Assembly: GCA_043808095.1 (NCBI GenBank) | Contig: JAZDFF010000001.1 | Span: 94,230 to 158,229, forward strand | DNA: 64,000 nucleotides | Direction of reading: 5' to 3' | DNA from: Candidatus Omnitrophota bacterium | Lineage (GTDB): Bacteria > Omnitrophota > Gorgyraeia > JAZDFF01 | Part shown: piece after piece, positions 1 through 64,000 of the stretch | Position numbering within the stretch: position 1 is the first letter of the stretch | How the letters are laid out: every line of letters begins with the position of its first letter | Translations under genes and position numbers: made by a program | Notes under the pieces: model-generated | What the model was told of the DNA's origin: nothing | Database searches by the model: none | What the model saw: only the letters and a program-made list of their open reading frames with translations

Positions 1-2
1 AG

Positions 3-803
3 ATTAAAAAAGAGGATTTAGTCTCTCTTGAGGCAAGTTCTTTTCAATTACAAAGGACAAAGAAATTCCATCCCAAGGTAGCCGTAATCCTAAATTTTAC
101 CCCCGACCATTTAAATTACCATAAAGATTTAGAAGAGTATCTTGAGGCGAAAAAAAGGATTTTCTTGAATCAGAAAGAAGACGACTGGGCCATACTGAAT
201 TATCAAGATAAGGTAGTCAGAGATTTGTCCAAAGAGACTAAGGCCAAGGTCCTATTTTTTAATAAGAAATTGTCCCTAAATCCAAATTTTGAGGCAGCCT
301 CTATTACAGGCGAGATATTTGGTGTAAGTAAAAAGGAGTCTAGTGAGATTTTCAGGGATTTTAAGGGGATAGAGCATCGCTTAGAATATATTGGCAGTAT
401 CAAGGATGTAGATTTTATCAATGATTCCAAGGCTACTAATGTAGACTCAACTATCTGGGCCTTAAATAGGATTACAAAACCCATTATCTTGATTGCAGGC
501 GGAAGAGATAAAGGGACGGATTACTCGCCAATTTATGAATTAATCAAGAGCAAGGTGAAACATATGTTTGTAATTGGCGAGGCAAAAGACAAAATCAAAA
601 CCGCTCTAAGTAAAGCGGTAAAAACCGAAGAGGCCGCTTCCCTAAAAGAAGCAATGGAAAAAGGACTGCTTATTGCCCAAAAAGGAGATTCTGTTTTACT
701 TTCTCCGATGTGCGCTAGTTTTGATATGTTTATAAATTACGAAGACAGGGGCGATACCTTTAGAAGAGAATTCTTAGAACTTAAAAAGATTTATGAGGAA
801 TAA
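3..803 (+). CDS. murD: UDP-N-acetylmuramoylalanine--D-glutamate ligase MurD, 5'-truncated at window edge
   Basis: Frame is open from position 3; upstream translation contains VAVILNFTPDHLNYH (Mur ligase motif); C-terminal domain IAGGRDKG; followed by ftsW-murG. Confidence 0.85.
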   Translation: MKKEDLVSLEASSFQLQRTKKFHPKVAVILNFTPDHLNYHKDLEEYLEAKKRIFLNQKEDDWAILNYQDKVVRDLSKETKAKVLFFNKKLSLNPNFEAASITGEIFGVSKKESSEIFRDFKGIEHRLEYIGSIKDVDFINDSKATNVDSTIWALNRITKPIILIAGGRDKGTDYSPIYELIKSKVKHMFVIGEAKDKIKTALSKAVKTEEAASLKEAMEKGLLIAQKGDSVLLSPMCASFDMFINYEDRGDTFRREFLELKKIYEE

Positions 804-837
804 ACTTAGTCATAAAAAATATTTTTGAACACTTAAA

Positions 838-1100
838 CCCTAAACCATACTGGCATCATAACCTTAACCTTTAAACGTTACCATAATTGCGAAGTATTAC
901 ACTACCGGCAGGTAGGTATCGAAACTCGTCTTGAGTTGTTGATGCTGGTATCGTCCTTCGACAGGCTCAGGACGATATCCTGAGTGCAATCGAAGGATAT
1001 CGAAACTGGAAGCTTGATGCTCGTAAAATACATTAAACACGAGCCTCAAAAGACGAGCATCGATACGAGCATCCATACCGTAAACCGAGCTTCGAAACCA
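838..1100. repeat. Intergenic palindromic repeat cluster (family H plus CTAAACCATACTGGCATCATAACC module)
   Basis: 1054-1079 is the exact reverse complement of 22129-22154; 941-1000 matches the reverse complement of 22200-22260 at high identity; CTAAACCATACTGGCATCATAACC recurs at about 22965. Confidence 0.8.
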
Positions 1101-1131
1101 AAAGATAACATTACTCTAAAATAGTGCAATC

Positions 1132-2223
1132 ATGCGTAATACCCGTATAATTTTATTTATGGTTACGGTTATCCTGATCAATATCGGGATAGTGATGATC
1201 TATAGCGCAAGTAGTATCTATGCCCTAGAAAAATTAGGTGATAGTACTTATTTTTTGAGGCGACAACTTTTATTTATCTTTCTGGGTTTTATTCTGGCTA
1301 TTTTGGTTATGTATTGGGATTATTCCGTTTATCGAAAGTTTGCCAAAATTTCTATTCTTATTTCATTATTACTCTTGGTCCTGGTGAATATCCCGGGGAT
1401 AGGCAGGGAGGTAGGAGGCGCCAGGCGTTGGTTTAGATTATTCGGCTTTAGTTTCCAGCCTTCAGAGTTTGTTTTTTTAAGCCTGATCTTATACATGGCT
1501 GATTTTGTCAGCCGAAATAAAGCAAGGCTCCGGGATTTATTTTTCGGGTTTTTCCCTCCCATGTTAATTTTGGGCGCATTTTGCCTTTTAATCTTAATCC
1601 AGCCAGACTTGGGTAGCTCAGTTGCCCTGGGCATTGTGGGAATGATCATCTTATTTATGGCGGGAGTAAACCCAAAACACCTGGGGGCTATATTATTATC
1701 TGCAGTACCATTACTGTATCTGGTTGTTTTTAATGTCCCTTATCGAAGAGCCAGGATAATGACTTTTCTTAACCCTTGGGTTGACCCGCGGGGAAGCGGT
1801 TTTCAGATTATTCAGTCTCAGATTGCCTTAGGCTCAGGCGGATTATTAGGCAAAGGCCTGGGCAAAAGCGTTCAAAAACTATTTTATCTACCGGCAGCAC
1901 ATACGGATTTTATTTTTTCTATTGCAGGAGAGGAACTCGGTTTGATTGGCACGGCCAGCATTGTAATCCTTTTCATTATTTTTCTTTGGCTGGGGTTTAA
2001 GATTGTTACAAATGCCCGAGATAACTTTGGCAGATTCCTGGCCTTAGGGATTGTATCCGGAATCGGTCTTAAAGCGGTGATTAATATCGGGGTCTCCGCA
2101 GGCTTTTTTCCCACCAAAGGACTTCCTCTTCCATTTATAAGTTATGGTGGGTCGTCTTTAATCTTTGATATGCTGGCAGTGGGATTATTGCTTAATATCT
2201 CCCGCTCAAGCTGCCCTGACTAA
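1132..2223 (+). CDS. ftsW: Peptidoglycan glycosyltransferase FtsW (SEDS family)
   Basis: Multi-TM protein with SEDS motifs (GSSVALG, PxxHTDFIFS) between murD and murG. Confidence 0.85.
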   Translation: MRNTRIILFMVTVILINIGIVMIYSASSIYALEKLGDSTYFLRRQLLFIFLGFILAILVMYWDYSVYRKFAKISILISLLLLVLVNIPGIGREVGGARRWFRLFGFSFQPSEFVFLSLILYMADFVSRNKARLRDLFFGFFPPMLILGAFCLLILIQPDLGSSVALGIVGMIILFMAGVNPKHLGAILLSAVPLLYLVVFNVPYRRARIMTFLNPWVDPRGSGFQIIQSQIALGSGGLLGKGLGKSVQKLFYLPAAHTDFIFSIAGEELGLIGTASIVILFIIFLWLGFKIVTNARDNFGRFLALGIVSGIGLKAVINIGVSAGFFPTKGLPLPFISYGGSSLIFDMLAVGLLLNISRSSCPD

Positions 2224-2236
2224 AAATTATAAAGCA

Positions 2237-3340
2237 ATGAAGATAATCATAGCCACAACCGGTTCTGGTGGTCATCTTAGCCCGGCAATTGCCTTGGCTG
2301 AGGAGTTAAAAAGAAGGTCACCAGACCTGGATTTATATTTTATTGCAAGCGGCCAGCCCTTAACGGAAGGACAACTCAAAGGTAAAGCTTTTAAGATAAT
2401 AGTTTTCCCTGCCTTAAGCCCTAAGAAGAGTTTTGCTTTACAAAACATCATCTTAATAATAAAATTAATAGATATAGCCTTAAGGTCTTTATTTATAATA
2501 ATTAAGATTAGGCCGGATTTATCAATTGGATTTGGCGGTTATATTTCGGGCCCAGTAATTTTGTTTTCACATCTTTTGTCAGTCAGGACCGTTATTCATG
2601 AGCAGAACCTTAAACTTGGCCGAGCCAACAGGATATTGAGTAAATTTGTCGATAATGTCGCTTTAAGTTTTGAAGATTCAGTAGAATTTTTACGCCACCA
2701 AGATAAGGCTTTTGTTTGCGGAAATCCTTTAAGAAAAGATCTCATTAGTTCTTTGACTAGACAAGAGGCCTGTCTAGATATCGGCCTTACGCCAAACAGA
2801 TTTACCGTCTTGGTCACTGGCGGGAGTTTAGGCGCCAGGCACATAAATAAAGAGTTTATTAATCTGTTAAGAGACTGGAAAGACCCTGATTCGATACAGG
2901 TAATACATATCTCGGGAGAATTGGACTTTCAAGACGTGGTATCCGACTATGATACAATAAAGATACCGCATAAGGTATTCAGTCATTTTAGCAAGATGCA
3001 ATATGCTTATAGATGTTCAGACCTTGCTGTTTGTCGCGCTGGAGCAACGACCATAGCAGAACTGGCTTTTTTTGGTTTACCTGCAATATTAATCCCGTAT
3101 CCCTATGCCAGGGGAAACCATCAATTAGAAAATGCAGTTTTGTTAAAAAATTATTCTGCGGCGATCTTGATTGAGGATGATAAACTTGAGGCCGGGGTTT
3201 TAGAGAAACATATCTTAGGCCTGATTAGAGAGCCTAAGGAATTAACCCGGATGTCTCAAAATATCAAAAAATTTGCCAGGCCCGAGGCCGCCAAGGAACT
3301 GGCAGATTTGGTATTTTCTTATTCCCCTTCGCTCCGATGA
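2237..3340 (+). CDS. murG: Undecaprenyldiphospho-muramoylpentapeptide beta-N-acetylglucosaminyltransferase MurG
   Basis: N-terminal MKIIIATTGSGGHLSPAIALAEEL (GT28 G-loop); start placed at internal ATG 2237 rather than ORF-track start 2165. Confidence 0.85.
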   Translation: MKIIIATTGSGGHLSPAIALAEELKRRSPDLDLYFIASGQPLTEGQLKGKAFKIIVFPALSPKKSFALQNIILIIKLIDIALRSLFIIIKIRPDLSIGFGGYISGPVILFSHLLSVRTVIHEQNLKLGRANRILSKFVDNVALSFEDSVEFLRHQDKAFVCGNPLRKDLISSLTRQEACLDIGLTPNRFTVLVTGGSLGARHINKEFINLLRDWKDPDSIQVIHISGELDFQDVVSDYDTIKIPHKVFSHFSKMQYAYRCSDLAVCRAGATTIAELAFFGLPAILIPYPYARGNHQLENAVLLKNYSAAILIEDDKLEAGVLEKHILGLIREPKELTRMSQNIKKFARPEAAKELADLVFSYSPSLR

Positions 3341-3400
3341 TACGTCGGGGCTTCGGGGGATGTCACTAAATGCCTGCCTCACCGGCAGGCAGGGGCAAGT
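3341..3400. repeat. Palindromic repeat modules (CGATACGTCGGGGC and CCTGCCTCACCGGCAGGCAGG)
   Basis: CCTGCC-N-GGCAGG palindrome also at about 20622, 22249, 23027, 32573; GATACGTCGGGGC also at about 31285. Confidence 0.7.
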
Positions 3401-3508
3401 TGCTTATGGAGTGGGGTGGGGATAACCCGCCGAAGCTGAAGACGAAAGTTCTTCAGCGAAGGAGGGTAAATTTAGGTTCCAAGGGCTTGAAAGGGAGGTA
3501 TTCCATCT

Positions 3509-4315
3509 ATGATGAAATTTAGGCATACCGTCATATTGGTATTAATTTTTTTAGGCATTTTTTTGGGAGAGGTCAGTTATGCGGTATTAGATGATAATTG
3601 GCGAATCACCAAAGGTAATCACTTTATCATATCTTTTCGCCAGGAGGTTCCCGAGAAATTTGTGCTTAAGACCCTTGAGTATGCTGAGAAATACTACCAG
3701 GAGATAACCGAGAATCTCGGGTTCTCGCGGGAAAATTTCTGGTTAGAAGATAACCGCGCCAGGATTTATATCTACAAGGACAGCCAAGAGTATCTTAAAG
3801 CAACCGGCATGCCGGATTGGTCAGCAGGCACTGCAATCGGAAGACATAAGATTATCGAAACCTACGCCTCATCGATTAATTTTTTTGATAACCTTCTTCC
3901 TCACGAATTAGCCCATATAATCTTCAGGGAATTCATCAACCAAGAGCAGAATGTTCCTCTTTGGCTGGACGAGGGAGTCGCACAATATATGGAGAAAACC
4001 GGACGTAGCCACAGCAAAAAGATCATCAAAGATGCCCTGAACGATAATACCTTTTTCGAACTCACCGACTTGGCCAAGATTGACATCCGAACTGAGAAAG
4101 ATGATGCAAGGGTTCATCTTTTTTATGCGGAATCTTTGAGTGTGGTAGATTTTTTAATAAAGGAATTAGCGCCGTATCGGTTCTGCAATTTTTCTAAGGC
4201 CTTAAGGAGAGGCGCCTCTATTGATGATGCTTTAAAGGCTGCCTACCAAGACGCGAGCATAAATAATTTAGATGACCTTGGTAAGGTTTGGAAAAAGTCG
4301 CTTTTGGTCAAATGA
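3509..4315 (+). CDS. Secreted putative zinc metallopeptidase (HExxH, peptidase MA-like)
   Basis: N-terminal signal/TM segment; HELAH followed by downstream LDEGVAQY (gluzincin-like third ligand); sits inside the dcw cluster. Confidence 0.55.
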   Translation: MMKFRHTVILVLIFLGIFLGEVSYAVLDDNWRITKGNHFIISFRQEVPEKFVLKTLEYAEKYYQEITENLGFSRENFWLEDNRARIYIYKDSQEYLKATGMPDWSAGTAIGRHKIIETYASSINFFDNLLPHELAHIIFREFINQEQNVPLWLDEGVAQYMEKTGRSHSKKIIKDALNDNTFFELTDLAKIDIRTEKDDARVHLFYAESLSVVDFLIKELAPYRFCNFSKALRRGASIDDALKAAYQDASINNLDDLGKVWKKSLLVK

Positions 4316-4446
4316 ATAAGATGAATTCAAAAGATATTTGCCGCAGATGCAAACGGATAAAGAATACGGATGTCGCGGATAAATTATCCGCTGAATCAGT
4401 AACCATCAGTGGCATCCGCGATAAACAAGTAGTTATAATTTAGCCT

Positions 4447-5811
4447 ATGAATAAACACATACATTTTATCGGTATCGGCGGAATTGGGATGAGCGGGATC
4501 GCCCAACTTTATCTTGAGAAAGGAGTTGTTGTTAGCGGCTCTGATTTAAAGATGAGTCCGATTACTGAGAAATTAATCTCTCAAGGAGCTAAGATTTATA
4601 TCGGGCATTCTCCGGCAAATATCAATGGCGCTGATACAGTAATTTATTCCTCGGCAATAAAAGACGATAATCCCGAATTCATCGAGGTAGCTAAGCGCAA
4701 TATCACTGTTTTAAAAAGGGCAGAGGCCCTGGCCGGGCTTATGCAGGAAAAAGTTGCTATTACAATTAGCGGCGCCCATGGCAAGACCACTACCACTTCG
4801 ATGATCTCAAGCCTTCTAGAAGAAGCGGGACTAGCTCCGACAGTAGCCAGTGGCGGGATAGTGCGCAATTTCAAGACGAATGCCTGGTCTGGCAGCGGTA
4901 AATACTTTGTGGCTGAGGCAGATGAAAGCGACGGCAGTTTTCTGTATTATCAGCCGACCTATTCGGTTATTACCAATATCGACCGCGAACACCTTGATTA
5001 TTATCATGAGTTTGATTATATTAAAGAGGCATTTCGTGATTTTATGTTAAAGACCAAAGACAATGGCATAATCTTTTATAACGGCGATGACCATAATTTA
5101 AAGGATATCAAAAGGCAGATAGATAAACGCGGTCTTAGTTTTGGCCTTTCTAAATATAATGATGTTTATCCTCGGGGTGTAAAACTAAAAGGATTTTCTA
5201 GTGAATTTAATTGTATCCATAAAGGAAAAAATCTTGGCCAATTTTGTTTAAATATACCCGGGCTACACAATATCTCGAATTCTTTGGTTGTGATTGCCTT
5301 GGGGCTTGAGTTAGGCCTGGCGCCAGATACGATTAGAAAGAGTCTTGGCTCTTATAGAGGGACGCAGAGGAGATTAGAGGTAAAATTGGATTTTAATGAT
5401 ATTAAAGTCATCGATGACTATGCCCATCATCCTACGGAGATAAAGGCGACCCTGGAGGCAGTGAGAAGCCTAAAGCATAATCGGCTGCTGGTTATATTCC
5501 AGCCCCACCGATATAGCCGGTTGAAATTTCTTTTTGATGAGTTTGTTAAAGTGCTGACAAACAGCGAACATCTTATCTTAAGTGATTTATATCCGGCAAG
5601 CGAACCGCCGATTCCCGGGATTACCAGTGAGAATCTTGCGTTTAAGATAAGAGATTGCGGACACCCCGATGTCCGATTTGTGCCTAAAAGCAATCTTTGC
5701 GATTGCATCTTAAGGCAAGTAGGCGCTGGAGATATAGTCCTTTTTATGGGCGCAGGAGATATTGGCCATACTGCTGATGAGCTGGCAAGAAGGATTAAAA
5801 AGAGTAACTAA
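4447..5811 (+). CDS. murC: UDP-N-acetylmuramate--L-alanine ligase MurC
   Basis: IHFIGIGGIGMSGIA N-terminus, GAHGKTTTT P-loop, Mur ligase C-domain. Confidence 0.9.
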   Translation: MNKHIHFIGIGGIGMSGIAQLYLEKGVVVSGSDLKMSPITEKLISQGAKIYIGHSPANINGADTVIYSSAIKDDNPEFIEVAKRNITVLKRAEALAGLMQEKVAITISGAHGKTTTTSMISSLLEEAGLAPTVASGGIVRNFKTNAWSGSGKYFVAEADESDGSFLYYQPTYSVITNIDREHLDYYHEFDYIKEAFRDFMLKTKDNGIIFYNGDDHNLKDIKRQIDKRGLSFGLSKYNDVYPRGVKLKGFSSEFNCIHKGKNLGQFCLNIPGLHNISNSLVVIALGLELGLAPDTIRKSLGSYRGTQRRLEVKLDFNDIKVIDDYAHHPTEIKATLEAVRSLKHNRLLVIFQPHRYSRLKFLFDEFVKVLTNSEHLILSDLYPASEPPIPGITSENLAFKIRDCGHPDVRFVPKSNLCDCILRQVGAGDIVLFMGAGDIGHTADELARRIKKSN

Positions 5812-6685
5812 AGGCAAAATTAGTTTTGGCGAACCGCTAAAATCAAGATGTACCTTCAAAATCGGCGGAACGGCCAAGGTCTGGGTTGAACCCAAAGACA
5901 AAGAGGACTTAAAGATTATATTAAGGTTTTTCACAAAGATAGGCATGCCTGTCTTTGTAATCGGCGGCGGCAGTAATATTTTATTTAATGACGGACTGAT
6001 TGAGGGTATAATTATACATCTGGGTTCTTGCTACTTTAGGAGGATAATTTTTAAAGGCGATTTAGTTAAGGCGGGCTCGGGTGTGAGCTTGGCTAAATTA
6101 ATCCAGAAAGCCAAAGAGGAGAACCTGGGTGGTTGCGAGCATTTATTTGGGATTCCCGGGACAGTGGGCGGTGCGCTGAGTATGAATGCAGGAATCAGTC
6201 TTAACTCTTGCCAATTGGATATCGGCTCGTTAGTTTCCGAGGTAGAGGTTATGGATTATAACGGAAATATCCACATTTTAGAGAAAGAAGATTTAAAATT
6301 TGATTATCGCAGTTCTAATTTAAACCGTTTTGTTATCGTCTCGGCAACCTTGAGATTGAAAAAATCCAGTCCTTTAGAGATAACAAGCGAGATTAGCCGC
6401 ATCAAAGATATGCGAGCTGCTTCCCATGGCTATCCTAAGGCATCAGCAGGCTGCATCTTTAAGAATCCTAAAAGGGGCTTGTCTGCTGGTTTCTTGATTG
6501 AAAGATGCGGACTAAAAGGGGCGCGTGTTGGCGATGCCCAAATTTCTTCCAGTCATGCAAACTTTATCTTAAATGTAGGTAATGCCCGGGCCTCAAATGT
6601 AATTAATCTTATGGCTTTAACGCGAAGACTAGTAAAAAAGAGGTTTAATTTAGATTTGGAGCAGGAGGTAAGGATTGTTGGTTAA
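5762..6685 (+). CDS. murB: UDP-N-acetylenolpyruvoylglucosamine reductase MurB
   Basis: FAD-binding PCMH motifs (KIGGTAKVWVEP, GGGSNILF); start uncertain because it overlaps the murC 3' end. Confidence 0.8.
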   Translation: MAILLMSWQEGLKRVTKGKISFGEPLKSRCTFKIGGTAKVWVEPKDKEDLKIILRFFTKIGMPVFVIGGGSNILFNDGLIEGIIIHLGSCYFRRIIFKGDLVKAGSGVSLAKLIQKAKEENLGGCEHLFGIPGTVGGALSMNAGISLNSCQLDIGSLVSEVEVMDYNGNIHILEKEDLKFDYRSSNLNRFVIVSATLRLKKSSPLEITSEISRIKDMRAASHGYPKASAGCIFKNPKRGLSAGFLIERCGLKGARVGDAQISSSHANFILNVGNARASNVINLMALTRRLVKKRFNLDLEQEVRIVG

Positions 6686-7673
6686 TAAAGCCTTAGTTAA
6701 AAATTTAAGGATAGCAGTGTTAATGGGAGGCAGGTCCAGCGAAAGGGAGATTTCGCTTAAATCCGGTAGGGCGGTTTATCAGACCTTAAAAGACGCGGAC
6801 TGTAAAGTCTGGCCTTTTGATATTACTGAAGAAGACCCTGACAAAATCATATCCGGCCTAAAAGAGATTGACGCGGACCTTGCTTTTATTGCCATGCACG
6901 GCAGTTTTGGCGAAGATGGTACTTTACAGGAGATCCTTGAAAGTGCCGAAATTCCCTATACCGGTTCAGGCCCCCGGGCAAGTCGTCTGGCCATGGACAA
7001 AATTGCCTCAAGAGGGGTTTTTAAGAGACAGAATATTCCTGTTCCAGGTTGCCTGGTTTTCGAAGATAGTTTATTTTCAAAAATAGATTTAGATGAATTA
7101 GATTTTTTGGGTCTACCCCTTGTGGTCAAGCCAGCAGGAGCAGGTTCGAGTATCGGAGTGAGTTTTGTTATGAGAAAGGAAGAATTGCTTCCTGCGGTTG
7201 AATTGGCCTTCAGTCATGGCCGGCGCATTATTATTGAAGAATGTTTAAAAGGAAGAGAGATTACTGTAGGTATTTTGAGTAATGAACCACTTCCTGTAAT
7301 TGAGGTTGTCCCTAAACTTGAATTCTTCAATTTCCAGGCAAAATATACTCCCGGCTTGACAGACTATATTGTCCCGGCAAAACTCGATCCCCGAATCGCA
7401 AAAAACGCCCAGGACATCGCGCTCTTAGCCCATGAATCTCTGGGGTGCCGGACATTCTCACGCGTAGATATGATCTTAAAGGAAGATACCCCTTATGTGT
7501 TAGAGATAAATACAATACCCGGCTTTACCCAGACGAGTTTACTACCCAAGGCCGCGGCCTTTAAAAATATAAGTTTTTTAGATTTATGCCTTAAGGTTAT
7601 TAGTTTAAGCGTTGTCCCTCATTTTATTAAAAAAAATGAAAAAGAAAGCATTAACCTTAAATCCGGTTTCTAA
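6675..7673 (+). CDS. ddl: D-alanine--D-alanine ligase Ddl
   Basis: ATP-grasp; N-terminal IAVLMGGRSSEREISLKSG; dcw context. Confidence 0.85.
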   Translation: MLVNKALVKNLRIAVLMGGRSSEREISLKSGRAVYQTLKDADCKVWPFDITEEDPDKIISGLKEIDADLAFIAMHGSFGEDGTLQEILESAEIPYTGSGPRASRLAMDKIASRGVFKRQNIPVPGCLVFEDSLFSKIDLDELDFLGLPLVVKPAGAGSSIGVSFVMRKEELLPAVELAFSHGRRIIIEECLKGREITVGILSNEPLPVIEVVPKLEFFNFQAKYTPGLTDYIVPAKLDPRIAKNAQDIALLAHESLGCRTFSRVDMILKEDTPYVLEINTIPGFTQTSLLPKAAAFKNISFLDLCLKVISLSVVPHFIKKNEKESINLKSGF

Positions 7674-8385
7674 AAAAACAGCAATTTTTATTTCCACAAT
7701 TCTTTTATTGGTAATTGTGGCAATTTTCTCTTTCAGGCTGATAAAAGGGCGTCCCTATTTTAGGCTTTCAAGGATTTCCAGTAATTATGATCTGGGATTA
7801 GGCGAATTTAACCAGTTAAAAGGCACAAATATATTCTCCCTTAATTTAAAATGGATGCATGAGAGGATAATCTCTAAGGATTCTTATATCAAGACTGTCA
7901 AAGTAATTAGAAAGCCACCTAATGAGGTTTATATTGAAGTACAAAAAAGGATTCCTCTGGCCAGAACCGATTTAGGGGCCAACTTCTTAGTGGATACTGA
8001 TGGCGCCTTGATTTATGCCAAGAGAAATTTAGAGGAACAAGACCTGCCGTTTTTGGTGGGATTGAAGAATCGCATCCCTTATCCTACTAGAGGCAAGGTC
8101 TATAGTAATGTTGATGAGGTAAAAATAGCCGTAACCTTACTCAATGAATTTAGAAAGAAGCCCATTTTTAAGAAATTTAGAATACAAGAGGTAAATGTTT
8201 TGAATCTTTCTAACACAGTCTTTTTTTTAGAGGGCGGTCCCCAGGTAAAAATCGGGGATAATTCGTTGAAAGAAAGGCTTGCGATGCTGGAAGTATTTCT
8301 TAGGCAATTTAACGAAGACGTCAGTAAGATAAATTACATAGACCTTCGTTTTAAAGAACCAGTAGTTAAACTTAATGAGAGATAA
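7612..8385 (+). CDS. ftsQ: Cell division protein FtsQ/DivIB (POTRA)
   Basis: Single N-terminal TM helix then POTRA-like domain; immediately precedes ftsA. Confidence 0.7.
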   Translation: MSLILLKKMKKKALTLNPVSKKTAIFISTILLLVIVAIFSFRLIKGRPYFRLSRISSNYDLGLGEFNQLKGTNIFSLNLKWMHERIISKDSYIKTVKVIRKPPNEVYIEVQKRIPLARTDLGANFLVDTDGALIYAKRNLEEQDLPFLVGLKNRIPYPTRGKVYSNVDEVKIAVTLLNEFRKKPIFKKFRIQEVNVLNLSNTVFFLEGGPQVKIGDNSLKERLAMLEVFLRQFNEDVSKINYIDLRFKEPVVKLNER

Positions 8386-9580
8386 ATTTATTTGCGGTCT
8401 GGATTTAGGGACTAATAAAATAGCTGCTGCCCTGGCTAAGATAGATAAAACGAAGCGCTTTAGTATAATAGCTCTTGAGGCGCAAAAAATAGACCCGCCT
8501 GGCTCTGATGTCAGCCCAGGTTCTATCCAAAATTTATTAAGTTCGATTAAGCACAAGCATAATGTTGAGATTGAAGACCTGATTGTAAATCTAAGCGGGG
8601 GGTTTATCTCTAGCAAATACAGCCGCGCCGCTATTCCTTTATCGGATAGGGGTGCCAGAATTATCAATAGAAGGATAGTTAACCGTTTGAGTTTTCAGGC
8701 CCGGAATTTATGCCTTGATTTAGAAGAGGGCCTCCTGCATGAATTTCCTCAGGAATACATCATTGATTCTAAGGCCAGACTTGATAATCCCCTGGGTAGG
8801 TGCGCCCGACGCCTTGAGGTTGAAACCCTATTAATCTCAACCCAGCTAAAAGATATGCAAAATACCACCCGACTTGTTAGTCGGGCAGGATATGAGATCA
8901 AGGATTTTGTTTTTTCAGGTCTTGCCTCGGGCTGGGCAGTTTGTGACAAGGAGGATATGGTAGCCGGCTGCGCCATAATCGATATTGGCGCTGGTTTGAC
9001 TGAAATTGCTATTTTTAAAGATTCAATATTGAGAGCCGCGCATATTATTTCTTTCGGCGGAAATGATTTGACCAATGCGCTCGTTGAGGCCTTGAAAATC
9101 CCTTTTAGCGTGGCTGAAGAGATAAAGACTTCCTATGCGCTGGTATTACCTAAGGATGCTGACGAAGAGAAAGAGATTATTATTAAGAAGAATTCTGGCT
9201 TTAATTCGATTAAACACAGTCAAGTGGTGAAGGCCATCGGGCCCAAGATAGATAATTTAGCCAAGAACATAAAAAAGAAGATTGCTAGCTCTAGTTTTAG
9301 AGACAAATTGGAAAAAGGCGTAATCATTACAGGTGGCATGAGCCTTCTGGATGGATTTTTAGAGATGATGGAGTTAAAACTCGAGATGCCGGTTAAACTG
9401 GGAATTCCCAAAGATGTCGAGGTAAGGGAATTTAAGGCGCCTGTATTTTCCACTAGTGTAGGATTGGTGCGCTATGGCAGAGAGAGATATCTGGAGAGGG
9501 TCTCTAAGTTAGAAAACGCAGCGTCATGGATTGACCAAATAATCGCACCGCTTAAATTTGTCTACCAGGAGTATTTTTAG
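8375..9580 (+). CDS. ftsA: Cell division protein FtsA
   Basis: Actin-like ATPase (ICGLDLGTNKIAAALA, DIGAGLTEIAIF, ITGGMSLLDGF). Confidence 0.9.
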   Translation: MRDKFICGLDLGTNKIAAALAKIDKTKRFSIIALEAQKIDPPGSDVSPGSIQNLLSSIKHKHNVEIEDLIVNLSGGFISSKYSRAAIPLSDRGARIINRRIVNRLSFQARNLCLDLEEGLLHEFPQEYIIDSKARLDNPLGRCARRLEVETLLISTQLKDMQNTTRLVSRAGYEIKDFVFSGLASGWAVCDKEDMVAGCAIIDIGAGLTEIAIFKDSILRAAHIISFGGNDLTNALVEALKIPFSVAEEIKTSYALVLPKDADEEKEIIIKKNSGFNSIKHSQVVKAIGPKIDNLAKNIKKKIASSSFRDKLEKGVIITGGMSLLDGFLEMMELKLEMPVKLGIPKDVEVREFKAPVFSTSVGLVRYGRERYLERVSKLENAASWIDQIIAPLKFVYQEYF

Positions 9581-9589
9581 GAAATGATT

Positions 9590-9710
9590 ACAGTGATTTT
9601 GAAAAAAGATTACAGTGATATTATTGCAATGATATTTTAATCTGTGTAATCAATTTTTTCCCGCTTTGCGGGATCCCGCTAGAATATTTTTTATTTGTGC
9701 GGGATAATCA
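9590..9710. repeat. Intergenic repeat modules (GATTACAGTGAT x2; GGGATCCCGC palindrome)
   Basis: GATTACAGTGAT direct repeat at about 9594 and 9613; CCCGCTTTGCGGGATCCCGC resembles 32470-32510 and 41165-41200. Confidence 0.65.
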
Positions 9711-9731
9711 CAGGAATCTTATTTTATTAAA

Positions 9732-10616
9732 ATGATAATTATTCCCGCTATAGATTTAAAAAATGGTAAGGTCGTCAGGCTTTATAAAGGCGACTTCAAT
9801 AAAGTCAGCGAGTATTCCAATGACCCTGTCAGCGTGGCTTTATCCTGGCAAGGGCTTGGCGCCAGCTTAATCCATATTGTCGATTTAGAAGGGGCATTAA
9901 CCGGAGAACCCCAAAATAAAGCCATTATTAAGAAGATAATAAAGAGCCTTAAGATTGAAACTGAAGTAAGCGGCGGTTTTAGGACCAAGGAATTGATTGA
10001 GGAATTTATCCAGGCAGGTGCCACTCGTATCATCCTCGGCTCCAAAGTTCAGGAAGACCTGTCATTTTTAGAAGACATCTCAAAGGTTTATTCAAAAAGA
10101 CTGGCCATTAGCCTGGATGCGAAGTATCTAAAAGAGGATAAAAGCGGTTTAGTTTTAAATCTTTCTATTAAAGGGTGGCTTGAGGATAAAGAGGTTCCTT
10201 TAGAAGCCTTGCTTAAGGAGATTTATTCGCTGGGAATTCGCTTTATCAATTATACGGATGTCTCCCGCGACGGGACATTGGAAGGGATAGATCTTAATTC
10301 CGTAACCAAGATTATAGAAATCGTAAATAAATTTACCCCGTTAGAGAAAACCACTTCGACAATACTTCAAAGCGGACGCAACCCTCTAAGGCCAAAAGTG
10401 GTTAAAAACAAGCGTCAGCAGATACCGTTAGAGATTGAAAAATCTCTAACAGGGTTTAAAGGTTTTAATTTGATTGTTTCGGGAGGAGTTTCATCGATAG
10501 AAGATATTAAGAAAATCGCCAGATTTAAAGATTTCTACGGCCTAATTATAGGTAAGGCCCTCTATGAGGGCAGGGTGGATTTTAAAGAGGCAAATAAGAT
10601 TGCTCTGGGAAAATAA
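9732..10616 (+). CDS. hisA: HisA (ProFAR isomerase) carrying a roughly 45-residue insertion
   Basis: MIIIPAIDLKNGKVVRL and SGG/ALYEG motifs; extra segment NKFTPLEK...FKGF between the DGT motif and the final SGG strand. Confidence 0.8.
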   Translation: MIIIPAIDLKNGKVVRLYKGDFNKVSEYSNDPVSVALSWQGLGASLIHIVDLEGALTGEPQNKAIIKKIIKSLKIETEVSGGFRTKELIEEFIQAGATRIILGSKVQEDLSFLEDISKVYSKRLAISLDAKYLKEDKSGLVLNLSIKGWLEDKEVPLEALLKEIYSLGIRFINYTDVSRDGTLEGIDLNSVTKIIEIVNKFTPLEKTTSTILQSGRNPLRPKVVKNKRQQIPLEIEKSLTGFKGFNLIVSGGVSSIEDIKKIARFKDFYGLIIGKALYEGRVDFKEANKIALGK

Positions 10617-10645
10617 TTCATTCCTTATCATTGAAACTAGTTTTT

Positions 10646-10745
10646 GGGTATGGATGCTAGTATCGATACTCGTCTTGGAAGCTCGTATTTTGTTATCTTG
10701 TATCTAGCATCTAGTATCTAGCATCGATACCAGCATCGATAACTA
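10646..10745. repeat. Palindromic repeat, family H copy
   Basis: GGTATGGATGCTAGTATCGATACTCGTCTTGGAAGCTCGT matches 22129-22170 and the reverse complement of 1040-1080. Confidence 0.75.
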
Positions 10746-10787
10746 GAGACGAATATCAATGATCATGTTTTTAGGAAAGTAATAATT

Positions 10788-11543
10788 ATGTTAACCAAAC
10801 GTATAATCCCATGTCTTGATGTTAAAGACGGCAGGGTGGTCAAAGGCATAAAGTTCCTGAATTTACGCGATGCCGGCGATCCGCCTGTTGTTGCCGCGGT
10901 CTACGATAAACAAGGGGCAGATGAGCTAGTTTTTCTGGATATTACTGCCAGCCTTGAGAAGAGGTCTATTCTTTTAAAGGTAGTTAAAAAAACAGCCCAG
11001 ACGGTGTTCATGCCCCTCACTGTCGGCGGCGGCATAAGGGGTATCTTGGATATACGTACATTATTATCTTCGGGGGCTGACAAGGTCTCCATAAATACTG
11101 CCGCAGTCCTTTGTCCTAAGTTTATTCAAGAGGCAGCAAGAAGGTTCGGTAGTCAATGTATCGTAGTAGCTATTGATGCCAAGAGAAAAAATAAAGGCTG
11201 GCAGGTTTATATTAACGGCGGCCACACCCAAACCAGACTAGATGCCGTAGAATGGGCTAAAAAGGCACAGGCGCTTGGCGCTGGAGAGATTTTGTTGACA
11301 AGCATGGATTATGATGGTACAAAAGATGGTTATGATATCAAGCTTACCAGGCGAGTTACAACGGCGGTAAACATTCCAGTGATCGCCTCCGGAGGTGCAG
11401 GCAAGCCTGAACATTTATACGAGGTATTAACTAAAGGCGGTGCGGATGCGGCATTGGCTGCCTCTATTTTTCACTACGGAGAATATTCGGTAGCCGAGAT
11501 CAAGAGTTATCTTAAGAAAAGAGGTGTTTACGTAAGAGGTTAA
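10788..11543 (+). CDS. hisF: Imidazole glycerol phosphate synthase cyclase subunit HisF
   Basis: [21 protein letters not shown] motifs. Confidence 0.9.
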
Positions 11544-11545
11544 GT

Positions 11546-11887
11546 ATGGCCAAAACGATTAAATTAAAATTTAATAAAGACAGGCTTATCCCGGTGATTA
11601 TCCAGGATTACAAGACCAAAGAGGTATTAATGCTTGCCTATATGAATAGAGAGTCGCTTAAAAGGACCTTGCGGCTTGGCAAGACCTGTTTCTGGTCTCG
11701 TTCCAGGAAGAAATACTGGGTAAAAGGAGAGACCTCCGGACATTTCCAATTTGTTAAAGGTATTTCCTATGACTGCGACCAGGATGCCTTATTGATTAAG
11801 GTAAGACAGGTAGGCGTAGCCTGTCATACAGGTAATAGGTCATGCTTTTATAGGAAATTAAAACTAAGTAACCAGCCCCGAATGTAG
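11546..11887 (+). CDS. hisI: Phosphoribosyl-AMP cyclohydrolase HisI
   Basis: 113 aa; GLIPVIIQD-like N-terminus, CDxDALL and C-terminal Cys cluster. Confidence 0.8.
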
Positions 11888-11889
11888 AA

Positions 11890-12103
11890 ACCCAAGAAGT
11901 TATACATCGGGATCCCGAAGCGATACTTCGGAGAATATCTGCATTCGGGAAAACCAGAGTACAGAAACCAGAAAAAATAAAATCTGGTTACTGTCCCGAA
12001 TGTTGTTACTATGTTAGTTATTCTTCGGGATCCCGAAGCGATACCATAGTAGTTACTACATTCGGGATAAACTGTTAACTGGTTTCTCCCGAGCGAAGCG
12101 AGG
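11890..12103. repeat. Palindromic repeat cluster ending in shared CCGAGCGAAGCGAGG module before the trpE ATG
   Basis: CGGGATCCCGAAGCGATACTTCGG palindromes; ACCAGAGTACAGAAACCAG and CCGAGCGAAGCGAGG shared with 39369-39446; also related to 51410-51470. Confidence 0.8.
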
Positions 12104-12108
12104 GGTTA

Positions 12109-13590
12109 ATGTATCATCCTACTTTTAAAGAATTCAAGAGATTATCCAAAAAAGGCAATCTCGTCCCTGTTTACAAGGAGATTCTGGCGGATCTGGAGAC
12201 GCCGGTGTCTGCCTTTATGAAAATTATGGACGATGATTACGCCTATCTTCTGGAATCAGTAGAGGGTACGCAGAAGATCGCGCGTTATTCTTTTTTAGGG
12301 GCTCATCCCTCATTGATATTTAAGGCAAAGGATAATATTGTTGAGATAACGGCCGAGAGAAAGAAAAAAAAGATTACTTTTAAGACCGATCCTTTGCTTG
12401 AGATTAAAAAAATAATGCAGCAATTTAAATCTGTAGAGGTTAAAGACCTGCCGCGTTTTTACGGCGGGATGGTAGGTTTTATCGGTTATGATATGGTCAA
12501 GTTTTTTGAACCCAAGCTCAAAATCCTAGATTCAAAAAAAAGGGATGTGGATTTTCCTGATGCCGTATTCATGTTAAGCGATAAACTCTTTATCTTTGAC
12601 CACTTTAACCATAAGATAAAGATAGTCGCCTGCGTATTCATCAAGGACAAGAAAAAAATAAAAGGGTATTACCACAAAGGCCTTAAAGATATCGAGGCGA
12701 TGCATAAAAGGCTAAAAGGCCCGCTTAAGAAACAGTTTTTGGAGGAGAGGCCTTGCGCAATAGGTCAAATTTCTTCAAACCTGTCTAAGCCGAGATTTAC
12801 GCGGATTGTGAATGAGGCCAAAAGATATATCCGCCAGGGCGATATTATCCAGGTGGTTTTATCCCAGCGTTTTAAGGTAGGCATTGATTGCAGGCCTTTA
12901 TCCATTTATCGCAGGCTGCGCTCCATCAATCCTTCGCCTTATATGTTTTGTCTTAAATTGCATGACTTAAGTTTAATCGGCTCCTCGCCTGAGATGCTGA
13001 TAAGATGTGAAGGCGGCCTCGTCCAGACTCGGCCTATAGCCGGGACCCGGCCAAGAGGCCGCGACGAAGAAAGTGATAACTTATTGGCCCGGCAGCTGCT
13101 TTTAGATAAGAAAGAAAGGGCAGAGCATATCATGTTAGTGGACCTGGGCAGGAATGATTTAGGAAGAGTCTGCAGGTTCTCTACGGTCAGGGTCAGCGAG
13201 TTTATGTCTATAGAGAGATTTTCCCATGTTATGCATATTACCAGCGAAGTGACGGGCAGGCTAAGGGCGCAAGAGGATATATATAGTTTATTACGCGGCG
13301 CATTTCCTGCCGGCACAGTTACAGGAAGCCCCAAGATCAGGGCCATGGAAATCATCAATGAATTAGAGGATACCCGGCGCGGACCTTATGCCGGCTGCAT
13401 AGGATATTTTAGTTTTTCCGGCAACCTCGATACCTGTATTACTATTCGTACGATATTTTTAAAAGGTAAGACCGCTTATTTCCAGTCTGGCGCAGGAATA
13501 GTTGCTGACTCAAGGCCGGTTAGAGAGTATAATGAGACAATCAACAAGGCTAGGGCATTGGTTGAGGCAATTGTCGGATTGCATAAATAA
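12109..13590 (+). CDS. trpE: Anthranilate synthase component I TrpE
   Basis: Chorismate-binding domain motifs (LLESVEG, IAGTRPRG, GAFPAGTVTGSPK, GPYAGCIGYF). Confidence 0.85.
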   Translation: MYHPTFKEFKRLSKKGNLVPVYKEILADLETPVSAFMKIMDDDYAYLLESVEGTQKIARYSFLGAHPSLIFKAKDNIVEITAERKKKKITFKTDPLLEIKKIMQQFKSVEVKDLPRFYGGMVGFIGYDMVKFFEPKLKILDSKKRDVDFPDAVFMLSDKLFIFDHFNHKIKIVACVFIKDKKKIKGYYHKGLKDIEAMHKRLKGPLKKQFLEERPCAIGQISSNLSKPRFTRIVNEAKRYIRQGDIIQVVLSQRFKVGIDCRPLSIYRRLRSINPSPYMFCLKLHDLSLIGSSPEMLIRCEGGLVQTRPIAGTRPRGRDEESDNLLARQLLLDKKERAEHIMLVDLGRNDLGRVCRFSTVRVSEFMSIERFSHVMHITSEVTGRLRAQEDIYSLLRGAFPAGTVTGSPKIRAMEIINELEDTRRGPYAGCIGYFSFSGNLDTCITIRTIFLKGKTAYFQSGAGIVADSRPVREYNETINKARALVEAIVGLHK

Positions 13591-13804
13591 TAATATTAAT
13601 TAAAATTAAAAAAGACTGTTGATTTAACATGATTTTAAATCCTAAATTCGAAGCACTAAATCCAAAACAAATCCAAAACCCAAAATTAAAAATTCGAAAA
13701 AAAGAATATATTTTGTATTTTGAACATTTGAGTTTGTTTAGAGTTTAGGATTTCGAATTTAGAATTTATCTTGAGTTTTAATAGGGTGTTCAAAAGGAGG
13801 ATTT

Positions 13805-14053
13805 ATGGTAGCAATAAGATTGAGAAAAGTAAGCAAAACCAAAAAGAGGTTTCATTTTAGGATTATTGTTTCTGATTCAAAAAGCGCTCTCTCCAGCCGC
13901 TGTATTGAAGAATTGGGTTATTATAACCCTGCAAAAAATCCGCCCTATCTTAAAATAAACAACGAGAGGATGACCTATTGGATTAAGAGAGGTGCAAGGG
14001 TTTCAGCTACTATCAAAAGATTATATAAAAGAGCCGTTAGCCAAAAAGGCTAA
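13805..14053 (+). CDS. rpsP: 30S ribosomal protein S16
   Basis: MVAIRLRKVSKTKKRFHFRIIV typical S16 N-terminus. Confidence 0.9.
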   Translation: MVAIRLRKVSKTKKRFHFRIIVSDSKSALSSRCIEELGYYNPAKNPPYLKINNERMTYWIKRGARVSATIKRLYKRAVSQKG

Positions 14054-14072
14054 AAACCATAAGGAGTCCTAA

Positions 14073-14357
14073 ATGCCAAATCAAGCCGTTAACCCGATTT
14101 TGAACTTCTTGCCGTTAATTTTTGTCTTATTTATTTTTTATTTTTTGGTTTTTGCGCCGCAGCAGAAACAACAGAAGGAACACCGCCGGATGATAGATGG
14201 CCTTAAAAAAAATGATGAGATTGTTACTGCTGCTGGAATTCACGGCACTATTGTTAATGTAAAAGACAAGACCTTTATTGTGCGGGTTGATGACAACGCT
14301 AAGATTGAGATTGATAAGAGCGCTGTATCTTATCTAATTAAAAAACAGGAGTCATGA
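14073..14357 (+). CDS. yajC: Preprotein translocase subunit YajC
   Basis: 94 aa single-TM protein directly upstream of secDF. Confidence 0.75.
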   Translation: MPNQAVNPILNFLPLIFVLFIFYFLVFAPQQKQQKEHRRMIDGLKKNDEIVTAAGIHGTIVNVKDKTFIVRVDDNAKIEIDKSAVSYLIKKQES

Positions 14358-16519
14358 AATATATTAAATTTAATTTATTATTGATAGTAGTCATAATAGC
14401 TATGTCGTTCTGGTATGCCTTTCCGCTCCAGAAACGGATAAACTTGGGCCTGGATTTACAAGGAGGCATGCACCTGGTTTTAAAGGTGGATACCTCAAAA
14501 TTATCTAAAGAGGCCAAGAAAGACGCCGCTGAAAGGGCGCTTGAAATTATCCGAAACCGTATTGATGAGTTCGGAGTAAAAGAGCCTGCGATCAGCCGCC
14601 AGGGCGAGGATGAGATTGTGGTGCAACTTCCGGGCATTACCGACAGAAAAAGGGCCCTGGATTTGATCGGCCAGACTGCGGTACTTGAATTCAAACTGGT
14701 CAATTCTGATCCTACTGCTTTAAAAGATGCCCTTGAAGGCAAAATCCCCGAGGGTTATGAACTGAAATATCTTGAAAAGGAACCGCTGATTTTAGAAAAA
14801 GAGGCATCCATAACCGGCGAATACCTGGTGGATGCAGGAGTACAGTTTGACCAGGCAGGTTTTGGCGAGCCGATAGTAGCGGTAAAATTTAACGCCGAAG
14901 GCGCCAAGAAATTTGCCGATATTACAGCTTCATATGTTGGCCGGCGACTGGCGATTATTTTAGACGGCCATGTTAAATCCGCGCCCCGTATTAATGAACC
15001 GATACCGTCTGGAGAAGGAGTTATTACCGGAAGGTTCACCATTGAAGAAGCCAATGACCTGGCCATTGCCCTTCGCGTGGGTGCTTTGCCTGCGCCCATA
15101 AACATAGAGGAAGAGCGTACTGTCGGGCCGCTTCTCGGCCAGGACTCGATAAATAGCGGAGTAAAGGCAAGCATAATTGGCTGTGTTGGCGTATTTGGCT
15201 TTATGATTTTATATTATCTTTTTGCCGGGTTTATCGCCTGCATCGCCCTGATGCTTAATTTTCTGATAATATTAGGCGCAATGGGGATGTTCCATGCTAC
15301 CCTGACCTTACCCGGTATTGCCGGTATTGTCCTTACCCTTGGTATGGCGGTTGATGCTAATGTGCTTATCAGCGAGCGTATCCGGGAGGAATTAAGGGCA
15401 GGTAAGTCCCTAAGGATAGCCATTAATAATGGTTATCAAAGGGCCTTTAGTGCGATATTTGATTCAAATGTGACTACGCTCATTGCCGCTGCTTTGTTAT
15501 TTCAATTCGGGACCGGCCCTATCCGGGGATTTGCGCTTACCTTAACCATAGGTTTACTAGCCAGCCTTTATACCGCAGTTATAGTCACCCATCTAATCTT
15601 TGAAGTATTGCTGAACAGCAGGCTCATAAGCGGACTGCCGATGCTACAGATTTTTAAAGAAAAACCCAGCATAGATTTTATCGGGAAAAGAAAAATATTT
15701 TATACCATATCCGTCTTAATAATCTTATTGGGCATGGGCAGTGTTATCCTAAGGGGAAAAAATATGCTGGGCATAGAGCTTTCAGGCGGCCAGCTACAGG
15801 AATATAAGTTTGAACAACCGGTTGCCATTGGAGATATCAGGGCAGGCTTAAAGGGCATTGGTATTGATGAGGCCTCAATCCAGCAATTTAAGGATTTTCC
15901 TAATAATATAAGTATCCGCACCAACCAGGACACCTTTGATAAGGTCTCTGCCAATCTCTCGGCTAATTTTCCCGATAATAAATTCGAGATTTTAAAAATA
16001 GAAAAAATCGGCCCCAGCATAGGTAAACAACTTAGGAAGCGGGCAATACTTGCTATTTTTTGGTCTCTCTTAGGCATACTGATTTATGTCGCCTTTAGGT
16101 TTAAGCACTTTAATTTTGCCATTGCCGGAGTTATCGCCCTCCTTCATGATATCTTTATGGCTGTAGGCTTTATCGCCCTGACCGGAAGGCAGATAGATTT
16201 GTTAATGGTAACTGCCTTCCTGACTATTGCAGGATATTCCATAAATGATACCATTGTTATTTATGACCGCGTCAGGGAAGTGAGTCGAAGCTCCGGAAAA
16301 ATCACCCTTGCACAGGCCATTAATCAGGGAGTAAACCTGACATTAAGCAGGACCATACTGACTTCTTTCGTCACATTGCTCGTAGTATTCTCCCTGTTTT
16401 TTTTCGGGGGAGAGGTCTTAAATGGTTTTGCCTTTTGTTTAATAGTCGGATTTTTCTCTGGAATATATTCTACTATTTTTATCGCCTCGCCACTTGTTTT
16501 AGCCTGGCAGAAGAAATAA
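14354..16519 (+). CDS. secDF: Protein translocase SecDF fusion
   Basis: 721 aa with periplasmic domain plus two RND-like 6-TM bundles; follows yajC. Confidence 0.85.
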   Translation: MKYIKFNLLLIVVIIAMSFWYAFPLQKRINLGLDLQGGMHLVLKVDTSKLSKEAKKDAAERALEIIRNRIDEFGVKEPAISRQGEDEIVVQLPGITDRKRALDLIGQTAVLEFKLVNSDPTALKDALEGKIPEGYELKYLEKEPLILEKEASITGEYLVDAGVQFDQAGFGEPIVAVKFNAEGAKKFADITASYVGRRLAIILDGHVKSAPRINEPIPSGEGVITGRFTIEEANDLAIALRVGALPAPINIEEERTVGPLLGQDSINSGVKASIIGCVGVFGFMILYYLFAGFIACIALMLNFLIILGAMGMFHATLTLPGIAGIVLTLGMAVDANVLISERIREELRAGKSLRIAINNGYQRAFSAIFDSNVTTLIAAALLFQFGTGPIRGFALTLTIGLLASLYTAVIVTHLIFEVLLNSRLISGLPMLQIFKEKPSIDFIGKRKIFYTISVLIILLGMGSVILRGKNMLGIELSGGQLQEYKFEQPVAIGDIRAGLKGIGIDEASIQQFKDFPNNISIRTNQDTFDKVSANLSANFPDNKFEILKIEKIGPSIGKQLRKRAILAIFWSLLGILIYVAFRFKHFNFAIAGVIALLHDIFMAVGFIALTGRQIDLLMVTAFLTIAGYSINDTIVIYDRVREVSRSSGKITLAQAINQGVNLTLSRTILTSFVTLLVVFSLFFFGGEVLNGFAFCLIVGFFSGIYSTIFIASPLVLAWQKK

Positions 16520-16520
16520 G

Positions 16521-16690
16521 TGAGGCCACGACTTACGGAATGGAATGAACGTAAGTCGTCTTGGCCGAACTTATCCCCCACCACTTTTTGGAAAAGCATA
16601 AAATTCTCATTAAAGGTTTTACTCCTAAATTTACCTTTCATACTATCTCGAGTACTCTTTCAAAAAGTGGTGGGGGATTAAATTCGTCCG
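16521..16690. mobile_element. Cargo-free copy of the palindromic element that carries the GIY-YIG gene at 63291-63680
   Basis: Same left arm as 63291-63350 (TGAGGCC..ACTTACGGA..ACGTAAGT..GGCCGAA); perfect 18-bp inverted repeats ATCCCCCACCACTTTTTG (16573-16590) and CAAAAAGTGGTGGGGGAT (16661-16678) flank about 70 bp with no ORF; same TTAAATTCG tail. Confidence 0.7.
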
Positions 16691-16718
16691 CCACTGAATC
16701 AATGGCGGGCTCATTAAA

Positions 16719-18644
16719 ATGTTTAAGTCATTAAAACTCTACCGAAACCAAATAATCGAATTAGAAAGTGTTGTTACACAGCTAGACCAACTCGGCTATA
16801 GGCGCCAAAATCAGACTCAGGAAGAAGGCGACTTTAGCCTGCGCGGGGATGTCCTGGATATATTTCCTGCCACTTTCGAATTTCCTATAAGGATTGACCT
16901 TGACGTTGAAAGTATTAATGCGATTAGAAGTTTTAGCACGAGCGACGCAAAACCAATTTTAGAGCACGAGGCAGTAATAATTTTACCCAAAAAGATTTCA
17001 AGCGGTCTTTCTAAGCTTCATTTGGATTTTAAAGAAGAGGTTCCGATTGACAATTTCCTCGATTTAGCAATCGGCGATTATGTAGTACACGTAAAGCACG
17101 GTATCGGCAGGTTTTTGGGGATGAATAAAATTAATACCAAAGACGGCCCAAAAGACCACTTAATTGTTGAATATGCCGGTAATGACAGGTTATTTGTGCC
17201 GGTAGATTCTATGCACCTGGTGCAGAAGTATATCAGTTTTGAAAGGGGCAGGCCGAAATTATATAAATTAGGCTCCGGAGAGTGGCTCCGGGTCAAGAAC
17301 AGGGCAAGAAAAGGGATCTTTCTTTATGCAGCCGAGCTCCTAAGGATGCAGGCGGCAAGAGAGAGTCTTTCGGGATTTAGTTTCTCCCCCGATACTGACT
17401 GGCAAAAAGAATATGAAAAGAATTTTCCTTACGTTGAGACTCCCGACCAGGCCAAGGCTACTGTTATGGTTAAGCAAGATATGGAGTCGTCTCAACCCAT
17501 GGATAGGCTTCTTTGCGGAGATGTCGGTTACGGAAAGACCGAGGTAGCCATGCGTGCTGCCTTTAAGGCGGTAATGGATAACAAACAAGTGGCAATCCTT
17601 GTTCCCACGACGATCTTGGCTGAGCAGCATTATTATAATTTCTCCAGTCGCCTTAAGGACTTTCCTATTAATGTCGAGATGCTCAGCCGTTTTAAGTCTC
17701 ATGCTGAACAAAAGAATATCATAAAGATGCTGGCAGCGGGGCTCGTTGACATCGTAATCGGAACCCACCGTTTAATTTCAAACGACATCAAATTCAAAGA
17801 CTTAGGGCTAGTAATCATTGATGAGGAGCAGCGTTTTGGGGTAAGGGCAAAAGAAAAACTTAAGAATTTGCGACTCTTAGTGGATGTCCTGACTTTGACT
17901 GCAACGCCAATTCCGCGTACACTTTATATGTCTTTAATGGGCGCTAAAGATATGTCGGTTATAAATACTGCCCCCCAAAACCGCCTGCCCATTGAGACCT
18001 ATGTCGCTGAATATAGCGATGCCCTCGTGCGCCAGGCGATATTGCGGGAACATCGCCGTAGCGGCCAGGTATTTTTTGTGCATAATCGTGTCCAAAGAAT
18101 TGAAAAGATTTTAAAAAGACTATCTAGGCTTTTACCAAGCACTATAAAGATCGGTCTGGCCCATGGGCAAATGGATTCGCGCAGCCTTGAAAAGATAATG
18201 TTTTCTTTTTTAAAAGGAAACCTTGACGTTTTGGTTTCTACTTCTATAATTGAATCAGGGATAGATGTACCTAATGCCAATACCCTTATTGTTGATAATG
18301 CCCAGGATTTTGGTTTGGCGGACTTACATCAGTTGCGGGGCAGGGTGGGCAGGTTCAATGTGAAGGCCTTTGCCTATTTTCTTACGCTTAATATTAGCCT
18401 CTTATCAACCGAGTCCCAAAAACGCCTTGAAGTAATCAAAAAATATTCCCAGTTAGGAGCAGGTTTTAAGATTGCCTTTGAGGATTTAGGAATCCGCGGG
18501 GCAGGAAACCTTTTGGGAGTACAACAGCATGGTTTTATCTCATCGGTAGGTTTTGATCTTTATTGCCGCCTGCTTCGCGAGACCATCAGTAATCTAAAAG
18601 GGCGTCACAAAAGTTCCGCCTTTAGGCTGGAACGATTTTTGTGA
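16719..18644 (+). CDS. mfd: Mfd-like transcription-repair coupling factor, core only (lacks UvrB-homology N-terminus and C-terminal D7)
   Basis: RNAP-interacting motif DYVVHVKHGIGRF, helicase motifs GDVGYGKTEVA, DEEQRFG, QLRGRVGR; 641 aa versus about 1150 aa for canonical Mfd. Confidence 0.8.
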   Translation: MFKSLKLYRNQIIELESVVTQLDQLGYRRQNQTQEEGDFSLRGDVLDIFPATFEFPIRIDLDVESINAIRSFSTSDAKPILEHEAVIILPKKISSGLSKLHLDFKEEVPIDNFLDLAIGDYVVHVKHGIGRFLGMNKINTKDGPKDHLIVEYAGNDRLFVPVDSMHLVQKYISFERGRPKLYKLGSGEWLRVKNRARKGIFLYAAELLRMQAARESLSGFSFSPDTDWQKEYEKNFPYVETPDQAKATVMVKQDMESSQPMDRLLCGDVGYGKTEVAMRAAFKAVMDNKQVAILVPTTILAEQHYYNFSSRLKDFPINVEMLSRFKSHAEQKNIIKMLAAGLVDIVIGTHRLISNDIKFKDLGLVIIDEEQRFGVRAKEKLKNLRLLVDVLTLTATPIPRTLYMSLMGAKDMSVINTAPQNRLPIETYVAEYSDALVRQAILREHRRSGQVFFVHNRVQRIEKILKRLSRLLPSTIKIGLAHGQMDSRSLEKIMFSFLKGNLDVLVSTSIIESGIDVPNANTLIVDNAQDFGLADLHQLRGRVGRFNVKAFAYFLTLNISLLSTESQKRLEVIKKYSQLGAGFKIAFEDLGIRGAGNLLGVQQHGFISSVGFDLYCRLLRETISNLKGRHKSSAFRLERFL

Positions 18645-18677
18645 CAGCCTAAATAATTTTAAAAATGGAGGGCGTCA

Positions 18678-19580
18678 ATGACAAAGGTCTTCTTTATATT
18701 CATGTGCTTAATACTTTCTTTTACTCCATTTGCCCAAGCAAATCAAGATCAGATCATTGCCGCAGTTAATAACGAGGCGATTACCCAGAGCGATTTTAAC
18801 GAATTTTTGAGAGTAATGTATGTTGATTTACGGGCTCAATATTCAGACGACCAGCTAGAGGAAAATAAAGCAGAGATTATCGGTGGTGCTTTAGAGAATC
18901 TTATCAAAGATAAGCTAATATTACAGGAGGCCAAAAAACAGAAACTAGAAGTAAAAGAGAGTGATGTTAAAGAGAAATTTGAGGAGGTCAAATCAAGATT
19001 TCCTTCTGCGGCAGAATTTGAAGAAGACCTGGCCAAAGAAGGTCTTACGCCCGGGATTTTAAAAGAGCGTTTAAGAGACAGGATCCTTATGCAGGAGATC
19101 GTTGACAAAGAGGTGCGTTCAAAAATCAATGTTTCCCCCTCTGAGGTAACTGCCTATTATAACGGCCATAGTAAAGATTTTAGTGTTGCCCAATCCCGAA
19201 AAGTTGATTCTATCTTTGTAAAGACCGAAGGGAAAGCCGATGAGGTCTTAAAATTAATTAAAGCCGGGAAAGATTTTGGCGAACTTATGAAAAATTTCTC
19301 AGAGGCCCAAAACATTGAAGTAGTTTCTAGGGGGGTCTTGCTTAAAAATATTGAGGATGCAATATTCTCTCTTGAGGTAGGCGGGACCACAGGAATTTTA
19401 AAAACCAATGAAGGTTTTTATATCTTTAAATTAATTGAAGAAATACCCGGTCGCGCTAAAGAACTAAAGGAAGTTCAGGATGAGATTTTTAATCAGTTAC
19501 GAGAAGAAAAGTTTCGGCTTCTATTAAATGAGTGGTTAGATAATCTTAAGAAAAATGCCTACATCTACATTAAAAAATAG
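18678..19580 (+). CDS. SurA-like periplasmic chaperone / parvulin-type peptidyl-prolyl isomerase
   Basis: Signal peptide, SurA-N-like region, PpiC rotamase-like domain. Confidence 0.7.
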   Translation: MTKVFFIFMCLILSFTPFAQANQDQIIAAVNNEAITQSDFNEFLRVMYVDLRAQYSDDQLEENKAEIIGGALENLIKDKLILQEAKKQKLEVKESDVKEKFEEVKSRFPSAAEFEEDLAKEGLTPGILKERLRDRILMQEIVDKEVRSKINVSPSEVTAYYNGHSKDFSVAQSRKVDSIFVKTEGKADEVLKLIKAGKDFGELMKNFSEAQNIEVVSRGVLLKNIEDAIFSLEVGGTTGILKTNEGFYIFKLIEEIPGRAKELKEVQDEIFNQLREEKFRLLLNEWLDNLKKNAYIYIKK

Positions 19581-20532
19581 GCTGTTGCCAAAAATCGGAA
19601 TTACTATTGGCGATCCCTCAGGTATCGGGCCGGAAGTTGTTGCCAAGGCCTTAAGCCAAGATTATATCGCAAGGTCAGCGAAGTTTACTGTAATTGGCGA
19701 CAGTTTTGTATTTCGTGAATTAGGCCGATATAAGAACATGCTTTCCCGTTTTGGTTTTATTGACCTTGCCAATATTCAAAGGGAATTTTTTTGTTTCGGT
19801 AAAACCAATGCCAAAAATGGCTTGGCCTCATTGGAATATATAGACGAGTCACTGCTGCTTTTTAAAAAAGGCGCTCTCGATGGTCTCGTCACTGGCCCAG
19901 TCCAGAAAGAGTCCATAATAAAAACCGGACTTCACTTTAGCGGCCATACTGAATACTTGGCACAAAAAACCAAGACTAAAAATTTTGCCATGATGTTTGT
20001 AACCTCCGGCTTAAAGGTAGTTTTACTGACAAGACATTTACCGCTAAAAGAGGTAAGTAAGGCCTTAACGAAACGAAATATTTATAATACCGTTAAATTA
20101 ACAGTTTTAGCCTTAAAAAACAATTTTGGCGTAAGTTTTCCCAGACTTGCAGTCTGCGGTCTTAACCCACATGCCGGCGAGGGCGGATATTTGGGAAGAG
20201 AAGAGATTGATAAAATTATTCCTGCCTTCGAGAAGATAAAAAAGGAATTTGATTGTACAATTTATGGGCCAGCCGCTTCTGATACCTTGTTCTACCTTGC
20301 TAAAAAAAACAAATTTGATGTTGTGATAGCCATGTATCATGACCAGGGGCTTATCCCTTTAAAATTAACTGACCCGAGGCATGCAGTCAATTTAACCCTG
20401 GGGCTACCCTTTATCCGGACTTCGCCTGCCCATGGTACCGGCCTTAATATCGCAGGCAAAAACTGCGCTGATGCAACTTCGATGGTTGAGGCGATAAAAT
20501 TGGCAGTTAGGCTTTGTAGAAAGTCTGGTTAA
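19555..20532 (+). CDS. pdxA: 4-hydroxythreonine-4-phosphate dehydrogenase PdxA
   Basis: IGITIGDPSGIGPEV, GHTEYLA, HGTG motifs. Confidence 0.85.
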   Translation: MPTSTLKNRLLPKIGITIGDPSGIGPEVVAKALSQDYIARSAKFTVIGDSFVFRELGRYKNMLSRFGFIDLANIQREFFCFGKTNAKNGLASLEYIDESLLLFKKGALDGLVTGPVQKESIIKTGLHFSGHTEYLAQKTKTKNFAMMFVTSGLKVVLLTRHLPLKEVSKALTKRNIYNTVKLTVLALKNNFGVSFPRLAVCGLNPHAGEGGYLGREEIDKIIPAFEKIKKEFDCTIYGPAASDTLFYLAKKNKFDVVIAMYHDQGLIPLKLTDPRHAVNLTLGLPFIRTSPAHGTGLNIAGKNCADATSMVEAIKLAVRLCRKSG

Positions 20533-20690
20533 AATAGTAAATATGATTTTAAAAACAAATTTTATATACGAATGCAAACAGATGGTTACTGATGTTGCGG
20601 ATAAAAATAATCCGTTTGAATCCCTGCCTGACGGTGAGGCAGGCGCTAAAATCTGTATGCATCGCAAAATTTTTAATTATTTCAGTTAAT

Positions 20691-21506
20691 ATGAATAAAA
20701 AAGAAGCAAGGTTTTTTAAAGAACGATACGATTTTTACCCTCGCAAGAGACTGGGCCAAAGCTTTTTGGTCGATCAAAATAATATCGAAAGGATAATCGC
20801 CTCTTGTAATTTATCAAATAAGGATATCGTCTTGGAGATCGGCCCAGGATTAGGGGCGCTTACCGAAAGGATAGTCAGGGTCGCCAAGAGATTAATCGCG
20901 GTTGAGATTGACCGCAATTTATGCGACCGCCTAAGAGAGAAATTAGGCCACTACAAAAACCTTACCTTTAAATGCCAAGATTTTCTAAAATTTGATTTTA
21001 AAGGCTTAAAAGGAATTAAGGTTATCGCAAATCTGCCCTTTTATATGTCTACTTCCATAATCTCGAAACTCCTTTATAAAAAGAAATCAATCTCGGAAAT
21101 TTTCATGACCGTACAAAAAGAATTAGCTGAGAGGATTAATGCCTCAGGCGGCAGGAAGGATTACGGCGCATTCAGCCTCTTTGTGCAATACCATACTTTG
21201 CCCCAAACCCTCTTTGATATTAAAAGGACATGCTTCAGGCCCGAGCCGAAAGTAGATGCCAGTTTTATGAATCTTAAAATTAGAAAAGATACGCAATTAA
21301 AACCGAAGGATGAGAAATTGGTTTTTGAGATTATCCGTAAGTCTTTTACCCAGCGGCGTAAAAATATCGTAAATGCCCTAAAAGACCTCATCCCTAAAGA
21401 CGGATTAATAGAGGCGCTTTCAAAAAGCGATATTAGTTTAAACAGACGACCGGACAGCTTAAGATTAGAGGATTTTGCGAAATTGGCCGATGCGTTGTCA
21501 AATTAA
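20691..21506 (+). CDS. rsmA: 16S rRNA (adenine1518/1519-N6)-dimethyltransferase RsmA/KsgA
   Basis: LGQSFLVDQNNIERI, LEIGPGLGALT, IANLPFYMSTSII; start moved to internal ATG because the ORF-track start crosses an intergenic palindrome. Confidence 0.85.
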   Translation: MNKKEARFFKERYDFYPRKRLGQSFLVDQNNIERIIASCNLSNKDIVLEIGPGLGALTERIVRVAKRLIAVEIDRNLCDRLREKLGHYKNLTFKCQDFLKFDFKGLKGIKVIANLPFYMSTSIISKLLYKKKSISEIFMTVQKELAERINASGGRKDYGAFSLFVQYHTLPQTLFDIKRTCFRPEPKVDASFMNLKIRKDTQLKPKDEKLVFEIIRKSFTQRRKNIVNALKDLIPKDGLIEALSKSDISLNRRPDSLRLEDFAKLADALSN

Positions 21507-21518
21507 GCGGGGTATATT

Positions 21519-22067
21519 ATGAAAAAAGAGATTCCTTTATCTAAAGCAAATCGCCTGATTAATAGCGGCCAGGTTATCCTGGTCAGCTCATCCTACAAGG
21601 ATAAGGCTAATATTATAACCCTTGCCTGGAATATGCCTCTAAGTCATAAGCCTGCACTTTTAGGTATAAGCGTGGCCAAGGCACACTTGTCCTGCGAATT
21701 GATAACCAAATCCCGGGAATTTGTAGTTAATATACCCTCGGTTGAGTTGTTCAAACAGGTAATTTACTGCGGCACTCATTCAGGAAGAGAAGTAGATAAG
21801 TTTAAGGAGACCGGTCTTACCCCGGTTAAGGCTAATCGGCTCATAAAAACTCCTTTAATCGGAGAATGCATTGGAAATCTTGAATGTTTGCTTGGGGATA
21901 TTAAAGAGGTAGGCGATCACAATTTATTTATCGGCGAAGCAATTTATGCGCAGGTTGAAAACGATTTATTTCGGGAAGTATGGAATACTGAAAAAGTTAA
22001 ACTTATCTATCATCTGGGAGCAAGTTTTTTTACTGAGTCAGGAAGACTATTGGAAAGTGAGCAATAG
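21519..22067 (+). CDS. Flavin reductase-like domain protein
   Basis: 182 aa with flavin_reduct-like pattern (ITLAWNMPLS, LLGISV). Confidence 0.6.
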   Translation: MKKEIPLSKANRLINSGQVILVSSSYKDKANIITLAWNMPLSHKPALLGISVAKAHLSCELITKSREFVVNIPSVELFKQVIYCGTHSGREVDKFKETGLTPVKANRLIKTPLIGECIGNLECLLGDIKEVGDHNLFIGEAIYAQVENDLFREVWNTEKVKLIYHLGASFFTESGRLLESEQ

Positions 22068-22119
22068 TATGAAAATATTAAATTGTACTATTCAAAAGTC
22101 GAGTTAACAGTTTGAAGCT

Positions 22120-22310
22120 CGGTTTTTCGGTATGGATGCTCGTATCGATGCTCGTCTTGGAAACTCGTCTTATGTTTTATCTAGCTTCGATATCCTTAGA
22201 TTGCACTCAAGATACCGTCCTGAGCCTGTCGAAGGACGATACCAGCATCCCTGCCTCACCGGCAGGCAGGGACGACCTAAGACGAGTATCGATACCTTGG
22301 TTGTTGAGTA
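22120..22310. repeat. Palindromic repeat cluster, family H (inverted relative to copy at 900-1100) plus CCTGCCTCACCGGCAGGCAGG
   Basis: 22129-22154 is the reverse complement of 1054-1079; 22200-22260 matches the reverse complement of 941-1000. Confidence 0.8.
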
Positions 22311-22410
22311 TATAGAGTTGTAAATACATCTATTAAATTATACAATAATTCGAAATTCGTGCTTCGGATTTAACTTAAGTAAGAAACATATTACACATGG
22401 GAGTGATAAA

Positions 22411-22710
22411 ATGAGAAATTTAGCATTCAAGGATTATGTAAAGCTATGCCATAAGATTGCCAAAGAAAAAGGCTTCTGGGATAAAGAAAGAAATATTCCG
22501 GAGATGCTTATGCTTATTGTTTCAGAATTAGGAGAGGCGCTTGAGGCCTATCGCATCAAGGATAAAGAAAATTTTAACGAAGAAATAGCAGATACCTTTA
22601 TCCGCTTGTTTGACCTCTGCGGCGGGTTGAAGATAGATGTTGAGAAATATGTCCTTGAGAAGGCATCTGTCAATAAAAGCCGGCCCTATATGCACGGCAA
22701 GATTTGCTAA
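22411..22710 (+). CDS. Small MazG-like nucleotide pyrophosphohydrolase domain protein
   Basis: 99 aa with EELGEALEA and EEIADTF acidic motifs of the MazG/all-alpha NTP-PPase fold; bounded by repeat clusters. Confidence 0.55.
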   Translation: MRNLAFKDYVKLCHKIAKEKGFWDKERNIPEMLMLIVSELGEALEAYRIKDKENFNEEIADTFIRLFDLCGGLKIDVEKYVLEKASVNKSRPYMHGKIC

Positions 22711-22749
22711 GACTAAGAAAAAATGAATCTTTTAACGCTAATAATCACA

Positions 22750-23060
22750 AATCTTCCGCCACAATTCTTTTGCACCACAAATATTGGCGCATCCGCCAAT
22801 TATTATGGCGGAGGCGGACCCGCCAATCTTTGTGGCGGGAACGCTAATGTTCGCGAATCTTTAAAATTGCCTAATTTTATGGTTAAGTTTTCGGGCTAAG
22901 GTTAAGAAACCAGTATGGAAAATTAGGTTAGGGTTAAGTATTTCTTTACCTAACCTTAACCTCTAAACCATACTGGCATCATAACCCTAACCATAACCTG
23001 AGATTAGCGAGAATTCGCGTTTCCTGCCTGCCGTGAGGCAGGGATTAGCGGAAATTCGCG
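22750..23060. repeat. Palindromic repeat cluster (CCGCCACAA...TTGTGGCGG family; GGTTAAG module; CCTGCC palindrome)
   Basis: GGCGGACCCGCCAATCTTTGTGGCGGG is identical at about 22813 and 59093; related copy at 30001-30060. Confidence 0.8.
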
Positions 23061-23089
23061 TTTGAAGTTTTTGAAATCTTCTAGATAAG

Positions 23090-23509
23090 ATGAAACCCGC
23101 TCAACATATAATTATTACTTTACCGTTTAGTGCGGCAATATATCTCTATTTTAACTCCTTGGGGTCTGCCCTCATATTGTTTTTCTCAGGAATTTTGATT
23201 GATCTCGATCATATCTTGGATTACAGGCTTAATGGCCGCTATCGCGCCAATCTTAAGGAATTTTATTTATTCTGTCTGGAAAAACAATTTGACAGAATTT
23301 TTCTTATTTTTCATTCTCTTGATGTTATATTATTTTTATGGATTTTAATTACCGTATTTAAGTTAAATATCTACTGGATCGCGCTTACCGTGGGCTTAAG
23401 CCTGCACATTATTTTGGATTTATTAACAAATGGAGTTTATCCTCCTGCATATTTTCTCGTCTATAGAATGATTAAAGATTTCAAAAAAGAGTCGATGTTT
23501 AAGGAATAA
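23090..23509 (+). CDS. Small integral membrane protein (putative membrane-bound metal-dependent hydrolase family)
   Basis: 139 aa, 4 predicted TM helices with conserved His/Asp (LIDLDHILDY, HSLD). Confidence 0.45.
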   Translation: MKPAQHIIITLPFSAAIYLYFNSLGSALILFFSGILIDLDHILDYRLNGRYRANLKEFYLFCLEKQFDRIFLIFHSLDVILFLWILITVFKLNIYWIALTVGLSLHIILDLLTNGVYPPAYFLVYRMIKDFKKESMFKE

Positions 23510-23511
23510 AG

Positions 23512-24105
23512 ATGAAAACGGTTTACCAGATAATCTTAAAACGCCGCTCTATTAGGCGGTTTAAACAGAAAAAAATCCCGTATACAATTCTTAAAAAATT
23601 AGTTGATGCGGCAAGACTGGCTCCCTCTGCGGGAAATTTACAGCCTCTCGAGTACATAACCATAAATAAGAAGGAGCAGCTTAAGAAAGTTTTTAGCTGC
23701 CTTAGATGGGCGCTCTATATTCATCCAGACGGCTCACCCAGAGAGGGCAGGCATCCGACAGCCTATATCGTGGTTTTGATAAACACCCGTAAATCCAAAC
23801 TTTCAAACTATTATGGACATGATGTTGGCGCAGCGGTAGAGAATATTATTTTAGCAAGCCAATCTAAAGGCATTGGTTCATGTTGGCTTGGTTCAATTGA
23901 CAGAGACAGGCTGGCTAAATTCTTAAATATTCCCAGTTTTTGCCTTATTGATTCTGTGGTTGCCTTGGGATATCCTGCTGAATCACCAAAACCTGAGGTT
24001 TTGAAGGATTCAGTCAAATATTGGCTAGATACAAAGGGCTGCCTGCACGTACCTAAACGTAAGCTTAAAGACATATTTCATAAGAATATATATACCTTAC
24101 GTTAA
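23512..24105 (+). CDS. Nitroreductase family protein
   Basis: RRSIRRF N-terminal motif and PSAGNLQP typical of the nitroreductase fold. Confidence 0.8.
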   Translation: MKTVYQIILKRRSIRRFKQKKIPYTILKKLVDAARLAPSAGNLQPLEYITINKKEQLKKVFSCLRWALYIHPDGSPREGRHPTAYIVVLINTRKSKLSNYYGHDVGAAVENIILASQSKGIGSCWLGSIDRDRLAKFLNIPSFCLIDSVVALGYPAESPKPEVLKDSVKYWLDTKGCLHVPKRKLKDIFHKNIYTLR

Positions 24106-24182
24106 TTTATCTTTCTAGAGAAAACCTACCTCTATTTTTTCTTCCATTCTCAATAGAAGCCGTTAATTCAAAAGGTTTTTTT

Positions 24183-24365
24183 TGACACATTCGACTTCGT
24201 GGTTCGACAGGCTCACCACTCCTGGACCATCCCGAACGAACCCATTCGACTTCGCTCTGCTTCGGCAAGCTCAGCATTCACCCTGAGCGAGTGAAACGAG
24301 TCGAAGGGCTCAGGGTTTGTACTGAGTTTATCGAAGGACGAAGTTGAAGGGCTCAGTGTCAATTC
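24183..24365. repeat. Palindromic repeat, family D (GGTTCGACAGGCTCACC / CGAAGGGCTCAG)
   Basis: Related copies at 48287-48362, 45763-45880 and 41333-41360. Confidence 0.75.
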
Positions 24366-24407
24366 TAAAAAATCATGACCTCTGGCTTAGCAAGAGACTG
24401 GAAGGAT

Positions 24408-24436
24408 TGACTTTTTGGATAAAAGGTGTTAATATG
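24408..24436 (+). promoter_or_regulatory. Sigma-70-like promoter candidate upstream of gatCAB
   Basis: TTGACT, 17-bp spacer, TAATAT; about 140-nt leader before gatC. Confidence 0.45.
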
Positions 24437-24578
24437 TAATGACTTGCGAGGCTTTATCTCTGCGTCTTCTTTTAGAATGAGTTGGCTTCGGTAAACCCCG
24501 AACAAATGTTCTTTAACCTGGCGTTTACATCCGGGTTTTCTGGTGAAGGGTAAAATTTTTGGTTAAAAGAGTCTCAAG

Positions 24579-24866
24579 ATGGCGATTTCTAAAAAGGATG
24601 TCAAATACGTAGCAGACCTGGCTCGCGTTGAGTTAACTGAGGAAGAATTGAATCAGTTTGCAAAACAATTAGAAAATATTATTGAATACATCGATAAACT
24701 AAAAAAACTTGATATATCGGCAGTAGAGGCAACTACTCATGTCTTGAATATAAAAAATGTCTTCCGGGATGATGTTGTTAAACCGTCGTTAAATATCGTA
24801 GAATTCCTTAAGTCCATTCCCAAAAAAGAAGGCACATTTTTTAAGGTCCCCAAGGTTATTGAGTAA
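24579..24866 (+). CDS. gatC: Asp/Glu-tRNA amidotransferase subunit C
   Basis: 95 aa, ISKKDVKYVADLARVELTEEE GatC N-terminus; precedes gatA-gatB. Confidence 0.85.
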   Translation: MAISKKDVKYVADLARVELTEEELNQFAKQLENIIEYIDKLKKLDISAVEATTHVLNIKNVFRDDVVKPSLNIVEFLKSIPKKEGTFFKVPKVIE

Positions 24867-24879
24867 GCACAAAGATTAA

Positions 24880-25000
24880 ATTCCTAATGACTAAATCCTA
24901 ATGAATAATTAATTCTTAAATTATCCAATGTCTAATTAGAATTTTAGGCATTAAGAAATTTAGAAATTTATTCGTCATTCGTCATTAGAAATTTGGCATT
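24880..25000. repeat. Palindromic repeat, family F (TTATTCGTCATTCGTCATTAGAAATT)
   Basis: Related copies at 55030-55160 and 58960-59035. Confidence 0.75.
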
Positions 25001-25023
25001 AATAAACCGAATAAAATTATAAA

Positions 25024-26463
25024 ATGGAATTATACAGTCTAACTGCCCACCAGTTAAAGGAATTACTCGTTAAAAGAGAAATAGAACCCGTTGATATCAT
25101 AAATTCTTTAAAGAAACACATTGAGACCGTCGACAAAAAGATTAAGGCCTATGTGAGATTACCCGAGATGCCAGATGCTAGATACCAGATACCGGATGAT
25201 TCTAGTCTTGCCGGCATCCCCGTCGCTATCAAAGACAATATCTGCACTCTTGGCGAAGAAACCACTTGCTCTTCGCATATCTTAGACGGTTTTAAGCCGC
25301 CTTATGATGCCACGGTAATAAAAAAATTAAGAGAGGCCGGCGCTATTGTTTTTGGTAAGACCAATATGGATGAATTCGCCTTTGGTTCATCTACTGAAAC
25401 CTCGTATTACGGTCCAACTTATAATCCCTGGGATTTAAAAAGGGTACCTGGCGGTTCAAGCGGTGGTTCAGCTGCAGCGGTGGCAAGTGATGAGGCAATT
25501 CTCGCCCTCGGTTCAGATACCGGCGGTTCGATTAGACAACCCGCATCTTTTTGCGGGACAGTTGGTTTAAAACCTACTTACGGACGGGTTTCTCGTTATG
25601 GACTTATTGCCTTTGCCTCAAGTTTAGACCAGATCGGCCCGATTACCAAGGATGTACGAGACGCCGCTATTTTATTAAATGTTATTGCCGGTCATGACGT
25701 TCTGGATTCAACTTCTTTGGATATTCCCGTTGCCGATTATACGAAGTCCCTGGTTAATGATGTCAAGGGCCTTAAGATAGGAATTCCCAAAGAATATTTT
25801 GTAGAGGGAATTGAGCCGGAGGTTAAAAAGAGTTTGGATGAGGCGATTAAATTATTTCAAGATTCAGGAGCTAAATGCAGCCAGGTATCTTTGCCGCATA
25901 CCGAATATGCCGTGGCTGTTTATTATATTGTAGCAACCGCCGAGGCAAGTTCCAACTTGGCCAGGTTTGACGGGATGCAGTATGGTGTTAGAAAAGAGGC
26001 TAAGACTAAAGATTCGCTGCTTGATACTTATAAGCTAACAAGACGTTATGGTTTTGGCAAAGAGGCAAAACGCAGAATCATTTTAGGCACTTATGTCTTA
26101 TCCAGCGGTTATTACGATGCCTATTATTTGAGGGCACTAAAAGTGCGCACTAAGATTAAGGAAGATTTTGATGAGGTATTTAAAAATTATGATTGTATCA
26201 TTACACCAACGTCGCCCACAGTGGCTTTTAAATTAGGAGAAAAATTAGAAGACCCGCTGGCCATGTATCTGTCGGATATCTTTACAATTTCAGCCAATCT
26301 CGCCGGCATTCCCGGGATATCTATTCCTTGCGGGTTTAGCGAAAAAGGCCTTCCCGTAGGCATGCAGATTTTGGCAAAACCTTTTGCCGAAGAGGCTATT
26401 TTTCGGGTTGCCTATACTTACGAGCAGAATACGAGTTGGCATCTTAAAAAGCCTAAACTATAG
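25024..26463 (+). CDS. gatA: Glutamyl-tRNA(Gln) amidotransferase subunit A
   Basis: Amidase signature [12 protein letters not shown] and catalytic Ser-cisSer-Lys region. Confidence 0.9.
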
Positions 26464-26465
26464 AT

Positions 26466-27896
26466 ATGGAATTTGAAACAGTTATCGGATTAGAAGTTCA
26501 TGTGCATTTATTAACCAAATCCAAGGCATTTTGCGGTTGCTCTACTGATTTTGGCAATAACCCTAATAGCCAGACCTGTCCGGTATGCCTTGGGCTGCCG
26601 GGCTCTTTGCCGGTTTTAAATAAAAGGGCACTGGAGCTTGCGATTAAAACTGCTCTTACCCTGCATTGTAAGATCAGCGGCTATATCAAGTTTGACCGCA
26701 AGAATTATTTTTATCCGGATCTTCCCAAAAACTTTCAGATTTCACAATATGATTTGCCGCTTTCAAGCAAAGGATATCTGGATATTGAAATAGAGGGTAA
26801 ACCCAAACGTATCGGAATCACCAGGGTGCATTTAGAAGAGGATGCGGGTAAATTAATCCATAAGGAAGATTATAGTTTAGTGGATTATAACCGCTCGGGA
26901 ATCCCGCTACTTGAGATTGTCAGCGAGCCGGATATTAATTCTCCTTTTGAGGCCTATGAATATCTAGCAGGGCTGAAGGCCATATTGGAATACCTTGAGG
27001 TCTCTGACTGCGATATGGAAAAAGGAAGCCTGCGTTGTGATGCCAATATTTCTATTCGTGAACCCGGACAAAAATCACTCGGTAAAAAAACCGAGCTTAA
27101 GAATATGAATTCCTTTAAGGCAGTAAAGGCAGCCCTAGAATTTGAGGCTCACCGGCAGGCCAAGATCTTAGAAGAAGGCGGCAAATTGGTTCAGGAGACC
27201 AGGCTTTGGGATGATGAATCCGAGACTACTTTTTGTATGCGCTCGAAAGAAGAGGCGCATGATTATCGTTATTTCCCTGAGCCGGACCTGCCGTATTTTT
27301 CTGTTGATGAAAGGAAAATTGATTCTTTAAAGAAGGAGATTCCGGAATTACCCAAACAAAAAGTCGGTCGTTTTATAAAGGAGTACGGTCTTTCTGATTA
27401 TGATGCTAACACACTCGCAGGCGACAAGGCTATGGCCGATTATTTCGAAGCATGTCTAAAACATCTTAACCGGCCGAAAGAAATAGCCAATTGGATAATC
27501 GGTCCGGTTTCATCGCAGCTTAATAGCCGAAAATTAAATATTAAGAATTTGAATTTAAGGGCCCAGACCCTGGTTAAGATAATCGGGCTCGTTAGTGACG
27601 GACAAATCAGCAATCTGCGCGCCAAGGATCTTTTGACCGAGGTAATCGACACCGGAGGAGATCCCGAAACGATTATGCAGGAAAAAGAGATGTTGCAGTT
27701 GTCCGATAAAGAGAGTCTCGAAAATTTCGTTAATACTGCAATTGAGAAAAATCCCGGCCCGGCAAAAGAGTATCTCGGCGGTAAAGACAATGCCCTTTCG
27801 TTTTTGGTGGGCCAGGCCTTAAAGGCGTCAGGCGGCAAGGCCAATCCTAAGATAATTAAACAGATGTTAGAGGGGAAATTACTAAGGAATCAATAA
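26466..27896 (+). CDS. gatB: Asp/Glu-tRNA amidotransferase subunit B
   Basis: EFETVIGLEVHVHL N-terminus, GatB/YqeY C-terminal domain. Confidence 0.9.
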   Translation: MEFETVIGLEVHVHLLTKSKAFCGCSTDFGNNPNSQTCPVCLGLPGSLPVLNKRALELAIKTALTLHCKISGYIKFDRKNYFYPDLPKNFQISQYDLPLSSKGYLDIEIEGKPKRIGITRVHLEEDAGKLIHKEDYSLVDYNRSGIPLLEIVSEPDINSPFEAYEYLAGLKAILEYLEVSDCDMEKGSLRCDANISIREPGQKSLGKKTELKNMNSFKAVKAALEFEAHRQAKILEEGGKLVQETRLWDDESETTFCMRSKEEAHDYRYFPEPDLPYFSVDERKIDSLKKEIPELPKQKVGRFIKEYGLSDYDANTLAGDKAMADYFEACLKHLNRPKEIANWIIGPVSSQLNSRKLNIKNLNLRAQTLVKIIGLVSDGQISNLRAKDLLTEVIDTGGDPETIMQEKEMLQLSDKESLENFVNTAIEKNPGPAKEYLGGKDNALSFLVGQALKASGGKANPKIIKQMLEGKLLRNQ

Positions 27897-27910
27897 AATG
27901 GAGGGAATTT

Positions 27911-29179
27911 ATGAAACGTTCTAAAAAAGTTGCACTTTCTATTCTATCCGTTGTTTTGAGTCTTGGTTTGGTGAGTATAGCCATTTCTGGTATAGAAAGA
28001 AAAAAGAAGGATGATATATATCCCCAGTTAGAATTATTTACGGATGTCTTGGGTTTAGTCCAAACAGATTATGTTGAAGAGAGCAAACCCAAAGACCTTA
28101 TTTATGGGGCTCTAAAGGGAATGATGGCCTCCCTTGACCCGCACAGTCAATTCCTGGACCCGGATGCCTATAATGAACTTAAGGTTGATACCCAGGGCCA
28201 GTTTGGCGGCATCGGTATTGAGATTACCATTAAAGACGATCTCCTTACCGTTATAACCCCTATTGAAGGAACTCCTGCCTGGAATGCCGGCATAAAGTCC
28301 GGGGACAGGATTATCAAGATTGACGGCGAATTAACCCGAAATATCAGTTTAATGGACGCAGTAAAGAAATTACGCGGCAAGCCTCAGACCGAAGTCGCTT
28401 TAACTATCTGGCGGGAGAATGAAGGCAAACTGTCCGATTATAAAATTACCCGCGATATCATTAAGATAAAGGATATCAGGGATGCCAGGGTTTTAGAAGA
28501 GAATATCGGATATATCCGCTTGGTTGAATTCAGAGAAACCACACAAGGGAATTTTGATAAGGCCTTGGCAGATTTAAAAAAACAGAATATCGATGCCTTA
28601 ATCCTGGATTTACGCAATAACCCCGGCGGACTTTTAGACGCGGCTGTCAGGGTAAGCGAAAAATTTGTGGAAAAAGACAAGATGATTGTTTATACCAAAG
28701 GCCGTGATCCTTCGCAAAATATGGAATTTAAATCCAAAGAAGCTGCCCCTGATCTAAATTTGCCTATGGTGATATTAGTCAATGATGGTAGCGCCTCAGG
28801 CAGTGAGATTGTTGCAGGAGCGCTTCAGGATTATAAGCGGGCAGTCATAGTAGGAATAAAAACATTTGGGAAGGGCTCGGTCCAGACGGTAATTCCGCTT
28901 CGCGACGGTTCGGGGCTGCGGCTGACCACAAGCAAATATTTTACTCCATCGGGGCGCACTATCCATGGAACAGGCATTATGCCGGATGTAGTGGTTGAAC
29001 CCAAAGAACCCGAAGCGGGCCTTGATGAGAAGAAACCTTTGGATATATTTAAGCAGATGGAAAAAGAAGAAGCACAAGTTAAGGAAGAATCTAAAGATTA
29101 TAAGAATGACAACCAGCTTATGCACGCGATTTATATTTTAAAAGGGATAAAAGTTTATCGGGGCATGACAAAGAACTAA
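27911..29179 (+). CDS. ctpA: Carboxy-terminal processing (S41) peptidase
   Basis: PDZ domain plus S41 catalytic region (GSASGSEIVAGALQD), N-terminal signal anchor. Confidence 0.85.
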   Translation: MKRSKKVALSILSVVLSLGLVSIAISGIERKKKDDIYPQLELFTDVLGLVQTDYVEESKPKDLIYGALKGMMASLDPHSQFLDPDAYNELKVDTQGQFGGIGIEITIKDDLLTVITPIEGTPAWNAGIKSGDRIIKIDGELTRNISLMDAVKKLRGKPQTEVALTIWRENEGKLSDYKITRDIIKIKDIRDARVLEENIGYIRLVEFRETTQGNFDKALADLKKQNIDALILDLRNNPGGLLDAAVRVSEKFVEKDKMIVYTKGRDPSQNMEFKSKEAAPDLNLPMVILVNDGSASGSEIVAGALQDYKRAVIVGIKTFGKGSVQTVIPLRDGSGLRLTTSKYFTPSGRTIHGTGIMPDVVVEPKEPEAGLDEKKPLDIFKQMEKEEAQVKEESKDYKNDNQLMHAIYILKGIKVYRGMTKN

Positions 29180-29183
29180 GCCT

Positions 29184-29966
29184 ATGCGCTTGAAAGATAA
29201 GAAAAATATTGCCATTGCGGTTTTAGCCGTAATTGCGCTTTTTCAGTTTGTTTTAATCATCAGCCTTTGGCCCAGGAAGGCAATTATCGTAAAGCCGCCT
29301 CCAAAGCTGCCCAAGGTAGCCATAGTCATCGATGACTGGGGTTATAACCTGACTCATATAGGTTTAATCCGAGGATTAGGCCTGCCTTTAAATCTGGCTA
29401 TATTGCCGAATCTGTCTTATTCCAGGCAGACCGCCCAGATAGCCAGGGACAATGACTGGCAGGTAATTCTCCATCTACCGATGCAGCCGCAAGAGTTGAG
29501 TCTTAGATTGGAAAAAGACACCATTCTTACTAAGATGGATGAGAACAGCATCATCAGAATTTTCCAAAAAGACACGAAGAGCGTTCCTTATATAAGAGGC
29601 GTCTCTAATCACATGGGCTCCCGCGCCACCCAGGATATCTGGGTAATGTCGGTAATCTTTAAGCAGTTGAAGAAATACAATTTTTATTTTTTGGATAGTT
29701 TTGTCACCGTAAATTCCGTATGCTCCCGCTTAGCCAAAAAAGAAGGCGTTCGTTATACTCGAAGAGACGTATTCTTAGACAACAAGGAAGATTCGAAATA
29801 CATCAAAGATATGCTTGAAGAATTAATTGATGTTGCCAAGGAAAATGGGCAGGCCGTAGGCATAGGCCATAATCTAAAGACAACGCTACAGGTGCTTAAA
29901 GAAGAGCTCCCTAAATTTAAAGATAAAGGGATTAACTTGGTTCTGGTTTCAGACCTTTTAAAATAA
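29184..29966 (+). CDS. Divergent polysaccharide deacetylase family protein (YibQ-like)
   Basis: 260 aa with N-terminal TM; VAIVIDDWG and SNHMGS motifs. Confidence 0.7.
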   Translation: MRLKDKKNIAIAVLAVIALFQFVLIISLWPRKAIIVKPPPKLPKVAIVIDDWGYNLTHIGLIRGLGLPLNLAILPNLSYSRQTAQIARDNDWQVILHLPMQPQELSLRLEKDTILTKMDENSIIRIFQKDTKSVPYIRGVSNHMGSRATQDIWVMSVIFKQLKKYNFYFLDSFVTVNSVCSRLAKKEGVRYTRRDVFLDNKEDSKYIKDMLEELIDVAKENGQAVGIGHNLKTTLQVLKEELPKFKDKGINLVLVSDLLK

Positions 29967-29989
29967 TTTTTGCTAAAAAACAATTATTT

Positions 29990-30140
29990 ACACAGATGTG
30001 CACAGATGCCCGCCACAAAAATTGGCTGGTCCGCCAACGTATTATGGCGGAAAATGATACAAGATTAGCACAGATTATCTGCGCTAATCTGTGAAAGACT
30101 TAAATTTTAAGGGTCAATCTGTGCTCATCAGTGAACCTTG
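29990..30140. repeat. Palindromic repeat cluster (CCGCCACAA/TGGCGG family plus ATCTGTGCT modules)
   Basis: Matches 22750-22860 and 59036-59140 families. Confidence 0.75.
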
Positions 30141-30160
30141 ATTTTTTTCGTTAAAAAATA

Positions 30161-31126
30161 ATGCATGTTTTAGGAATAGAGACATCCTGTGATGAGACAG
30201 CAGCTGCCGTGGTAAGAAATGGCAATAAAGTTCTTTCTAATGTGGTTTCCTCTAGCGTAGATTTTCACGCCAAATACGGTGGGGTAATTCCGGAGATTGC
30301 CTCGAGATTCCATGTTGAGACCATTGTCCAGGTAGCTAGAGAGGCTTTAAGGAAGGCCAAGAAAGATATTGCGGATGTAGACTTAATTGCGGTAACTGCT
30401 AACCCCGGTTTAGTGACTTCATTATTAATAGGCATATCTTTTGCCAGGGCATTGAGTTTTGGGCGAGGCGTTCCTATAGTTGAAGTTGATCATACAAAGG
30501 CACATCTCTGGGCGATATATTTAGAACAAAAGGTTAGGCTACCCGTGGTCGGACTGGTGGTTTCCGGCGGCCACACCAATCTTTACTACTTAAAAGACGC
30601 TTTGAATTTTATAAAACTCGGGGCAACCCTTGACGATGCCTGCGGAGAGGCTTTTGATAAGGTAGCTACGATTCTCGGTTTGAGATATCCAGGAGGGCCG
30701 ATAATCGACAAGCTGGCTCAAAAAGGAGACCCAGCCAGATTTAATTTTTCCTGTGCCGAACTGCCCGGGACATTAGACTTTAGTTTTAGCGGGATAAAGA
30801 CAGCGGTTCTTTATTTTGTCAGGAAACAGCCTGCGCTAAAACGAGATTCCAGGCTGATCTCTGATATTGCCGCTTCGTTTCAAAAGTCCGTTGTTGATAT
30901 TTTGGTTAAAAAGGCCTTACTTGCCTGTGGTCTTAAAAAGACAAAGGATATTATTGTCGGCGGCGGAGTTGCGGCTAATAGTTATTTACGAAAGCACCTG
31001 ACTGAAGAGGCTGCCTGCCGCGGCATTAAGGCGCATTTTCCCAGCATCAATTTTTGCCTGGACAATGCTGCGATGATTGCTGGACTAGGGTATCAAATGA
31101 GGCCACAACATACGGAACGTAAGTGA
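30161..31126 (+). CDS. tsaD: tRNA N6-adenosine threonylcarbamoyltransferase TsaD
   Basis: MHVLGIETSCDETAAAVV, VSGGHT, ASKHA fold motifs. Confidence 0.9.
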   Translation: MHVLGIETSCDETAAAVVRNGNKVLSNVVSSSVDFHAKYGGVIPEIASRFHVETIVQVAREALRKAKKDIADVDLIAVTANPGLVTSLLIGISFARALSFGRGVPIVEVDHTKAHLWAIYLEQKVRLPVVGLVVSGGHTNLYYLKDALNFIKLGATLDDACGEAFDKVATILGLRYPGGPIIDKLAQKGDPARFNFSCAELPGTLDFSFSGIKTAVLYFVRKQPALKRDSRLISDIAASFQKSVVDILVKKALLACGLKKTKDIIVGGGVAANSYLRKHLTEEAACRGIKAHFPSINFCLDNAAMIAGLGYQMRPQHTERK

Positions 31127-31314
31127 CGTAAGTTAATCATAGATCCCTCGCTTAAACAAGCAAAAATTCTCCCCCGAGGAATTCAGAGAATTCCCGGGAC
31201 TTTAGTCCTCGGAATTTCACGAAGTGAAATTCCAGAGGGTTCGATAATTTTTGCTTAAGCTTCGGGATTAATTCGCCCCTACGATACGTCGGGGCTAATT
31301 AAGGAGGTCCTAAG
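31127..31314. repeat. Nested palindromic repeats between tsaD and mgtC
   Basis: GCTTAAACAAGCAAAAATT / AATTTTTGCTTAAGC inverted repeat; CGATACGTCGGGGC module shared with 3341-3355. Confidence 0.65.
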
Positions 31315-31746
31315 ATGGCAACTGATAATCAGGTCATTTACAGGCTTATTTTAGCGGTTTTTTTGGGCGGGATTATCGGGTTGGAACGCCAGATTCATCA
31401 TCGGGCTGCAGGATTAAGGACGCACATCTTAGTTTCTTTAGGTTCGGCACTGATTATGTTGACATCGCTTTATATTTTTGGTATATACCAAAATGTAGCT
31501 AATGTCGACCCGGGCCGAATTGCCGCAGGCGTGATTACCGGCATCGGATTCTTGGGAGCTGGTACGATCTTCCGACAACAAGATCAAGTTATGGGCCTGA
31601 CTACCGCAGCAAGCCTATGGGCAGTTGCAGCGATTGGTCTTGCCGTGGGATGCGGTTTCTTATCAGCTGCGCTTGTGGCCACGGCATTAGTTTTAACATG
31701 CCTTTTTATTTTAAGAAGACTCGAAAAATATTTAGGAAAGGGATAA
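31315..31746 (+). CDS. mgtC: MgtC/SapB family membrane protein (membrane domain only)
   Basis: GGIIGLERQ...AGLRTHILVSLGSAL typical of MgtC; 143 aa, lacks the C-terminal soluble domain. Confidence 0.75.
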   Translation: MATDNQVIYRLILAVFLGGIIGLERQIHHRAAGLRTHILVSLGSALIMLTSLYIFGIYQNVANVDPGRIAAGVITGIGFLGAGTIFRQQDQVMGLTTAASLWAVAAIGLAVGCGFLSAALVATALVLTCLFILRRLEKYLGKG

Positions 31747-31749
31747 AAT

Positions 31750-31920
31750 GAGGACATAATTTACGGAATACGGTGACGTAAATTATGTGTCCGAATTTTA
31801 CCCTTGACATTTTCCTTAATGATGAAAATTTTAGGCAGATGTCAAGGGTTTAACTCGCACATATAACTTACATCGCTTTGAGTTAATCACTGGTTCTGTA
31901 AGTTATGTGCACGTAAAAGG
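31750..31920. repeat. Palindromic repeat cluster (ACGGAA...CGTAAGT and CCCTTGACAT/ATGTCAAGGG hairpins)
   Basis: Inverted repeats visible; ACTTACG/CGTAAGT module shared with 16530-16560 and 63300-63340. Confidence 0.65.
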
Positions 31921-31932
31921 AGGTGATTAAAG

Positions 31933-32442
31933 ATGGGTTTACGAGATAAGAGAAAAAACATTGAAGAGAAACTTTTAGATGTAGACGCCTCCATGTCTGG
32001 GACACTTTCTTTTCGGGATCCGGTTAACATGCGCATAAATGGCAAATTTGAAGGCACGCTTGAGGTAAAGGGAAATTTAACTATTGGAGATACTGCTGTG
32101 GTCGAAGCCCATATTGTCGGAGATAATATTACTATTTCCGGAAAAGTAAAAGGGGATATCATTGCCAAACAGAGATTGACTCTTACTTCCACGGCCGTTG
32201 TTAACGGTGATGTTAGGGCCCCAAAATTAAATATTATTGAGGGGGCAATCTTACAGGGTAGATGCATTATGTTGGGCGATGTGCTCGATAGCGAAGAACT
32301 GGCGAGATACCTTGAGATTGATCTCGACTCTATCTTAGATTGGGCAAATTCCGGCAAGGTACCCGCTTTTAAGGACAATAACGAATGGAGGTTTGAGCGC
32401 AAGAAAATAGACGAATGGATATCTAAAGGAGCACTTAAATAA
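31933..32442 (+). CDS. Bactofilin domain protein with C-terminal excisionase-type HTH
   Basis: Beta-helical bactofilin repeats ending GDVRAPKLNIIEGAILQGRCIM; C-terminal LDSEELARYLEIDLDSILDWANSGKVPAFKDNNEWRFERKKIDEWI fits the Xis/HTH_17 pattern. Confidence 0.75.
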   Translation: MGLRDKRKNIEEKLLDVDASMSGTLSFRDPVNMRINGKFEGTLEVKGNLTIGDTAVVEAHIVGDNITISGKVKGDIIAKQRLTLTSTAVVNGDVRAPKLNIIEGAILQGRCIMLGDVLDSEELARYLEIDLDSILDWANSGKVPAFKDNNEWRFERKKIDEWISKGALK

Positions 32443-32444
32443 AA

Positions 32445-32600
32445 TCTAGATTACAATGATTATCCCGCGCAATAATAAATATTCAACGGGATCCCGCAAA
32501 GCGGGGAAAGTTGGATTACACAGATGATGCAGAGAGGCCTTTGCCTTTAATCTGTGAAATCTTTTTTAAAATCCCTGCCTGTCGACAGGCAGGTGCGCAA
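32445..32600. repeat. Palindromic repeat cluster (GGGATCCCGCAAAGCGGG, ATCTGTG and CCTGCC palindrome modules)
   Basis: Modules shared with 9650-9710, 41165-41200, 3371-3396. Confidence 0.7.
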
Positions 32601-32617
32601 TCATTATTTTAAAAAAA

Positions 32618-32935
32618 ATGGCGGAAAAACTATTAACGGTCAGGGAAGCAGCACAATTCTTGGGCATTTCAGAAAAAGAGGTAATAGATCTTTCGCAGGA
32701 AGGAATTATCCCTGCATATAGAATTGCTGGTACCCATTTAAGATTTAGGCAGGATCAATTACAAGATATTCGTTCCAAGATAAAAGACTCTCTTAAAGAG
32801 TCGCACAAAAAGATTATTTTCCAGGATAACAGCTATTCTTCGGGAGAGAGGTTTTTTGACTTCTTCTATTTTAATGATTTTTATATCGTGGCATTAGTAG
32901 TAATTATTACAATCTTATTTTTATTTTTTAGATGA
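32618..32935 (+). CDS. Excisionase-family HTH DNA-binding protein with C-terminal hydrophobic anchor
   Basis: LLTVREAAQFLGISEKEVIDLSQEGIIPAYRIAGTHLRFRQDQL (HTH_17 pattern); C-terminal FYIVALVVIITILFLFF. Confidence 0.65.
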   Translation: MAEKLLTVREAAQFLGISEKEVIDLSQEGIIPAYRIAGTHLRFRQDQLQDIRSKIKDSLKESHKKIIFQDNSYSSGERFFDFFYFNDFYIVALVVIITILFLFFR

Positions 32936-33045
32936 AGGGGTTTGCCCCGTTAGAGATACACAAGAATTTAGACCGTAATTACGGAAATGTTTTGTTACGA
33001 AAAATAAATAAGAGAAAATATTCCCTATCACTAACAGGGTTTGCC
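32928..33045 (+). promoter_or_regulatory. Two 19-bp direct repeats GGGTTTGCCCCGTTAGAGA flanking a CGTAATTACGG palindrome, upstream of larB
   Basis: Identical 19-mers at 32928-32946 and 33027-33045; each contains a GGGG-N4-CCCC mini-hairpin. Confidence 0.5.
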
Positions 33046-33086
33046 CCGTTAGAGAAAAGCATCGTGGGGTAAAAATTTCGAATTTA

Positions 33087-33791
33087 ATGGAATCATCCCA
33101 ACATTCGGTTAGTAAAAAAGGAAGAAATTCTCTCACGGGGTTTGTTGATTTAGGGTTTGCCAAGGTTGATATTACAAGAGCCAGAAGGTGCGGTTTGCCT
33201 GAGGTGATATACTGCCCGGGGAAAGACCTTAATCAGATAAAAAGCATTGCTAGGAAAATCTTAAAATCAAACGATTTACTTATTTTGACTCGCCTTGAAA
33301 ATAATATTTACAAAAAATTAAAAAAGGCATTTATCGGACTTAAGTTCATCCCCGAGGCCAAATTTGCCTACCTGATTAAGAAAAAAATTCCGTTTAAAAA
33401 AGGCAGGGTCTTAGTAATGACAGCAGGGACTTCAGATACGCCGGTTGCCGAGGAGGCAGTCGCCATATTACAGATACTGGGTAATAAAGTTTTAAGACTT
33501 TATGACGTGGGAGTCGCAGGAGTTCACCGGTTGTTCAATCATATTGATGTTATAAGAAAGGCCTCGGTAATCGTGGTGGTTGCCGGGATGGAAGGGGCCT
33601 TGGCAAGTATTGTCTCTGGCCTGGTAAAAACTCCGGTAGTTGCCGTGCCAACGAGCTGCGGTTATGGAGCAAACTTTCGGGGCCTGTCAGCGTTACTGAC
33701 TATGTTAAACTGCTGTGCTCCCGGGGTAGCGGTGGTAAACATTGATAATGGTTTTGGTGCGGGGTATTTTGCTAATCTGATAAATAAGTAA
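33087..33791 (+). CDS. larB: LarB-like (PurE-fold) nickel-pincer cofactor biosynthesis carboxylase/hydrolase
   Basis: DLGFAKVDITRARRCGLPEVIYCPGK N-terminal motif and PurE-like MTAGTSDTPVAEEA...VVAGMEGALAS core. Confidence 0.7.
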   Translation: MESSQHSVSKKGRNSLTGFVDLGFAKVDITRARRCGLPEVIYCPGKDLNQIKSIARKILKSNDLLILTRLENNIYKKLKKAFIGLKFIPEAKFAYLIKKKIPFKKGRVLVMTAGTSDTPVAEEAVAILQILGNKVLRLYDVGVAGVHRLFNHIDVIRKASVIVVVAGMEGALASIVSGLVKTPVVAVPTSCGYGANFRGLSALLTMLNCCAPGVAVVNIDNGFGAGYFANLINK

Positions 33792-33798
33792 TTGAAAA

Positions 33799-34221
33799 AT
33801 GAGTAACAAACGAATTACTTTAAATGAAGCCATAAAATTTCACGGGCATCTGGGTCCATATCTGGTTCTAGGGCTTTTGGCAGGAAACCTGGCGTTTGAA
33901 AAAATAGGCTTTAAGAAATATTTCGGCATTAGAATAAAAGTCTGGGGCGCAAGCAAGAAACCAAAATCCTGCCTTATTGACGGTCTGCAGCTTTCAAGTG
34001 GTGCCACTTACGGCAAAGGCAATATCGAGAAACTAAATAGCTCAAAAATAAAGATTGATTTTATTAATGAAGAGAATAACAAAAAGATTTCCTTTGTATT
34101 CAAAAAACCAATAATCAAATTATTGCAAAAAGTTAAGACACATGCGGAATCTGAAATTTTAGCGAAGGAACTATATAAAACCAATCTTTCTGAAATATTT
34201 AATATAGCATCAATAAACTAA
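33799..34221 (+). CDS. FmdE-like domain protein
   Basis: FHGHLGPYLVLGLLAG resembles the FmdE HGHxCPG core (Cys replaced by Gly); 140 aa. Confidence 0.45.
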   Translation: MSNKRITLNEAIKFHGHLGPYLVLGLLAGNLAFEKIGFKKYFGIRIKVWGASKKPKSCLIDGLQLSSGATYGKGNIEKLNSSKIKIDFINEENNKKISFVFKKPIIKLLQKVKTHAESEILAKELYKTNLSEIFNIASIN

Positions 34222-34223
34222 AA

Positions 34224-35555
34224 ATGGCCCTTTCAGGTCTAGATATCTATAAGGTTTTACCCAAAACAAACTGCAGGGACTGCGGATTTCCGACGTGTCT
34301 TGCCTTTGCCATGCAGCTTGCCAAGAAGGCAGTGAGCCTGGATAAGTGTCCGCATTTAACCGCAGAGGCAAAAGGAAAACTTGAACAAGCAGCGTTACCG
34401 CCAATTCGCTTAGCCAAAATTGGGAAAGATGACCGCGTCCTTGAAATAGGGAACGAATCCGTAATGTTCCGTCATGAGGAAAAATTCCATCATCCCTGCG
34501 GCATAGGATTTATCTTAGAGGATAGTTTATCCGACGCAGAGCTTGATAAGAACATGAATTCCATAAAATCCTTAAGGTTTGAGCGTATAGGCCAGGAGCT
34601 TAAACCGGATCTTGTTGCCATTTCCCAGACCAAATCCGATAAAGAAAGATTCTTAAAAATTCTAAGGGCGGTTCTGGAAAAACTGGATTTAAATCCAGTA
34701 TTAATGAGTAGCGATGAACAGACGTTAAAAGAAGCCTTAGAGCTAAGCAAAGATAAAAAACCATTGATTTATGCAGCGACCAATTCCAATTATAAGATGA
34801 TGACAGGCTTTTCTAAGAATTACGGCTTGCCGCTTGTAGTTAAGTCAGATAATCTTGATGATTTGTCGCAATTAGTCAAGTCCATAAATGATTTGGGCGT
34901 GGAAGATTTAATCCTTGATCCGGGAACAAAGGGCCTGGGTCAGCGGATTTCCGATCTAACTCAGATTCGGCGCCTAGCATTAAAGAAAAGTTTTAGACAA
35001 CTAGGATATCCGACTATTGCGGTCATATCGGAAAGAGACCCCTATAAAGAAGTAATTCAGGTAAGTAGTCTTTTGGCTAAATATGCCAGTATTATTTTAA
35101 TGAAGGGACTAGAACCCTGGCAGGCTTTAAGTATCTTTACGCTAAGACAAAATATTTATTCTGACCCGCAAAAGCCTCTACAAGTTGAACCCAAGGTTTA
35201 TCCCATTGGAAAAGTTAGCGATATTTCGCCGCTTTTAGTGACCACTAATTTCTCCCTGAGTTACTACACGGTGCTTTCAGAGGTTGAGGCAAGCAAGGTT
35301 CCTTCCTATATTATGAGCGTAGATACCGAAGGCATGTCGGTGTTGACCGCCTGGGCAGCAGAGAAATTTACGGCCGATAAGGTTACAGAGGCAATCAATA
35401 AAAATAATCTTGGTTCTTTGGTTTCGCATAAGAAGGTAATCATCCCGGGCTATGTGGCAGTAATGAGTGGGGATCTTGAGGATAAAAGCGGTTGGCAGAT
35501 AGTTGTTGGTCCGCGCGAGGCCTCCGGGATTCCGAGTTTCTTGAAGAAATTATAG
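34224..35555 (+). CDS. acsC: Corrinoid iron-sulfur protein large subunit AcsC
   Basis: N-terminal 4Fe-4S motif CRDCGFPTC...C, TIM-barrel and C-terminal corrinoid-binding region, 443 aa; adjacent to acsD and acsE. Confidence 0.8.
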   Translation: MALSGLDIYKVLPKTNCRDCGFPTCLAFAMQLAKKAVSLDKCPHLTAEAKGKLEQAALPPIRLAKIGKDDRVLEIGNESVMFRHEEKFHHPCGIGFILEDSLSDAELDKNMNSIKSLRFERIGQELKPDLVAISQTKSDKERFLKILRAVLEKLDLNPVLMSSDEQTLKEALELSKDKKPLIYAATNSNYKMMTGFSKNYGLPLVVKSDNLDDLSQLVKSINDLGVEDLILDPGTKGLGQRISDLTQIRRLALKKSFRQLGYPTIAVISERDPYKEVIQVSSLLAKYASIILMKGLEPWQALSIFTLRQNIYSDPQKPLQVEPKVYPIGKVSDISPLLVTTNFSLSYYTVLSEVEASKVPSYIMSVDTEGMSVLTAWAAEKFTADKVTEAINKNNLGSLVSHKKVIIPGYVAVMSGDLEDKSGWQIVVGPREASGIPSFLKKL

Positions 35556-35659
35556 ACCGCTAAAACGCAAAAATTCCGCTAAAGCGCAAAATTTAATTGA
35601 ATAATTTCTTTGCGATTTTGCGCCTGCATGCCGTCAGTTAGGGGTTTTGCGCCTTTGCG

Positions 35660-37621
35660 GTGTTAAATTGTTTAAAAGTTAGAAAAGTGATGGAAAAGTA
35701 TAAGATAACATTTTATCCGGATAATAAGACCATCGAGGTTGAGAAAGGTAAAACCATACTTTCTGCAGCGATCTCTGCCGGGGTTTACATTAACTCAGGT
35801 TGCGGCGGAGACGGTGTCTGCGGAAGGTGTAAAATCATTGTTAAGAAGGGCGAAGTAAGTTCTCAACCGACTGGCAGGCTTAGCCTGGATGAGAGAAGGC
35901 GGCAAGTCTATCTTTCCTGTTTGACTACCGTCCAGAGTGATTTAGAGGTCGAGGTTTTACCCGAATCAAGACTGGATTTTGATAAATTATCCAGCGAAGA
36001 ACTGGATTTAAGATTAAAAGGCCTTTATTCTGCCTCAGAGGCAGTTGAACAAATAAGCACACTTAAAGAACGGGATTTATTTATTCACTCGCCTTTAGCC
36101 ACCAAATTATATTTGGAAATACCCAAACCGACGTTAGACGATAAAATCAGCGATTTGGAAAGAATCTATCGCTCGATTCGCAAGATTCAGGATATCCCCA
36201 TTATGCAGACTGGTCTTTCTAATATCAGGTGCCTGGGTGAATTATTGCGCGCATCTGATTGGAAGGTCACCGTAACCCTGGGAAAAAGAAACGGGACCAC
36301 TGAGATAGTCTTGATTGAGCCACAAGATACCTCGAAAAAGAATTTCGGGGCGTGTTTTGATATCGGCACCACAACTATTTCCGGCCAGCTCGTGGATTTA
36401 AATAGCAAGAAGGTGCTTGGAACCCGGGCCACCTATAACAAGCAAGCCAGTTTTGGTAGCGACGTAATCAGCAGGATAATCTTTGCCCAGAAACAAGATG
36501 GTCTTGAAAAATTACATCATGCAGTTATTGACAGTATGAATCAGATGATTCTAGAGATGATTAGAGAGCATGGCCTTGACCTTAATGATGTAAATTGTGC
36601 TTTATGCGCAGGAAATACCACGATGATTCATCTCTTGTTACGTGTTGACCCGACCTACATTAGAAGAGAGCCCTATATACCGACGGCTAATTTTATCCCG
36701 GTGATTAGGGCGGCTGAGGCCGGCATAAAGATTAATCCCAGAGGTTTGCTTGCCTGCGTCCCGGGGGTTTCTAGTTACGTGGGAGGAGATGTTGTTTCCG
36801 GGGTTTTAGCCTGCAGTCTGGATAGAGAAAAAGACCTTTGTATATTAATTGATATCGGTACTAATGGCGAGATCGTTTTAGGAAACCGGGAATGGCTTAT
36901 ATCCTGCTCTGCCTCGGCAGGCCCGGCCTTTGAAGGAAGCGGCATAACTTCAGGCACCAGGGCTACAAAAGGGGCAATCCAGAAAGTTAAGATAGATTCT
37001 GCTCAAGGCAATGTAAACTTTACGACTATAACTGGTGCTCTGCCTATCGGAATTTGCGGTTCAGGTTATATTGATTTATTGGCAGAATTTTTAAAAGCCG
37101 GCCTTATTGATAGACAAGGCAAATTCATAACCTCTTCTAAATTTAAGGCTATCCGCGACGGCGAATTTGGCAAGGAATTTGTTTTAGTGCCTAAGAATGA
37201 AAGTAATTTAAAGTCTGATATTGTGATTACTGAAGCGGATATTGAAAATTTAAAAAGGGCAAAGGCGGCAATATTTTCCGCTACGAGTAGTTTAGCTAAA
37301 CACATGGGGATCGAGCTTTCTAAGATAAATAAGTTTTTTATTGCCGGCGGGTTCGGCACTTATTTAGATATTGATAATGCGGTAAGAATCGGGCTCCTGC
37401 CGGATCTGCCGCGTGAAAAATTTAGCTTTGTGGGAAATAGCTCGTTGTTCGGCGCAAGAGAAATCCTTTTTTCTTCCCAGGCTTTTAGTAAGGCAAAAGA
37501 GATTGCCGGGAAAATGACCTATTATGAATTATCCGTTGAGCCGGATTATATGGAAGAATATATGGCGGCTTTATTTTTCCCGCATACGAATTTGAGTAAG
37601 TTTCCGAGCGTGAAGGCATAA
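35660..37621 (+). CDS. Reductive activator of CFeSP (RACo-like; 2Fe-2S ferredoxin plus ASKHA ATPase)
   Basis: N-terminal plant-type ferredoxin motif CGGDGVCGRCK; C-terminal ASKHA domain; true start may be internal MEKYKITF at 35690. Confidence 0.75.
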   Translation: MLNCLKVRKVMEKYKITFYPDNKTIEVEKGKTILSAAISAGVYINSGCGGDGVCGRCKIIVKKGEVSSQPTGRLSLDERRRQVYLSCLTTVQSDLEVEVLPESRLDFDKLSSEELDLRLKGLYSASEAVEQISTLKERDLFIHSPLATKLYLEIPKPTLDDKISDLERIYRSIRKIQDIPIMQTGLSNIRCLGELLRASDWKVTVTLGKRNGTTEIVLIEPQDTSKKNFGACFDIGTTTISGQLVDLNSKKVLGTRATYNKQASFGSDVISRIIFAQKQDGLEKLHHAVIDSMNQMILEMIREHGLDLNDVNCALCAGNTTMIHLLLRVDPTYIRREPYIPTANFIPVIRAAEAGIKINPRGLLACVPGVSSYVGGDVVSGVLACSLDREKDLCILIDIGTNGEIVLGNREWLISCSASAGPAFEGSGITSGTRATKGAIQKVKIDSAQGNVNFTTITGALPIGICGSGYIDLLAEFLKAGLIDRQGKFITSSKFKAIRDGEFGKEFVLVPKNESNLKSDIVITEADIENLKRAKAAIFSATSSLAKHMGIELSKINKFFIAGGFGTYLDIDNAVRIGLLPDLPREKFSFVGNSSLFGAREILFSSQAFSKAKEIAGKMTYYELSVEPDYMEEYMAALFFPHTNLSKFPSVKA

Positions 37622-37627
37622 TTAACA

Positions 37628-38389
37628 ATGGGATATATATTTGCAGTCTGCGGCAAAGGCGGCACGGGAAAAACCACCATTACTGCTTTACTTATAAATT
37701 GGCTAAAGGCCAATAGAGAGTGTTCGGTCTTGGCGGTTGATGCTGACCCTAACAGCAATTTGTCAAATTCGCTGGGCGTGGCTAAAAACAAGAGCCTTGC
37801 GGATATTGTGGATAGTATTACCAAAGACCCTAAAGTTGTGCCTAGTAACATGAGTAAGGACCATTATATCGAATATCAGGTTCAGTTGGGGTTATCCGAA
37901 AGTAATGGTTTTGATCTTTTGAGCATGGGGCATCCTGAGGGCCCGGGCTGTTATTGCTATGTTAATAATGTCTTACGAAACATTATGCAAAAATTAATCA
38001 AAAATTACGATTTTGTAGTGATTGACAATGAGGCAGGCATGGAACACCTGTCGCGGCGCACTATGAGGGCTGCGGATTGCCTGCTTTTAGTCAGCGACCA
38101 TTCTGTCGTGGGCTTGCGTTCAGCCAAGAGGATTTTAGACCTGGCCCGAGACATGGGCATAAAGTTTAAGGCCGCAAAACTTATTGTCAATCGCGCTGAT
38201 AAAGACTGCCGTCACTTGGAAGATAAGATAAAAGAGTCGGGATTAGATTGCTTAGGTTGTCTTTCCGAAGATAAAACTTTAGGGAAACTAAGCGTTGAAG
38301 ATAAGCCCGTATCTAAATTGGGTAAGGATGCATTAATATTAGGGCAATTCGATAAAATAGTTAAAAATTTATTCGGTTTGAAAGATTAA
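37628..38389 (+). CDS. cooC: CooC/AcsF-type nickel-insertion ATPase (MinD/ParA fold)
   Basis: Deviant Walker A CGKGGTGKTT and Cys-x-Cys motif GCYCY. Confidence 0.8.
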   Translation: MGYIFAVCGKGGTGKTTITALLINWLKANRECSVLAVDADPNSNLSNSLGVAKNKSLADIVDSITKDPKVVPSNMSKDHYIEYQVQLGLSESNGFDLLSMGHPEGPGCYCYVNNVLRNIMQKLIKNYDFVVIDNEAGMEHLSRRTMRAADCLLLVSDHSVVGLRSAKRILDLARDMGIKFKAAKLIVNRADKDCRHLEDKIKESGLDCLGCLSEDKTLGKLSVEDKPVSKLGKDALILGQFDKIVKNLFGLKD

Positions 38390-38393
38390 AAAA

Positions 38394-39368
38394 ATGGCTA
38401 TAGAATTATATAAAGAAAAGTGGGTCAATAATGTTAATGAGGTGATTTTAGGCGCCACAAAAGAAGAGGGCGGAAGTCGCGCATTTTCTTTGAAGGTGGG
38501 CGGCGAGTCCTGTCTGCCTTATTTATTTGAAGAGGGTTCTATGCCCAATGCGCCCGTGGTTGCCCAGGAGATTTGGGATATCGAGCCTACTGATTGGCCG
38601 GAGATCTTGAGAGAGCCGTTTAAAGATGTCCTGGCAAATCCCCTGGAGTGGGCCGAGAAGGCAGTTAAGGCTTATGGCGCGAATTTATTGTGTCTAAAAT
38701 TACAGGGTGCGCATCCTGATTCAGGAAACCGGCCTAACGATGAATTAGTCAAGATCTTAAAAGATATCTTAAAGACAGTCAATGTGCCTTTGATCGTTTC
38801 AGGATGCGGTGATGACGCCAAAGATAACCTCCTCATGCCTCTTTTAAGCGAGGCGACTAAAGGAGAACGCATCCTTTTTGGCGACGCTGTCCAGGATAAC
38901 TATAAGACGATTACGGCAAGCGTCTTAGCTGACGGACATAATATTATTGCCGAGTCGCCCATTGATATTAATATTGCTAAGCAACTTAATATCCTGATTA
39001 CTGACATGGGGTTGCCTGGGGATAAGATTGTGATTAATCCTACGGTGGGCGCTTTAGGTTATGGCCTTGAGTATGCTTATTCCATAATGGAGAGGGCCAG
39101 GCTTGCGGCATTGGCCGGTGATAAGATGATGAGTATGCCTTTTATATGTTTCATCGGCCAGGAGGCTACCAAGGCCAAAGAGGCTAAGGCCACTATAGAG
39201 GAACATCCCCAATGGGGCAAGGAATTAGAGCGGGGGATTGTTTGGGAGGCGGTTACTGCCTGTGCATTTTTACAGTCCGGAGCAGACATCCTGGTTATGC
39301 GTCATCCCCAGGCGATAAAACTGATTAAAGAGACGATAGAAGAGTTAATGTCTAAGAGTAACCAGTAA
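38394..39368 (+). CDS. acsD: Corrinoid iron-sulfur protein small subunit AcsD
   Basis: 324 aa TIM-barrel-like protein between cooC and acsE; size and context match CFeSP small subunit. Confidence 0.65.
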   Translation: MAIELYKEKWVNNVNEVILGATKEEGGSRAFSLKVGGESCLPYLFEEGSMPNAPVVAQEIWDIEPTDWPEILREPFKDVLANPLEWAEKAVKAYGANLLCLKLQGAHPDSGNRPNDELVKILKDILKTVNVPLIVSGCGDDAKDNLLMPLLSEATKGERILFGDAVQDNYKTITASVLADGHNIIAESPIDINIAKQLNILITDMGLPGDKIVINPTVGALGYGLEYAYSIMERARLAALAGDKMMSMPFICFIGQEATKAKEAKATIEEHPQWGKELERGIVWEAVTACAFLQSGADILVMRHPQAIKLIKETIEELMSKSNQ

Positions 39369-39446
39369 CCAGAGTACAGAAGCCAGGGCTAAGTATTTTT
39401 CTGGTTTCTGTTTACAGGTTTCTGATCTCTACCGAGCGAAGCGAGG
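39369..39446. repeat. Repeat module ending in CCGAGCGAAGCGAGG just before the acsE ATG
   Basis: ACCAGAGTACAGAAGCCAG and CCGAGCGAAGCGAGG shared with 11955-12103. Confidence 0.8.
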
Positions 39447-39451
39447 ATAAA

Positions 39452-40240
39452 ATGATTATAGTCGGCGAACTCATAAATGGGATGTACAAAGAGGTAAGAG
39501 AGGCACTTGCCAAAAAGGATAAAAAGGTTATCCAGGATTTGGCTAAAAGACAGATTGAGGCAGGCGCCTCGATTTTAGATGTTAACTGCGGCCCGGCATC
39601 GCGCGATCCGATAGCCGATATGAAATGGTTAGTCGAGACCATTCAAGAGACAAACAATGTCTCGCTTTCCTTGGATAGCACCAAACCTGATGTGATTGAG
39701 GCAGGGCTAAAACTGGTTAAAAATAAGCCAATGATTAATTCAACCAGCGCAGACCCAGACAGATTAGAGGTATTGGTAGGGCTGGCCATAAAATATAAGG
39801 CCTTTTTAATTGGCCTCGCTTTAGATAAAAGGGGCGTGCCGCAAGATAAGGACAGGCGCCTGGAATTAGCTGCGCAAATTATCGGTTTTTGCCAGGAGAA
39901 AGGCTTTCCTACCGAGGATTTATATCTAGATCCGGTGGTTTTACCGGTCAATGTGGCCCAGACACAGCAGGTTTCTATGCTTGAGGCCTTACGGGAATTT
40001 AAGTTATTGTCTGACCCTGCCCCTAAAACCATTATTGGCTTAAGCAATGTTTCTCAAGGAGCAAAAGACCGCAGTATTATCAATCGTATATTTCTGGTGA
40101 TGTCTTTATCAAATGGCTTAGACGCAGCTATACTAGATCCCCTGGACAAAGCACTTATGGACTCTTTTATAACTGCCGAACTTATTTTAAACAAACAGAT
40201 TTATTGCGATTCTTATCTGGATGCCTATAAAAAGAGATGA
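39452..40240 (+). CDS. acsE: Methyltetrahydrofolate:corrinoid/iron-sulfur protein methyltransferase AcsE
   Basis: Pterin-binding domain, MIIVGELINGMYKEV...LDVNCGP, 262 aa. Confidence 0.8.
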   Translation: MIIVGELINGMYKEVREALAKKDKKVIQDLAKRQIEAGASILDVNCGPASRDPIADMKWLVETIQETNNVSLSLDSTKPDVIEAGLKLVKNKPMINSTSADPDRLEVLVGLAIKYKAFLIGLALDKRGVPQDKDRRLELAAQIIGFCQEKGFPTEDLYLDPVVLPVNVAQTQQVSMLEALREFKLLSDPAPKTIIGLSNVSQGAKDRSIINRIFLVMSLSNGLDAAILDPLDKALMDSFITAELILNKQIYCDSYLDAYKKR

Positions 40241-41111
40241 GGGAAAAATGGAGACAAAAAAAGACCGGTTATTCATAGTAATCTCGCTGCCGAAGCGAAT
40301 CACTTTTAAATTAGCCTCTTTGTTTATTTTATTTATCTTAATTATTATTAAACTGTATGATGTCTTTGCAAAGCCTAATCCGCAGGCAATGTCTAATGAG
40401 ATGTACCTTACTATAAGTATGATTCTTGTGATTTATCTGTGGATTGCTGAGAGCATCGATGTGCAGAAGTATCGCTTGGCTGAAAATGAACTGCTGAATG
40501 TCCAAAGGCGTATAAAAAATGAACATATAAATACCATTGCTTCATTGATTTTAGCCCAGGAAGCCAAAGACCCATATAACCGCGGTCATTCTATCAGGGT
40601 GACTCAATTTGCCATGCTTATGGGCAGGCGTTTAAGTTTATCGAGGGAAGAGTTAGAGGTATTGGAACGTGCAGCAATCTTGCATGATATCGGAAAAGTC
40701 GGTATAAGCGATACGCTCCTTAGCAAGGTAGAGAAGTTAACCAAAGAGGAGATGGATGAGATTAGAAGGCACGTGGTATTAAGCGATACCATACTAAAGC
40801 CCCTGCAATTTTTAAAAAATGAACGCGTACTGATTCGCCAACATCACGAGCACTATGATGGCATGGGTTATCCTGATAAATTAAAAGGCGAAGAGATTCT
40901 TCTTGGGGCGAGGATTTTGGCTGTCGCTGATTTTTACGATGCCGTCAGTTCTGACCGGCCATATCGTAATGCCCTTTCAAAGTTTGAGATTATCGGGGAA
41001 TTAAAGAAAAACAGGGGAAAACAATTCGACTCGAAATTAGCAGATATCCTGCTTGAGTTAATCGAGAGCGATGATGTCGGCCTAAGTCAGATTGTTGAGT
41101 CGGCAAGATAA
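40221..41111 (+). CDS. Membrane-anchored HD-GYP domain phosphodiesterase
   Basis: N-terminal TM segments; HD motif AILHDIGK and HHEHYDGMGYP; start may be internal MET at 40248. Confidence 0.8.
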   Translation: MPIKRDEGKMETKKDRLFIVISLPKRITFKLASLFILFILIIIKLYDVFAKPNPQAMSNEMYLTISMILVIYLWIAESIDVQKYRLAENELLNVQRRIKNEHINTIASLILAQEAKDPYNRGHSIRVTQFAMLMGRRLSLSREELEVLERAAILHDIGKVGISDTLLSKVEKLTKEEMDEIRRHVVLSDTILKPLQFLKNERVLIRQHHEHYDGMGYPDKLKGEEILLGARILAVADFYDAVSSDRPYRNALSKFEIIGELKKNRGKQFDSKLADILLELIESDDVGLSQIVESAR

Positions 41112-41139
41112 GGGTGTTATGAACAAAAGCGATTTTCTC

Positions 41140-41365
41140 GCTCAGGGTCGATTTTTTTCCCGCCGAATCGGGATCCCGCAAAATGCGGGAAACGCCAAAG
41201 TTCTTTCGCATTTTCGGTGGCTGCGGAACTCGCTCGAATAATCGCCAGGTTCATATTTGGAGAAGGAGGTAAAGAGGAGAAAGAGTTTAATGTGGCCTGT
41301 TTCCGCCTTGGGAGGGGGGAGCAATGAAGAATGTGGTTCGACAAGCTCACCACATAGAAGGTCGG
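41140..41365. repeat. Palindromic repeat cluster (GGGATCCCGCAAAATGCGGG; GTGGTTCGACAAGCTCACCAC)
   Basis: Family C and D modules. Confidence 0.65.
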
Positions 41366-41378
41366 CTGGGGTGATAAG

Positions 41379-41678
41379 ATGAAAAAGTGTCCTTATTGTG
41401 CTGAAGAAATACAGGATGATGCGATAAAGTGCAAGCATTGCGGTGAATTCTTAGAGAAAAAGCCGAAAGAGAAGTGGTATTTTAGGACCTCAACGATAAT
41501 AGTCGGTTTTTTATGCGTGGGGCCGTTGGTATTGCCAATGGTCTGGTTTAACCCGCGTTTAAGCAAGAGAAATAAGATAATTGTCAGTATAATTATTATA
41601 ATTTTAAGTTATTATTTAGGTAAGATATTTCTAAATTCTTTACAATCTATAAATAAATATTACCAACAGGTTTTTTAG
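41379..41678 (+). CDS. Zinc-ribbon membrane protein
   Basis: CPYC...CKHC zinc ribbon followed by two hydrophobic helices. Confidence 0.55.
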
Positions 41679-41705
41679 TAATTTTTAGGGGGAAAGTAAA
41701 ATTAC

Positions 41706-41779
41706 GGCGGCGTAGCTCAGCCTGGTAGAGCAAGCGGCTCATACCCGCTCGGCCAGTGGTTCAAATCCACTCGCCGTCA
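41706..41779 (+). tRNA. tRNA with CAT anticodon (elongator Met or Ile2)
   Basis: Cloverleaf GGCGGCG/CGCCGTC acceptor, anticodon loop CTCATAC, T-loop TTCAAAT; G1-C72 pair argues against initiator. Confidence 0.8.
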
Positions 41780-42002
41780 TTCTACTTCGTCAAAGTGTTT
41801 TCACCTTTGACTTCGTAGAAATATTAGGCGATGGTAGGTTCTGCGAAGCCCATACCATAGTTTTTATATTGAAGGGCGAAGCAGACCACTCGCCGTCACT
41901 CTATGATATTGCTCAGGGTGACAATCCTAAGCGACTGGTGACTAGTATTGTCGAATCAAGTCGAAGGGCGCCACCAGTGCCTGTAATTTAAAGGAGGTTT
42001 TT

Positions 42003-42215
42003 GTGGGCAACGGACAGAAAATTACAAAAAAAGGGAAGAACCTCATTTGTCAGTTCTGCGGGAATGATAATTTTCTAATCAGAAAAAGTCTTTTAAATAC
42101 TAGGGCTTTTACATTTTTCGAGTGGGATTGGGCCAATAGGTCAGCAGATAATTATATTTGCGACCGGTGTGGCTATATAATGTGGTTTTTTCCTCAAGAT
42201 AAACAACAAGCATAA
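42003..42215 (+). CDS. Small zinc-ribbon protein (GTG start)
   Basis: CQFCG...CDRCG double CxxC; RBS GGAGG upstream. Confidence 0.45.
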   Translation: MGNGQKITKKGKNLICQFCGNDNFLIRKSLLNTRAFTFFEWDWANRSADNYICDRCGYIMWFFPQDKQQA

Positions 42216-42242
42216 GATATTAATTCTAGGATTAGTTATATT

Positions 42243-42551
42243 ATGATTAATGTTGTTTTTGTCTTTTTAATAACCTTTCTCTTTTTATCAGGCTGTTTTC
42301 CTGCATCTGATAATATGTCCGACAAAGGCACAATAAATAAACAAATAAATATGCGAGAGACATATGATTCAGGAGGAGAACATTTGCAAGGAGAAGCACA
42401 GATCGATTATGCCGGAGACAAGGGAAGTTGGACGATGAATACAACCGCCCAAGATTATCATTATAGAGACGTTACAATTTTTGATGATGGCATGAAGGTT
42501 GATTCAGAAAGCATAGGTCTAGAGGAGATAAGCCGCAACGTCACTCATTAG
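42243..42551 (+). CDS. Small putative lipoprotein
   Basis: Signal peptide with lipobox-like LSGC. Confidence 0.45.
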   Translation: MINVVFVFLITFLFLSGCFPASDNMSDKGTINKQINMRETYDSGGEHLQGEAQIDYAGDKGSWTMNTTAQDYHYRDVTIFDDGMKVDSESIGLEEISRNVTH

Positions 42552-42708
42552 CAAAATAATTAGTTTTTTTACTCTCTTTATGTTAGAAAATTTAAACCAA
42601 TTTTTAGATTTAATAAACAAGGTTTTCAACCGCAGTGAGTCAAATAATCAGTTCCTTTAGATAGAATCCCCGTTCTCCTCGGATTCTTACCCGAAAATAA
42701 AACCACCC

Positions 42709-43749
42709 ATGTTAATCAAAAAGATACGGGAAATCATCAGGCGTTTTAAATTATTCGATTTTGGCGATAAAGTCTTGGTTGGGGTTTCCGGAGGCCCGGA
42801 CTCAGTTGCGCTTCTTTTTGTCCTCTGCCAACTGCGTTACGAATTCGGCCTGAATATCCATGTAGCGCATCTCGATCATGGATTAAGAAAATGCTCGAAA
42901 TTGGACGCAGAATTTGTAAAAAAACTGGCTAAAAAGCTCAATCTACCCATTACGGTCGCCAAGATTAAGGTAAGGAATTTAGCAAAAAATAGGTCTCTTG
43001 AAGAGGTAGCCAGAGAAGCTCGGCTAAATTATTTCTTTAAGGTGGCTAAAAAAATAAAGGCCGATAAAATCGCCCTCGGCCATAACAAAGATGATCAGGC
43101 TGAGACAGTGCTGATGCGTATTATCCGCGGAAGCGGTCTTGAGGGACTACGGGCAATACTTCCTAAAAGAACGATAAATGATTATACGGTTGTCAGGCCG
43201 TTAATTGAGGTATCAAGAAAAGAGATAGAAGGGTTTCTTAAAAAAAATAACCTAAAACCAAGAATAGATAAGACTAATTTTGAGACGGAGTTTTTTAGAA
43301 ATAAAATCAGGCATATCTTGATTCCTTATCTTAAGAGATTTAATCCCAATATCAAAGATGTTTTGTCTGATTTTGCGCAAAATGCAGGGGTTGATTACGA
43401 ATACCTAATTAATGGGGCAAGGGTTGCCTTAGGAAGGTCAAGGGTTCCTGCCTTGCTAGAAAGCAGGAAAGGTCCCCGCCGCAGGCGGGTCCGCCTACGG
43501 CGGAAAAGGTTTGAAGTCAATATAAAGTTAGACAAGTTCTTAAAATATCCCCTGGCGGTTCAGAGAATGGTGGTGCGCCTTGCGATTAGAGAATTAAAAA
43601 AAGATACAAGAAGAATTACCTACCAGCATTGGAGGGAAATAGAAGACTTAGTTTCAAATCGGCCGCTAAATTCAATCGTAAATCTTCCCGGTAAGATTGT
43701 GGTCTCAAAGTCTAAAGGCACCATTTCCGTTTTAGCGAAGCAGGCTTGA
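42709..43749 (+). CDS. tilS: tRNA(Ile)-lysidine synthetase TilS
   Basis: PP-loop VGVSGGPDSVALL; about 340 aa. Confidence 0.85.
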   Translation: MLIKKIREIIRRFKLFDFGDKVLVGVSGGPDSVALLFVLCQLRYEFGLNIHVAHLDHGLRKCSKLDAEFVKKLAKKLNLPITVAKIKVRNLAKNRSLEEVAREARLNYFFKVAKKIKADKIALGHNKDDQAETVLMRIIRGSGLEGLRAILPKRTINDYTVVRPLIEVSRKEIEGFLKKNNLKPRIDKTNFETEFFRNKIRHILIPYLKRFNPNIKDVLSDFAQNAGVDYEYLINGARVALGRSRVPALLESRKGPRRRRVRLRRKRFEVNIKLDKFLKYPLAVQRMVVRLAIRELKKDTRRITYQHWREIEDLVSNRPLNSIVNLPGKIVVSKSKGTISVLAKQA

Positions 43750-43818
43750 TTTTATCTAAAATTAGGATATAATAAAAATTCTAACCAAATTTAACGTATT
43801 CAAAAAAGGAGAGGTTTT

Positions 43819-45708
43819 ATGGCTATGGGTAATTTACCTAAGATGAAGAAACATCCCGGCTCAAAGAAGGCATTTGTTATCTATGCCTTGATTATCTTTG
43901 GGTTGCTGTATCTCGTATCATATTCTGATATGAATATTTCCAATCTTCCTAAAGAGATAACTTATAGTGAATTTTATAATTTACTGAAGGCAAACAAAAA
44001 CTCGCGCAAGATTACCGCAGTTACTTTAACCGAGAACGAAGTAAGGGGAGAATTTACTGACACCTCTAAATTCAGGCTCATTATCCCCAGTAACGACGAG
44101 CAGCTTTTAAGTTTGATGCGTGATAATGTTGCCAAATTTGAGGTTAAACCAGCCAGCACAATGCTTACTCAGGTGATTTCGTTTTTATGGCCGATGATAT
44201 TGTTATTCGGGATTTTTTGGTTTTTTTCATACCGTGGCTCACAGATCGGAGATAAGATCTGGTCTTTTGGTAAGGTCAGGCCTAAAAGTATTATTGAGGG
44301 AGAGAGCCAAAAAGTGACCTTTAATGATGTTGCCGGTGTTGACGAGGCCAAAGAGGAATTAAAAGAGGTTATTGAGTTTTTAAAGGATCCCAAGAAATTC
44401 CAAAAACTGGGCGGGAAAATCCCTAAAGGAGTTTTACTCGTTGGCCCGCCCGGATGCGGCAAGACCCTGATTGCCAAGGCAGTTGCCGGAGAGGCAGGGG
44501 TCCCTTTCTTCAATATCAGCGGTTCGGATTTTGTGGAGATGTTCGTAGGCGTGGGCGCGTCCCGGGTTCGCGATCTCTTTGAACAAGGAAGGCGTGCTGC
44601 CAAGGTTTCAGGAAAGGGCTGTATTATTTTTATTGATGAGATTGACGCGGTAGGGAGGTTACGTTTTTCCGGTATAGGCGGCGGCCATGACGAGCGAGAA
44701 CAGACCTTAAATGCCCTTTTAGTGGAAATGGATGGTTTTGATACCCAGCAGGGCACTATCTTAATTGCTGCCACTAACCGGCCTGATACCCTTGATCCGG
44801 CCTTGCTTCGGCCGGGAAGATTCGACCGTCATATAGTCATTGACCGTCCGGATATAATAGGACGAGAAGGTATCCTTAAAGTGCATACCCGTAAGATAAA
44901 ATTAGCTCCTGAGGTGAATTTAAAGTCTATTGCAAGACAGACGCCGGGATTTTCCGGAGCAGACCTGGCCAATCTTTGTAATGAGGCCGCGCTTTTGGCT
45001 GCCCGATACAATAAAGAAGCGGTAGGAAAGGAAGAATTAGAGGCTTCAATTGAAAGGGTTATCGCCGGACCGGAAAGAAAAAGCCGGGTTATTTCAAAGA
45101 AAGAGAAGGAAATCGTAGCTTATCATGAGTCGGGACATGCGCTTTTGGCTTTATTAAAGCCTGGAGCTGATCCGCTGCATAAGGTTTCGATTATTCCCCG
45201 GGGCGTTGCCGCTCTTGGCTATACCATGCAACTGCCTTTGCAGGATAGATATATTATGACCAAATCGGAGTTATTGGGAAGGCTAGTGGTTTTATTGGGA
45301 GGGCGCGCCTCGGAAGAGATTAATATTGGTGAGGTTACTACTGGCGCAGAAAATGACCTGGAAATGGCCACCATGGCGGCCAGGAGAATGGTATGTGAAT
45401 TCGGGATGAGTGAAAAACTCGGTCATATAACATTGGGAAGGCGGGATGGCCTGGTATTTTTAGGAAAAGACATAACGGAGGAGAGGAATTACAGCGATGC
45501 GACGGCCAAGGTTATTGATGAAGAGATCCGCCGTATTGTGGATAATGCCTATTTTGAGGCAAGAAAGTTATTAGAGGAAAATCAAGATAAAATGAAACTG
45601 CTGGCAGACACCCTTTTAGAAAGAGAAGTCTTAGACGGTGCTGAGGTAAGGCGGATCCTGGGATTTCCAGAACTTTCCAAAGAAGAGGACAAGCCAAAGC
45701 AGGTGTAA
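43819..45708 (+). CDS. ftsH: ATP-dependent zinc metalloprotease FtsH
   Basis: AAA+ Walker [17 protein letters not shown] zinc site, two N-terminal TM helices. Confidence 0.95.
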
Positions 45709-45762
45709 TTATACCATATTGTAAATTCATTAATAATTACATTAATCATACCTATATTTAAT

Positions 45763-45880
45763 TGACACATTCGGCGACAAGCCCCAAGGCTTGACCTTGG
45801 GGACTTAAGAGCCGATGTGCCGAAGGCACAAAAGAAAAGCAAGGGTTTGTCGCTCTCAGTGTCAACACTGAGGATGCCCA
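45763..45880. repeat. Palindromic repeat (TTGACACATTCGGCGACAAGCC ... GTGTCAACACTGAGG)
   Basis: Left end matches 24183-24200; inverted-repeat arms GGCGACAAGCC / GGTTTGTCGC. Confidence 0.65.
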
Positions 45881-45936
45881 AGAAGAACTGAATATTCAGA
45901 AAACAAGCCCCGAGCAAGCCAAACGGGGTATACGAA

Positions 45937-47199
45937 GTGTTGACAGAGGATTATATGAATGTAAGGATGGTTTCTGCCGGAGATTTAGAAGAGGTAAAAA
46001 GACAGATGCGCGCCATTGGAGTCGATAAATACGGCATTCAGATTATGGCGCCTAAGTCGTGCATGCACCTTGTAAAGATAGAAGGCCTCTCTAATATTGC
46101 CGCAAATGTATTAAAACAGGAGATGCTCTCTCTTGGCGGAGATGTGGCGGTTTCTCGGGGGTCCTTAACCGGGGCAACCAAGAAAACAGATTGCCTGGTA
46201 ATCGGAAACGATATCCAGGTTAACCGCCTTAACGAAAAACTACGCATGCAGCCTTTTAAATTAGGAGAATTAGCCTGCCAGATTAAGGATGTATTGCATA
46301 ATTACGGCCGCGATAAATTCGTTGTTAAGACACGAAGGTTCACTTTAGATTTAAAGAAGCGGCCTATGATTATGGGTATTGTCAATTTGACTGATGATTC
46401 CTTTAGTGGTGACGGACTATTAAATAAAATCAAAAATCAAAAATCAAAAATCAAAATTGTTAATGAAGCAATAAGATTTACAGAAAAGATGGTTGAAGAT
46501 GGAGCAGATATCATCGATATTGGAGGAGAGTCAACTCGTCCGGGAGCCCGGCCAGTTCCTTTAAAAGAAGAATTAGCCAGGATTATTCCGGTTATAAAAC
46601 TTTTGGTTAAGCGTATCAAGGTGCCTATATCCGTCGATACTTACAAACCCGAAGTAGCAAAGCAGGCCTTGGATGCAGGCGCGAGTATTGTAAATGATAT
46701 TATGGGTACGGATTTAGACAATCGTATTGCTAAATTAGTAGCCAGCTTTGACGCGGCGCTCATTATTATGCATATCAAGGGCAGGCCACGGACTATGCAG
46801 AATAACCCGAAATATAAATCCTTAATGGCCGAGATAATTTTTGGCCTTAAAGGTTCAATTGATAAAGCCCTTAAGCTGGGAGTGAACTCGTCTAATATTA
46901 TTATTGACCCGGGCATAGGTTTCGGAAAGACCTCAGGGCATAATCTTTTTATCCTAAAACATTTATCGGAATTAAAGAGCCTGGGTTATCCTATATTGGT
47001 CGGCCCGAGCAGAAAGTCATTTATCGGCAAGGTCTTGGGCGGTGTGCCTGCACACAATAGATTAATGGGTACAGCTGCAGCCTGCGCCTTGGCAGTAGCC
47101 AATGGGGCAAATATCCTGCGCGTCCATGATGTCAAAGAGGTCAAACAGGTTATAAAATTAACGCAAGCCATAAGAGGGGCAAAAAATGCAGCTGATTAA
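45937..47199 (+). CDS. folP: Dihydropteroate synthase with N-terminal extension domain
   Basis: Pterin-binding DHPS core (IMGIVNLTDDSFSGDG, GADIIDIGGESTRPG, DPGIGFGK); roughly 140-aa N-terminal extra domain. Confidence 0.85.
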   Translation: MLTEDYMNVRMVSAGDLEEVKRQMRAIGVDKYGIQIMAPKSCMHLVKIEGLSNIAANVLKQEMLSLGGDVAVSRGSLTGATKKTDCLVIGNDIQVNRLNEKLRMQPFKLGELACQIKDVLHNYGRDKFVVKTRRFTLDLKKRPMIMGIVNLTDDSFSGDGLLNKIKNQKSKIKIVNEAIRFTEKMVEDGADIIDIGGESTRPGARPVPLKEELARIIPVIKLLVKRIKVPISVDTYKPEVAKQALDAGASIVNDIMGTDLDNRIAKLVASFDAALIIMHIKGRPRTMQNNPKYKSLMAEIIFGLKGSIDKALKLGVNSSNIIIDPGIGFGKTSGHNLFILKHLSELKSLGYPILVGPSRKSFIGKVLGGVPAHNRLMGTAAACALAVANGANILRVHDVKEVKQVIKLTQAIRGAKNAAD

Positions 47200-47971
47200 T
47201 TTGGCGTTAATTGCCTGGAAACCCATTGTAGAAATTTCTATATTGTGGTTTATTTTTTATCGGATAATGCTCTTCTTTGAAGGCTCGCGCGCTTTTCAGG
47301 TCGTAAAAGGGATCAGCGTTTTAATTATTGCTTTTCTTGTCTTTCGAATCTTTGACCTGTATACCCTTAATTGGTTGCTCGCCAAACTCTTTGGTATTTG
47401 GTTAATCGGTGTTTTGATTATTTTTCAGCCGGAATTAAGACATGGCCTGGCCAGGCTTGGAGAAAGGCATTTATTAAGCAGTACTTACCGCCAGGAAAAT
47501 CTGGATATAGTGTTTAAAGAGATAGCCTCTGCCGCTATTACCTTATCCTACAAAAAAATCGGGGCTTTAATTGCCTTTGAGAGAGAATCGCGCCTTAAGA
47601 GTTTTGTTGAAAGCGGCGTGCTGTTAGATAGCAGGGTTTCGACTGAAATCATTGAGTCAATATTTATTACGACAAGCCCATTACACGACGGAGGAGTAAT
47701 TATTCAGTCTGGCAGGATCGTTGCGGCAAGTTGTCTTTTTCCGCTTTCTCATAAACCAGAATTGCCTTTGCAATATGGAATGCGGCACCGCGCGGCAATT
47801 GGCCTGACCGAGGAGACGGATGCTGCGGTAGTGATAGTTTCTGAAGAGACAGGACGCATCTCTTTGGTTTCTAACGGAGAGTTTACTAATATTACTGACA
47901 AAGAAGAGTTGGTTAAAAGGTTAAAGGCGCTTTTTAAAAAACAAAAAAGCAATGAAGACTCTATCCTCTAA
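47186..47971 (+). CDS. cdaA: Diadenylate cyclase CdaA (c-di-AMP synthase)
   Basis: 3 N-terminal TM helices plus DAC domain (HDGGVII, RHRAAIGLTEETDAAVVIVSEETG). Confidence 0.9.
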   Translation: MQLINLALIAWKPIVEISILWFIFYRIMLFFEGSRAFQVVKGISVLIIAFLVFRIFDLYTLNWLLAKLFGIWLIGVLIIFQPELRHGLARLGERHLLSSTYRQENLDIVFKEIASAAITLSYKKIGALIAFERESRLKSFVESGVLLDSRVSTEIIESIFITTSPLHDGGVIIQSGRIVAASCLFPLSHKPELPLQYGMRHRAAIGLTEETDAAVVIVSEETGRISLVSNGEFTNITDKEELVKRLKALFKKQKSNEDSIL

Positions 47972-48056
47972 TTTTTGGCTTAAGATTATTTCTTTGGTTT
48001 TGGCAATTATTACCTGGCTTTATGTAAACTTCGAATTGATGCATCGCGGGATTTAA
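47952..48056 (+). pseudogene. 34-codon stub resembling the N-terminus of CdaR/YbbR
   Basis: ATG at 47952 gives MKTLSSNFWLKIISLVLAIITWLYVNFELMHRGI then stop; resembles the CdaR N-terminal TM helix; followed directly by repeat modules. Confidence 0.45.
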
Positions 48057-48362
48057 CAATAATCCTCTGTGGAATAAATAATGATTGCATGTTCCACAGA
48101 TGGACACAGAATTACTTAAATAAGGTAATTAGGTGATCGGGGTATTGGTTTTGGATATTGGGGTATTGGGATATCAGGGATTTTGTCACTAATCCCCAAT
48201 TATCCTAATCACCAAATCCTAATCTCCTAATTTCCTATTCTCCATTTTTATCTGTGCTAGTCTTGTATCTTCTAATCTGTGCTAATGGTTCGACTTCGCT
48301 CTGGTTCGACAAACTCACCATTCGCCCTGAGCGAACGAAGTGAGTCGAAGGGCTAATCTGTG
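48057..48362. repeat. Palindromic repeat cluster (GGGTATTGG hairpins, ATCTGTGCTA modules, family D)
   Basis: 48287-48362 GGTTCGACTTCGCTCTGGTTCGACAAACTCACC...CGAAGGGCT matches 24183-24310. Confidence 0.75.
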
Positions 48363-48383
48363 TTTAATAATACCTTTATTTAG

Positions 48384-49118
48384 TTGACAATGCTCAATAA
48401 GATAAAACTAGGTGTAAATATCGACCATGTTGCTACTCTAAGGCAGGCACGTTTGGGAAGCCAGCCAAATTTGATAAAGGCAGCCAAGGTGGCGGAGTCT
48501 TCCGGCGCAGATGGTATTGTTGTGCATCTAAGAGAGGACAGGCGCCATATTCAAGATAGTGATGTTGTAGCACTACGCAGAAAATTGAAGTCAAAATTTA
48601 ATTTAGAGATGTCTGTAAATGCGGATATTGTGGCGGTGGCGCTTTCCGTCAAGCCGGATATGTCAACATTGGTGCCGGAAAAACGTCAGGAATTAACTAC
48701 GGAAGGCGGACTTGACGTTGTAGGAAATTTTGGAAAAATTAAAAGAGTAGTAAAAACCCTTTCTTTAAAAGGCATAGAGGTCAGCTTGTTTATTGACCCC
48801 CAAAAAAATCAAATCGAGGCCGCAAAAAATACGGGCGCCGGTACTATCGAATTGCATACCGGCCGCTATGCTGATGCAAGAAACAAAAAATCAAGAGCCA
48901 GATATCTAGGTCAGCTTAAGGATGCGGCTATTTACGCTCATAATATTGGCCTTCGGGTCAATGCCGGGCATGGCCTGGATTATGAAAATGTGGTTCCTGC
49001 GGCACAGCTTCCATATATCGAGGAGTTAAATATAGGGTATTCTATAATTTGCCGCGCGGTATTCGTAGGATTGGGTGAGGCAGTCAGAGAGATGAAGTCA
49101 TTGATTAATTCTTATTAA
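48384..49118 (+). CDS. pdxJ: Pyridoxine 5'-phosphate synthase PdxJ
   Basis: LGVNIDHVATLRQAR, VHLREDRRHI motifs. Confidence 0.9.
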   Translation: MTMLNKIKLGVNIDHVATLRQARLGSQPNLIKAAKVAESSGADGIVVHLREDRRHIQDSDVVALRRKLKSKFNLEMSVNADIVAVALSVKPDMSTLVPEKRQELTTEGGLDVVGNFGKIKRVVKTLSLKGIEVSLFIDPQKNQIEAAKNTGAGTIELHTGRYADARNKKSRARYLGQLKDAAIYAHNIGLRVNAGHGLDYENVVPAAQLPYIEELNIGYSIICRAVFVGLGEAVREMKSLINSY

Positions 49119-49151
49119 AAATTATTTTTAAATGGTGGAAAGATAATATTA

Positions 49152-49520
49152 TTGGTATTTAAAATGATTATCGGAACAGGGGTAGATATAACTGAGGTAA
49201 AGAGATTGCGCCAGGCAGTAGAAAGATGGGGAAAGAGTTTTTTGCATCGCGTCTTTACCCAAGAGGAATTAGAAAATGCTAAGAGCCGAGGCAGTTTATA
49301 TCAGCACCTGGCTGGGAGATTTGCCGCGAAAGAGGCGGTGTTTAAGGCATTAGGTGATAAGGGATTAAACTGGAAGGATGTCCAGATTTTAAATGATCAA
49401 GAAGGCAAGCCCTGCTGTCAGATTCTAAACGGAAGAAACAAAAAAATAGATATCCATATCTCTATTTCTCATGTAAAAAATTATGCGGTTGCCAGCGCGG
49501 TTATTGAAAAGAAGGCTTAA
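49152..49520 (+). CDS. acpS: Holo-[acyl-carrier-protein] synthase AcpS
   Basis: 122 aa; IIGTGVDITEV, FAAKEAVFKALG, ISISH motifs. Confidence 0.85.
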   Translation: MVFKMIIGTGVDITEVKRLRQAVERWGKSFLHRVFTQEELENAKSRGSLYQHLAGRFAAKEAVFKALGDKGLNWKDVQILNDQEGKPCCQILNGRNKKIDIHISISHVKNYAVASAVIEKKA

Positions 49521-50373
49521 TTCCCATAAAGGCGATTATGGACATATCCTGGTTTTAGCCGGTTCATCAGGATATACGGGTTCAGCGATTCTATGCGCCC
49601 GTACAGTTTTACGCGCAGGCGCAGGCCTAGTTACCTTAGGCGTACCAGAAAGTTTATTAAATATATACCAAAGGCGCGTAGTTGAGGTAATGACATTGGG
49701 GTTGGCTGAAACTCCCAAAAAGACGCTGAGTTTTAAAGCCTATGCGCAAATAAAAAAGATACTTACCAGGATTGAGGTTTTAATAGTCGGGCCGGGGCTA
49801 TCTCAAAATCCATCTACCCAAAAGCTGGTCCGCAAGATTATTAAGACTGTAAATAAACCCATGGTTATTGATGCCGACGGTCTCAATGCCCTGGTCGGAC
49901 ATCTTGATATTTTACGAAAGACGAAGGGCGAGAGACGAGGGACCCTTCGACTACGCTCAGGGCAGGCGAAGATACTTACTCCGCATCCGGGGGAGATGGC
50001 CCGGTTATTAGGGGTTTCTGTAAAGAAGATTCAAGAAAACAGAAAAAACATTGCCAAAAAATTTGCCAGAGATTATAATACTGTGTTAGTTTTAAAAGGC
50101 CATAACACAATAGTGGCCCAGCCTAAGGCAGAGACCTACATAAATAAGACGGGAAATCCCGGTATGGCAACCGCAGGTAGCGGTGATGTCTTGACCGGAA
50201 TGATCGGCGCTTTTTTGGCTCAAGGTTTAGATGGGTTTAGCGCAGCCAAGTACGGGGTTTATTTACACGGTTTAGCCGGTGATTTAGCGGCAAAAGATAA
50301 AACACAGATAGGCTTGATTGCCTCAGATATCATCGAGAGGATTCCCGGGGCAATAAAATTAGCAAGTCGCTAA
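49483..50373 (+). CDS. nnrD: ADP-dependent NAD(P)H-hydrate dehydratase (YjeF C-terminal domain)
   Basis: HKGDYGHILVLAGSSGYTGSA, GSGDVLTG motifs. Confidence 0.85.
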   Translation: MRLPARLLKRRLNSHKGDYGHILVLAGSSGYTGSAILCARTVLRAGAGLVTLGVPESLLNIYQRRVVEVMTLGLAETPKKTLSFKAYAQIKKILTRIEVLIVGPGLSQNPSTQKLVRKIIKTVNKPMVIDADGLNALVGHLDILRKTKGERRGTLRLRSGQAKILTPHPGEMARLLGVSVKKIQENRKNIAKKFARDYNTVLVLKGHNTIVAQPKAETYINKTGNPGMATAGSGDVLTGMIGAFLAQGLDGFSAAKYGVYLHGLAGDLAAKDKTQIGLIASDIIERIPGAIKLASR

Positions 50374-50434
50374 TCGCATATTGCATATCGTAAAATAACG
50401 ATAAGCGATATTGCCATATGCGCTAAGCAAAAAC

Positions 50435-50507
50435 GCCGACGTAGCTCAGTTGGCAGAGCAGCGGTTTTGTAAACCGCGGGTCGGAGGTTCGATTCCTCTC
50501 GTCGGCT
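50435..50507 (+). tRNA. tRNA-Thr(TGT)
   Basis: GCCGACG/CGTCGGC acceptor, anticodon stem GCGGT/ACCGC with loop TTTGTAA, T-loop TTCGATT. Confidence 0.85.
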
Positions 50508-50622
50508 CTTTTCCAAAATTGACTACGTCAATTTTGGAGTAGCGAGTAGAGAATATTTTATTCACTGACTACTATGTACTATTTACTGATTACTAAAGGG
50601 ATGATTTCTTATAGTTTAAAAC

Positions 50623-50982
50623 GGGCAGGTACCCAAGCGGTCAAAGGGGACAGACTGTTTAAAAGCAGCGCCCCGACGAAAGTCGTGGTGGAAAAGTAGG
50701 TGAATTCAGGGAAACCCTCTCGTAACTACGAAAGGTAATCCTGAGCCAATCCTCGCACAAAGCTGGCAGGCAGAAGGCCTGCTTGCTGAAGCTTTAGCGA
50801 AGGCAGGTGCAGAGACTAAGCGCCTACCACCTAAAACTGGATGAAGCCCAGTTTTATCCCAAGCGAAGTTAAGGGATAACTTCTCTGGTTAAGGTGATGA
50901 GATAGTCCAAGCCTTGAGGAAACTCAAGGGATACTTGAAATCTGTTGCACACGCTTCAGAGGTTCGAATCCTCTCCTGCCCA
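50623..50982 (+). tRNA. tRNA-Tyr(GTA) interrupted by a group I intron in the anticodon loop
   Basis: Exons GGGCAGGTACCCAAGCGGTCAAAGGGGACAGACTGT + AAATCTGTTGCACACGCTTCAGAGGTTCGAATCCTCTCCTGCCCA form a class-II Tyr cloverleaf (acceptor GGGCAGG/CCTGCCC, anticodon stem ACAGA/TCTGT, loop CTGT|AAA). Confidence 0.75.
50659..50937 (+). ncRNA. Group I intron (IC3-like, no ORF) within tRNA-Tyr
   Basis: 5' splice site after U with GCAG guide-sequence partner; terminal G; core elements AATCCTGAGCCAA, GGTGCAGAGACTAAGCG and GAGATAGTCC resemble cyanobacterial tRNA-Leu intron P3/P7 elements as recalled from memory. Confidence 0.7.
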
Positions 50983-51084
50983 TTCTACTTCGCTCAAGTG
51001 CTTTCGCCTTGGGCTTCGTAGAAATTATTGGGAAAGGAAGGTTCTGAGTAGCTGAAAGTGAAAACAATTTAGCGAAGGAGAATC

Positions 51085-51357
51085 GTGCTCAGCTTCGAAG
51101 AAATAGGGCTTAACTTAAAAATGGATAAATCAGAATCAGAATTTATTACGGTTTGTTCCACAAATAGCCTGGCAGATTTAGCCTTTATCAAATCATTGTT
51201 AGATAGTGAAGGTATTAAGTATTTTATAAAAAACGAAAACCTGAGGATTCTTTACGGCGCTGCCGATGGTTTTACGCTGATGGATATTCAGGTACTCGCG
51301 GATAAAATAGAAGACGCTAGAGAACTGCTGAAAGATTTTATCGGGCCTAAGAAGTAA
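51085..51357 (+). CDS. Small DUF2007-like protein (GTG start)
   Basis: 90 aa; RBS GAAGGAG upstream. Confidence 0.45.
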   Translation: MLSFEEIGLNLKMDKSESEFITVCSTNSLADLAFIKSLLDSEGIKYFIKNENLRILYGAADGFTLMDIQVLADKIEDARELLKDFIGPKK

Positions 51358-51358
51358 C

Positions 51359-51397
51359 GCGGGCATAGCACAGTGGTAGTGCAGTGGCCTTCTCCCG
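51359..51397 (+). other. tRNA-like 5' half (acceptor and D-arm only)
   Basis: GCGGGCATAGCACAGTGGTAGTGCAGTGGCCTTCTCC resembles the 5' half of a Gly-type tRNA but no T-arm or 3' acceptor follows; a family C palindrome follows. Confidence 0.35.
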
Positions 51398-51475
51398 AAT
51401 GAAGAAACTTCTTTAGAATAGCATCGGGATCCCGAAGTATAACTTCTTGGGTTACTACATTCGGGGCAAGCTATA
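51398..51475. repeat. Palindromic repeat, family C (CGGGATCCCGAAG / CATTCGGG)
   Basis: Reverse-complement match to 11895-11940. Confidence 0.7.
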
Positions 51476-51486
51476 ATAATAATTTT

Positions 51487-51557
51487 GCGGGAGTAGTTCA
51501 GTGGTAGAACAATAGCCTTCCAAGCTATATACGCGGGTTCAATTCCCGTCTCCCGCT
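51487..51557 (+). tRNA. tRNA-Gly(TCC)
   Basis: GCGGGAG/CTCCCGC acceptor, anticodon loop CTTCCAA, T-loop TTCAATT; CCA follows. Confidence 0.85.
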
Positions 51558-51559
51558 CC

Positions 51560-51890
51560 AATAGTTTACACGGGTTTCCGCCACCCGTCATCTTTGATGG
51601 CGAGTGGCGAGATCTCGCCGAAGCTAAAAAAATGGAGTCCACGGCTTTACCCTCTTCGACTCGCGTCGAGCGAGGCGAGCAGCCGTGGTACCTGAAAAAC
51701 CCGCCTACGCTTCGCTTCGGCGAGGTCCGCTCGCCTCGCGGCGAAGCCGCGGGCCTTCAATACGTAATGGCGACATCTCGCCGTAGCGCTAATTGCACGC
51801 ATTCATCCCCAGGTTCACACCTGGGGTTTTCCCGCCAAAGGCGAGGCTCGCCAAAGGCGGCTGCGCGAAGGCGGATAAATATCTAGCTTC
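51560..51890 (+). repeat. GC-rich island with four GGCGAG-N(2-5)-CTCGCC hairpin palindromes
   Basis: Palindromes at 51607-51620 (GGCGAGATCTCGCC), 51719-51735, 51779-51792, 51840-51852; composition clearly more GC-rich than the surroundings; ORFs here are Arg-rich low-complexity and judged spurious. Confidence 0.55.
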
Positions 51891-51891
51891 G

Positions 51892-51920
51892 GCGGGCAAT
51901 TCCCGTTGCCCGCTTTTTTT
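51892..51920 (+). terminator. Intrinsic terminator candidate
   Basis: GCGGGCAA / TTGCCCGC 8-bp stem followed by a run of 7 T. Confidence 0.6.
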
Positions 51921-51927
51921 GTTTAAT

Positions 51928-52911
51928 ATGAATAAGATGTTACGACTTATCATTATTGCCGTTTTTGCTTTTTTAATCTTTAAGAGTTCAACCTTTGGTT
52001 GGAGGCTTTTTGTCAAAGCCAAACCAAAAACAAATGATGCAGATATTTTTTTAAGCCAGAGGTTAAAGCATCATGTCTTATCGCTTTCCGACTACATAGG
52101 AGAGCGCCACGTATTCACAAAATACGAGAATTTAGATAAAGCAGCTAACTACATTACTAGGACTTTCCAGGATCATGGTTATTCGGTCTCGGCTCACACC
52201 TATAAAGCCTATAGTAAAATCTCCCAAAATATAATTGCTACAAAGCTCACCGAAGACAATCCAAAGGAAATTATAGTTATCGGCGCGCATTATGATTCAG
52301 TGCTGGGTTCACCGGGTGCTGATGATAATGCCAGCGGTGTCGCCGTACTATTAGAGACGGCTAAATTCCTAAAAGATAGCGAGACTAAACAAACAATCAA
52401 ATTTATTGCTTTTGTTAATGAGGAACCGCCATTTTTCAAGAGTAAAGATATGGGAAGCTTTGCCTATTTGGAAGAATGTTTAAAAAATAAAGAAAGAATT
52501 AGTAGCGCCATTATCTTGGAGTCGGTTGGTTTTTATTCCCAAAGGCGTTATTCCCAGAGATACCCTCCTTTATTTGGAATATTCTATCCGGATCGGGCAA
52601 ACTTTATTGCCTTGGTGAGTAATTTTAAATCCCGGCATCTTTTAAAAGCCCTAAAGCAATCATTTTCCAAAAATTCAACTCTGAATTTAGAGACCATCTC
52701 AACTTTTGATTTTGTCCCGGGAGTAGATTTCTCTGATAATTGGAGTTTTTGGCAAAAGGGCATTCCGGCAATTATGATTACTGACACTGCCTTTTACCGT
52801 AACCCTTATTATCATACTGCCCAAGATACTGCCGAGAAATTAGATTATGATTTTATGACTCTACTCGCCAAAGATTTAAGTATTTCTATTTTGGAGTTAG
52901 CCAATAAGTGA
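51928..52911 (+). CDS. M28 family zinc aminopeptidase
   Basis: Signal anchor; VIGAHYDSV...ADDNASG...VNEEP metal-ligand pattern; start moved to ATG 51928 (ORF-track start lies inside the GC-rich island). Confidence 0.75.
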   Translation: MNKMLRLIIIAVFAFLIFKSSTFGWRLFVKAKPKTNDADIFLSQRLKHHVLSLSDYIGERHVFTKYENLDKAANYITRTFQDHGYSVSAHTYKAYSKISQNIIATKLTEDNPKEIIVIGAHYDSVLGSPGADDNASGVAVLLETAKFLKDSETKQTIKFIAFVNEEPPFFKSKDMGSFAYLEECLKNKERISSAIILESVGFYSQRRYSQRYPPLFGIFYPDRANFIALVSNFKSRHLLKALKQSFSKNSTLNLETISTFDFVPGVDFSDNWSFWQKGIPAIMITDTAFYRNPYYHTAQDTAEKLDYDFMTLLAKDLSISILELANK

Positions 52912-54188
52912 AAAATTTCCCAAAAAATTTCCTCTGGGGCGCAGCGACCTCAAGCCATCAGGTTGAAGGAGATAATTTTTATAATAACTGGTGGCGCTGG
53001 GAGAATTTTGAAAAGACCGTTGAGCGTTCCGGAAAGGCCTGCGACCATTATCGGCTTTTTGAACAAGACTTCGACCTTGCCCGAGAGCTCAACCACAATG
53101 CCCACCGGTTTTCCGTAGAATGGAGCAGGATTTATCCTAAGGCCGATGAGTTTAAAAGTGATGAAGTCGAGCACTATCTTAAGGTCGTCGCTGCTTTAAG
53201 AAAGAGAAACATTGAGCCCGTCGTAACCTTGCATCATTTCACCAATCCTCATTGGCTACTTGATTTCGGCGGCTGGGCTAATCCTAAGGCTGTGCGTTAT
53301 TTTGTTGAATATGTCGAGCATATTGTAAAGGCGCTTGGTGCGGATGTTAAGTATTGGGTTACTATTAACGAGCCGATGATTTATGTTTATTACTCTTTTA
53401 TCATTGGGATCTGGCCGCCGGGCGTAAAGTCGACAAGAGAAGCATTCAAGGTATTAAATAATCTTATTCTCGCCCATTCAAATGCATATAAAGTTATCCA
53501 CAGGATTTACGAAGAAAATAAATGGCCGCGTCCTTACGTAAGTATCGCCCAGAATATCCTGGCATTTACTCCCTGCAGAAACTTTTTTTTGGACAAAGAG
53601 GCAGCCTATCTGAGGGATCAGGTTTATAATCAGCTTCTGTTAAAAGTATTTACCACAGGACAAATGAAAATCCCGGGATTAATTTACGACCGGCTGTCTT
53701 TTGCCAAAGAGACACTTGATTTTATCGGACTAAATTACTATAGCCGCCATTTCGTCAGATTTGACCTTTTTAAACCTGGTGAATTATTCGGCAGGCAATG
53801 CTCACTGGATCATCACAAGGCAGGTCGTCTGAACGAGATGAATTCTGAGGTCTATCCCGAAGGCCTGTTGAAAGTTCTTCTAAGTTTAAAAAAATACAAC
53901 CTGCCTATAATTATTACGGAAAACGGCACTGCCGAGACTGATGATAATTTCCGCTGGCAGTTTATCAAAGGCCATCTAAAATATTTATCCCGGGCTATAA
54001 ACGCAGGCGTTGATGTAAGAGGTTATTTATATTGGTCATTATTGGATAATTTCGAATGGCACCATGGATTCAAGCCGCGTTTTGGTCTGACTGAGGTAGA
54101 TTATGCCACTCAAGAGAGAAAAATCAGGGAGAGCGCCAGAAAATTTGCCCAGGTATGTAAGAGTAATTCTATTGAAGAATTAACCTAA
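52908..54188 (+). CDS. Glycoside hydrolase family 1 beta-glucosidase
   Basis: FLWGAATSSHQVEG N-terminal signature, TINEP acid/base, IITENG nucleophile. Confidence 0.85.
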   Translation: MKNFPKNFLWGAATSSHQVEGDNFYNNWWRWENFEKTVERSGKACDHYRLFEQDFDLARELNHNAHRFSVEWSRIYPKADEFKSDEVEHYLKVVAALRKRNIEPVVTLHHFTNPHWLLDFGGWANPKAVRYFVEYVEHIVKALGADVKYWVTINEPMIYVYYSFIIGIWPPGVKSTREAFKVLNNLILAHSNAYKVIHRIYEENKWPRPYVSIAQNILAFTPCRNFFLDKEAAYLRDQVYNQLLLKVFTTGQMKIPGLIYDRLSFAKETLDFIGLNYYSRHFVRFDLFKPGELFGRQCSLDHHKAGRLNEMNSEVYPEGLLKVLLSLKKYNLPIIITENGTAETDDNFRWQFIKGHLKYLSRAINAGVDVRGYLYWSLLDNFEWHHGFKPRFGLTEVDYATQERKIRESARKFAQVCKSNSIEELT

Positions 54189-54209
54189 ATTATATACAAT
54201 ATAGAAAGG

Positions 54210-54983
54210 TTGAATAAAATGAGGACAAAAGAAACTTTTGAGAACGAATTAAAGCCGGTGCATATTGAGGCCTTTGACCTTGATGATGCCTGGTTTCAAT
54301 GCTTGAGCCAAATTCTTGAGAAGGGCCATGTCTATATAATCACTAAAGGCAGCTACGAGGGCCAAAGGCGTCTGGAATTCGATTTTGTGACTGTAAGGGT
54401 AAAAAACCCGGCGCATCAGATTATCCCTATAATCCCTGAGGGGATGAGTATCCCGGCCCCTACCGACATGGAATATATCCAGGGTTATCTTTCCTATCTT
54501 TTGACCGGCCAGAAAACCGACACTGAAGATTATACCTATGGCGAGAGGCTTGTCGAGCCGAAGGTAAGGATTTCCAGTGCGGATTCCGCAGATAAACTAT
54601 ATCATGAGATGCCTCTTGGCGTAAATCAGATTCAGGAGGTCATTAATATGTATAAGACTAAAGGCCATGGCACTAACCAGGCAACCATGGAGATAGGCAT
54701 GCCCTCAGATATAAAATTAGTTGATCCTCCGTGCCTGCGCATCATTGATACGCGTATCCGCTATGGAAAACTGCATTTCATTTTGTATTTTCGCTCCTGG
54801 GATCTTTGGGGCGGTTTTCCTTCCAATCTTGGTGGCTTAGAGCTTGTTAAACAATTCATGGCCGAGGAAATCGGTGTAGGGGATGGCGAGATCATTGCCG
54901 TGAGTAAAGGCCTGCATCTCTATGAATATGCCTGGGAGCTGGCCAAGATGCGCACTATGAGGGCCGATAAGGTTATAAAATAA
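54210..54983 (+). CDS. Thymidylate synthase-like protein (ThyA fold, divergent/methanogen-type)
   Basis: DPPCLRIID (candidate catalytic Cys), FRSWDLWGGFPSNLGGL, SKGLHLYEY resemble ThyA core motifs. Confidence 0.55.
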   Translation: MNKMRTKETFENELKPVHIEAFDLDDAWFQCLSQILEKGHVYIITKGSYEGQRRLEFDFVTVRVKNPAHQIIPIIPEGMSIPAPTDMEYIQGYLSYLLTGQKTDTEDYTYGERLVEPKVRISSADSADKLYHEMPLGVNQIQEVINMYKTKGHGTNQATMEIGMPSDIKLVDPPCLRIIDTRIRYGKLHFILYFRSWDLWGGFPSNLGGLELVKQFMAEEIGVGDGEIIAVSKGLHLYEYAWELAKMRTMRADKVIK

Positions 54984-55029
54984 ATCTTTTTATGGCGTAT
55001 GCAGACAGATGAGAAGCGCGGATGTTACA

Positions 55030-55160
55030 GATTAAATGCCTAATGACTAATGAATTCTTAAATGACTTAATGTCCAATGTCAAATTAAACCATTTCATTA
55101 GAAATTTAAAAATTAGGAATTTATTCGTCATTAGTCATTAAAAATTTGACATTAAATCAA
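55030..55160. repeat. Palindromic repeat, family F
   Basis: GAATTTATTCGTCATTAGTCATTAAAAATT matches 24963-24992. Confidence 0.75.
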
Positions 55161-55171
55161 TAAAATAATCT

Positions 55172-57187
55172 ATGAACTTCATGGATCTTTTTGACAAGAG
55201 GCTAATTATAAAACAAATCCCCCTGTTTTCTGCTTTAAAGCCCCGCGAGATAAACTTTATCCTGGATAGATCAGAATTTGTCGAATACAAAAAGTCCGAG
55301 ATTATTTATAAAGAAGGCGACCCCCCGGATGCATTTTACTGCGTAGTAATCGGCAGGGTCCAGCTTTTTACCAGGGACTCTTTGCAAGGAGAGACAATCT
55401 TAGAATATCTGCATCGCGGAAAATATTTCGGCATAATTTCTCTTTTGACCGATGAACCTCATTCCGTAACCGTACGTGCGCTTAATGATACGATATTGCT
55501 TCGTATAAAAAAAGATGATTTTGATTTTATCTTACATAATATTCCCCAGCTTGCCATTGATTTAAGCAGGATGCTTTCACGCCGGCTCAAGCGTAAAGAC
55601 ATCCACCAGAAGACCATCTTTGAGAGTACGATTGTTTCTATATTCAGTTCCCATGGCCAGGCCGAAAAAAACGCCTACAGCATAAACCTGGCCTTAAGCC
55701 TCAAAGAACAGACGCATAAATCCGTAATTTTCCTGGAGTTGTGTCCTCAGGACAAAACCCATAGCTGTCCGGCTAAGTTTGGGGCTTGTTCGGGGCATAA
55801 GACCTTAGACATATCCAAATTGTTTACAGACCTGGAGAAATTGAAAGAACTGATATTGAAAAATACCCTTGACGTGGATTTAATCTGCCTGCATTATCGG
55901 GAAGATCAGCCCGATAATTTAAAAAGGCTTCTGGATTTATTGAGCCTCTTGGTCAATGATTACCACTACATATTTTTAGACCTGCCGACAGCGATGGATG
56001 AATTTATTTTGAATATCCTAAGGCAGTCAGATTCGGTGCATATCTTGAGCGGGTCCGATGAAATAGAGTTAAAAAAGACACGCAGTCTTGTGGAAAGGCT
56101 GAAAACCGACTTTGGTATGCATATGAATAATATAAAAGTGATTATTAATGAATATAAACACTCCAAATTAACGCATGAGGAACAGTTAGAAATCCTGGAA
56201 AATAATATCTTTGCTACTTTGCCCAAGATAGAATTTGAAAGCGCCGACGATAAATTGGTTTTGACTAACAAGGAAAGCGAATACGCCAAGGCCGTAAGAA
56301 GGATTAGCCGCCACGAAGGGGATTGTTTAGTCGGCCTTGCTTTGGGCGTGGGCGTTGCTTATGGCTTTTGCCACATTGGGGTATTAAAGGTAATCGAAGA
56401 GGAAAACATCCCTGTTGATATTATCTCAGGCTCAAGCGTCGGGGCCCTTATTGCTGCCTTATGGGCAGTAGGTAAAAGTTCCTCCGAGATACTAAAGATT
56501 ACCGAAGATTTTAAAGAGCCGAAATTTTTCTGGAGACTGCTGGATTGGACTGTGCCTTTACAGGGTTTTATCAAAGGCAATAAACTTTACGCCTTGTTAA
56601 AAAAATATTTAGGCAATAAAACCTTTCAGGATGTGCGTATTCCCTTAAAGATTGTGGCTTCTGACGTAAAGATGAAAGAGCCGATTGTTTTTGAAAAGGG
56701 CAGCCTCATTGATGCGGTGATGGCCTCTTGTACCATGCCCGGGGTATTTAATCCTTTTAAATTAAGAGAAGGCATACTCTTTGACGGCGGGGTAATCAAT
56801 CCTTTGCCTACCGAGCCGCTTATTAATATGGGCGCAAAAAAGATTATTGCTATTAATGTTACCCCTTCCCGGGAAGATATCGTAAGGCAATACGCCAAGA
56901 TTAAGGAAGGCCAGAAAAAGGTAATAGCTAAACACTCCATTTTTAATATAAAGGCATTTTTCAAGGATTTGTTTAGGACCAATATCCTGGATTATATATT
57001 TAGCAGTATTGAGATACTTCAATCTGAATTGGCGCAGAAAGAGGCACAGTTTGCGGATATTGTTTTACATCCTGATACCTCAGGGATGTACTGGCTGGAA
57101 TTAGGCAGGGCCGAGGAATTTGCGCAAAGAGGGGAAGAAGAGGCGCGGCGCAACTTAGAACGGATAAAACAACTCCTGTATGAGTAG
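55172..57187 (+). CDS. Three-domain protein: cNMP-binding domain, degenerate ParA/receiver-like middle domain, patatin-like phospholipase
   Basis: N-terminal CAP-family cNMP-binding fold (FGIISLLTDEPHSVTVRAL); C-terminal patatin motifs GLALGVGVAYG, GSSVG, DGG. Confidence 0.8.
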   Translation: MNFMDLFDKRLIIKQIPLFSALKPREINFILDRSEFVEYKKSEIIYKEGDPPDAFYCVVIGRVQLFTRDSLQGETILEYLHRGKYFGIISLLTDEPHSVTVRALNDTILLRIKKDDFDFILHNIPQLAIDLSRMLSRRLKRKDIHQKTIFESTIVSIFSSHGQAEKNAYSINLALSLKEQTHKSVIFLELCPQDKTHSCPAKFGACSGHKTLDISKLFTDLEKLKELILKNTLDVDLICLHYREDQPDNLKRLLDLLSLLVNDYHYIFLDLPTAMDEFILNILRQSDSVHILSGSDEIELKKTRSLVERLKTDFGMHMNNIKVIINEYKHSKLTHEEQLEILENNIFATLPKIEFESADDKLVLTNKESEYAKAVRRISRHEGDCLVGLALGVGVAYGFCHIGVLKVIEEENIPVDIISGSSVGALIAALWAVGKSSSEILKITEDFKEPKFFWRLLDWTVPLQGFIKGNKLYALLKKYLGNKTFQDVRIPLKIVASDVKMKEPIVFEKGSLIDAVMASCTMPGVFNPFKLREGILFDGGVINPLPTEPLINMGAKKIIAINVTPSREDIVRQYAKIKEGQKKVIAKHSIFNIKAFFKDLFRTNILDYIFSSIEILQSELAQKEAQFADIVLHPDTSGMYWLELGRAEEFAQRGEEEARRNLERIKQLLYE

Positions 57188-57383
57188 TGCTAAGTAGAGA
57201 GCAGAAAGTAGTCCTTCGATAATTTCTCAGGACAAACAATGCCAAAATCCCTGCACTGCTTCCCGTTAAACAATTGATGCGTTTTAGGAGAAAATCTCCT
57301 TAATTAGGTAGTTCGGACATAAATTTTATACCATTTCTATTGCATTTATTTAACAAATATGTTAACTAAAACGCATTCTGGCC

Positions 57384-57413
57384 TTGACAAAGCAGGCTGA
57401 AGTATGTTATAGT
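57384..57413 (+). promoter_or_regulatory. Sigma-70-like promoter candidate upstream of abiEi
   Basis: TTGACA, 18-bp spacer, TATAGT. Confidence 0.4.
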
Positions 57414-57455
57414 TGTTTCTGTAAATAATCATTTTTGATTATATGAGGAAACATA

Positions 57456-58100
57456 ATGAACTATAACGATTTTCGTAAAAAATTCCAATCTCTGCCTATC
57501 TTTACCAGCAAAGACGTAGTTAGGCTGCAGCCGGACAAACAAGCTGTGCGCAATCAGATTAATCGCTGGCAGGCAAAGGGGCTGCTTATTCAATTAAAGC
57601 GGGGGTTATATGCGTTTGATGAAATCGACCGCAAGGTCGACTTAAACCTTCATTTTATTGCTAATAATCTTTATGCGCCTTCATATATCAGCTTAGAGTC
57701 GGCATTAAATTTTTATGGTTTAATCCCGGAGAAGGCAGTTGATTTAACCTCTGTAACTACTAAAAAAACCGCCATTTTTAAGAATAAATTAGGAGTTTTT
57801 ATCTATCAGCACATTAAGCCAAATGCCCTTAGAGGATTTAGGCAGGTTAAAGATAATTCTGGTTATACCTTTTTTATTGCTGAGCCTGAAAAAGCGATTG
57901 TGGATTTTTTTTATTTGAACTTAAGCAGATTTAAGCCCAAAGACAGGGACATTTTTGAAGTCTCATACCGTTTTCAGAACATTGAAGGACTGAAAGTTTT
58001 AAAGATCTTAGAGTATGCCAATTTGTTTAACAACCTTAAACTTTTGAAGGTCTGCCAGAATTTCTGCAGATTCATCAAGAAAGAGGCAAAAAATGATTGA
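57456..58100 (+). CDS. abiEi: AbiEi-like antitoxin/transcriptional regulator
   Basis: N-terminal wHTH with QINRWQAKGLLIQLKRGLYAF; overlaps the following nucleotidyltransferase gene by 8 nt. Confidence 0.7.
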   Translation: MNYNDFRKKFQSLPIFTSKDVVRLQPDKQAVRNQINRWQAKGLLIQLKRGLYAFDEIDRKVDLNLHFIANNLYAPSYISLESALNFYGLIPEKAVDLTSVTTKKTAIFKNKLGVFIYQHIKPNALRGFRQVKDNSGYTFFIAEPEKAIVDFFYLNLSRFKPKDRDIFEVSYRFQNIEGLKVLKILEYANLFNNLKLLKVCQNFCRFIKKEAKND

Positions 58101-58893
58101 GGTCATCAAGCAACAATTTGTAGAAAATATGTCGACCGGAGAAAAGATTAACAGGGTGCGAGAGTTCTTGCAGACCTTGGTTTTAAAGATTATTTACGAC
58201 AAGGATTATTTCAATAATCTTGCCTTTGTTGGAGGCACGGCCTTAAGGTTTTTATACAGCCTAAGGCGTTTCTCCGAAGACCTTGATTTTTCTCTGGTAA
58301 ATAAGGAAGGTTATAATTTCAGGAAAATTAATGCGGAGGTTATTGAAGGATTTGGTTCTTTTGGCTTTGAAATAGAAAGCAGACCCAAAGATGAAAAGAA
58401 TGTTCACAGCGCAATGCTGAGATTTAAGGGATTGTTAAAGGCGCTTGGGCTTTCTGATATGGATGAGCAGAAACTTTCTGTTAAACTTGAGATAGATACC
58501 AATCCGCCAAAGGGTTGGAATGTTCAAACTAGCGTTGTTAATAAGACCTATCTTTTGAATATCGTCCATTTTGATTTATCTTCTTCGTTTGCCACAAAAT
58601 TACATGCCTGTTTTTACCGCAAATTTGTGAAGGGCCGCGATTTTTATGACCTCATCTGGTATCTTGGCAAGAAAATCGTCCCCAATTTTGTATTATTAAA
58701 CAATGCGATCGCGCAAACCCAGGGGAAAAATCCCGGTATAGATGTAGATAATTTTAAGGAGTTTATTTTAGAAAACCTGAAGAAGATCGATTTTGATAAG
58801 GCAAAAGCAGATGTTGAAAGGTTCTTAGAGGATAAAAACGAACTTAAGCTTTTTGATTTTGCGGTAATTAGGGGCGCAATTGAATTACTCTAG
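58093..58893 (+). CDS. abiEii: AbiEii/AbiGii-family nucleotidyltransferase toxin
   Basis: GGTALRFLYSLRRFSEDLDFS NTase motif (GG...DxD); 266 aa. Confidence 0.75.
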   Translation: MIEVIKQQFVENMSTGEKINRVREFLQTLVLKIIYDKDYFNNLAFVGGTALRFLYSLRRFSEDLDFSLVNKEGYNFRKINAEVIEGFGSFGFEIESRPKDEKNVHSAMLRFKGLLKALGLSDMDEQKLSVKLEIDTNPPKGWNVQTSVVNKTYLLNIVHFDLSSSFATKLHACFYRKFVKGRDFYDLIWYLGKKIVPNFVLLNNAIAQTQGKNPGIDVDNFKEFILENLKKIDFDKAKADVERFLEDKNELKLFDFAVIRGAIELL

Positions 58894-58959
58894 CCCGGCC
58901 CTTTTGACAATATATGACAACTTTATGGCAATGTTTGACTATCCGTTAAATGCGCCAAC

Positions 58960-59140
58960 TCGAAAACTCGTCAACTCGTTGAACTCGAAATTCGTCATTC
59001 CATTAGTCATTCGAAATTAGGAATTTTCGATTCTAGATTAGCGCAGATATTTATCTGTGCTCATCTTGTAGCATTTTCCGCCATAATGCTTTGGCGGACC
59101 CGCCAATCTTTGTGGCGGGCATCTGTGCTAATCTGCGACT
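58960..59140. repeat. Palindromic repeat cluster (families F, B, A)
   Basis: GGCGGACCCGCCAATCTTTGTGGCGGG identical to 22813-22839; CGTCATTCC...CATTAGTCATTCG family F. Confidence 0.8.
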
Positions 59141-59449
59141 CTAGGCTTTGCGTAGATTAGACGGCAAGATTGCCAACGCTTTCCTGTATTTGGTGATGGT
59201 ACGGCGGGCAAGTTTTATACCTTGTTTAGCAAAATAATCTACAATTTCAATATCGCTAAGCGGCTTTGATTTATCTTCTTCTGCGATAAGCATGCGGATG
59301 CACTTTTTTATCTCATTGCCGGATCCAAATAATAAACTTTTTAGAAAAGGCCGCTTATAAAATAATTGCCAGGACATTAAACGGAATATTCTTCGTTGAA
59401 AACTCGCCTGCTTTTGGTGAACATTATCAAGAAAGCGCTTCCTTGACAA
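59141..59449 (-). pseudogene. rpoN: Sigma-54 (RpoN) C-terminal fragment
   Basis: 102 aa ending ...KPLSDIEIVDYFAKQGIKLARRTITKYRKAL (RpoN box ARRTVAKYRE-like); no N-terminal activator-interacting or core-binding domains. Confidence 0.6.
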
Positions 59450-59471
59450 TTAGAATAAAATATGGTATACT
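59443..59471 (+). promoter_or_regulatory. Near-consensus sigma-70 promoter candidate facing the polysaccharide export locus
   Basis: TTGACA, 17-bp spacer, TGGTATACT (extended -10). Confidence 0.5.
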
Positions 59472-59668
59472 CAACAACACTTGTAAAAAGCTTTTTAAAA
59501 GTGTATTCACTATAAATAATTTTATTAGTTATTATAATCTTAGTTTTGTTTCATTTTTATAAGATAAAAAATTTTTTTTATCTTGATAAAACTATTTAGT
59601 TGTGATAGATTAATATCAAACCAAGTCTTGGGATAAATTTAAAAAATTGAAGATTATGGAGGGCGGAT

Positions 59669-60847
59669 ATGGTTAAAAAAATATTGTCAGCGGCCGTTTT
59701 TATTTTTTCATTTTCAATTTTTACAAATCTTGCCTATAGTCAAGAGAGCTGGATACATCCCTTCTTAAAGATCCACGAAGAATATAATGACAATATCTAC
59801 TTGACCGATAGCGACAAAGAGGGGGATTGGATAACCACTGTCAGTCCTGGTTTTGAAATAAAGCCGCACCTGAATAGTGAACATGAGCTTACTTTAGGCT
59901 ATCTCGCTGATTTTGAGTATTTTGCCGATCATGCTGGAGAGAATAGCGAAAATCATAAAACAGATGCGGATCTTAAGCTTACCTTTAATGATTGGCATAT
60001 CAATTTCAACAATATGTTTCATTATTATGTGGATCAGCTCCGCATAGAAGACACAAACAGAATTCCCAGGACTCAGGATCATGCCAGCACAAAAGTCACC
60101 CGTACGTCGACCAACATGGATTTGTCCTTGGGATATACCTACAGGCTTGAAAGATATCGTACCGATGAGGCTATTGGCAGTTATTTCGGGCAGGCCTTGA
60201 ATTATCGCGACCTTGAAAGGGATGAGCACGAAGGAGAACTGGAAGCAGCCCTTAAATTCTGGCCAAAGACATCGCTTCTTTTATCGGGTGTTCTCGGCAC
60301 GCTGGAACATCGCACAGGCAAAAAGCCTGATTCAGATTTTTTTGAAATTTTAACGGGATTGCGCGGAGAACCCACAAAAAAATGCACCGTAGAAGCAAAG
60401 ATTGGTTATCGCGGTTCTGACTATGATGATCCTGCAGATGACTTTGAGGGTTTAGTTTTTCGGGGTAATTTAACCGAAAATTTTACCGAAAGAGATAGCC
60501 TGAGACTTGATTTTGTAAGGACAGTTGAAGATACAAACTATCAAAACAACGCTTTTTATGAGAATTCTTTTATAAATGCCCGGTATAGGCATGGGTTTAC
60601 TGACAGAATTGCCGGATATATAGATGCTTCTTATCAAGTCAATTATTATCCTACCGAAACAACCGAAGGTAGCGAAACCCTAAACCGAGATGATAATTTT
60701 TGGTCAGCAGGGGCTAGTCTATCTTACGACCTGACAAAATGGATTGCCTGTGAAATCAAATATTTATTCAGGACAAGAGATTCCAATATCTCAGGCTACG
60801 ATTATAACAACAACCGCATAAGCATTGGTCTAATTGGTAGTTTCTAA
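59669..60847 (+). CDS. Outer-membrane beta-barrel protein
   Basis: Signal peptide, alternating amphipathic strands, C-terminal aromatic ...IGLIGSF. Confidence 0.6.
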   Translation: MVKKILSAAVFIFSFSIFTNLAYSQESWIHPFLKIHEEYNDNIYLTDSDKEGDWITTVSPGFEIKPHLNSEHELTLGYLADFEYFADHAGENSENHKTDADLKLTFNDWHINFNNMFHYYVDQLRIEDTNRIPRTQDHASTKVTRTSTNMDLSLGYTYRLERYRTDEAIGSYFGQALNYRDLERDEHEGELEAALKFWPKTSLLLSGVLGTLEHRTGKKPDSDFFEILTGLRGEPTKKCTVEAKIGYRGSDYDDPADDFEGLVFRGNLTENFTERDSLRLDFVRTVEDTNYQNNAFYENSFINARYRHGFTDRIAGYIDASYQVNYYPTETTEGSETLNRDDNFWSAGASLSYDLTKWIACEIKYLFRTRDSNISGYDYNNNRISIGLIGSF

Positions 60848-60950
60848 TTATATTTATAGTTAAATCAGGTGTTAAGAAACATAGAGAGGCCACTAGGGGT
60901 CGGACTTTTGGTGGCTTTTTTGTCGATTGTAAAGAGGAGAAGCTTTAACG

Positions 60951-61532
60951 ATGTTTAGAGGAATTTTTAATATAGTTTTTCTGCTTCTAATTGCCTTCGT
61001 AATAGTTATGCCGCTAAAAGCAGTGGAACCGAACTATCTCCTTCAGCCCGAAGATGTTTTACATATTACGGTTTATGAACAGCCTGATCTTGAAACGAAA
61101 GTACGCGTTGCCTCCGAAGGCGAAATAACTTTTCCTTTGCTGGGAAAGATTAAAGCCGCGGGCCTAACTGTTAGCGATTTGAAAGATAAGATACAAGAGC
61201 TTCTTGAAAAAGATTATCTGGTTAATCCTCAGGTGCAGGTTTTTATCGAAGAATACCATGTTAAACAGGTTTCTGTGCTGGGAGAAGTCAAACAACCGGG
61301 CAAATACGATATGTATAAAGAAAAAGAAACAACTGTTCTTGAGGCAATTGCTATGGCAGGAGGCTTTAGTCCAGCGGCTGCAATAAATAGCACATGTATA
61401 ATTCGTAATGAAGGAACTGAAGAAGTAAGAATTCCTATCAGGATCACCGATATTACAAAAAAAGGAAGGAAAGAAAAAGATATTCCTCTCAAGCCCGGCG
61501 ATATTATCTTTGTCCCGGAAAGCTTCTTTTAA
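60951..61532 (+). CDS. wza: Polysaccharide export protein (Wza/GumB-like)
   Basis: Signal anchor plus polysaccharide-export/SLBB-like domain (LQPEDVLHITVYEQPDL, PGDIIFVPESFF). Confidence 0.7.
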   Translation: MFRGIFNIVFLLLIAFVIVMPLKAVEPNYLLQPEDVLHITVYEQPDLETKVRVASEGEITFPLLGKIKAAGLTVSDLKDKIQELLEKDYLVNPQVQVFIEEYHVKQVSVLGEVKQPGKYDMYKEKETTVLEAIAMAGGFSPAAAINSTCIIRNEGTEEVRIPIRITDITKKGRKEKDIPLKPGDIIFVPESFF

Positions 61533-61550
61533 CATAAACGGAGATTTTTA

Positions 61551-63206
61551 ATGCAACAGCCCGAACAAGAAATTCATCTTAGTGATTACTTTAGAGTAAT
61601 CAAAAACAGGAAAAAAATTGTATTAATTTTTTTCTTTACTGTCGTCTTTATTGTAACTTTGGGTAGTTTCCTGATGCAGCCGGTTTACCGCGCCACGGTC
61701 ACCTTATTTGTTGATATAGAAAGCCCTAAACTACTTACGACCAGCGGCTCGATGTCTTTAGACAGCATGAATTACCTTGCTTATAAAGAGTACCTTGAAA
61801 GCCAGAAAGAGATTATCAAAAGCCGCAGCATCATCAATCAGGTATTTAAAGAGTTTAAGTTAGGGGAAAGCCGGGAGTACCTTGCCTCCAAAGACCCGAT
61901 AAAAAAGTTCCTTGGAGATGTAAAAGTTGAAACGGTGCGTGATACACGCCTGATGAACTTATATGTAGATAACAAAGACCCCGAGATGGCCGCTGATATT
62001 GCTAACCGGATTGCTGAAATATTTGTCGCCCACAATCTTACCTACATTACTAAAGGTGAAATAATTAATCTGCATAAAAACGAGTATCTAAAACTAAAGA
62101 CGCAACTTTCCGAGTATAGCAATGTTTATAAAGATAAGCACCCCAAGATGATTCGCCTTAAGGAAGAAATCGCGCAGTTGGTGGTGAATTTGATTCAAGA
62201 AGAAGAGGGGGCAGTAGTGGGCTCAATGTCTTCTCCCGGAGTTTACGTGGAAGTTCCAGGTTCGATTCTTGCGGGTTTGAAGGCAAATAATATTACGATC
62301 CAGGATAAGGCCGAAGTTCCGATGTGGCCGATAAAGCCGAAGAAGCGCCTGAATATTCTTCTGGCGATGATAGTCGGCCTTTCTGGCGGGATAGGGTTGG
62401 TGTTTTTCATTGAATATTTGGATGATACTGTAAAAAATATTGAAGATATAAGGCGGTTGGTTGAATGGCCTTTTTTAGGAAGCGTACCGGACATTGATAG
62501 CGGAACTAAAGAGTTCGATAAAGACCTCCTGACGCACATTAGGCCCAAGGATCCTATAGCAGAATCATACAGGGCTATTCGTACAAGCGTGCTTTTTTCA
62601 TCTACCGAAGAACATCCCTTAAAAAGCATTATTGTTACCAGCCCTGGTCCACAGGAAGGCAAGACTACCACTCTTTGCAATTTAGGTATTACTATGGCCC
62701 AGAATCAGAAACAGGTACTTCTGGTGGATGCAGATATGCGCAAACCCCGCTTACACGATGTATTTAAGACGAATAACGAGATTGGCTTAAGTAATTTTCT
62801 TTCCGGGCAGGCCGTATTTACAGATCTGGCGCAAAAGACCGAAATAGATAATCTATTTTTAGTGCCAGGCGGCCCGTATCCTCCTAATCCATCGGAGCTT
62901 TTAACCAGTAATAAAATGAAGGAATTCATTGAGAAGGCTAAGACAAAGTTTGACATTATTTTATTCGACACCTCACCTATTGCCGTAGTTACTGATGCAG
63001 TTATCCTTTCTCAGGCAGTTGATGGGAGCATTGTAGTGCTGCAAGGCGGCAAGACAAGCAAAAGGGTGCTGCCCAGAATCAGCCAGTTATTAAAGGAGGC
63101 CCGAGCCAGGATAGTCGGCGTTTTGCTTAATAGGGTCTCTTCTGCCCGCAGCGACGACTATAGTTATCACTATTATTACGGAAAGACAAAAAAACAAAAG
63201 ACATAA
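61551..63206 (+). CDS. wzc: Polysaccharide co-polymerase / BY-kinase (Wzc-like)
   Basis: Wzz-type N-terminal domain with 2 TM helices, Walker A SPGPQEGKTTT, C-terminal Tyr cluster YSYHYYYG. Confidence 0.8.
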   Translation: MQQPEQEIHLSDYFRVIKNRKKIVLIFFFTVVFIVTLGSFLMQPVYRATVTLFVDIESPKLLTTSGSMSLDSMNYLAYKEYLESQKEIIKSRSIINQVFKEFKLGESREYLASKDPIKKFLGDVKVETVRDTRLMNLYVDNKDPEMAADIANRIAEIFVAHNLTYITKGEIINLHKNEYLKLKTQLSEYSNVYKDKHPKMIRLKEEIAQLVVNLIQEEEGAVVGSMSSPGVYVEVPGSILAGLKANNITIQDKAEVPMWPIKPKKRLNILLAMIVGLSGGIGLVFFIEYLDDTVKNIEDIRRLVEWPFLGSVPDIDSGTKEFDKDLLTHIRPKDPIAESYRAIRTSVLFSSTEEHPLKSIIVTSPGPQEGKTTTLCNLGITMAQNQKQVLLVDADMRKPRLHDVFKTNNEIGLSNFLSGQAVFTDLAQKTEIDNLFLVPGGPYPPNPSELLTSNKMKEFIEKAKTKFDIILFDTSPIAVVTDAVILSQAVDGSIVVLQGGKTSKRVLPRISQLLKEARARIVGVLLNRVSSARSDDYSYHYYYGKTKKQKT

Positions 63207-63290
63207 GCTAACCGATTGTTTGCAGGCCTTTTAAAAGACCTGCATTTAATTTTCTATAGCATATTGTAATAAACGTTATTAGATTGTAAA

Positions 63291-63680
63291 TGAGGCCCGA
63301 ACTTACGGATCCCAGCGAAATGTTGGTAGAACGTAAGTTTGCTGGCCGAATTTACCCCCACACCAATTATCTATACAACTGAAAGGAAAGGATAAAGGCA
63401 ATGTTTTATGTTTATTTATTAAAAAGTAATAAAGATAGCAATCTTTACATAGGTCTCACACATAACTTAAAACGAAGGGTTCAACAGCATAATAATGGCT
63501 TAGTTGTTTCTACAAAATTAAGAAGACCATTTGAAGTAGTATATTGCGAAGGGTATAAATCAGAGAAAGACGCAAGACTCAGAGAAAAGAACCTTAAATT
63601 AAGATCTCGTGCATTTGCTCAATTAAAGAAACGGATTACAGCAAGTTTATCATAATAATTGGTGTGGGGGTTTAATTCGC
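63291..63680. mobile_element. Palindromic element carrying a GIY-YIG nuclease gene between perfect 17-bp inverted repeats
   Basis: IR-L ACCCCCACACCAATTAT (63354-63370) and IR-R ATAATTGGTGTGGGGGT (63655-63671); left arm TGAGGCC..ACTTACGGA..ACGTAAGT..GGCCGAA and right tail TTAATTCG shared with the cargo-free copy at 16521-16690. Confidence 0.7.
63401..63655 (+). CDS. Small GIY-YIG nuclease (YhbQ/UPF0213-like)
   Basis: MFYVYLLKSNKDSNLYIGLTHNLKRRVQQHNNG with GIY-YIG-type N-terminal motif; 84 aa. Confidence 0.8.
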   Translation: MFYVYLLKSNKDSNLYIGLTHNLKRRVQQHNNGLVVSTKLRRPFEVVYCEGYKSEKDARLREKNLKLRSRAFAQLKKRITASLS

Positions 63681-63752
63681 AGACGGTCTTACGACCTATG
63701 ATTTATGTCGTCATCCTGACTCCATAAATCATCTGCTAATTAAAGGAGAAAA

Positions 63753-63941
63753 ATGGCAGAAAAAAAGTTACTTTTAACCAAAGAAGCTGCGAGTCTCTTA
63801 AGAATAAGCGAGGAGTACCTGCGCTGCCTTATAAGACAGAAAAAGATTTCCGCTTATAAAGAAGGGCGGCGGGGAGGATATAGGATACCCTTGCAGGAGA
63901 TAGATAATTATATCTCCCGGGGCATAAAGAATAATCCTTGA
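63753..63941 (+). CDS. Excisionase-family HTH DNA-binding protein
   Basis: LLLTKEAASLLRISEEYLRCLIRQKKISAYKEGRRGGYRIPLQEIDNYI fits the HTH_17/Xis pattern. Confidence 0.65.
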   Translation: MAEKKLLLTKEAASLLRISEEYLRCLIRQKKISAYKEGRRGGYRIPLQEIDNYISRGIKNNP

Positions 63942-64000
63942 TTTAGATGCGATTATGTGTTATAATTGTATCAGATATTGAAGCGATTAGTAAGGTTAAT

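Follow-up and report, generated by a model that had tools for sequence, protein, structure and literature searches.

The 671-aa protein encoded at 55172..57187 on the forward strand (NCBI MFH1201401.1, 'patatin-like phospholipase family protein', from a Candidatus Omnitrophota MAG) is best read as a vertically inherited, cytoplasmic and allosterically regulated lipid acyl-hydrolase that is core to Omnitrophota and does not serve in defence. We assign this reading, which is predicted from sequence and gene context, a probability of about 0.72. The AbiE genes that follow the lipase gene are an independent insertion, seen beside it in this genome only. Throughout, the window denotes the whole 64-kb stretch of DNA analysed.

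The protein has three folded domains, namely a CAP-type cNMP-binding fold (residues 8-145, 55193..55606), a ParA/MinD-fold middle domain (residues 148-384, 55613..56323) and a patatin lipase module of the RssA/PlpD type (residues 386-669, 56327..57178), all on the forward strand. Profile matches, motifs and folds thereby bear out the architecture that the original prediction had proposed (CAP-type, ParA-like, patatin), and its three open reading frames likewise lie at 55172-57187, 57456-58100 and 58093-58893, the last two overlapping by 8 nt; start, end and length of the lipase frame are unchanged. The Patatin profile (PF01734) matches residues 389-551 over its whole length with 112.9 bits (cut-off 27.7), and the C-terminal module adopts the patatin alpha/beta fold. 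The Ser-Asp dyad is intact: the nucleophile motif GSSVG occupies residues 420-424 (Ser422 codon at nt 56435-56437) and DGG residues 538-540 (Asp538 codon at nt 56783-56785), with S422 and D538 invariant in all 44 aligned family members. The glycine-rich box reads GVGVAYG (392-398, pattern G-x-G-x-x-x-G) and has Tyr397 at the Arg/Lys position, where members of the Omnitrophota clade show Tyr, Phe or Leu in the alignment. In phospholipases such as cPLA2 and patatin the Arg of this box contacts the lipid phosphate. With the RssA equivalog model the score is 102.7 bits, short of the cut-off of 272. An AF2 model of the protein has a pLDDT of 74 and a pTM of 0.70, with low confidence around residues 450-468 and 498-542, D538 included.

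The best structural match to the patatin module is PlpD which, like ExoU and VipD, belongs to the many bacterial patatins that are offensive, and some Omnitrophota have been proposed to be host-dependent or predatory (PMC12419801). The lipase might thus be an offensive enzyme of a predatory or epibiotic lifestyle, delivered to or acting on host or prey membranes. We consider this very improbable: neither a signal peptide nor a transmembrane segment was found in the 671-aa protein, whose sole hydrophobic peak is the patatin beta1/glycine-rich strand, and it has no recognisable secretion or translocation domain. Furthermore, sensor domains at the N-terminus typically go with regulation in the cytoplasm, and the gene shares an operon with a cytoplasmic GH1 enzyme and adjoins beta-oxidation genes.

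The N-terminal domain matches cNMP_binding (PF00027) at residues 37-121 with 78.3 bits (cut-off 27.5) and has the beta-roll fold. Its phosphate-binding cassette, FGIISLLTDEPHSVT (residues 86-100, nt 55427-55471), is non-canonical. The canonical form is F-G-E-...-R-[ST]-A, in which the Glu contacts the ribose 2'-OH and the Arg the cyclic phosphate; alignment of FGIISLLTDEPHSVT with the cassette of PKG, FGERALLYDEPRSAT, places Ile88 at the Glu and His97 at the Arg. Across the family the Arg position is occupied by His in 34 of 44 members and by Arg in six of 44, and the Glu position is Ile in the Omnitrophota clade, while the relatives from Desulfobacteraceae retain the canonical FGE...R cassette along with the Arg of the glycine-rich box. 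In PKA the cassette Arg neutralises the phosphate of cAMP, and in trypanosome PKA-R its loss accompanies a switch to nucleoside ligands (PMC10959531). Because the cassette lacks the cNMP-contacting Arg and, in the Omnitrophota clade, also the Glu, gating of the lipase by cyclic nucleotides, as the 'nucleotide-gated' effector of the original prediction would imply, appears doubtful.

The middle domain has a ParA/MinD fold. The window copy scores 25.7 bits against AAA_31/CbiA (gathering threshold 27) and is matched by the ParA-like phrog_164 (2.8e-7), and many orthologs carry precomputed matches to PF01656 or PF13614. The suspicion that this region might be a linker common to NTE-type lipases falls away, as it is a genuine ParA/MinD fold that is conserved throughout the bacterial lipase family. 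Its P-loop reads SSHGQAEKN (residues 159-167, nt 55646-55672), with AEKN encoded by GCC GAA AAA AAC, and differs by G165E, T167N and the absence of the signature Lys. An intact deviant Walker A (xKGGxxGK[ST]) is thus wanting in this copy, as had been claimed, but the claim does not extend to the family, where 27 of 28 orthologs show S-x4-GKT or S-x4-GK[TS], the signature Lys being absent there too. Other clades have GSG[GS]ST or a degenerate loop and have lost the Lys altogether. A Walker-B-like hhhhDLP motif (D270) is kept. Given AEKN here and GSG[GS]ST or degenerate loops in other clades, the domain is probably a pseudo-ATPase in many family members.

More than 120 full-length orthologs of 59-70% identity have the same architecture, and roughly 100 full-length representatives of 50%-identity clusters extend the family down to 26% identity. 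The three-domain form occurs in Omnitrophota and in MAGs labelled Planctomycetia, Verrucomicrobiia and Desulfobacteraceae. In the closest clade, seven contigs share the order MFS, PG_binding_1, GH1, lipase, DUF3568-like and MazG-like, followed in most of them by SNF and the CDP-alcohol phosphatidyltransferase CDP-OH_P_transf and in two by a cardiolipin-synthase-like PLDc_2 gene. The GH1 glycoside hydrolase (52908..54188, forward strand, 426 aa; PF00232, 1.3e-90) has the NEP and TENG catalytic motifs in its translation and was found to lack a hydrophobic N-terminus. It lies directly upstream of the lipase in seven of seven long ortholog contigs and at locus L014, with a gap of -14 to +16 nt in orthologous loci. 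Only in the genome studied here does a thymidylate-synthase-like gene (54210..54983, forward strand; PF00303, 2.6e-10; phrog_160, 1.5e-15) lie between the two; it is missing at the junction in all seven ortholog loci, has the locally highest GC3 (0.508) and scores 101.7 bits against TIGR03283, under the cut-off of 174.55. Among distant relatives, whose neighbours were called with a simple greedy ORF picker, an ACAD9/VLCAD-like acyl-CoA dehydrogenase occupies position -1 in six loci, and FadB-like genes (eight loci), thiolase (four) and SDR (five) are also found nearby. The window itself is core chromosome, with the dcw cluster, gatCAB, secDF, acs genes, ftsH and others. Taken as part of the main reading, the lipase gene is probably inherited vertically and is a core gene in Omnitrophota as well as in some lineages neighbouring them. 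The lipase region nevertheless tends to neighbour variable islands, since restriction-modification or AbiEii genes lie ~3-5 kb downstream in three ortholog loci.

These neighbours also bear on a closer alternative, in which the protein would maintain phospholipid homeostasis by deacylating bulk membrane phospholipids or lysophospholipids and thereby controlling the make-up of the membrane, as PNPLA6/NTE and PNPLA7 do, with real tuning by cAMP or cGMP at the cNMP-binding domain (CNB). Such a role would accord with the CNB-then-patatin order common to NTE/SWS, with the CDP-OH_P_transf and PLDc_2 genes a few positions downstream, and with those Desulfobacteraceae members in which both the FGE...R cassette and the Arg of the glycine-rich box persist; JGI, too, labels orthologs 'NTE family protein', a name that is a generic orthology label. 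We nonetheless regard it as unlikely, though not negligible, considering that in the Omnitrophota clade the cassette has exchanged Arg for His and Glu for Ile, the glycine-rich box has Tyr, Phe or Leu for Arg, and the tightest genomic associations are with GH1 and beta-oxidation genes, not with genes for phospholipids. This alternative overlaps with the regulated acyl-hydrolase that we favour and differs from it in substrate and ligand only.

The original prediction had left open whether the protein is a housekeeping lipase or an orphan effector of anti-phage signalling, and had proposed profile searches and a look for cyclases to decide. The searches with Pfam and PADLOC recovered PF00027, PF01734, AbiEi and AbiEii. 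PADLOC matches on the lipase each span one domain only and fall far under curated family cut-offs: CBASS_lipase (NF041079) reaches 28.8 bits against 200, and DS2_1_antiphage 37.4 against 400. The remark that no cyclase is adjacent holds true: a DAC (c-di-AMP synthase) domain immediately behind folP, at 47186-47971, is the window's sole nucleotide cyclase. Beyond adjacency, a search covering 64 kb of this genome found no class III (Guanylate_cyc-type) cyclase, the lipase having GH1 and metabolic genes as neighbours, and no CD-NTase or SMODS domain; the latter two were likewise missing among the recurrent or Pfam-annotated neighbours of 31 related loci. A CBASS patatin effector (CapV/CapE) was therefore rejected on the score of 28.8 against 200 and for want of a CD-NTase operon, and a Pycsar effector for want of an adjacent pyrimidine (class III-like) cyclase.

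An orphan abortive-infection effector would have to bind, through its CNB, a phage-induced cyclic nucleotide from a cyclase encoded elsewhere and degrade the membrane with its patatin module, much as effectors of Pycsar or CBASS do, the AbiE neighbour being part of a small defence island. Against this stand the missing cyclase and CD-NTase in the window and in recurrent neighbourhoods, the cassette without its cNMP-contacting Arg and the single-domain PADLOC matches. The fixed syntenic housekeeping block with its full-length orthologs of 59-70% identity is, moreover, the opposite of patchy, island-borne defence genes, and the AbiE adjacency recurs neither on the lipase side (0 of 32 lipase loci) nor on the AbiE side (0 of 2, counting the nearest AbiE pairs that lie on long contigs). 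We consider an orphan effector highly improbable. It is the housekeeping half of the original alternative that the conserved, non-defence synteny of the orthologs and the absence of AbiE from all 32 loci uphold, in line with the context that the prediction itself had named as its counter-test, and the lipase probably belongs to no defence system.

The downstream pair is of the AbiE type, as had been predicted. AbiEi (57456..58100, forward strand, 214 aa), the antitoxin or transcriptional regulator, matches the PADLOC AbiEi model at residues 1-204 (2.9e-56), with sub-threshold matches to Pfam AbiEi_4 (21.9 bits, cut-off 25) and NF047376 (56, cut-off 150). AbiEii (58093..58893, forward strand, 266 aa), the nucleotidyltransferase toxin, matches PF08843 (3.6e-23, 83.2 bits, cut-off 22.5) and PADLOC AbiEii (8.6e-70) and carries the nucleotidyltransferase motif GGTAL...EDLD; its cognate AbiEi lies directly upstream in a bicistronic arrangement, the two genes sharing 58093-58100. 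AbiEii has 6,867 homologs, the closest 78% identical. The GC content of abiEi (0.364) is about 2 SD below the gene mean (0.420 +/- 0.023). Upstream lies a candidate promoter with inverted repeat (57384..57467, forward strand), TTGACA-18-TATAGT with an extended -10 TG, which matches 11 of 12 consensus positions and is one of three joint-best 11/12 matches in 52800-59700. It is overlapped by the 17-nt inverted repeat I17, whose arms (57406-57422 and 57451-57467) span the abiEi start codon; because AbiEi autoregulation is known, this repeat is possibly an autoregulatory operator. By its sequence features, i.e. its own candidate promoter, inverted repeat and lower GC, the cassette appears autonomous, and AbiEi and AbiEii are predicted to act as a separate, self-contained type IV toxin-antitoxin or abortive-infection unit.

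Repeat clusters had also been described as bounding the locus. These sequences do exist but are not specific to it, being copies of dispersed intergenic repeats, of which the window holds ~20 other families. One copy (55030..55160) lies just 5' of the lipase start codon and harbours an inverted repeat with arms at 55034-55053 and 55128-55147. Its homology to the gatC-gatA spacer (24877-25002; D1/D8) is 75-89% identity, with 55039-55155 corresponding to 24897-25002. Further copies lie 3' of abiEii (58940..59135), where 58988-59034 belongs to family D1 and 59053-59135 repeats 29993-30075 in inverted orientation (90%). They are followed on the reverse strand by a 102-aa sigma-54 ORF (59141..59449) with the DNA-binding domain only (PF04552, profile positions 101-159 of 160). 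A search upstream of it found no N-terminal rpoN sequence, and the ORF is likely a rearrangement scar or remnant.

For the lipase, sequence and gene context lead us to the following inferences on its substrate, its ligand and the function of its middle domain. The patatin module would release fatty acids from a cellular lipid, possibly a glycolipid or some other lipid that is not phosphorylated, as the glycine-rich box without its phosphate-binding Arg and the pairing with GH1 suggest, and the products could feed beta-oxidation or membrane remodelling. The CAP-fold domain would sense a small molecule, possibly other than a canonical 3',5'-cNMP given His in place of the cassette Arg. Between sensor and lipase, the ParA/MinD-fold domain may act as a dimerisation or scaffolding switch, which could depend on nucleotides in GKT orthologs and would probably be nucleotide-independent in the AEKN copy and in clades without the Lys. 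More speculatively, and with the odds rather against it, the His-cassette CNB, ParA-like and patatin combination might stand as prototype for an allosterically switched class of lipases, so far undescribed, in the Omnitrophota core. There, a MinD/ParA-type dimerisation module would link a non-cNMP sensor (of, for example, a nucleoside or lipid-derived metabolite) to lipolysis feeding GH1-linked glycolipid turnover and beta-oxidation, the module depending on ATP in some clades and being a pseudo-ATPase in the rest. If true, bacteria would have their own counterpart of the regulated lipolysis that NTE or ATGL carries out.

Among known systems, the AbiE pair falls within a very large family as an ordinary example and differs in nothing notable from other AbiE type IV toxin-antitoxin systems, with which it shares the 8-nt overlap, the N-terminal wHTH of AbiEi, the nucleotidyltransferase GG...DxD of AbiEii and a promoter with an inverted repeat that suits autoregulation. 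The lipase, by contrast, departs from each of its counterparts. Neither a CNB nor a ParA-like domain is present in stand-alone bacterial patatins of the RssA/YchK/PlpD type, PlpD being a secreted type Vd autotransporter passenger. CapV and CapE of CBASS lack a CNB and lie next to a CD-NTase, and Pycsar effectors have a pyrimidine cyclase beside them; the lipase has neither of these partners, and its genomic context is conserved housekeeping synteny. ParA, MinD, FlhG, FleN and TadZ are free ATPases, whereas here the fold is an internal lipase domain that lacks the signature Lys found in deviant Walker A motifs (KGGxxGK[ST]). In mycobacteria, CNB-esterase fusions (Rv2565) offer a bacterial precedent for a CNB joined to an NTE/patatin-type esterase. 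These fusions are not known to have a ParA/MinD-fold domain. The domain description of Rv2565 reportedly goes back to the classification of McCue et al. from 2000. Rv2565 appears in a list as an esterase that takes part in phosphatidylcholine metabolism (PMC10865251). Finally, NTE/PNPLA6/Swiss-cheese and PNPLA7 resemble the lipase in a CAP-type CNB N-terminal to a patatin Ser-Asp esterase and in a housekeeping role in lipid deacylation, predicted for the lipase, with ligand and role of the CNB uncertain in both; in fly NTE/SWS the CNB sites are required for phospholipase function (PMC12710771). NTE is, however, a eukaryotic ER protein that is anchored in the membrane at its N-terminus, has three CNB sites and lacks a ParA/MinD fold, and the combination of transmembrane anchor, multiple CNB and NEST esterase domain that defines NTE/PNPLA6 is not found in the 671-aa lipase, which instead joins one His-cassette CNB, an inserted ParA-like domain and a bacterial patatin of the RssA/PlpD type.

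The 671-aa lipase (55172-57187, forward strand) combines a cyclic-nucleotide-binding domain (CNB, residues 8-145), a middle domain of ParA/MinD fold (MID, 148-384) and a patatin domain (PAT, 386-669), and is followed by the AbiE pair, abiEi (57456-58100, 214 aa) and abiEii (58093-58893, 266 aa), which share 8 nt, exactly as in the original prediction. NCBI lists the identical sequence as MFH1201401.1, from a Candidatus Omnitrophota MAG (159,674-bp contig), and the upstream GH1 gene (52908-54188), AbiEi and AbiEii match MFH1201399.1, MFH1201402.1 and MFH1201403.1 on the same contig. Pfam recognizes cNMP_binding at residues 37-121 (4.5e-22), Patatin at 389-551 (2.9e-32) and, just below threshold, AAA_31 in the MID (residues 153-309; 25.7 bits against a cut-off of 27). 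The MID had also been called receiver-like, a reading that we rejected since there were no receiver matches. Neither a signal peptide nor a transmembrane segment was found in the lipase or in GH1. The AF2 model of the lipase is weak at residues ~450-468 and 498-542.

Within the patatin domain, S422 and D538 are invariant (44 of 44 family sequences). The Gly-rich box is devoid of the usual Arg/Lys, with Tyr397 in the window copy and Tyr, Phe, Leu or His in other Omnitrophota; the Arg is kept in the members from Verrucomicrobiia and Desulfobacteraceae. When the CNB cassette is aligned to that of PKG ('FGERALLYDEPRSAT' in PKG versus 'FGIISLLTDEPHSVT' in the lipase), the ribose-contacting Glu is replaced by Ile and the phosphate-contacting Arg by His. 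His97 is invariant in 28 orthologs and found in 34 of the 44 sequences of the wider family, and the canonical E...R cassette occurs in only a few members, Desulfobacteraceae among them. In PKA the cassette Arg neutralises the phosphate of cAMP, and in trypanosome PKA-R its replacement accompanies a switch to nucleoside ligands (PMC10959531). Given this precedent and the loss of both Glu and Arg, canonical cNMP gating of the lipase appears doubtful.

The ParA-like domain displays the motif S-x4-GK[TS] in 27 of 28 orthologs, together with Asp189 and an hhhhDLP motif. In the window copy the P-loop (residues 159-167, nt 55646-55672) reads AEKN, encoded by GCC GAA AAA AAC with a run of seven A, which agrees, for this copy, with the earlier statement that the Walker A is not intact. 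The underlying substitutions, G165E and T167N, are found in the window copy alone among the 28 aligned orthologs, and could represent either true decay of the nucleotide site or an artefact of MAG consensus or polishing. In a clade linked to acyl-CoA dehydrogenase the P-loop is GSG[GS]ST, devoid of Lys, and in other clades it is degenerate. Retention of the ParA fold while the nucleotide site decays repeatedly points to a role as a scaffold or in dimerisation.

A word-indexed homolog search retrieved more than 120 full-length proteins of 657-699 aa with 59-70% identity to the lipase, all with cNMP_binding and Patatin and often with CbiA or AAA_31 as well; where source names are given, these are 'patatin-like phospholipase family protein' or 'NTE family protein' from Omnitrophota. 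An exhaustive search of 50%-identity cluster representatives yielded about 100 full-length, single-stretch relatives with identities down to 26%. According to per-domain HMMs run on species-representative genomes, the order CNB-MID-PAT is present at 29 loci, from Omnitrophota and from MAGs labelled Planctomycetia, Verrucomicrobiia and Desulfobacteraceae. Five Omnitrophota loci have MID-PAT but no CNB, Chloroflexota and Bacillota have CNB-linker-PAT, which lacks the ParA-like domain, and an RssA-like patatin standing alone occurs in many phyla. A pattern scan of contigs reached only relatives of 39% identity or less, the closest orthologs carrying CHIGVLKVIEE, which the pattern does not match. 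In a word-indexed search with the MID alone, all matches were truncated fragments of the lipase family, and no other architecture was seen.

Gene order was compared among seven long contigs of different sample origin (116-647 kb), whose orthologs are 61-64% identical. All seven share a block consisting of hydrogenase/Mrp, MFS, PG_binding_1, GH1, the lipase, a ~150-aa DUF3568-like gene and a ~103-aa MazG-like gene, and most of them carry, farther downstream, an SNF transporter, a DUF3568 gene and a CDP-alcohol phosphatidyltransferase, with a ~500-aa PLDc_2 gene in two. The distance from the GH1 stop to the lipase start is -14 to +16 nt in the ortholog contigs, i.e. the genes abut or overlap, which is the signature of a tight operon. 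We set aside a reading of the downstream PLDc_2 genes as defence nucleases in view of their length (~500 aa) and the CDP-OH_P_transf neighbour; they look more like cardiolipin synthases. Around three-domain relatives of 31-39% identity, genes of beta-oxidation recur as neighbours, as called with a simple ORF picker: an ACAD9/VLCAD-like acyl-CoA dehydrogenase directly upstream (6 loci) and, nearby, a FadB-like protein with ECH and 3HCDH (8 loci), a thiolase (4 loci) and a short-chain dehydrogenase (SDR; 5 loci). No cyclase or defence gene was found among the recurrent neighbour clusters of the lipase relatives. Two Verrucomicrobiia loci have an M28-family peptidase directly upstream of the three-domain lipase (L019, 7089-7892; L020, 7077-7832), and in the window an M28 peptidase (51793-52911) overlaps GH1 by 4 nt, two genes upstream of the lipase; this peptidase may be a second recurrent partner.

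The window locus is rearranged in comparison with these relatives. GH1 and the lipase are 983 nt apart, with a ThyA-like gene and a repeat element between them, the DUF3568-like gene is absent from the window, and the MazG-like gene (52% identity) is located 33 kb off at 22411-22710. The ThyA-like gene (54210-54983, forward strand; Pfam 2.6e-10, phrog_160 1.5e-15, archaeal-type TIGR03283 101.7 bits against a cut-off of 174.55) stands between GH1 and the lipase in the window genome only, and its GC3 of 0.508 is the local maximum; the gene may have been inserted in this lineage alone, or may encode a modified-base enzyme. Just past the AbiE pair lies a 102-aa sigma-54 ORF (59141-59449, reverse strand) that comprises only the C-terminal DNA-binding domain with the RpoN box (profile positions 101-159 of 160). 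No rpoN sequence was found upstream of it, a stretch of 49% identity is present in L022, another lipase locus, and the ORF is either a truncated remnant that marks a rearrangement or a stand-alone mini-protein.

Repeat clusters had been proposed to bound the locus. The sequences are real: 55039-55155 is 75-89% identical to the gatC-gatA spacer (24897-25002), and 59053-59135 is an inverted copy of 29993-30075 (90%). They do not mark a boundary, being dispersed intergenic copies accompanied by about 20 further repeat families across the window. The genome abounds in such intergenic repeats, which are 40-150 nt long and fall into several families. Some contain inverted repeats and show heptamer periodicity, and many are found immediately 5' of a start codon, even within operons (gatC-gatA). 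Examples in intergenic spacers are 24877-25002, 55030-55160, 58940-59135 and 29993-30075, as well as the pairs 941-1010/22180-22249, 11875-12070/51390-51468 and 24245-24310/48289-48354. The repeat pattern GTCATTNNNNCATT gave zero matches, and alignment describes the repeats better. That they might be ends of a mobile element was rejected, since unrelated spacers contain the same families.

The AbiE pair itself is well recognized (AbiEi, PADLOC 2.9e-56; AbiEii, Pfam 3.6e-23 and PADLOC 8.6e-70) and is an unremarkable representative of a very large family. Four lines of evidence indicate that it is unlinked to the lipase. First, tblastn with AbiEi and AbiEii gave no match in 32 lipase loci. Second, Pfam annotation revealed defence genes near two relatives, an AbiEii ~4.7 kb downstream of the lipase in L003 and, in L087, a restriction-modification system at ~3.6 kb. 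Both are located past the conserved block, a position that suggests a variable region close by rather than a functional pairing. Third, neither the nearest AbiE homolog (78% identity, contig L090) nor that on L091, a 219-kb Omnitrophota contig, has a lipase beside it, their contexts being unrelated. Finally, the cassette has a candidate promoter of its own (57384-57413; 11 of 12 positions, extended -10), one of three joint-best sigma-70-like matches in the region and overlapped by a 17-nt inverted repeat across the abiEi start codon, and its GC content (0.364-0.373) is about 2 SD under the gene mean of 0.420 +/- 0.023. A few kb past the conserved lipase block, some ortholog contigs have variable genes: L003 harbours an HTH_36 gene, PLDc_2 and an AbiEi-like/AbiEii pair (11717-15624), L087 an HTH_36 gene and a BsaWI-type restriction-modification system (12602-16013) and L085 a PLDc_2 gene (13361-14875), which suggests an integration hotspot nearby.

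The remainder of the window, with ~40 further genes in a Pfam survey, is ordinary core chromosome: the dcw cluster, his and trp genes, secDF, mfd, surA, pdxA, ksgA, gatAB (gatC read from sequence), tsaD, Wood-Ljungdahl acs genes, tilS, ftsH and folP. Neither a class III cyclase nor a CD-NTase was found in the 64 kb, and the only nucleotide cyclase is a DAC (DisA_N) diadenylate cyclase (47186-47971, forward strand) directly after folP; being 7 kb upstream of the lipase, it leaves intact the earlier remark that no cyclase is adjacent. We rejected it as the cognate cyclase because it stands in the usual housekeeping folP-cdaA arrangement and because CNB domains are not known to act as c-di-AMP receptors. 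With the stand-alone HD_5/HD-domain protein upstream of it (40221-41111, forward strand) it probably forms a housekeeping pair for synthesis and degradation of c-di-AMP or a related nucleotide.

Some further elements of the window deserve mention. A full-length group I intron (50593-50929, forward strand; Rfam RF00028, 86.6 bits) lies between tRNA-Thr (50435-50508) and tRNA-Gly (51487-51560), with flanks (~50623-50660 and 50940-50985) resembling the halves of an intron-split class II tRNA, for which ARAGORN made no call. The putative 3' half contains T-arm and acceptor stem ('cagaggttcgaatcctctcctgccca'), and 50957-51052, in the 3' flank, matches the 3' end of tRNA-Met with its flank (41754-41849) at 75% identity. 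The gene at 31933-32442 (forward strand) joins a bactofilin domain to a C-terminal DNA-binding HTH_17 of excisionase type, an unusual pairing. The window end carries a small GIY-YIG-like ORF (63401-63655) and an excisionase-like HTH ORF (63753-63941), both on the forward strand (phrog_6401, 1.3e-08; phrog_66, 9e-06) and flanked by a 44-nt inverted repeat (63327-63370/63655-63698); a mobile element may have its edge here.

The original prediction had weighed a defence-type, nucleotide-gated effector against a housekeeping regulated lipase. With AbiE at 0 of 32 lipase loci and a synteny that is not of defence type, the former finds no support, and the conserved metabolic context of the orthologs favours the latter; we put the probability of a housekeeping or metabolic regulated lipase unrelated to AbiE at roughly 70%. 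Judged by its sequence, the lipase is a conserved, cytoplasmic patatin hydrolase, predicted to be catalytically competent, that carries a CAP-fold sensor and a ParA-fold module in the same chain. In one clade its genomic coupling is to GH1, with genes of lipid synthesis close by; in others it is to genes of beta-oxidation. In the mechanism that we propose, a ligand would bind the CAP-fold domain, the signal would pass via the ParA-like module, probably by dimerisation, and the lipase would be switched, the freed fatty acids entering beta-oxidation or membrane remodelling. The substrate may be a glycolipid or another non-phosphorylated lipid, as hinted by the absence of Arg from the Gly-rich box and by the GH1 partner; in these specific ideas on substrate and ligand we place much lower confidence than in the housekeeping reading.

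If the latter is right, adjacency to a defence cassette is no evidence for a function in defence, comparative synteny having reversed the inference here. Omnitrophota, a poorly understood and mostly uncultured phylum, would hold a near-universal regulated lipase, whose ParA/MinD-fold domain between sensor and catalytic modules would be unusual and would offer a testable entry to the lipid metabolism of the phylum. Its conserved Arg-to-His change in the cassette would put a bacterial candidate among the few CNB domains with a possible ligand switch, such as that of trypanosome PKA-R. Specialists will find no major surprise in this, as CNB-patatin fusions and degenerate ParA-like domains are already known and AbiE is ordinary.

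Among known systems, CapV, CapE and the Pycsar effectors resemble the lipase at the level of the fold only: it fails the cut-offs of their curated HMMs and is not accompanied by their cyclase partners. Its patatin module is of RssA/PlpD type, under the RssA equivalog cut-off. Closest in working is NTE/PNPLA6, which likewise combines CNB and patatin, acts in lipid homeostasis and has an uncertain CNB ligand; however, the lipase falls outside that family in having only one CNB domain, an additional domain and no membrane anchor. No description of a CNB-ParA-patatin architecture was found in the literature searched. We regard it as an uncharacterised variant of the known regulated patatin lipases.

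Follow-up and report, generated by a model that had tools for sequence, protein, structure and literature searches.

A GIY-YIG nuclease gene in the loop of a palindromic repeat element from Candidatus Omnitrophota: anatomy, relatives and a proposed hairpin-cutting mode of spread

In a 64-kb window (the whole stretch of DNA analysed here, taken from one Candidatus Omnitrophota MAG), a small GIY-YIG nuclease gene lies at 63 kb in the loop of a long hairpin, the central one of a three-hairpin module (P1, P2, P3). We hold with moderate confidence that this locus is a palindromic repeat element acting at the level of DNA, whose P2 loop carries a nuclease gene of the Ssn/UPF0213 kind and which spreads by the cutting of hairpins. 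It is probably a small selfish, mobile DNA element in a lineage-specific form.

Three palindromic modules in the window

The initial annotation had placed a GIY-YIG ORF between perfect 17-nt inverted repeats, with its stop codon abutting the right repeat, and a reading of the sequence bears out both statements. The gene for the single-domain nuclease (63401-63655, plus strand, 84 aa), supported by Pfam, homologues, dN/dS and an AF2 model, is preceded by a Shine-Dalgarno-like AAAGGAAAGGA. It is enclosed on the plus strand by the left arm of P2, ACCCCCACACCAATTAT (63354-63370), and the perfectly complementary right arm, ATAATTGGTGTGGGGGT (63655-63671), whose first base is the last base of the TAA stop codon (63653-63655). 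Just outside the C-run of the left arm, TTTA at 63351-63354 is repeated directly at 63671-63674 in the manner of a target-site duplication. Upstream lies P1 (63286-63355, plus strand), which is supported by its fold, by the covariance model R1 (65.2 bits, E=9e-14) and by covariation over 129 copies. It is built from a basal stem GTAAAT/ATTTAC, tandem GA/GA, GGCC/GGCC, ACTTACG/CGTAAGT and a small apical hairpin, and its DNA fold has an energy of -14.9 kcal/mol (z=-4.9). Downstream, the long hairpin P3 (63671-63744, minus strand), TTTAAT-TC-GCAGA...TCTGC-TA-ATTAAA, can be read as a P1-like unit in degenerate form, with a DNA fold z of -6.9 and a minus-strand match to R1 at 63697-63732 (E=1e-3). 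Its right end adjoins the ribosome-binding site of the downstream HTH_17 gene. A scan of 63150-63800 for promoters and terminators gave results no better than those for shuffled sequences.

A cargo-free copy proposed near 16 kb proved to be a gene-free copy of the same three-hairpin module at 16516-16718, and the left hairpin (TGAGGCC..ACTTACGGA..ACGTAAGT..GGCCGAA) and right tail (TTAAATTCG) that it was said to share are indeed present in the sequence. Its P1 (16516-16574, plus strand; R1 67.4 bits; DNA fold z=-6.2) starts directly after the stop codon of an upstream secF-like gene. P2 (16573-16678, plus strand) has 18-nt perfect arms, ATCCCCCACCACTTTTTG at 16573-16590 and CAAAAAGTGGTGGGGGAT at 16661-16678, around a 70-nt loop. 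P3 (16676-16720, minus strand), TTAAATTCG-TCCGCCA...TGGCGGG-CTCATTAAA, is recognised by its fold and by a minus-strand R1 match (E=3e-3) as an inverted P1-like unit, and the downstream gene starts at 16719. A third copy, also gene-free and overlooked in the initial annotation, occupies 31744-31920. Here P1 (31744-31800, plus strand; R1 64.0 bits, E=2e-13) is followed by a P2 with arms ACCCTTGACAT/ATGTCAAGGGT (31800-31849, plus strand), seen in sequence and fold, and by an inverted P1-like P3 (31847-31920, minus strand; R1 42 bits, E=6e-8), after which come the ribosome-binding site and start codon (31933) of the next gene. No ORF or ORF remnant was found in the loops of either gene-free copy, and the arm sequence of both P2 hairpins is unlike that of the gene-bearing copy, which weighs against the reading we favour. 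All the hairpins fold far better than shuffled sequences: as RNA, z is -8.95 for the 16-kb copy, and as DNA the values lie between -2.5 and -6.9.

Nuclease-arm pairs and the Omnitrophota mosaic

The 84-aa protein matches the Pfam GIY-YIG family PF01541 over residues 1-71 (E=4e-17), and its AF2 model (pLDDT 90) is a single compact GIY-YIG domain with a predicted fold matching UPF0213, SLX1 (a structure-specific nuclease) and the I-TevI nuclease domain. There are 349 homologues of the window protein, and the residues invariant in its family include Y5, Y16, R26, H30 and E62, which by our reading would be the GIY-YIG catalytic residues. The ORF is under purifying selection, with a dN/dS of 0.06-0.2 at dS values from 0.85 up to saturation. 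The 17-nt arms are identical in the window and in two further loci (L001 and L004) despite near-saturated synonymous sites in the ORF. As a point against the reading we favour, the family profile also matches UPF0213 structures about as well (E=1e-10).

The arm core CCCCCACACC...GGTGTGGGGG bounds 87 elements at ~86 loci, and of these elements 60 enclose the ORF and 27 are gene-free. These gene-bearing and gene-free copies support the earlier suggestion of a REP/MITE-like family that occurs with and without a GIY-YIG gene, and in the loci searched this gene is the only ORF enclosed by such ends. The arms are 11-25 nt long, and in 75 of the 87 elements they pair without a mismatch over the first 11 nt; conservation covers the outer 10 nt, and further in the sequence varies, with full compensation. 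Omnitrophota, CPR, Cloacimonadota and other contigs all show this protein family in combination with this arm core. In the other phyla most members appear to be single arm-enclosed genes with target duplications and varied contexts, and outside Omnitrophota the gene has the inner inverted repeat only. One gene-free copy (L039) keeps the last ~30 nt of the ORF and is thus an internal-deletion derivative.

Exact 4-nt direct repeats abut the arms, at the boundary of the C-run and G-run, in 25 of 85 elements, compared with a mean of 4.9 in permutations (maximum 12 in 2000) and with 0-3 in shifted registers. The duplicated sequences vary among elements (TAAA, TTTA, TGAA, CACA, CCTA, CTTG and CAAG, with TTTA/TTTA in the window copy), and some seem to run into the terminal G-run or C-run, which blurs the boundary of the element. 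That exact duplications are limited to ~30% of elements is a further point that we count against the favoured reading.

In Omnitrophota the hairpin belongs to a larger arrangement, composed of the conserved hairpin P1, the variable central hairpin P2 and the inverted, degenerate P1-like unit P3. What had been taken for the left arm and right tail of a GIY-YIG element are not its ends but P1 and P3, separate units of an Omnitrophota-specific mosaic. At least 120 stretches with the P1 pattern are present in Omnitrophota genomes among the matches listed (up to 12 per MAG). The mosaic constitutes an abundant and previously undescribed class of Omnitrophota repeats, which deserves annotation and can confuse predictions of noncoding RNAs and terminators. 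P2 differs between sites and comprises many unrelated sequence types. A small GIY-YIG gene occupies it at 4 of the 124 sites examined, and each of these four gene types has its own arm type. Throughout 1.09 Mb of P1 loci these four genes, all inside P2, are the only small GIY-YIG genes of this class, the loci behind both counts having been chosen by the presence of P1. One MAG, Zod_Metabat.1113, has one gene-bearing P2 (L105) and five gene-free P2 copies with the common arm ACCCTTGACATTTT; the P2 arm type found at 31.8 kb in the window also encloses the different GIY-YIG gene of L105.

Selection for pairing had originally been argued from the central repeats, which differ between the 16-kb and 63-kb copies and are perfectly complementary within each. 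Pairing of the arms is kept across many copies and genomes, but the difference itself is not point-mutational covariation of one ancestral hairpin: P2 is an exchangeable module, and its sequence types are many and unrelated. Real covariation is found in P1 and, among members of the protein family, in the inner portion of the arms. Among 129 distinct copies of P1 we counted 454 double-changed cells versus 164 in shuffles; one pair, for example, is C-G in 86 copies and A-T in 43, and no copy leaves it unpaired. We looked in the loci for P1 joined to P3 with no central hairpin between them and found no case, so that insertion of P2 into a pre-existing, empty P1/P3 palindrome is without support.

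Comparison of orthologous loci revealed turnover at the site between the Wzc and HTH_17 genes, where the gene-bearing copy of the window resides. The same gene-bearing P2 is present at the orthologous site of a locus whose Wzc is 66% identical (L001). In a closer relative (L211, Wzc 92% identical) the conserved mosaic frames are kept around three different gene-free hairpin cores. A further locus (L213) keeps the order from Wzc to HTH_17 and has no module, and two others (L212 and L214) have no module upstream of HTH_17 and other upstream genes. We looked among these relatives for a syntenic gene without the repeats and found instead that in L001, where the gene is syntenic, the repeats are kept. 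An integrative element was also considered for this locus and rejected: the 'excisionase-family' HTH_17 is a conserved Omnitrophota gene that heads polysaccharide loci and is present with or without the element.

Proposed mechanism and alternative readings

We propose that the arms flanking the gene (core CCCCCACACC/GGTGTGGGGG) form a hairpin or cruciform, and that the nuclease recognises this structure and cuts near the hairpin foot, as Ssn enzymes do on single-stranded DNA. Such cutting would allow the hairpin that bears the gene to spread or swap between sites, along with derivatives that have matching arms and no gene. In most phyla the unit would consist of the arms plus the gene and would behave much as a minimal transposon does, having terminal inverted repeats and leaving 4-bp target duplications. 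Within Omnitrophota the hairpin would fill the central, swappable slot of the mosaic of P1, P2 and the inverted P1-like unit, and the conserved mosaic frames could serve as homology for conversion from copy to copy. The 16.5-kb and 31.8-kb copies would then be gene-free members of the mosaic with other P2 types. We observe the anatomy, the coupling of gene and arms throughout the family, the duplications, the purifying selection and the turnover at an orthologous site; we infer that the element is mobile, that the nuclease cuts its own arms, that single-stranded DNA is its substrate and that the element reaches new sites by insertion or conversion. To our knowledge GIY-YIG enzymes are hydrolytic nucleases, known neither for strand transfer nor as transposases, so the 4-bp duplications would need host repair or another enzyme.

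A bolder reading, which we consider possible but doubtful, is that the arms-plus-gene unit (~280-320 bp) is an autonomous transposon with the 84-aa GIY-YIG nuclease as its sole protein. It would insert with 4-bp duplications, often beside G-run/C-run sites such as the ends of tRNA genes, and in Omnitrophota it would also undergo homing-like conversion between mosaic sites with the P1/P3 frames as homology. If this were true, no smaller self-mobilising DNA element would be known, and for the first time a GIY-YIG enzyme would be seen to drive a prokaryotic transposon.

DDE transposition has a classic footprint, in which terminal inverted repeats are combined with 4-bp duplications of the target. 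The elements could therefore be ordinary MITEs moved in trans by an unrelated (e.g., DDE) transposase, with the GIY-YIG gene as a passenger, for instance a homing-endonuclease-like coloniser of the MITE loop. Besides this footprint, the lack of any GIY-YIG transposase known to us and the ratio of gene-free to gene-bearing copies in Omnitrophota (120 to 4 among the sites examined) are in keeping with such an origin. However, a search of ~1.5 Mb of loci for longer elements or transposase genes sharing these terminal repeats turned up nothing beyond pairs of separate copies. The attachment of one protein family to one arm core across phyla and the strong purifying selection on the ORF also speak against a passenger, and the assignment of a separate arm type to each of the four GIY-YIG types is difficult to account for if the arms have nothing to do with the protein. 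Overall, we regard this reading as unlikely.

Similarly improbable, in our judgement, is a domesticated rather than selfish role, in which the nuclease would cut incoming or replicating single-stranded DNA at dispersed hairpins and so modulate recombination, transformation or repair, its own flanking hairpins being a relic or a means of autoregulation. Retention of the gene at the same site in lineages whose Wzc proteins are 66% identical, at a dN/dS of ~0.1, argues for long residence or domestication and not for frequent movement. The many hairpin modules dispersed in Omnitrophota genomes would offer targets, and such modulation has been proposed for Neisseria SsnA and its NTS repeats, where there is an experimental precedent (PMC11893778). 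Against this, the other two modules of the window have different P2 arms, which leaves few obvious cognate sites for the enzyme within 64 kb; members in other phyla mostly appear to be the single, duplication-flanked genes described above; and one copy of the family (L068) is frameshifted.

The hairpins might instead act in RNA, as operon or 5' UTR modules that stabilise mRNA, mark sites of processing or regulate translation, with the arms sequestering the start of the ORF and thereby controlling its translation. All three copies in the window are co-oriented with both flanking genes and lie between a stop codon and the next ribosome-binding site, and the 63-kb module forms part of the HTH_17 5' UTR, where it follows a conserved upstream region. 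Folding as RNA gives highly stable structures, and in many family members the ATG falls inside the left arm (CCAATTATG...), where it is paired with sequence past the stop codon. Orientation is biased across sites as well, with 38 co-directional with both neighbours versus 16 opposite to both, but 35 of 95 sites are antisense to their neighbours or lie between divergent or convergent ones; strict co-orientation as a sign of RNA function was thus rejected, the bias being no rule. G-U pairs are nearly absent from P1 (47 of 3088 paired cells, 1.5%) and the arms are perfect Watson-Crick complements, as expected if both strands or the symmetry of the duplex matter. The inverted relation of P3 to P1 is likewise a symmetry that belongs to DNA and not to an RNA of one sense. 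From the scarcity of G-U pairs and the inversion of P3 we conclude that the hairpin most likely matters as DNA rather than RNA. Target duplications and genome-specific, multi-copy expansions also oppose an RNA function. A scan of the window against Rfam 15 gave no hits at the loci at the gathering threshold and only noise at E up to 10 at both loci, and ARAGORN found no tRNA or tmRNA there. A purely RNA-based reading is accordingly quite improbable; by analogy with REP elements, an RNA role could exist alongside a DNA-level origin.

Comparison with known systems

Several known systems share parts of the anatomy of the proposed hairpin-cutting element. In IS200/IS605 elements the ends are recognised as DNA hairpins, as we propose here, and single-stranded DNA is a likely shared substrate, but those elements use a Y1 HUH transposase and subterminal, non-complementary hairpins and make no target duplication, whereas here we find a GIY-YIG nuclease, mutually complementary arms and 4-nt duplications. 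With GIY-YIG homing endonucleases of the I-TevI type and free-standing genes, the element shares the catalytic fold, a gene inside a repeat of which gene-free copies are possible targets, conserved flanks that may act as homology arms for conversion, and cassette-like replacement at the orthologous site. Unlike them, the window protein has no DNA-binding domain or linker and is not in an intron or intein; its score against the NCBIfam model grpIintron_endo (TIGR01453) is 16.8 bits versus a cut-off of 56. An intron-borne homing endonuclease was rejected, the sole group I intron of the window being an unrelated one in a tRNA gene 12 kb away.

MITEs such as Correia elements, RUP and Nezha are also short, with terminal inverted repeats, short target duplications and a hairpin formed by the whole element, and they too are gene-free derivatives of a longer coding element, as is the copy in L039. 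The coding partner here, in contrast, is a unit of ~300 bp with only the 84-aa nuclease rather than an IS with a DDE transposase. The analogy to REP-RAYT pairs drawn in the initial annotation is apt. Like REPs and BIMEs, the modules are dispersed intergenic palindromes and mosaics of units in alternating orientation (P1, P2 and the inverted P1-like P3), with a single-copy nuclease gene flanked by cognate palindromes and with repeat types specific to each genome. They differ in that the enzyme is GIY-YIG and not an HUH/Y1 (TnpA-REP) transposase, in that no conserved GTAG or CGTC tag is present and the conserved frames read AATGAGG...CCGAATT, in that the units are longer (P1 ~60 nt versus palindromes of 20-40 bp), and in that the gene is nested in the hairpin loop, whereas RAYT genes are flanked by REPs.

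The closest precedent removes the novelty that had been claimed for the arrangement as having no described equivalent: Ssn nucleases, single-domain GIY-YIG enzymes whose genes are flanked by cognate hairpin repeats (SRM/NTS), are already described, have been shown experimentally to cut single-stranded DNA next to these hairpins, and were likened in their layout to IS and REP/RAYT by the authors themselves (Chenal et al., Nat Commun 2025, PMC11893778). Azospirillum supplies the sole plasmid-database homologue of the window protein (37% identity over 70 aa); its gene is of the canonical Ssn type and has four canonical SRM hairpins around it. The likeness extends to size (~85-95 aa in Ssn and 84 aa here, with no extra DNA-binding domain), to the bracketing of the gene by hairpin-forming inverted repeats, which in the MAG Zod_Metabat.1113 recur in gene-free copies, and to the pairing of different homologues with different repeat sequences.

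Other features differ from Ssn. The repeat here, CCCCCACACC...GGTGTGGGGG, falls outside the published SRM consensus, HGTCWYN(0-2)YYVSBRHN(0-5)WNVSBRGN(0-2)RNCYNB, which occurs within 400 nt of the gene in only 1 of 85 family loci and has a single match in the window, at an unrelated place (42771); the same search found all four SRMs in the Azospirillum control. The arms of a single hairpin enclose the gene here, whereas Ssn genes have complete short hairpins on each side, and there are 4-nt target duplications, for which Ssn has no reported counterpart. At its C-terminus, NLKLRSRAFAQLKKRI, the protein departs from the Azospirillum homologue, the sole canonical Ssn-type sequence compared. The Omnitrophota hairpin belongs to a mosaic of three, and cutting is predicted here where for Ssn it is experimental. 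By sequence, the window locus and its relatives form a second, distinct lineage of nucleases paired with cognate hairpins, present in uncultured phyla (Omnitrophota, CPR and others).

Ssn nucleases were described only in 2025. The at least four nuclease/arm pairs in the sampled loci are candidates for new single-strand-specific, sequence-specific nucleases. New relative to Ssn are the nesting of the gene in the loop of a hairpin, the duplications of the target site, the derivatives with internal deletions and the cassette-like turnover where an orthologous site could be compared; in combination they make the mobility of Ssn-type elements directly testable.

Three hairpin modules in the window

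Each module is built of three adjacent hairpins: P1 (an AT-rich basal stem, tandem GA/GA, a GGCC/GGCC step, ACTTACG/CGTAAGT and a small apical hairpin), P2 (the arm pair picked up in the initial annotation) and P3 (a long hairpin with the frame TTTAAT-TC-G...C-TC-ATTAAA). In the 63-kb copy, the left P2 arm at 63354-63370 (ACCCCCACACCAATTAT) and the right arm at 63655-63671, its perfect reverse complement, enclose a GIY-YIG ORF of 84 codons (63401-63655), whose stop codon shares one base with the right arm. The 16.5-kb copy has the same left hairpin and right tail, and an 18-nt perfect inverted repeat, unlike the 63-kb arms in sequence, encloses a 70-nt loop in which we found neither an ORF nor an ORF remnant. 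The sequence thus agrees with what was initially described for these two copies, both of which are real; a third, gene-free module at 31744-31920, with P2 arms ACCCTTGACAT/ATGTCAAGGGT, had been overlooked. In another Omnitrophota MAG (locus L105), arms of this type (ACCCTTGACAT) surround a different GIY-YIG gene. All three modules are limited upstream by a stop codon or upstream region and downstream by the ribosome-binding site of the next gene.

A covariance model trained on P1 copies and run over the window recovered both known P1s (67 and 65 bits) and the third at 31742-31802 (64 bits). On the minus strand it matched at all three P3 positions (E = 6e-8, 1e-3 and 3e-3), and the P3 frame read on the opposite strand is that of P1 (AATGAG...CGAATT). 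Judged by its sequence, P3 is an inverted, degenerate P1-like unit. Every hairpin folds far above shuffled controls, as RNA and as DNA alike. Searches of Rfam and for tRNA and tmRNA gave no match at the 16.5-kb or 63-kb locus. Elsewhere in the window, a group I intron (50593-50929; Rfam RF00028, 86.6 bits) splits a tRNA-like gene within the anticodon loop, the exons lying at about 50623-50658 and 50937-50985; the gene reads as tRNA-Tyr(GTA)-like with a long variable arm, and ARAGORN did not call the split tRNA (about 50623-50985).

A mosaic repeat and its states at one site

The P1 pattern matches at least 120 stretches in a collection of species-representative genomes, and the listed sources of these stretches are nearly all Candidatus Omnitrophota, with up to 12 of those listed in one MAG. 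The hairpin that comes next after P1 falls into many sequence types with no mutual relation, and in most cases TTAATTCG... (P3) follows it; in none of these loci did P1 join P3 directly, with the central hairpin missing. The mosaic is a repeat abundant in Omnitrophota, and its central hairpin can be swapped. One MAG (LacPavin_0920_SED3_MAG_47_10, L199-L210) holds 12 P1 copies, each followed by a near-identical nested hairpin (GTCCGAGGCATGAGCGGATTTTAACGAAATCCGCGAATGTCTGCCGAGGAC), which suggests that one module type has recently expanded in this genome; none of these sampled copies bears a gene.

P2 carries an ORF at 4 of 124 P1 sites, and all four ORFs encode small GIY-YIG proteins (26-47% mutual identity; 35-39% to the window protein). 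The type of nuclease varies with that of the arms: each of the four gene types has arms of its own, ACCCCCACACCAATTAT in the window copy, ACCCAGCACTAATTTTA in L190, ACCCCGCCCTCTA in L192 and ACCCTTGACATTTTGCGAT in L105, whose MAG has five further, gene-free P2 copies with arm ACCCTTGACATTTT. All four small GIY-YIG genes found by tblastn sit within a P2, and no further gene of this class was detected in 1.09 Mb of P1 loci plus the window, a count that is not an unbiased genome survey since the loci were picked for P1 presence.

The order Wzc kinase, element, HTH_17 is common to the window and three other loci (L001-L003), and a search with the HTH_17 protein added four loci (L211-L214). In L001, Wzc is only 66% identical to that of the window, yet the gene-bearing P2 is the same. 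In L211, Wzc is 92% identical, the flanking DNA is nearly the same and the module frames are retained (AAATGAAGAC... CTGTCTGAATTTA, then TTTAATTCG ... CTCATTAAAGGAG), but all three hairpin cores differ and P2 (arms CCCCGCCCTTTTGG) is gene-free. L213 (Wzc 63% identical) keeps the gene order and has no module, and thus provides an empty site, as sought in the initial annotation; L212 and L214 have no module 5' of HTH_17 and other genes upstream. What would have refuted the initial annotation, a gene in conserved synteny without the repeats, was not seen: in L001 the gene is syntenic and lies in the same P2. One site thus occurs in filled, differently filled and empty states. Hairpin cores are replaced wholesale while frames persist, a pattern consistent with conversion from copy to copy among dispersed modules, or with one slot being targeted repeatedly. 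At 2825-2885 of L211 the apical part of P1, ACTTACGGA...ACGTAAGT, is exchanged for another hairpin, ACCCCCATTCTTGC...GCATGGGGGT; cores are therefore swappable inside P1 and not at the P2 position alone.

The HTH_17 gene itself (62 aa, 'excisionase-family', 63753-63941) was ruled out as part of a mobile element, being a conserved Omnitrophota gene: it is 75-93% identical among the window, L001 and L211-L214, heads polysaccharide-synthesis loci and has a conserved upstream motif, ATATTGTAATAAA...ATTAAATTGTAA. A GC-rich hairpin (GCAGGCCTTTTAAAAGACCTGC, 63224-63245) lies 3' of the Wzc gene and 5' of the module, and L211 and L001 conserve it; it probably acts as terminator of the Wzc gene. A simple terminator scan did not call it.

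The nuclease and its arm-bounded elements

The ORF encodes a GIY-YIG catalytic domain (Pfam E=4e-17). An AlphaFold model from 28 homologues is confident (pLDDT 90.3) and superposes on the UPF0213 protein BH0048, SLX1 nuclease domains (TM 0.62-0.69) and the I-TevI catalytic domain. An exact match to the protein (100% identity) comes from a Candidatus Omnitrophota MAG; the window protein has 349 homologues at E<=1e-5, typically 60-82% identical, with named sources that include Omnitrophota, CPR (Portnoybacteria), Endomicrobiia and Cloacimonadota. The window, L001 and L004 share identical 17-nt arms; among them the ORF shows dS of 0.85-1.45 and dN/dS of 0.10-0.14 (0.06-0.23 over all measurable family pairs). 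The gene copy in L068 carries a frameshift. Only on Omnitrophota-like contigs (the window, L001-L004, L010, L018, L028 and L068) is the gene found together with P1 and P3. On a BMS3Abin15-type contig, a second 84-aa GIY-YIG gene without obvious CCCCCACACC arms lies 1 kb 3' of the arm-enclosed one (L006 3067-3321; L007 2389-2643).

Across 80 metagenomic loci and several assembly loci, we identified 87 arm-bounded elements with the core CCCCCACACC...GGTGTGGGGG, of which 60 enclose the ORF and 27 are gene-free (spans of 26-170 nt). The first 11 nt of the arms are perfectly paired in 75 of the 87; the inner arm varies by locus (AATTAT, TAATCAGTTT, TGTTTTGTTA, TTTCATCTCAT and others), always with compensation. 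At many loci the ATG of the ORF falls within the left arm. One gene-free element (L039 5381-5452) keeps the last ~30 nt of the ORF and is therefore an internal-deletion derivative.

In 25 of 85 elements, the terminal C-run and G-run are bordered directly on the outside by an exact 4-nt direct repeat, against a mean of 4.9 and a maximum of 12 in 2000 permutations of flanks among loci, and 0-3 when the register is moved by one or two bases. Because the repeat varies between loci (TAAA, TTTA, TGAA, TTGA, TCAA, CACA, CCTA, CTTG, CAAG, TGTG, ATAA; TTTA on both sides of the 63-kb copy), it appears target-duplication-like and outside the element rather than the element's own. At some loci the duplication seems to include part of the G-run or C-run, so that the element's exact limit is hard to place. 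The element abuts a tRNA gene at ~13 of 60 loci (among them L036 5986-6339, L058 5974-6351, L055 54-441, L029 1367-1703, L012, L033 and L056). At several, either the terminal G-run provides the first 1-3 bases of the downstream tRNA or the left arm overlaps the 3' end of the upstream tRNA (GGCACCA). In sequence, the arm core CCCCCACACCA is similar to the 3' strand of a tRNA acceptor followed by CCA; this resemblance and the adjacency may reflect target preference.

Proposed mechanism and known systems

We consider it fairly probable that this is a DNA-level selfish or semi-domesticated element, whose nuclease would recognise the hairpin formed by its own arms and cut at its foot. Such a cut would generally make insertion with 4-bp duplications possible and, within Omnitrophota, would also let mosaic sites exchange with one another via the conserved frames. 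GIY-YIG enzymes are hydrolases, and host repair must therefore complete any movement. That the gene is instead a passenger in MITEs moved by another transposase is unlikely, since no longer element and no other ORF with the same ends was found in the searched loci; a domesticated, Ssn-like host function (Ssn being GIY-YIG nucleases with cognate hairpin repeats) seems similarly doubtful.

Covariation across copies, a check raised in the initial annotation, is strong. When 129 distinct P1 copies are aligned, pairing holds in 87% of cells, compared with 75% for shuffled controls and 25-40% after sliding the partners, and 454 cells are altered on both sides versus 164 in shuffles. One pair is C-G in 86 copies, A-T in 43 and unpaired in none; another is T-A in 63 and C-G in 62. 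G-U is rare (47 of 3088 cells), P3 is an inverted P1-like unit and the P2 palindromes are perfect. Together, these features suggest that selection acts on DNA symmetry (a cruciform, or hairpins on either strand) rather than on a single RNA, and they make an RNA-level regulatory role of the hairpins quite improbable.

The element is real and richer than first described. A RAYT, a DDE MITE partner, an intron-borne homing endonuclease and a known RNA family were each rejected by membership tests. The initial annotation's view that no equivalent had been described no longer holds, as the same kind was published in 2025: Ssn are single-domain GIY-YIG proteins (CDD family cd10448) that cut ssDNA strand-specifically beside a cognate hairpin repeat (NTS/SRM), with specificity that varies among homologues (Chenal et al., Nat Commun 2025, PMC11893778). 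Repeats lie near 71% of ssn genes and on both sides of 42%, and the authors likened the repeat-gene-repeat layout to IS, recalling REP/RAYT (PMC11893778). Among plasmid-database entries the window protein has a single homologue, from Azospirillum lipoferum (37% identity), and its gene is of precisely this type: sufB and sufC are its neighbours, and four canonical SRMs surround it. Placement of the window protein in the Ssn clade is putative, and profile searches match UPF0213 structures just as well. Unlike Ssn/SRM pairs, the window element has repeats that fall outside the SRM consensus, a gene nested within a single hairpin, and duplications; the C-terminus of its protein also differs from that of the Azospirillum Ssn-type sequence. 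By analogy, the window element would work like an Ssn/SRM pair, and it is probably related to one.
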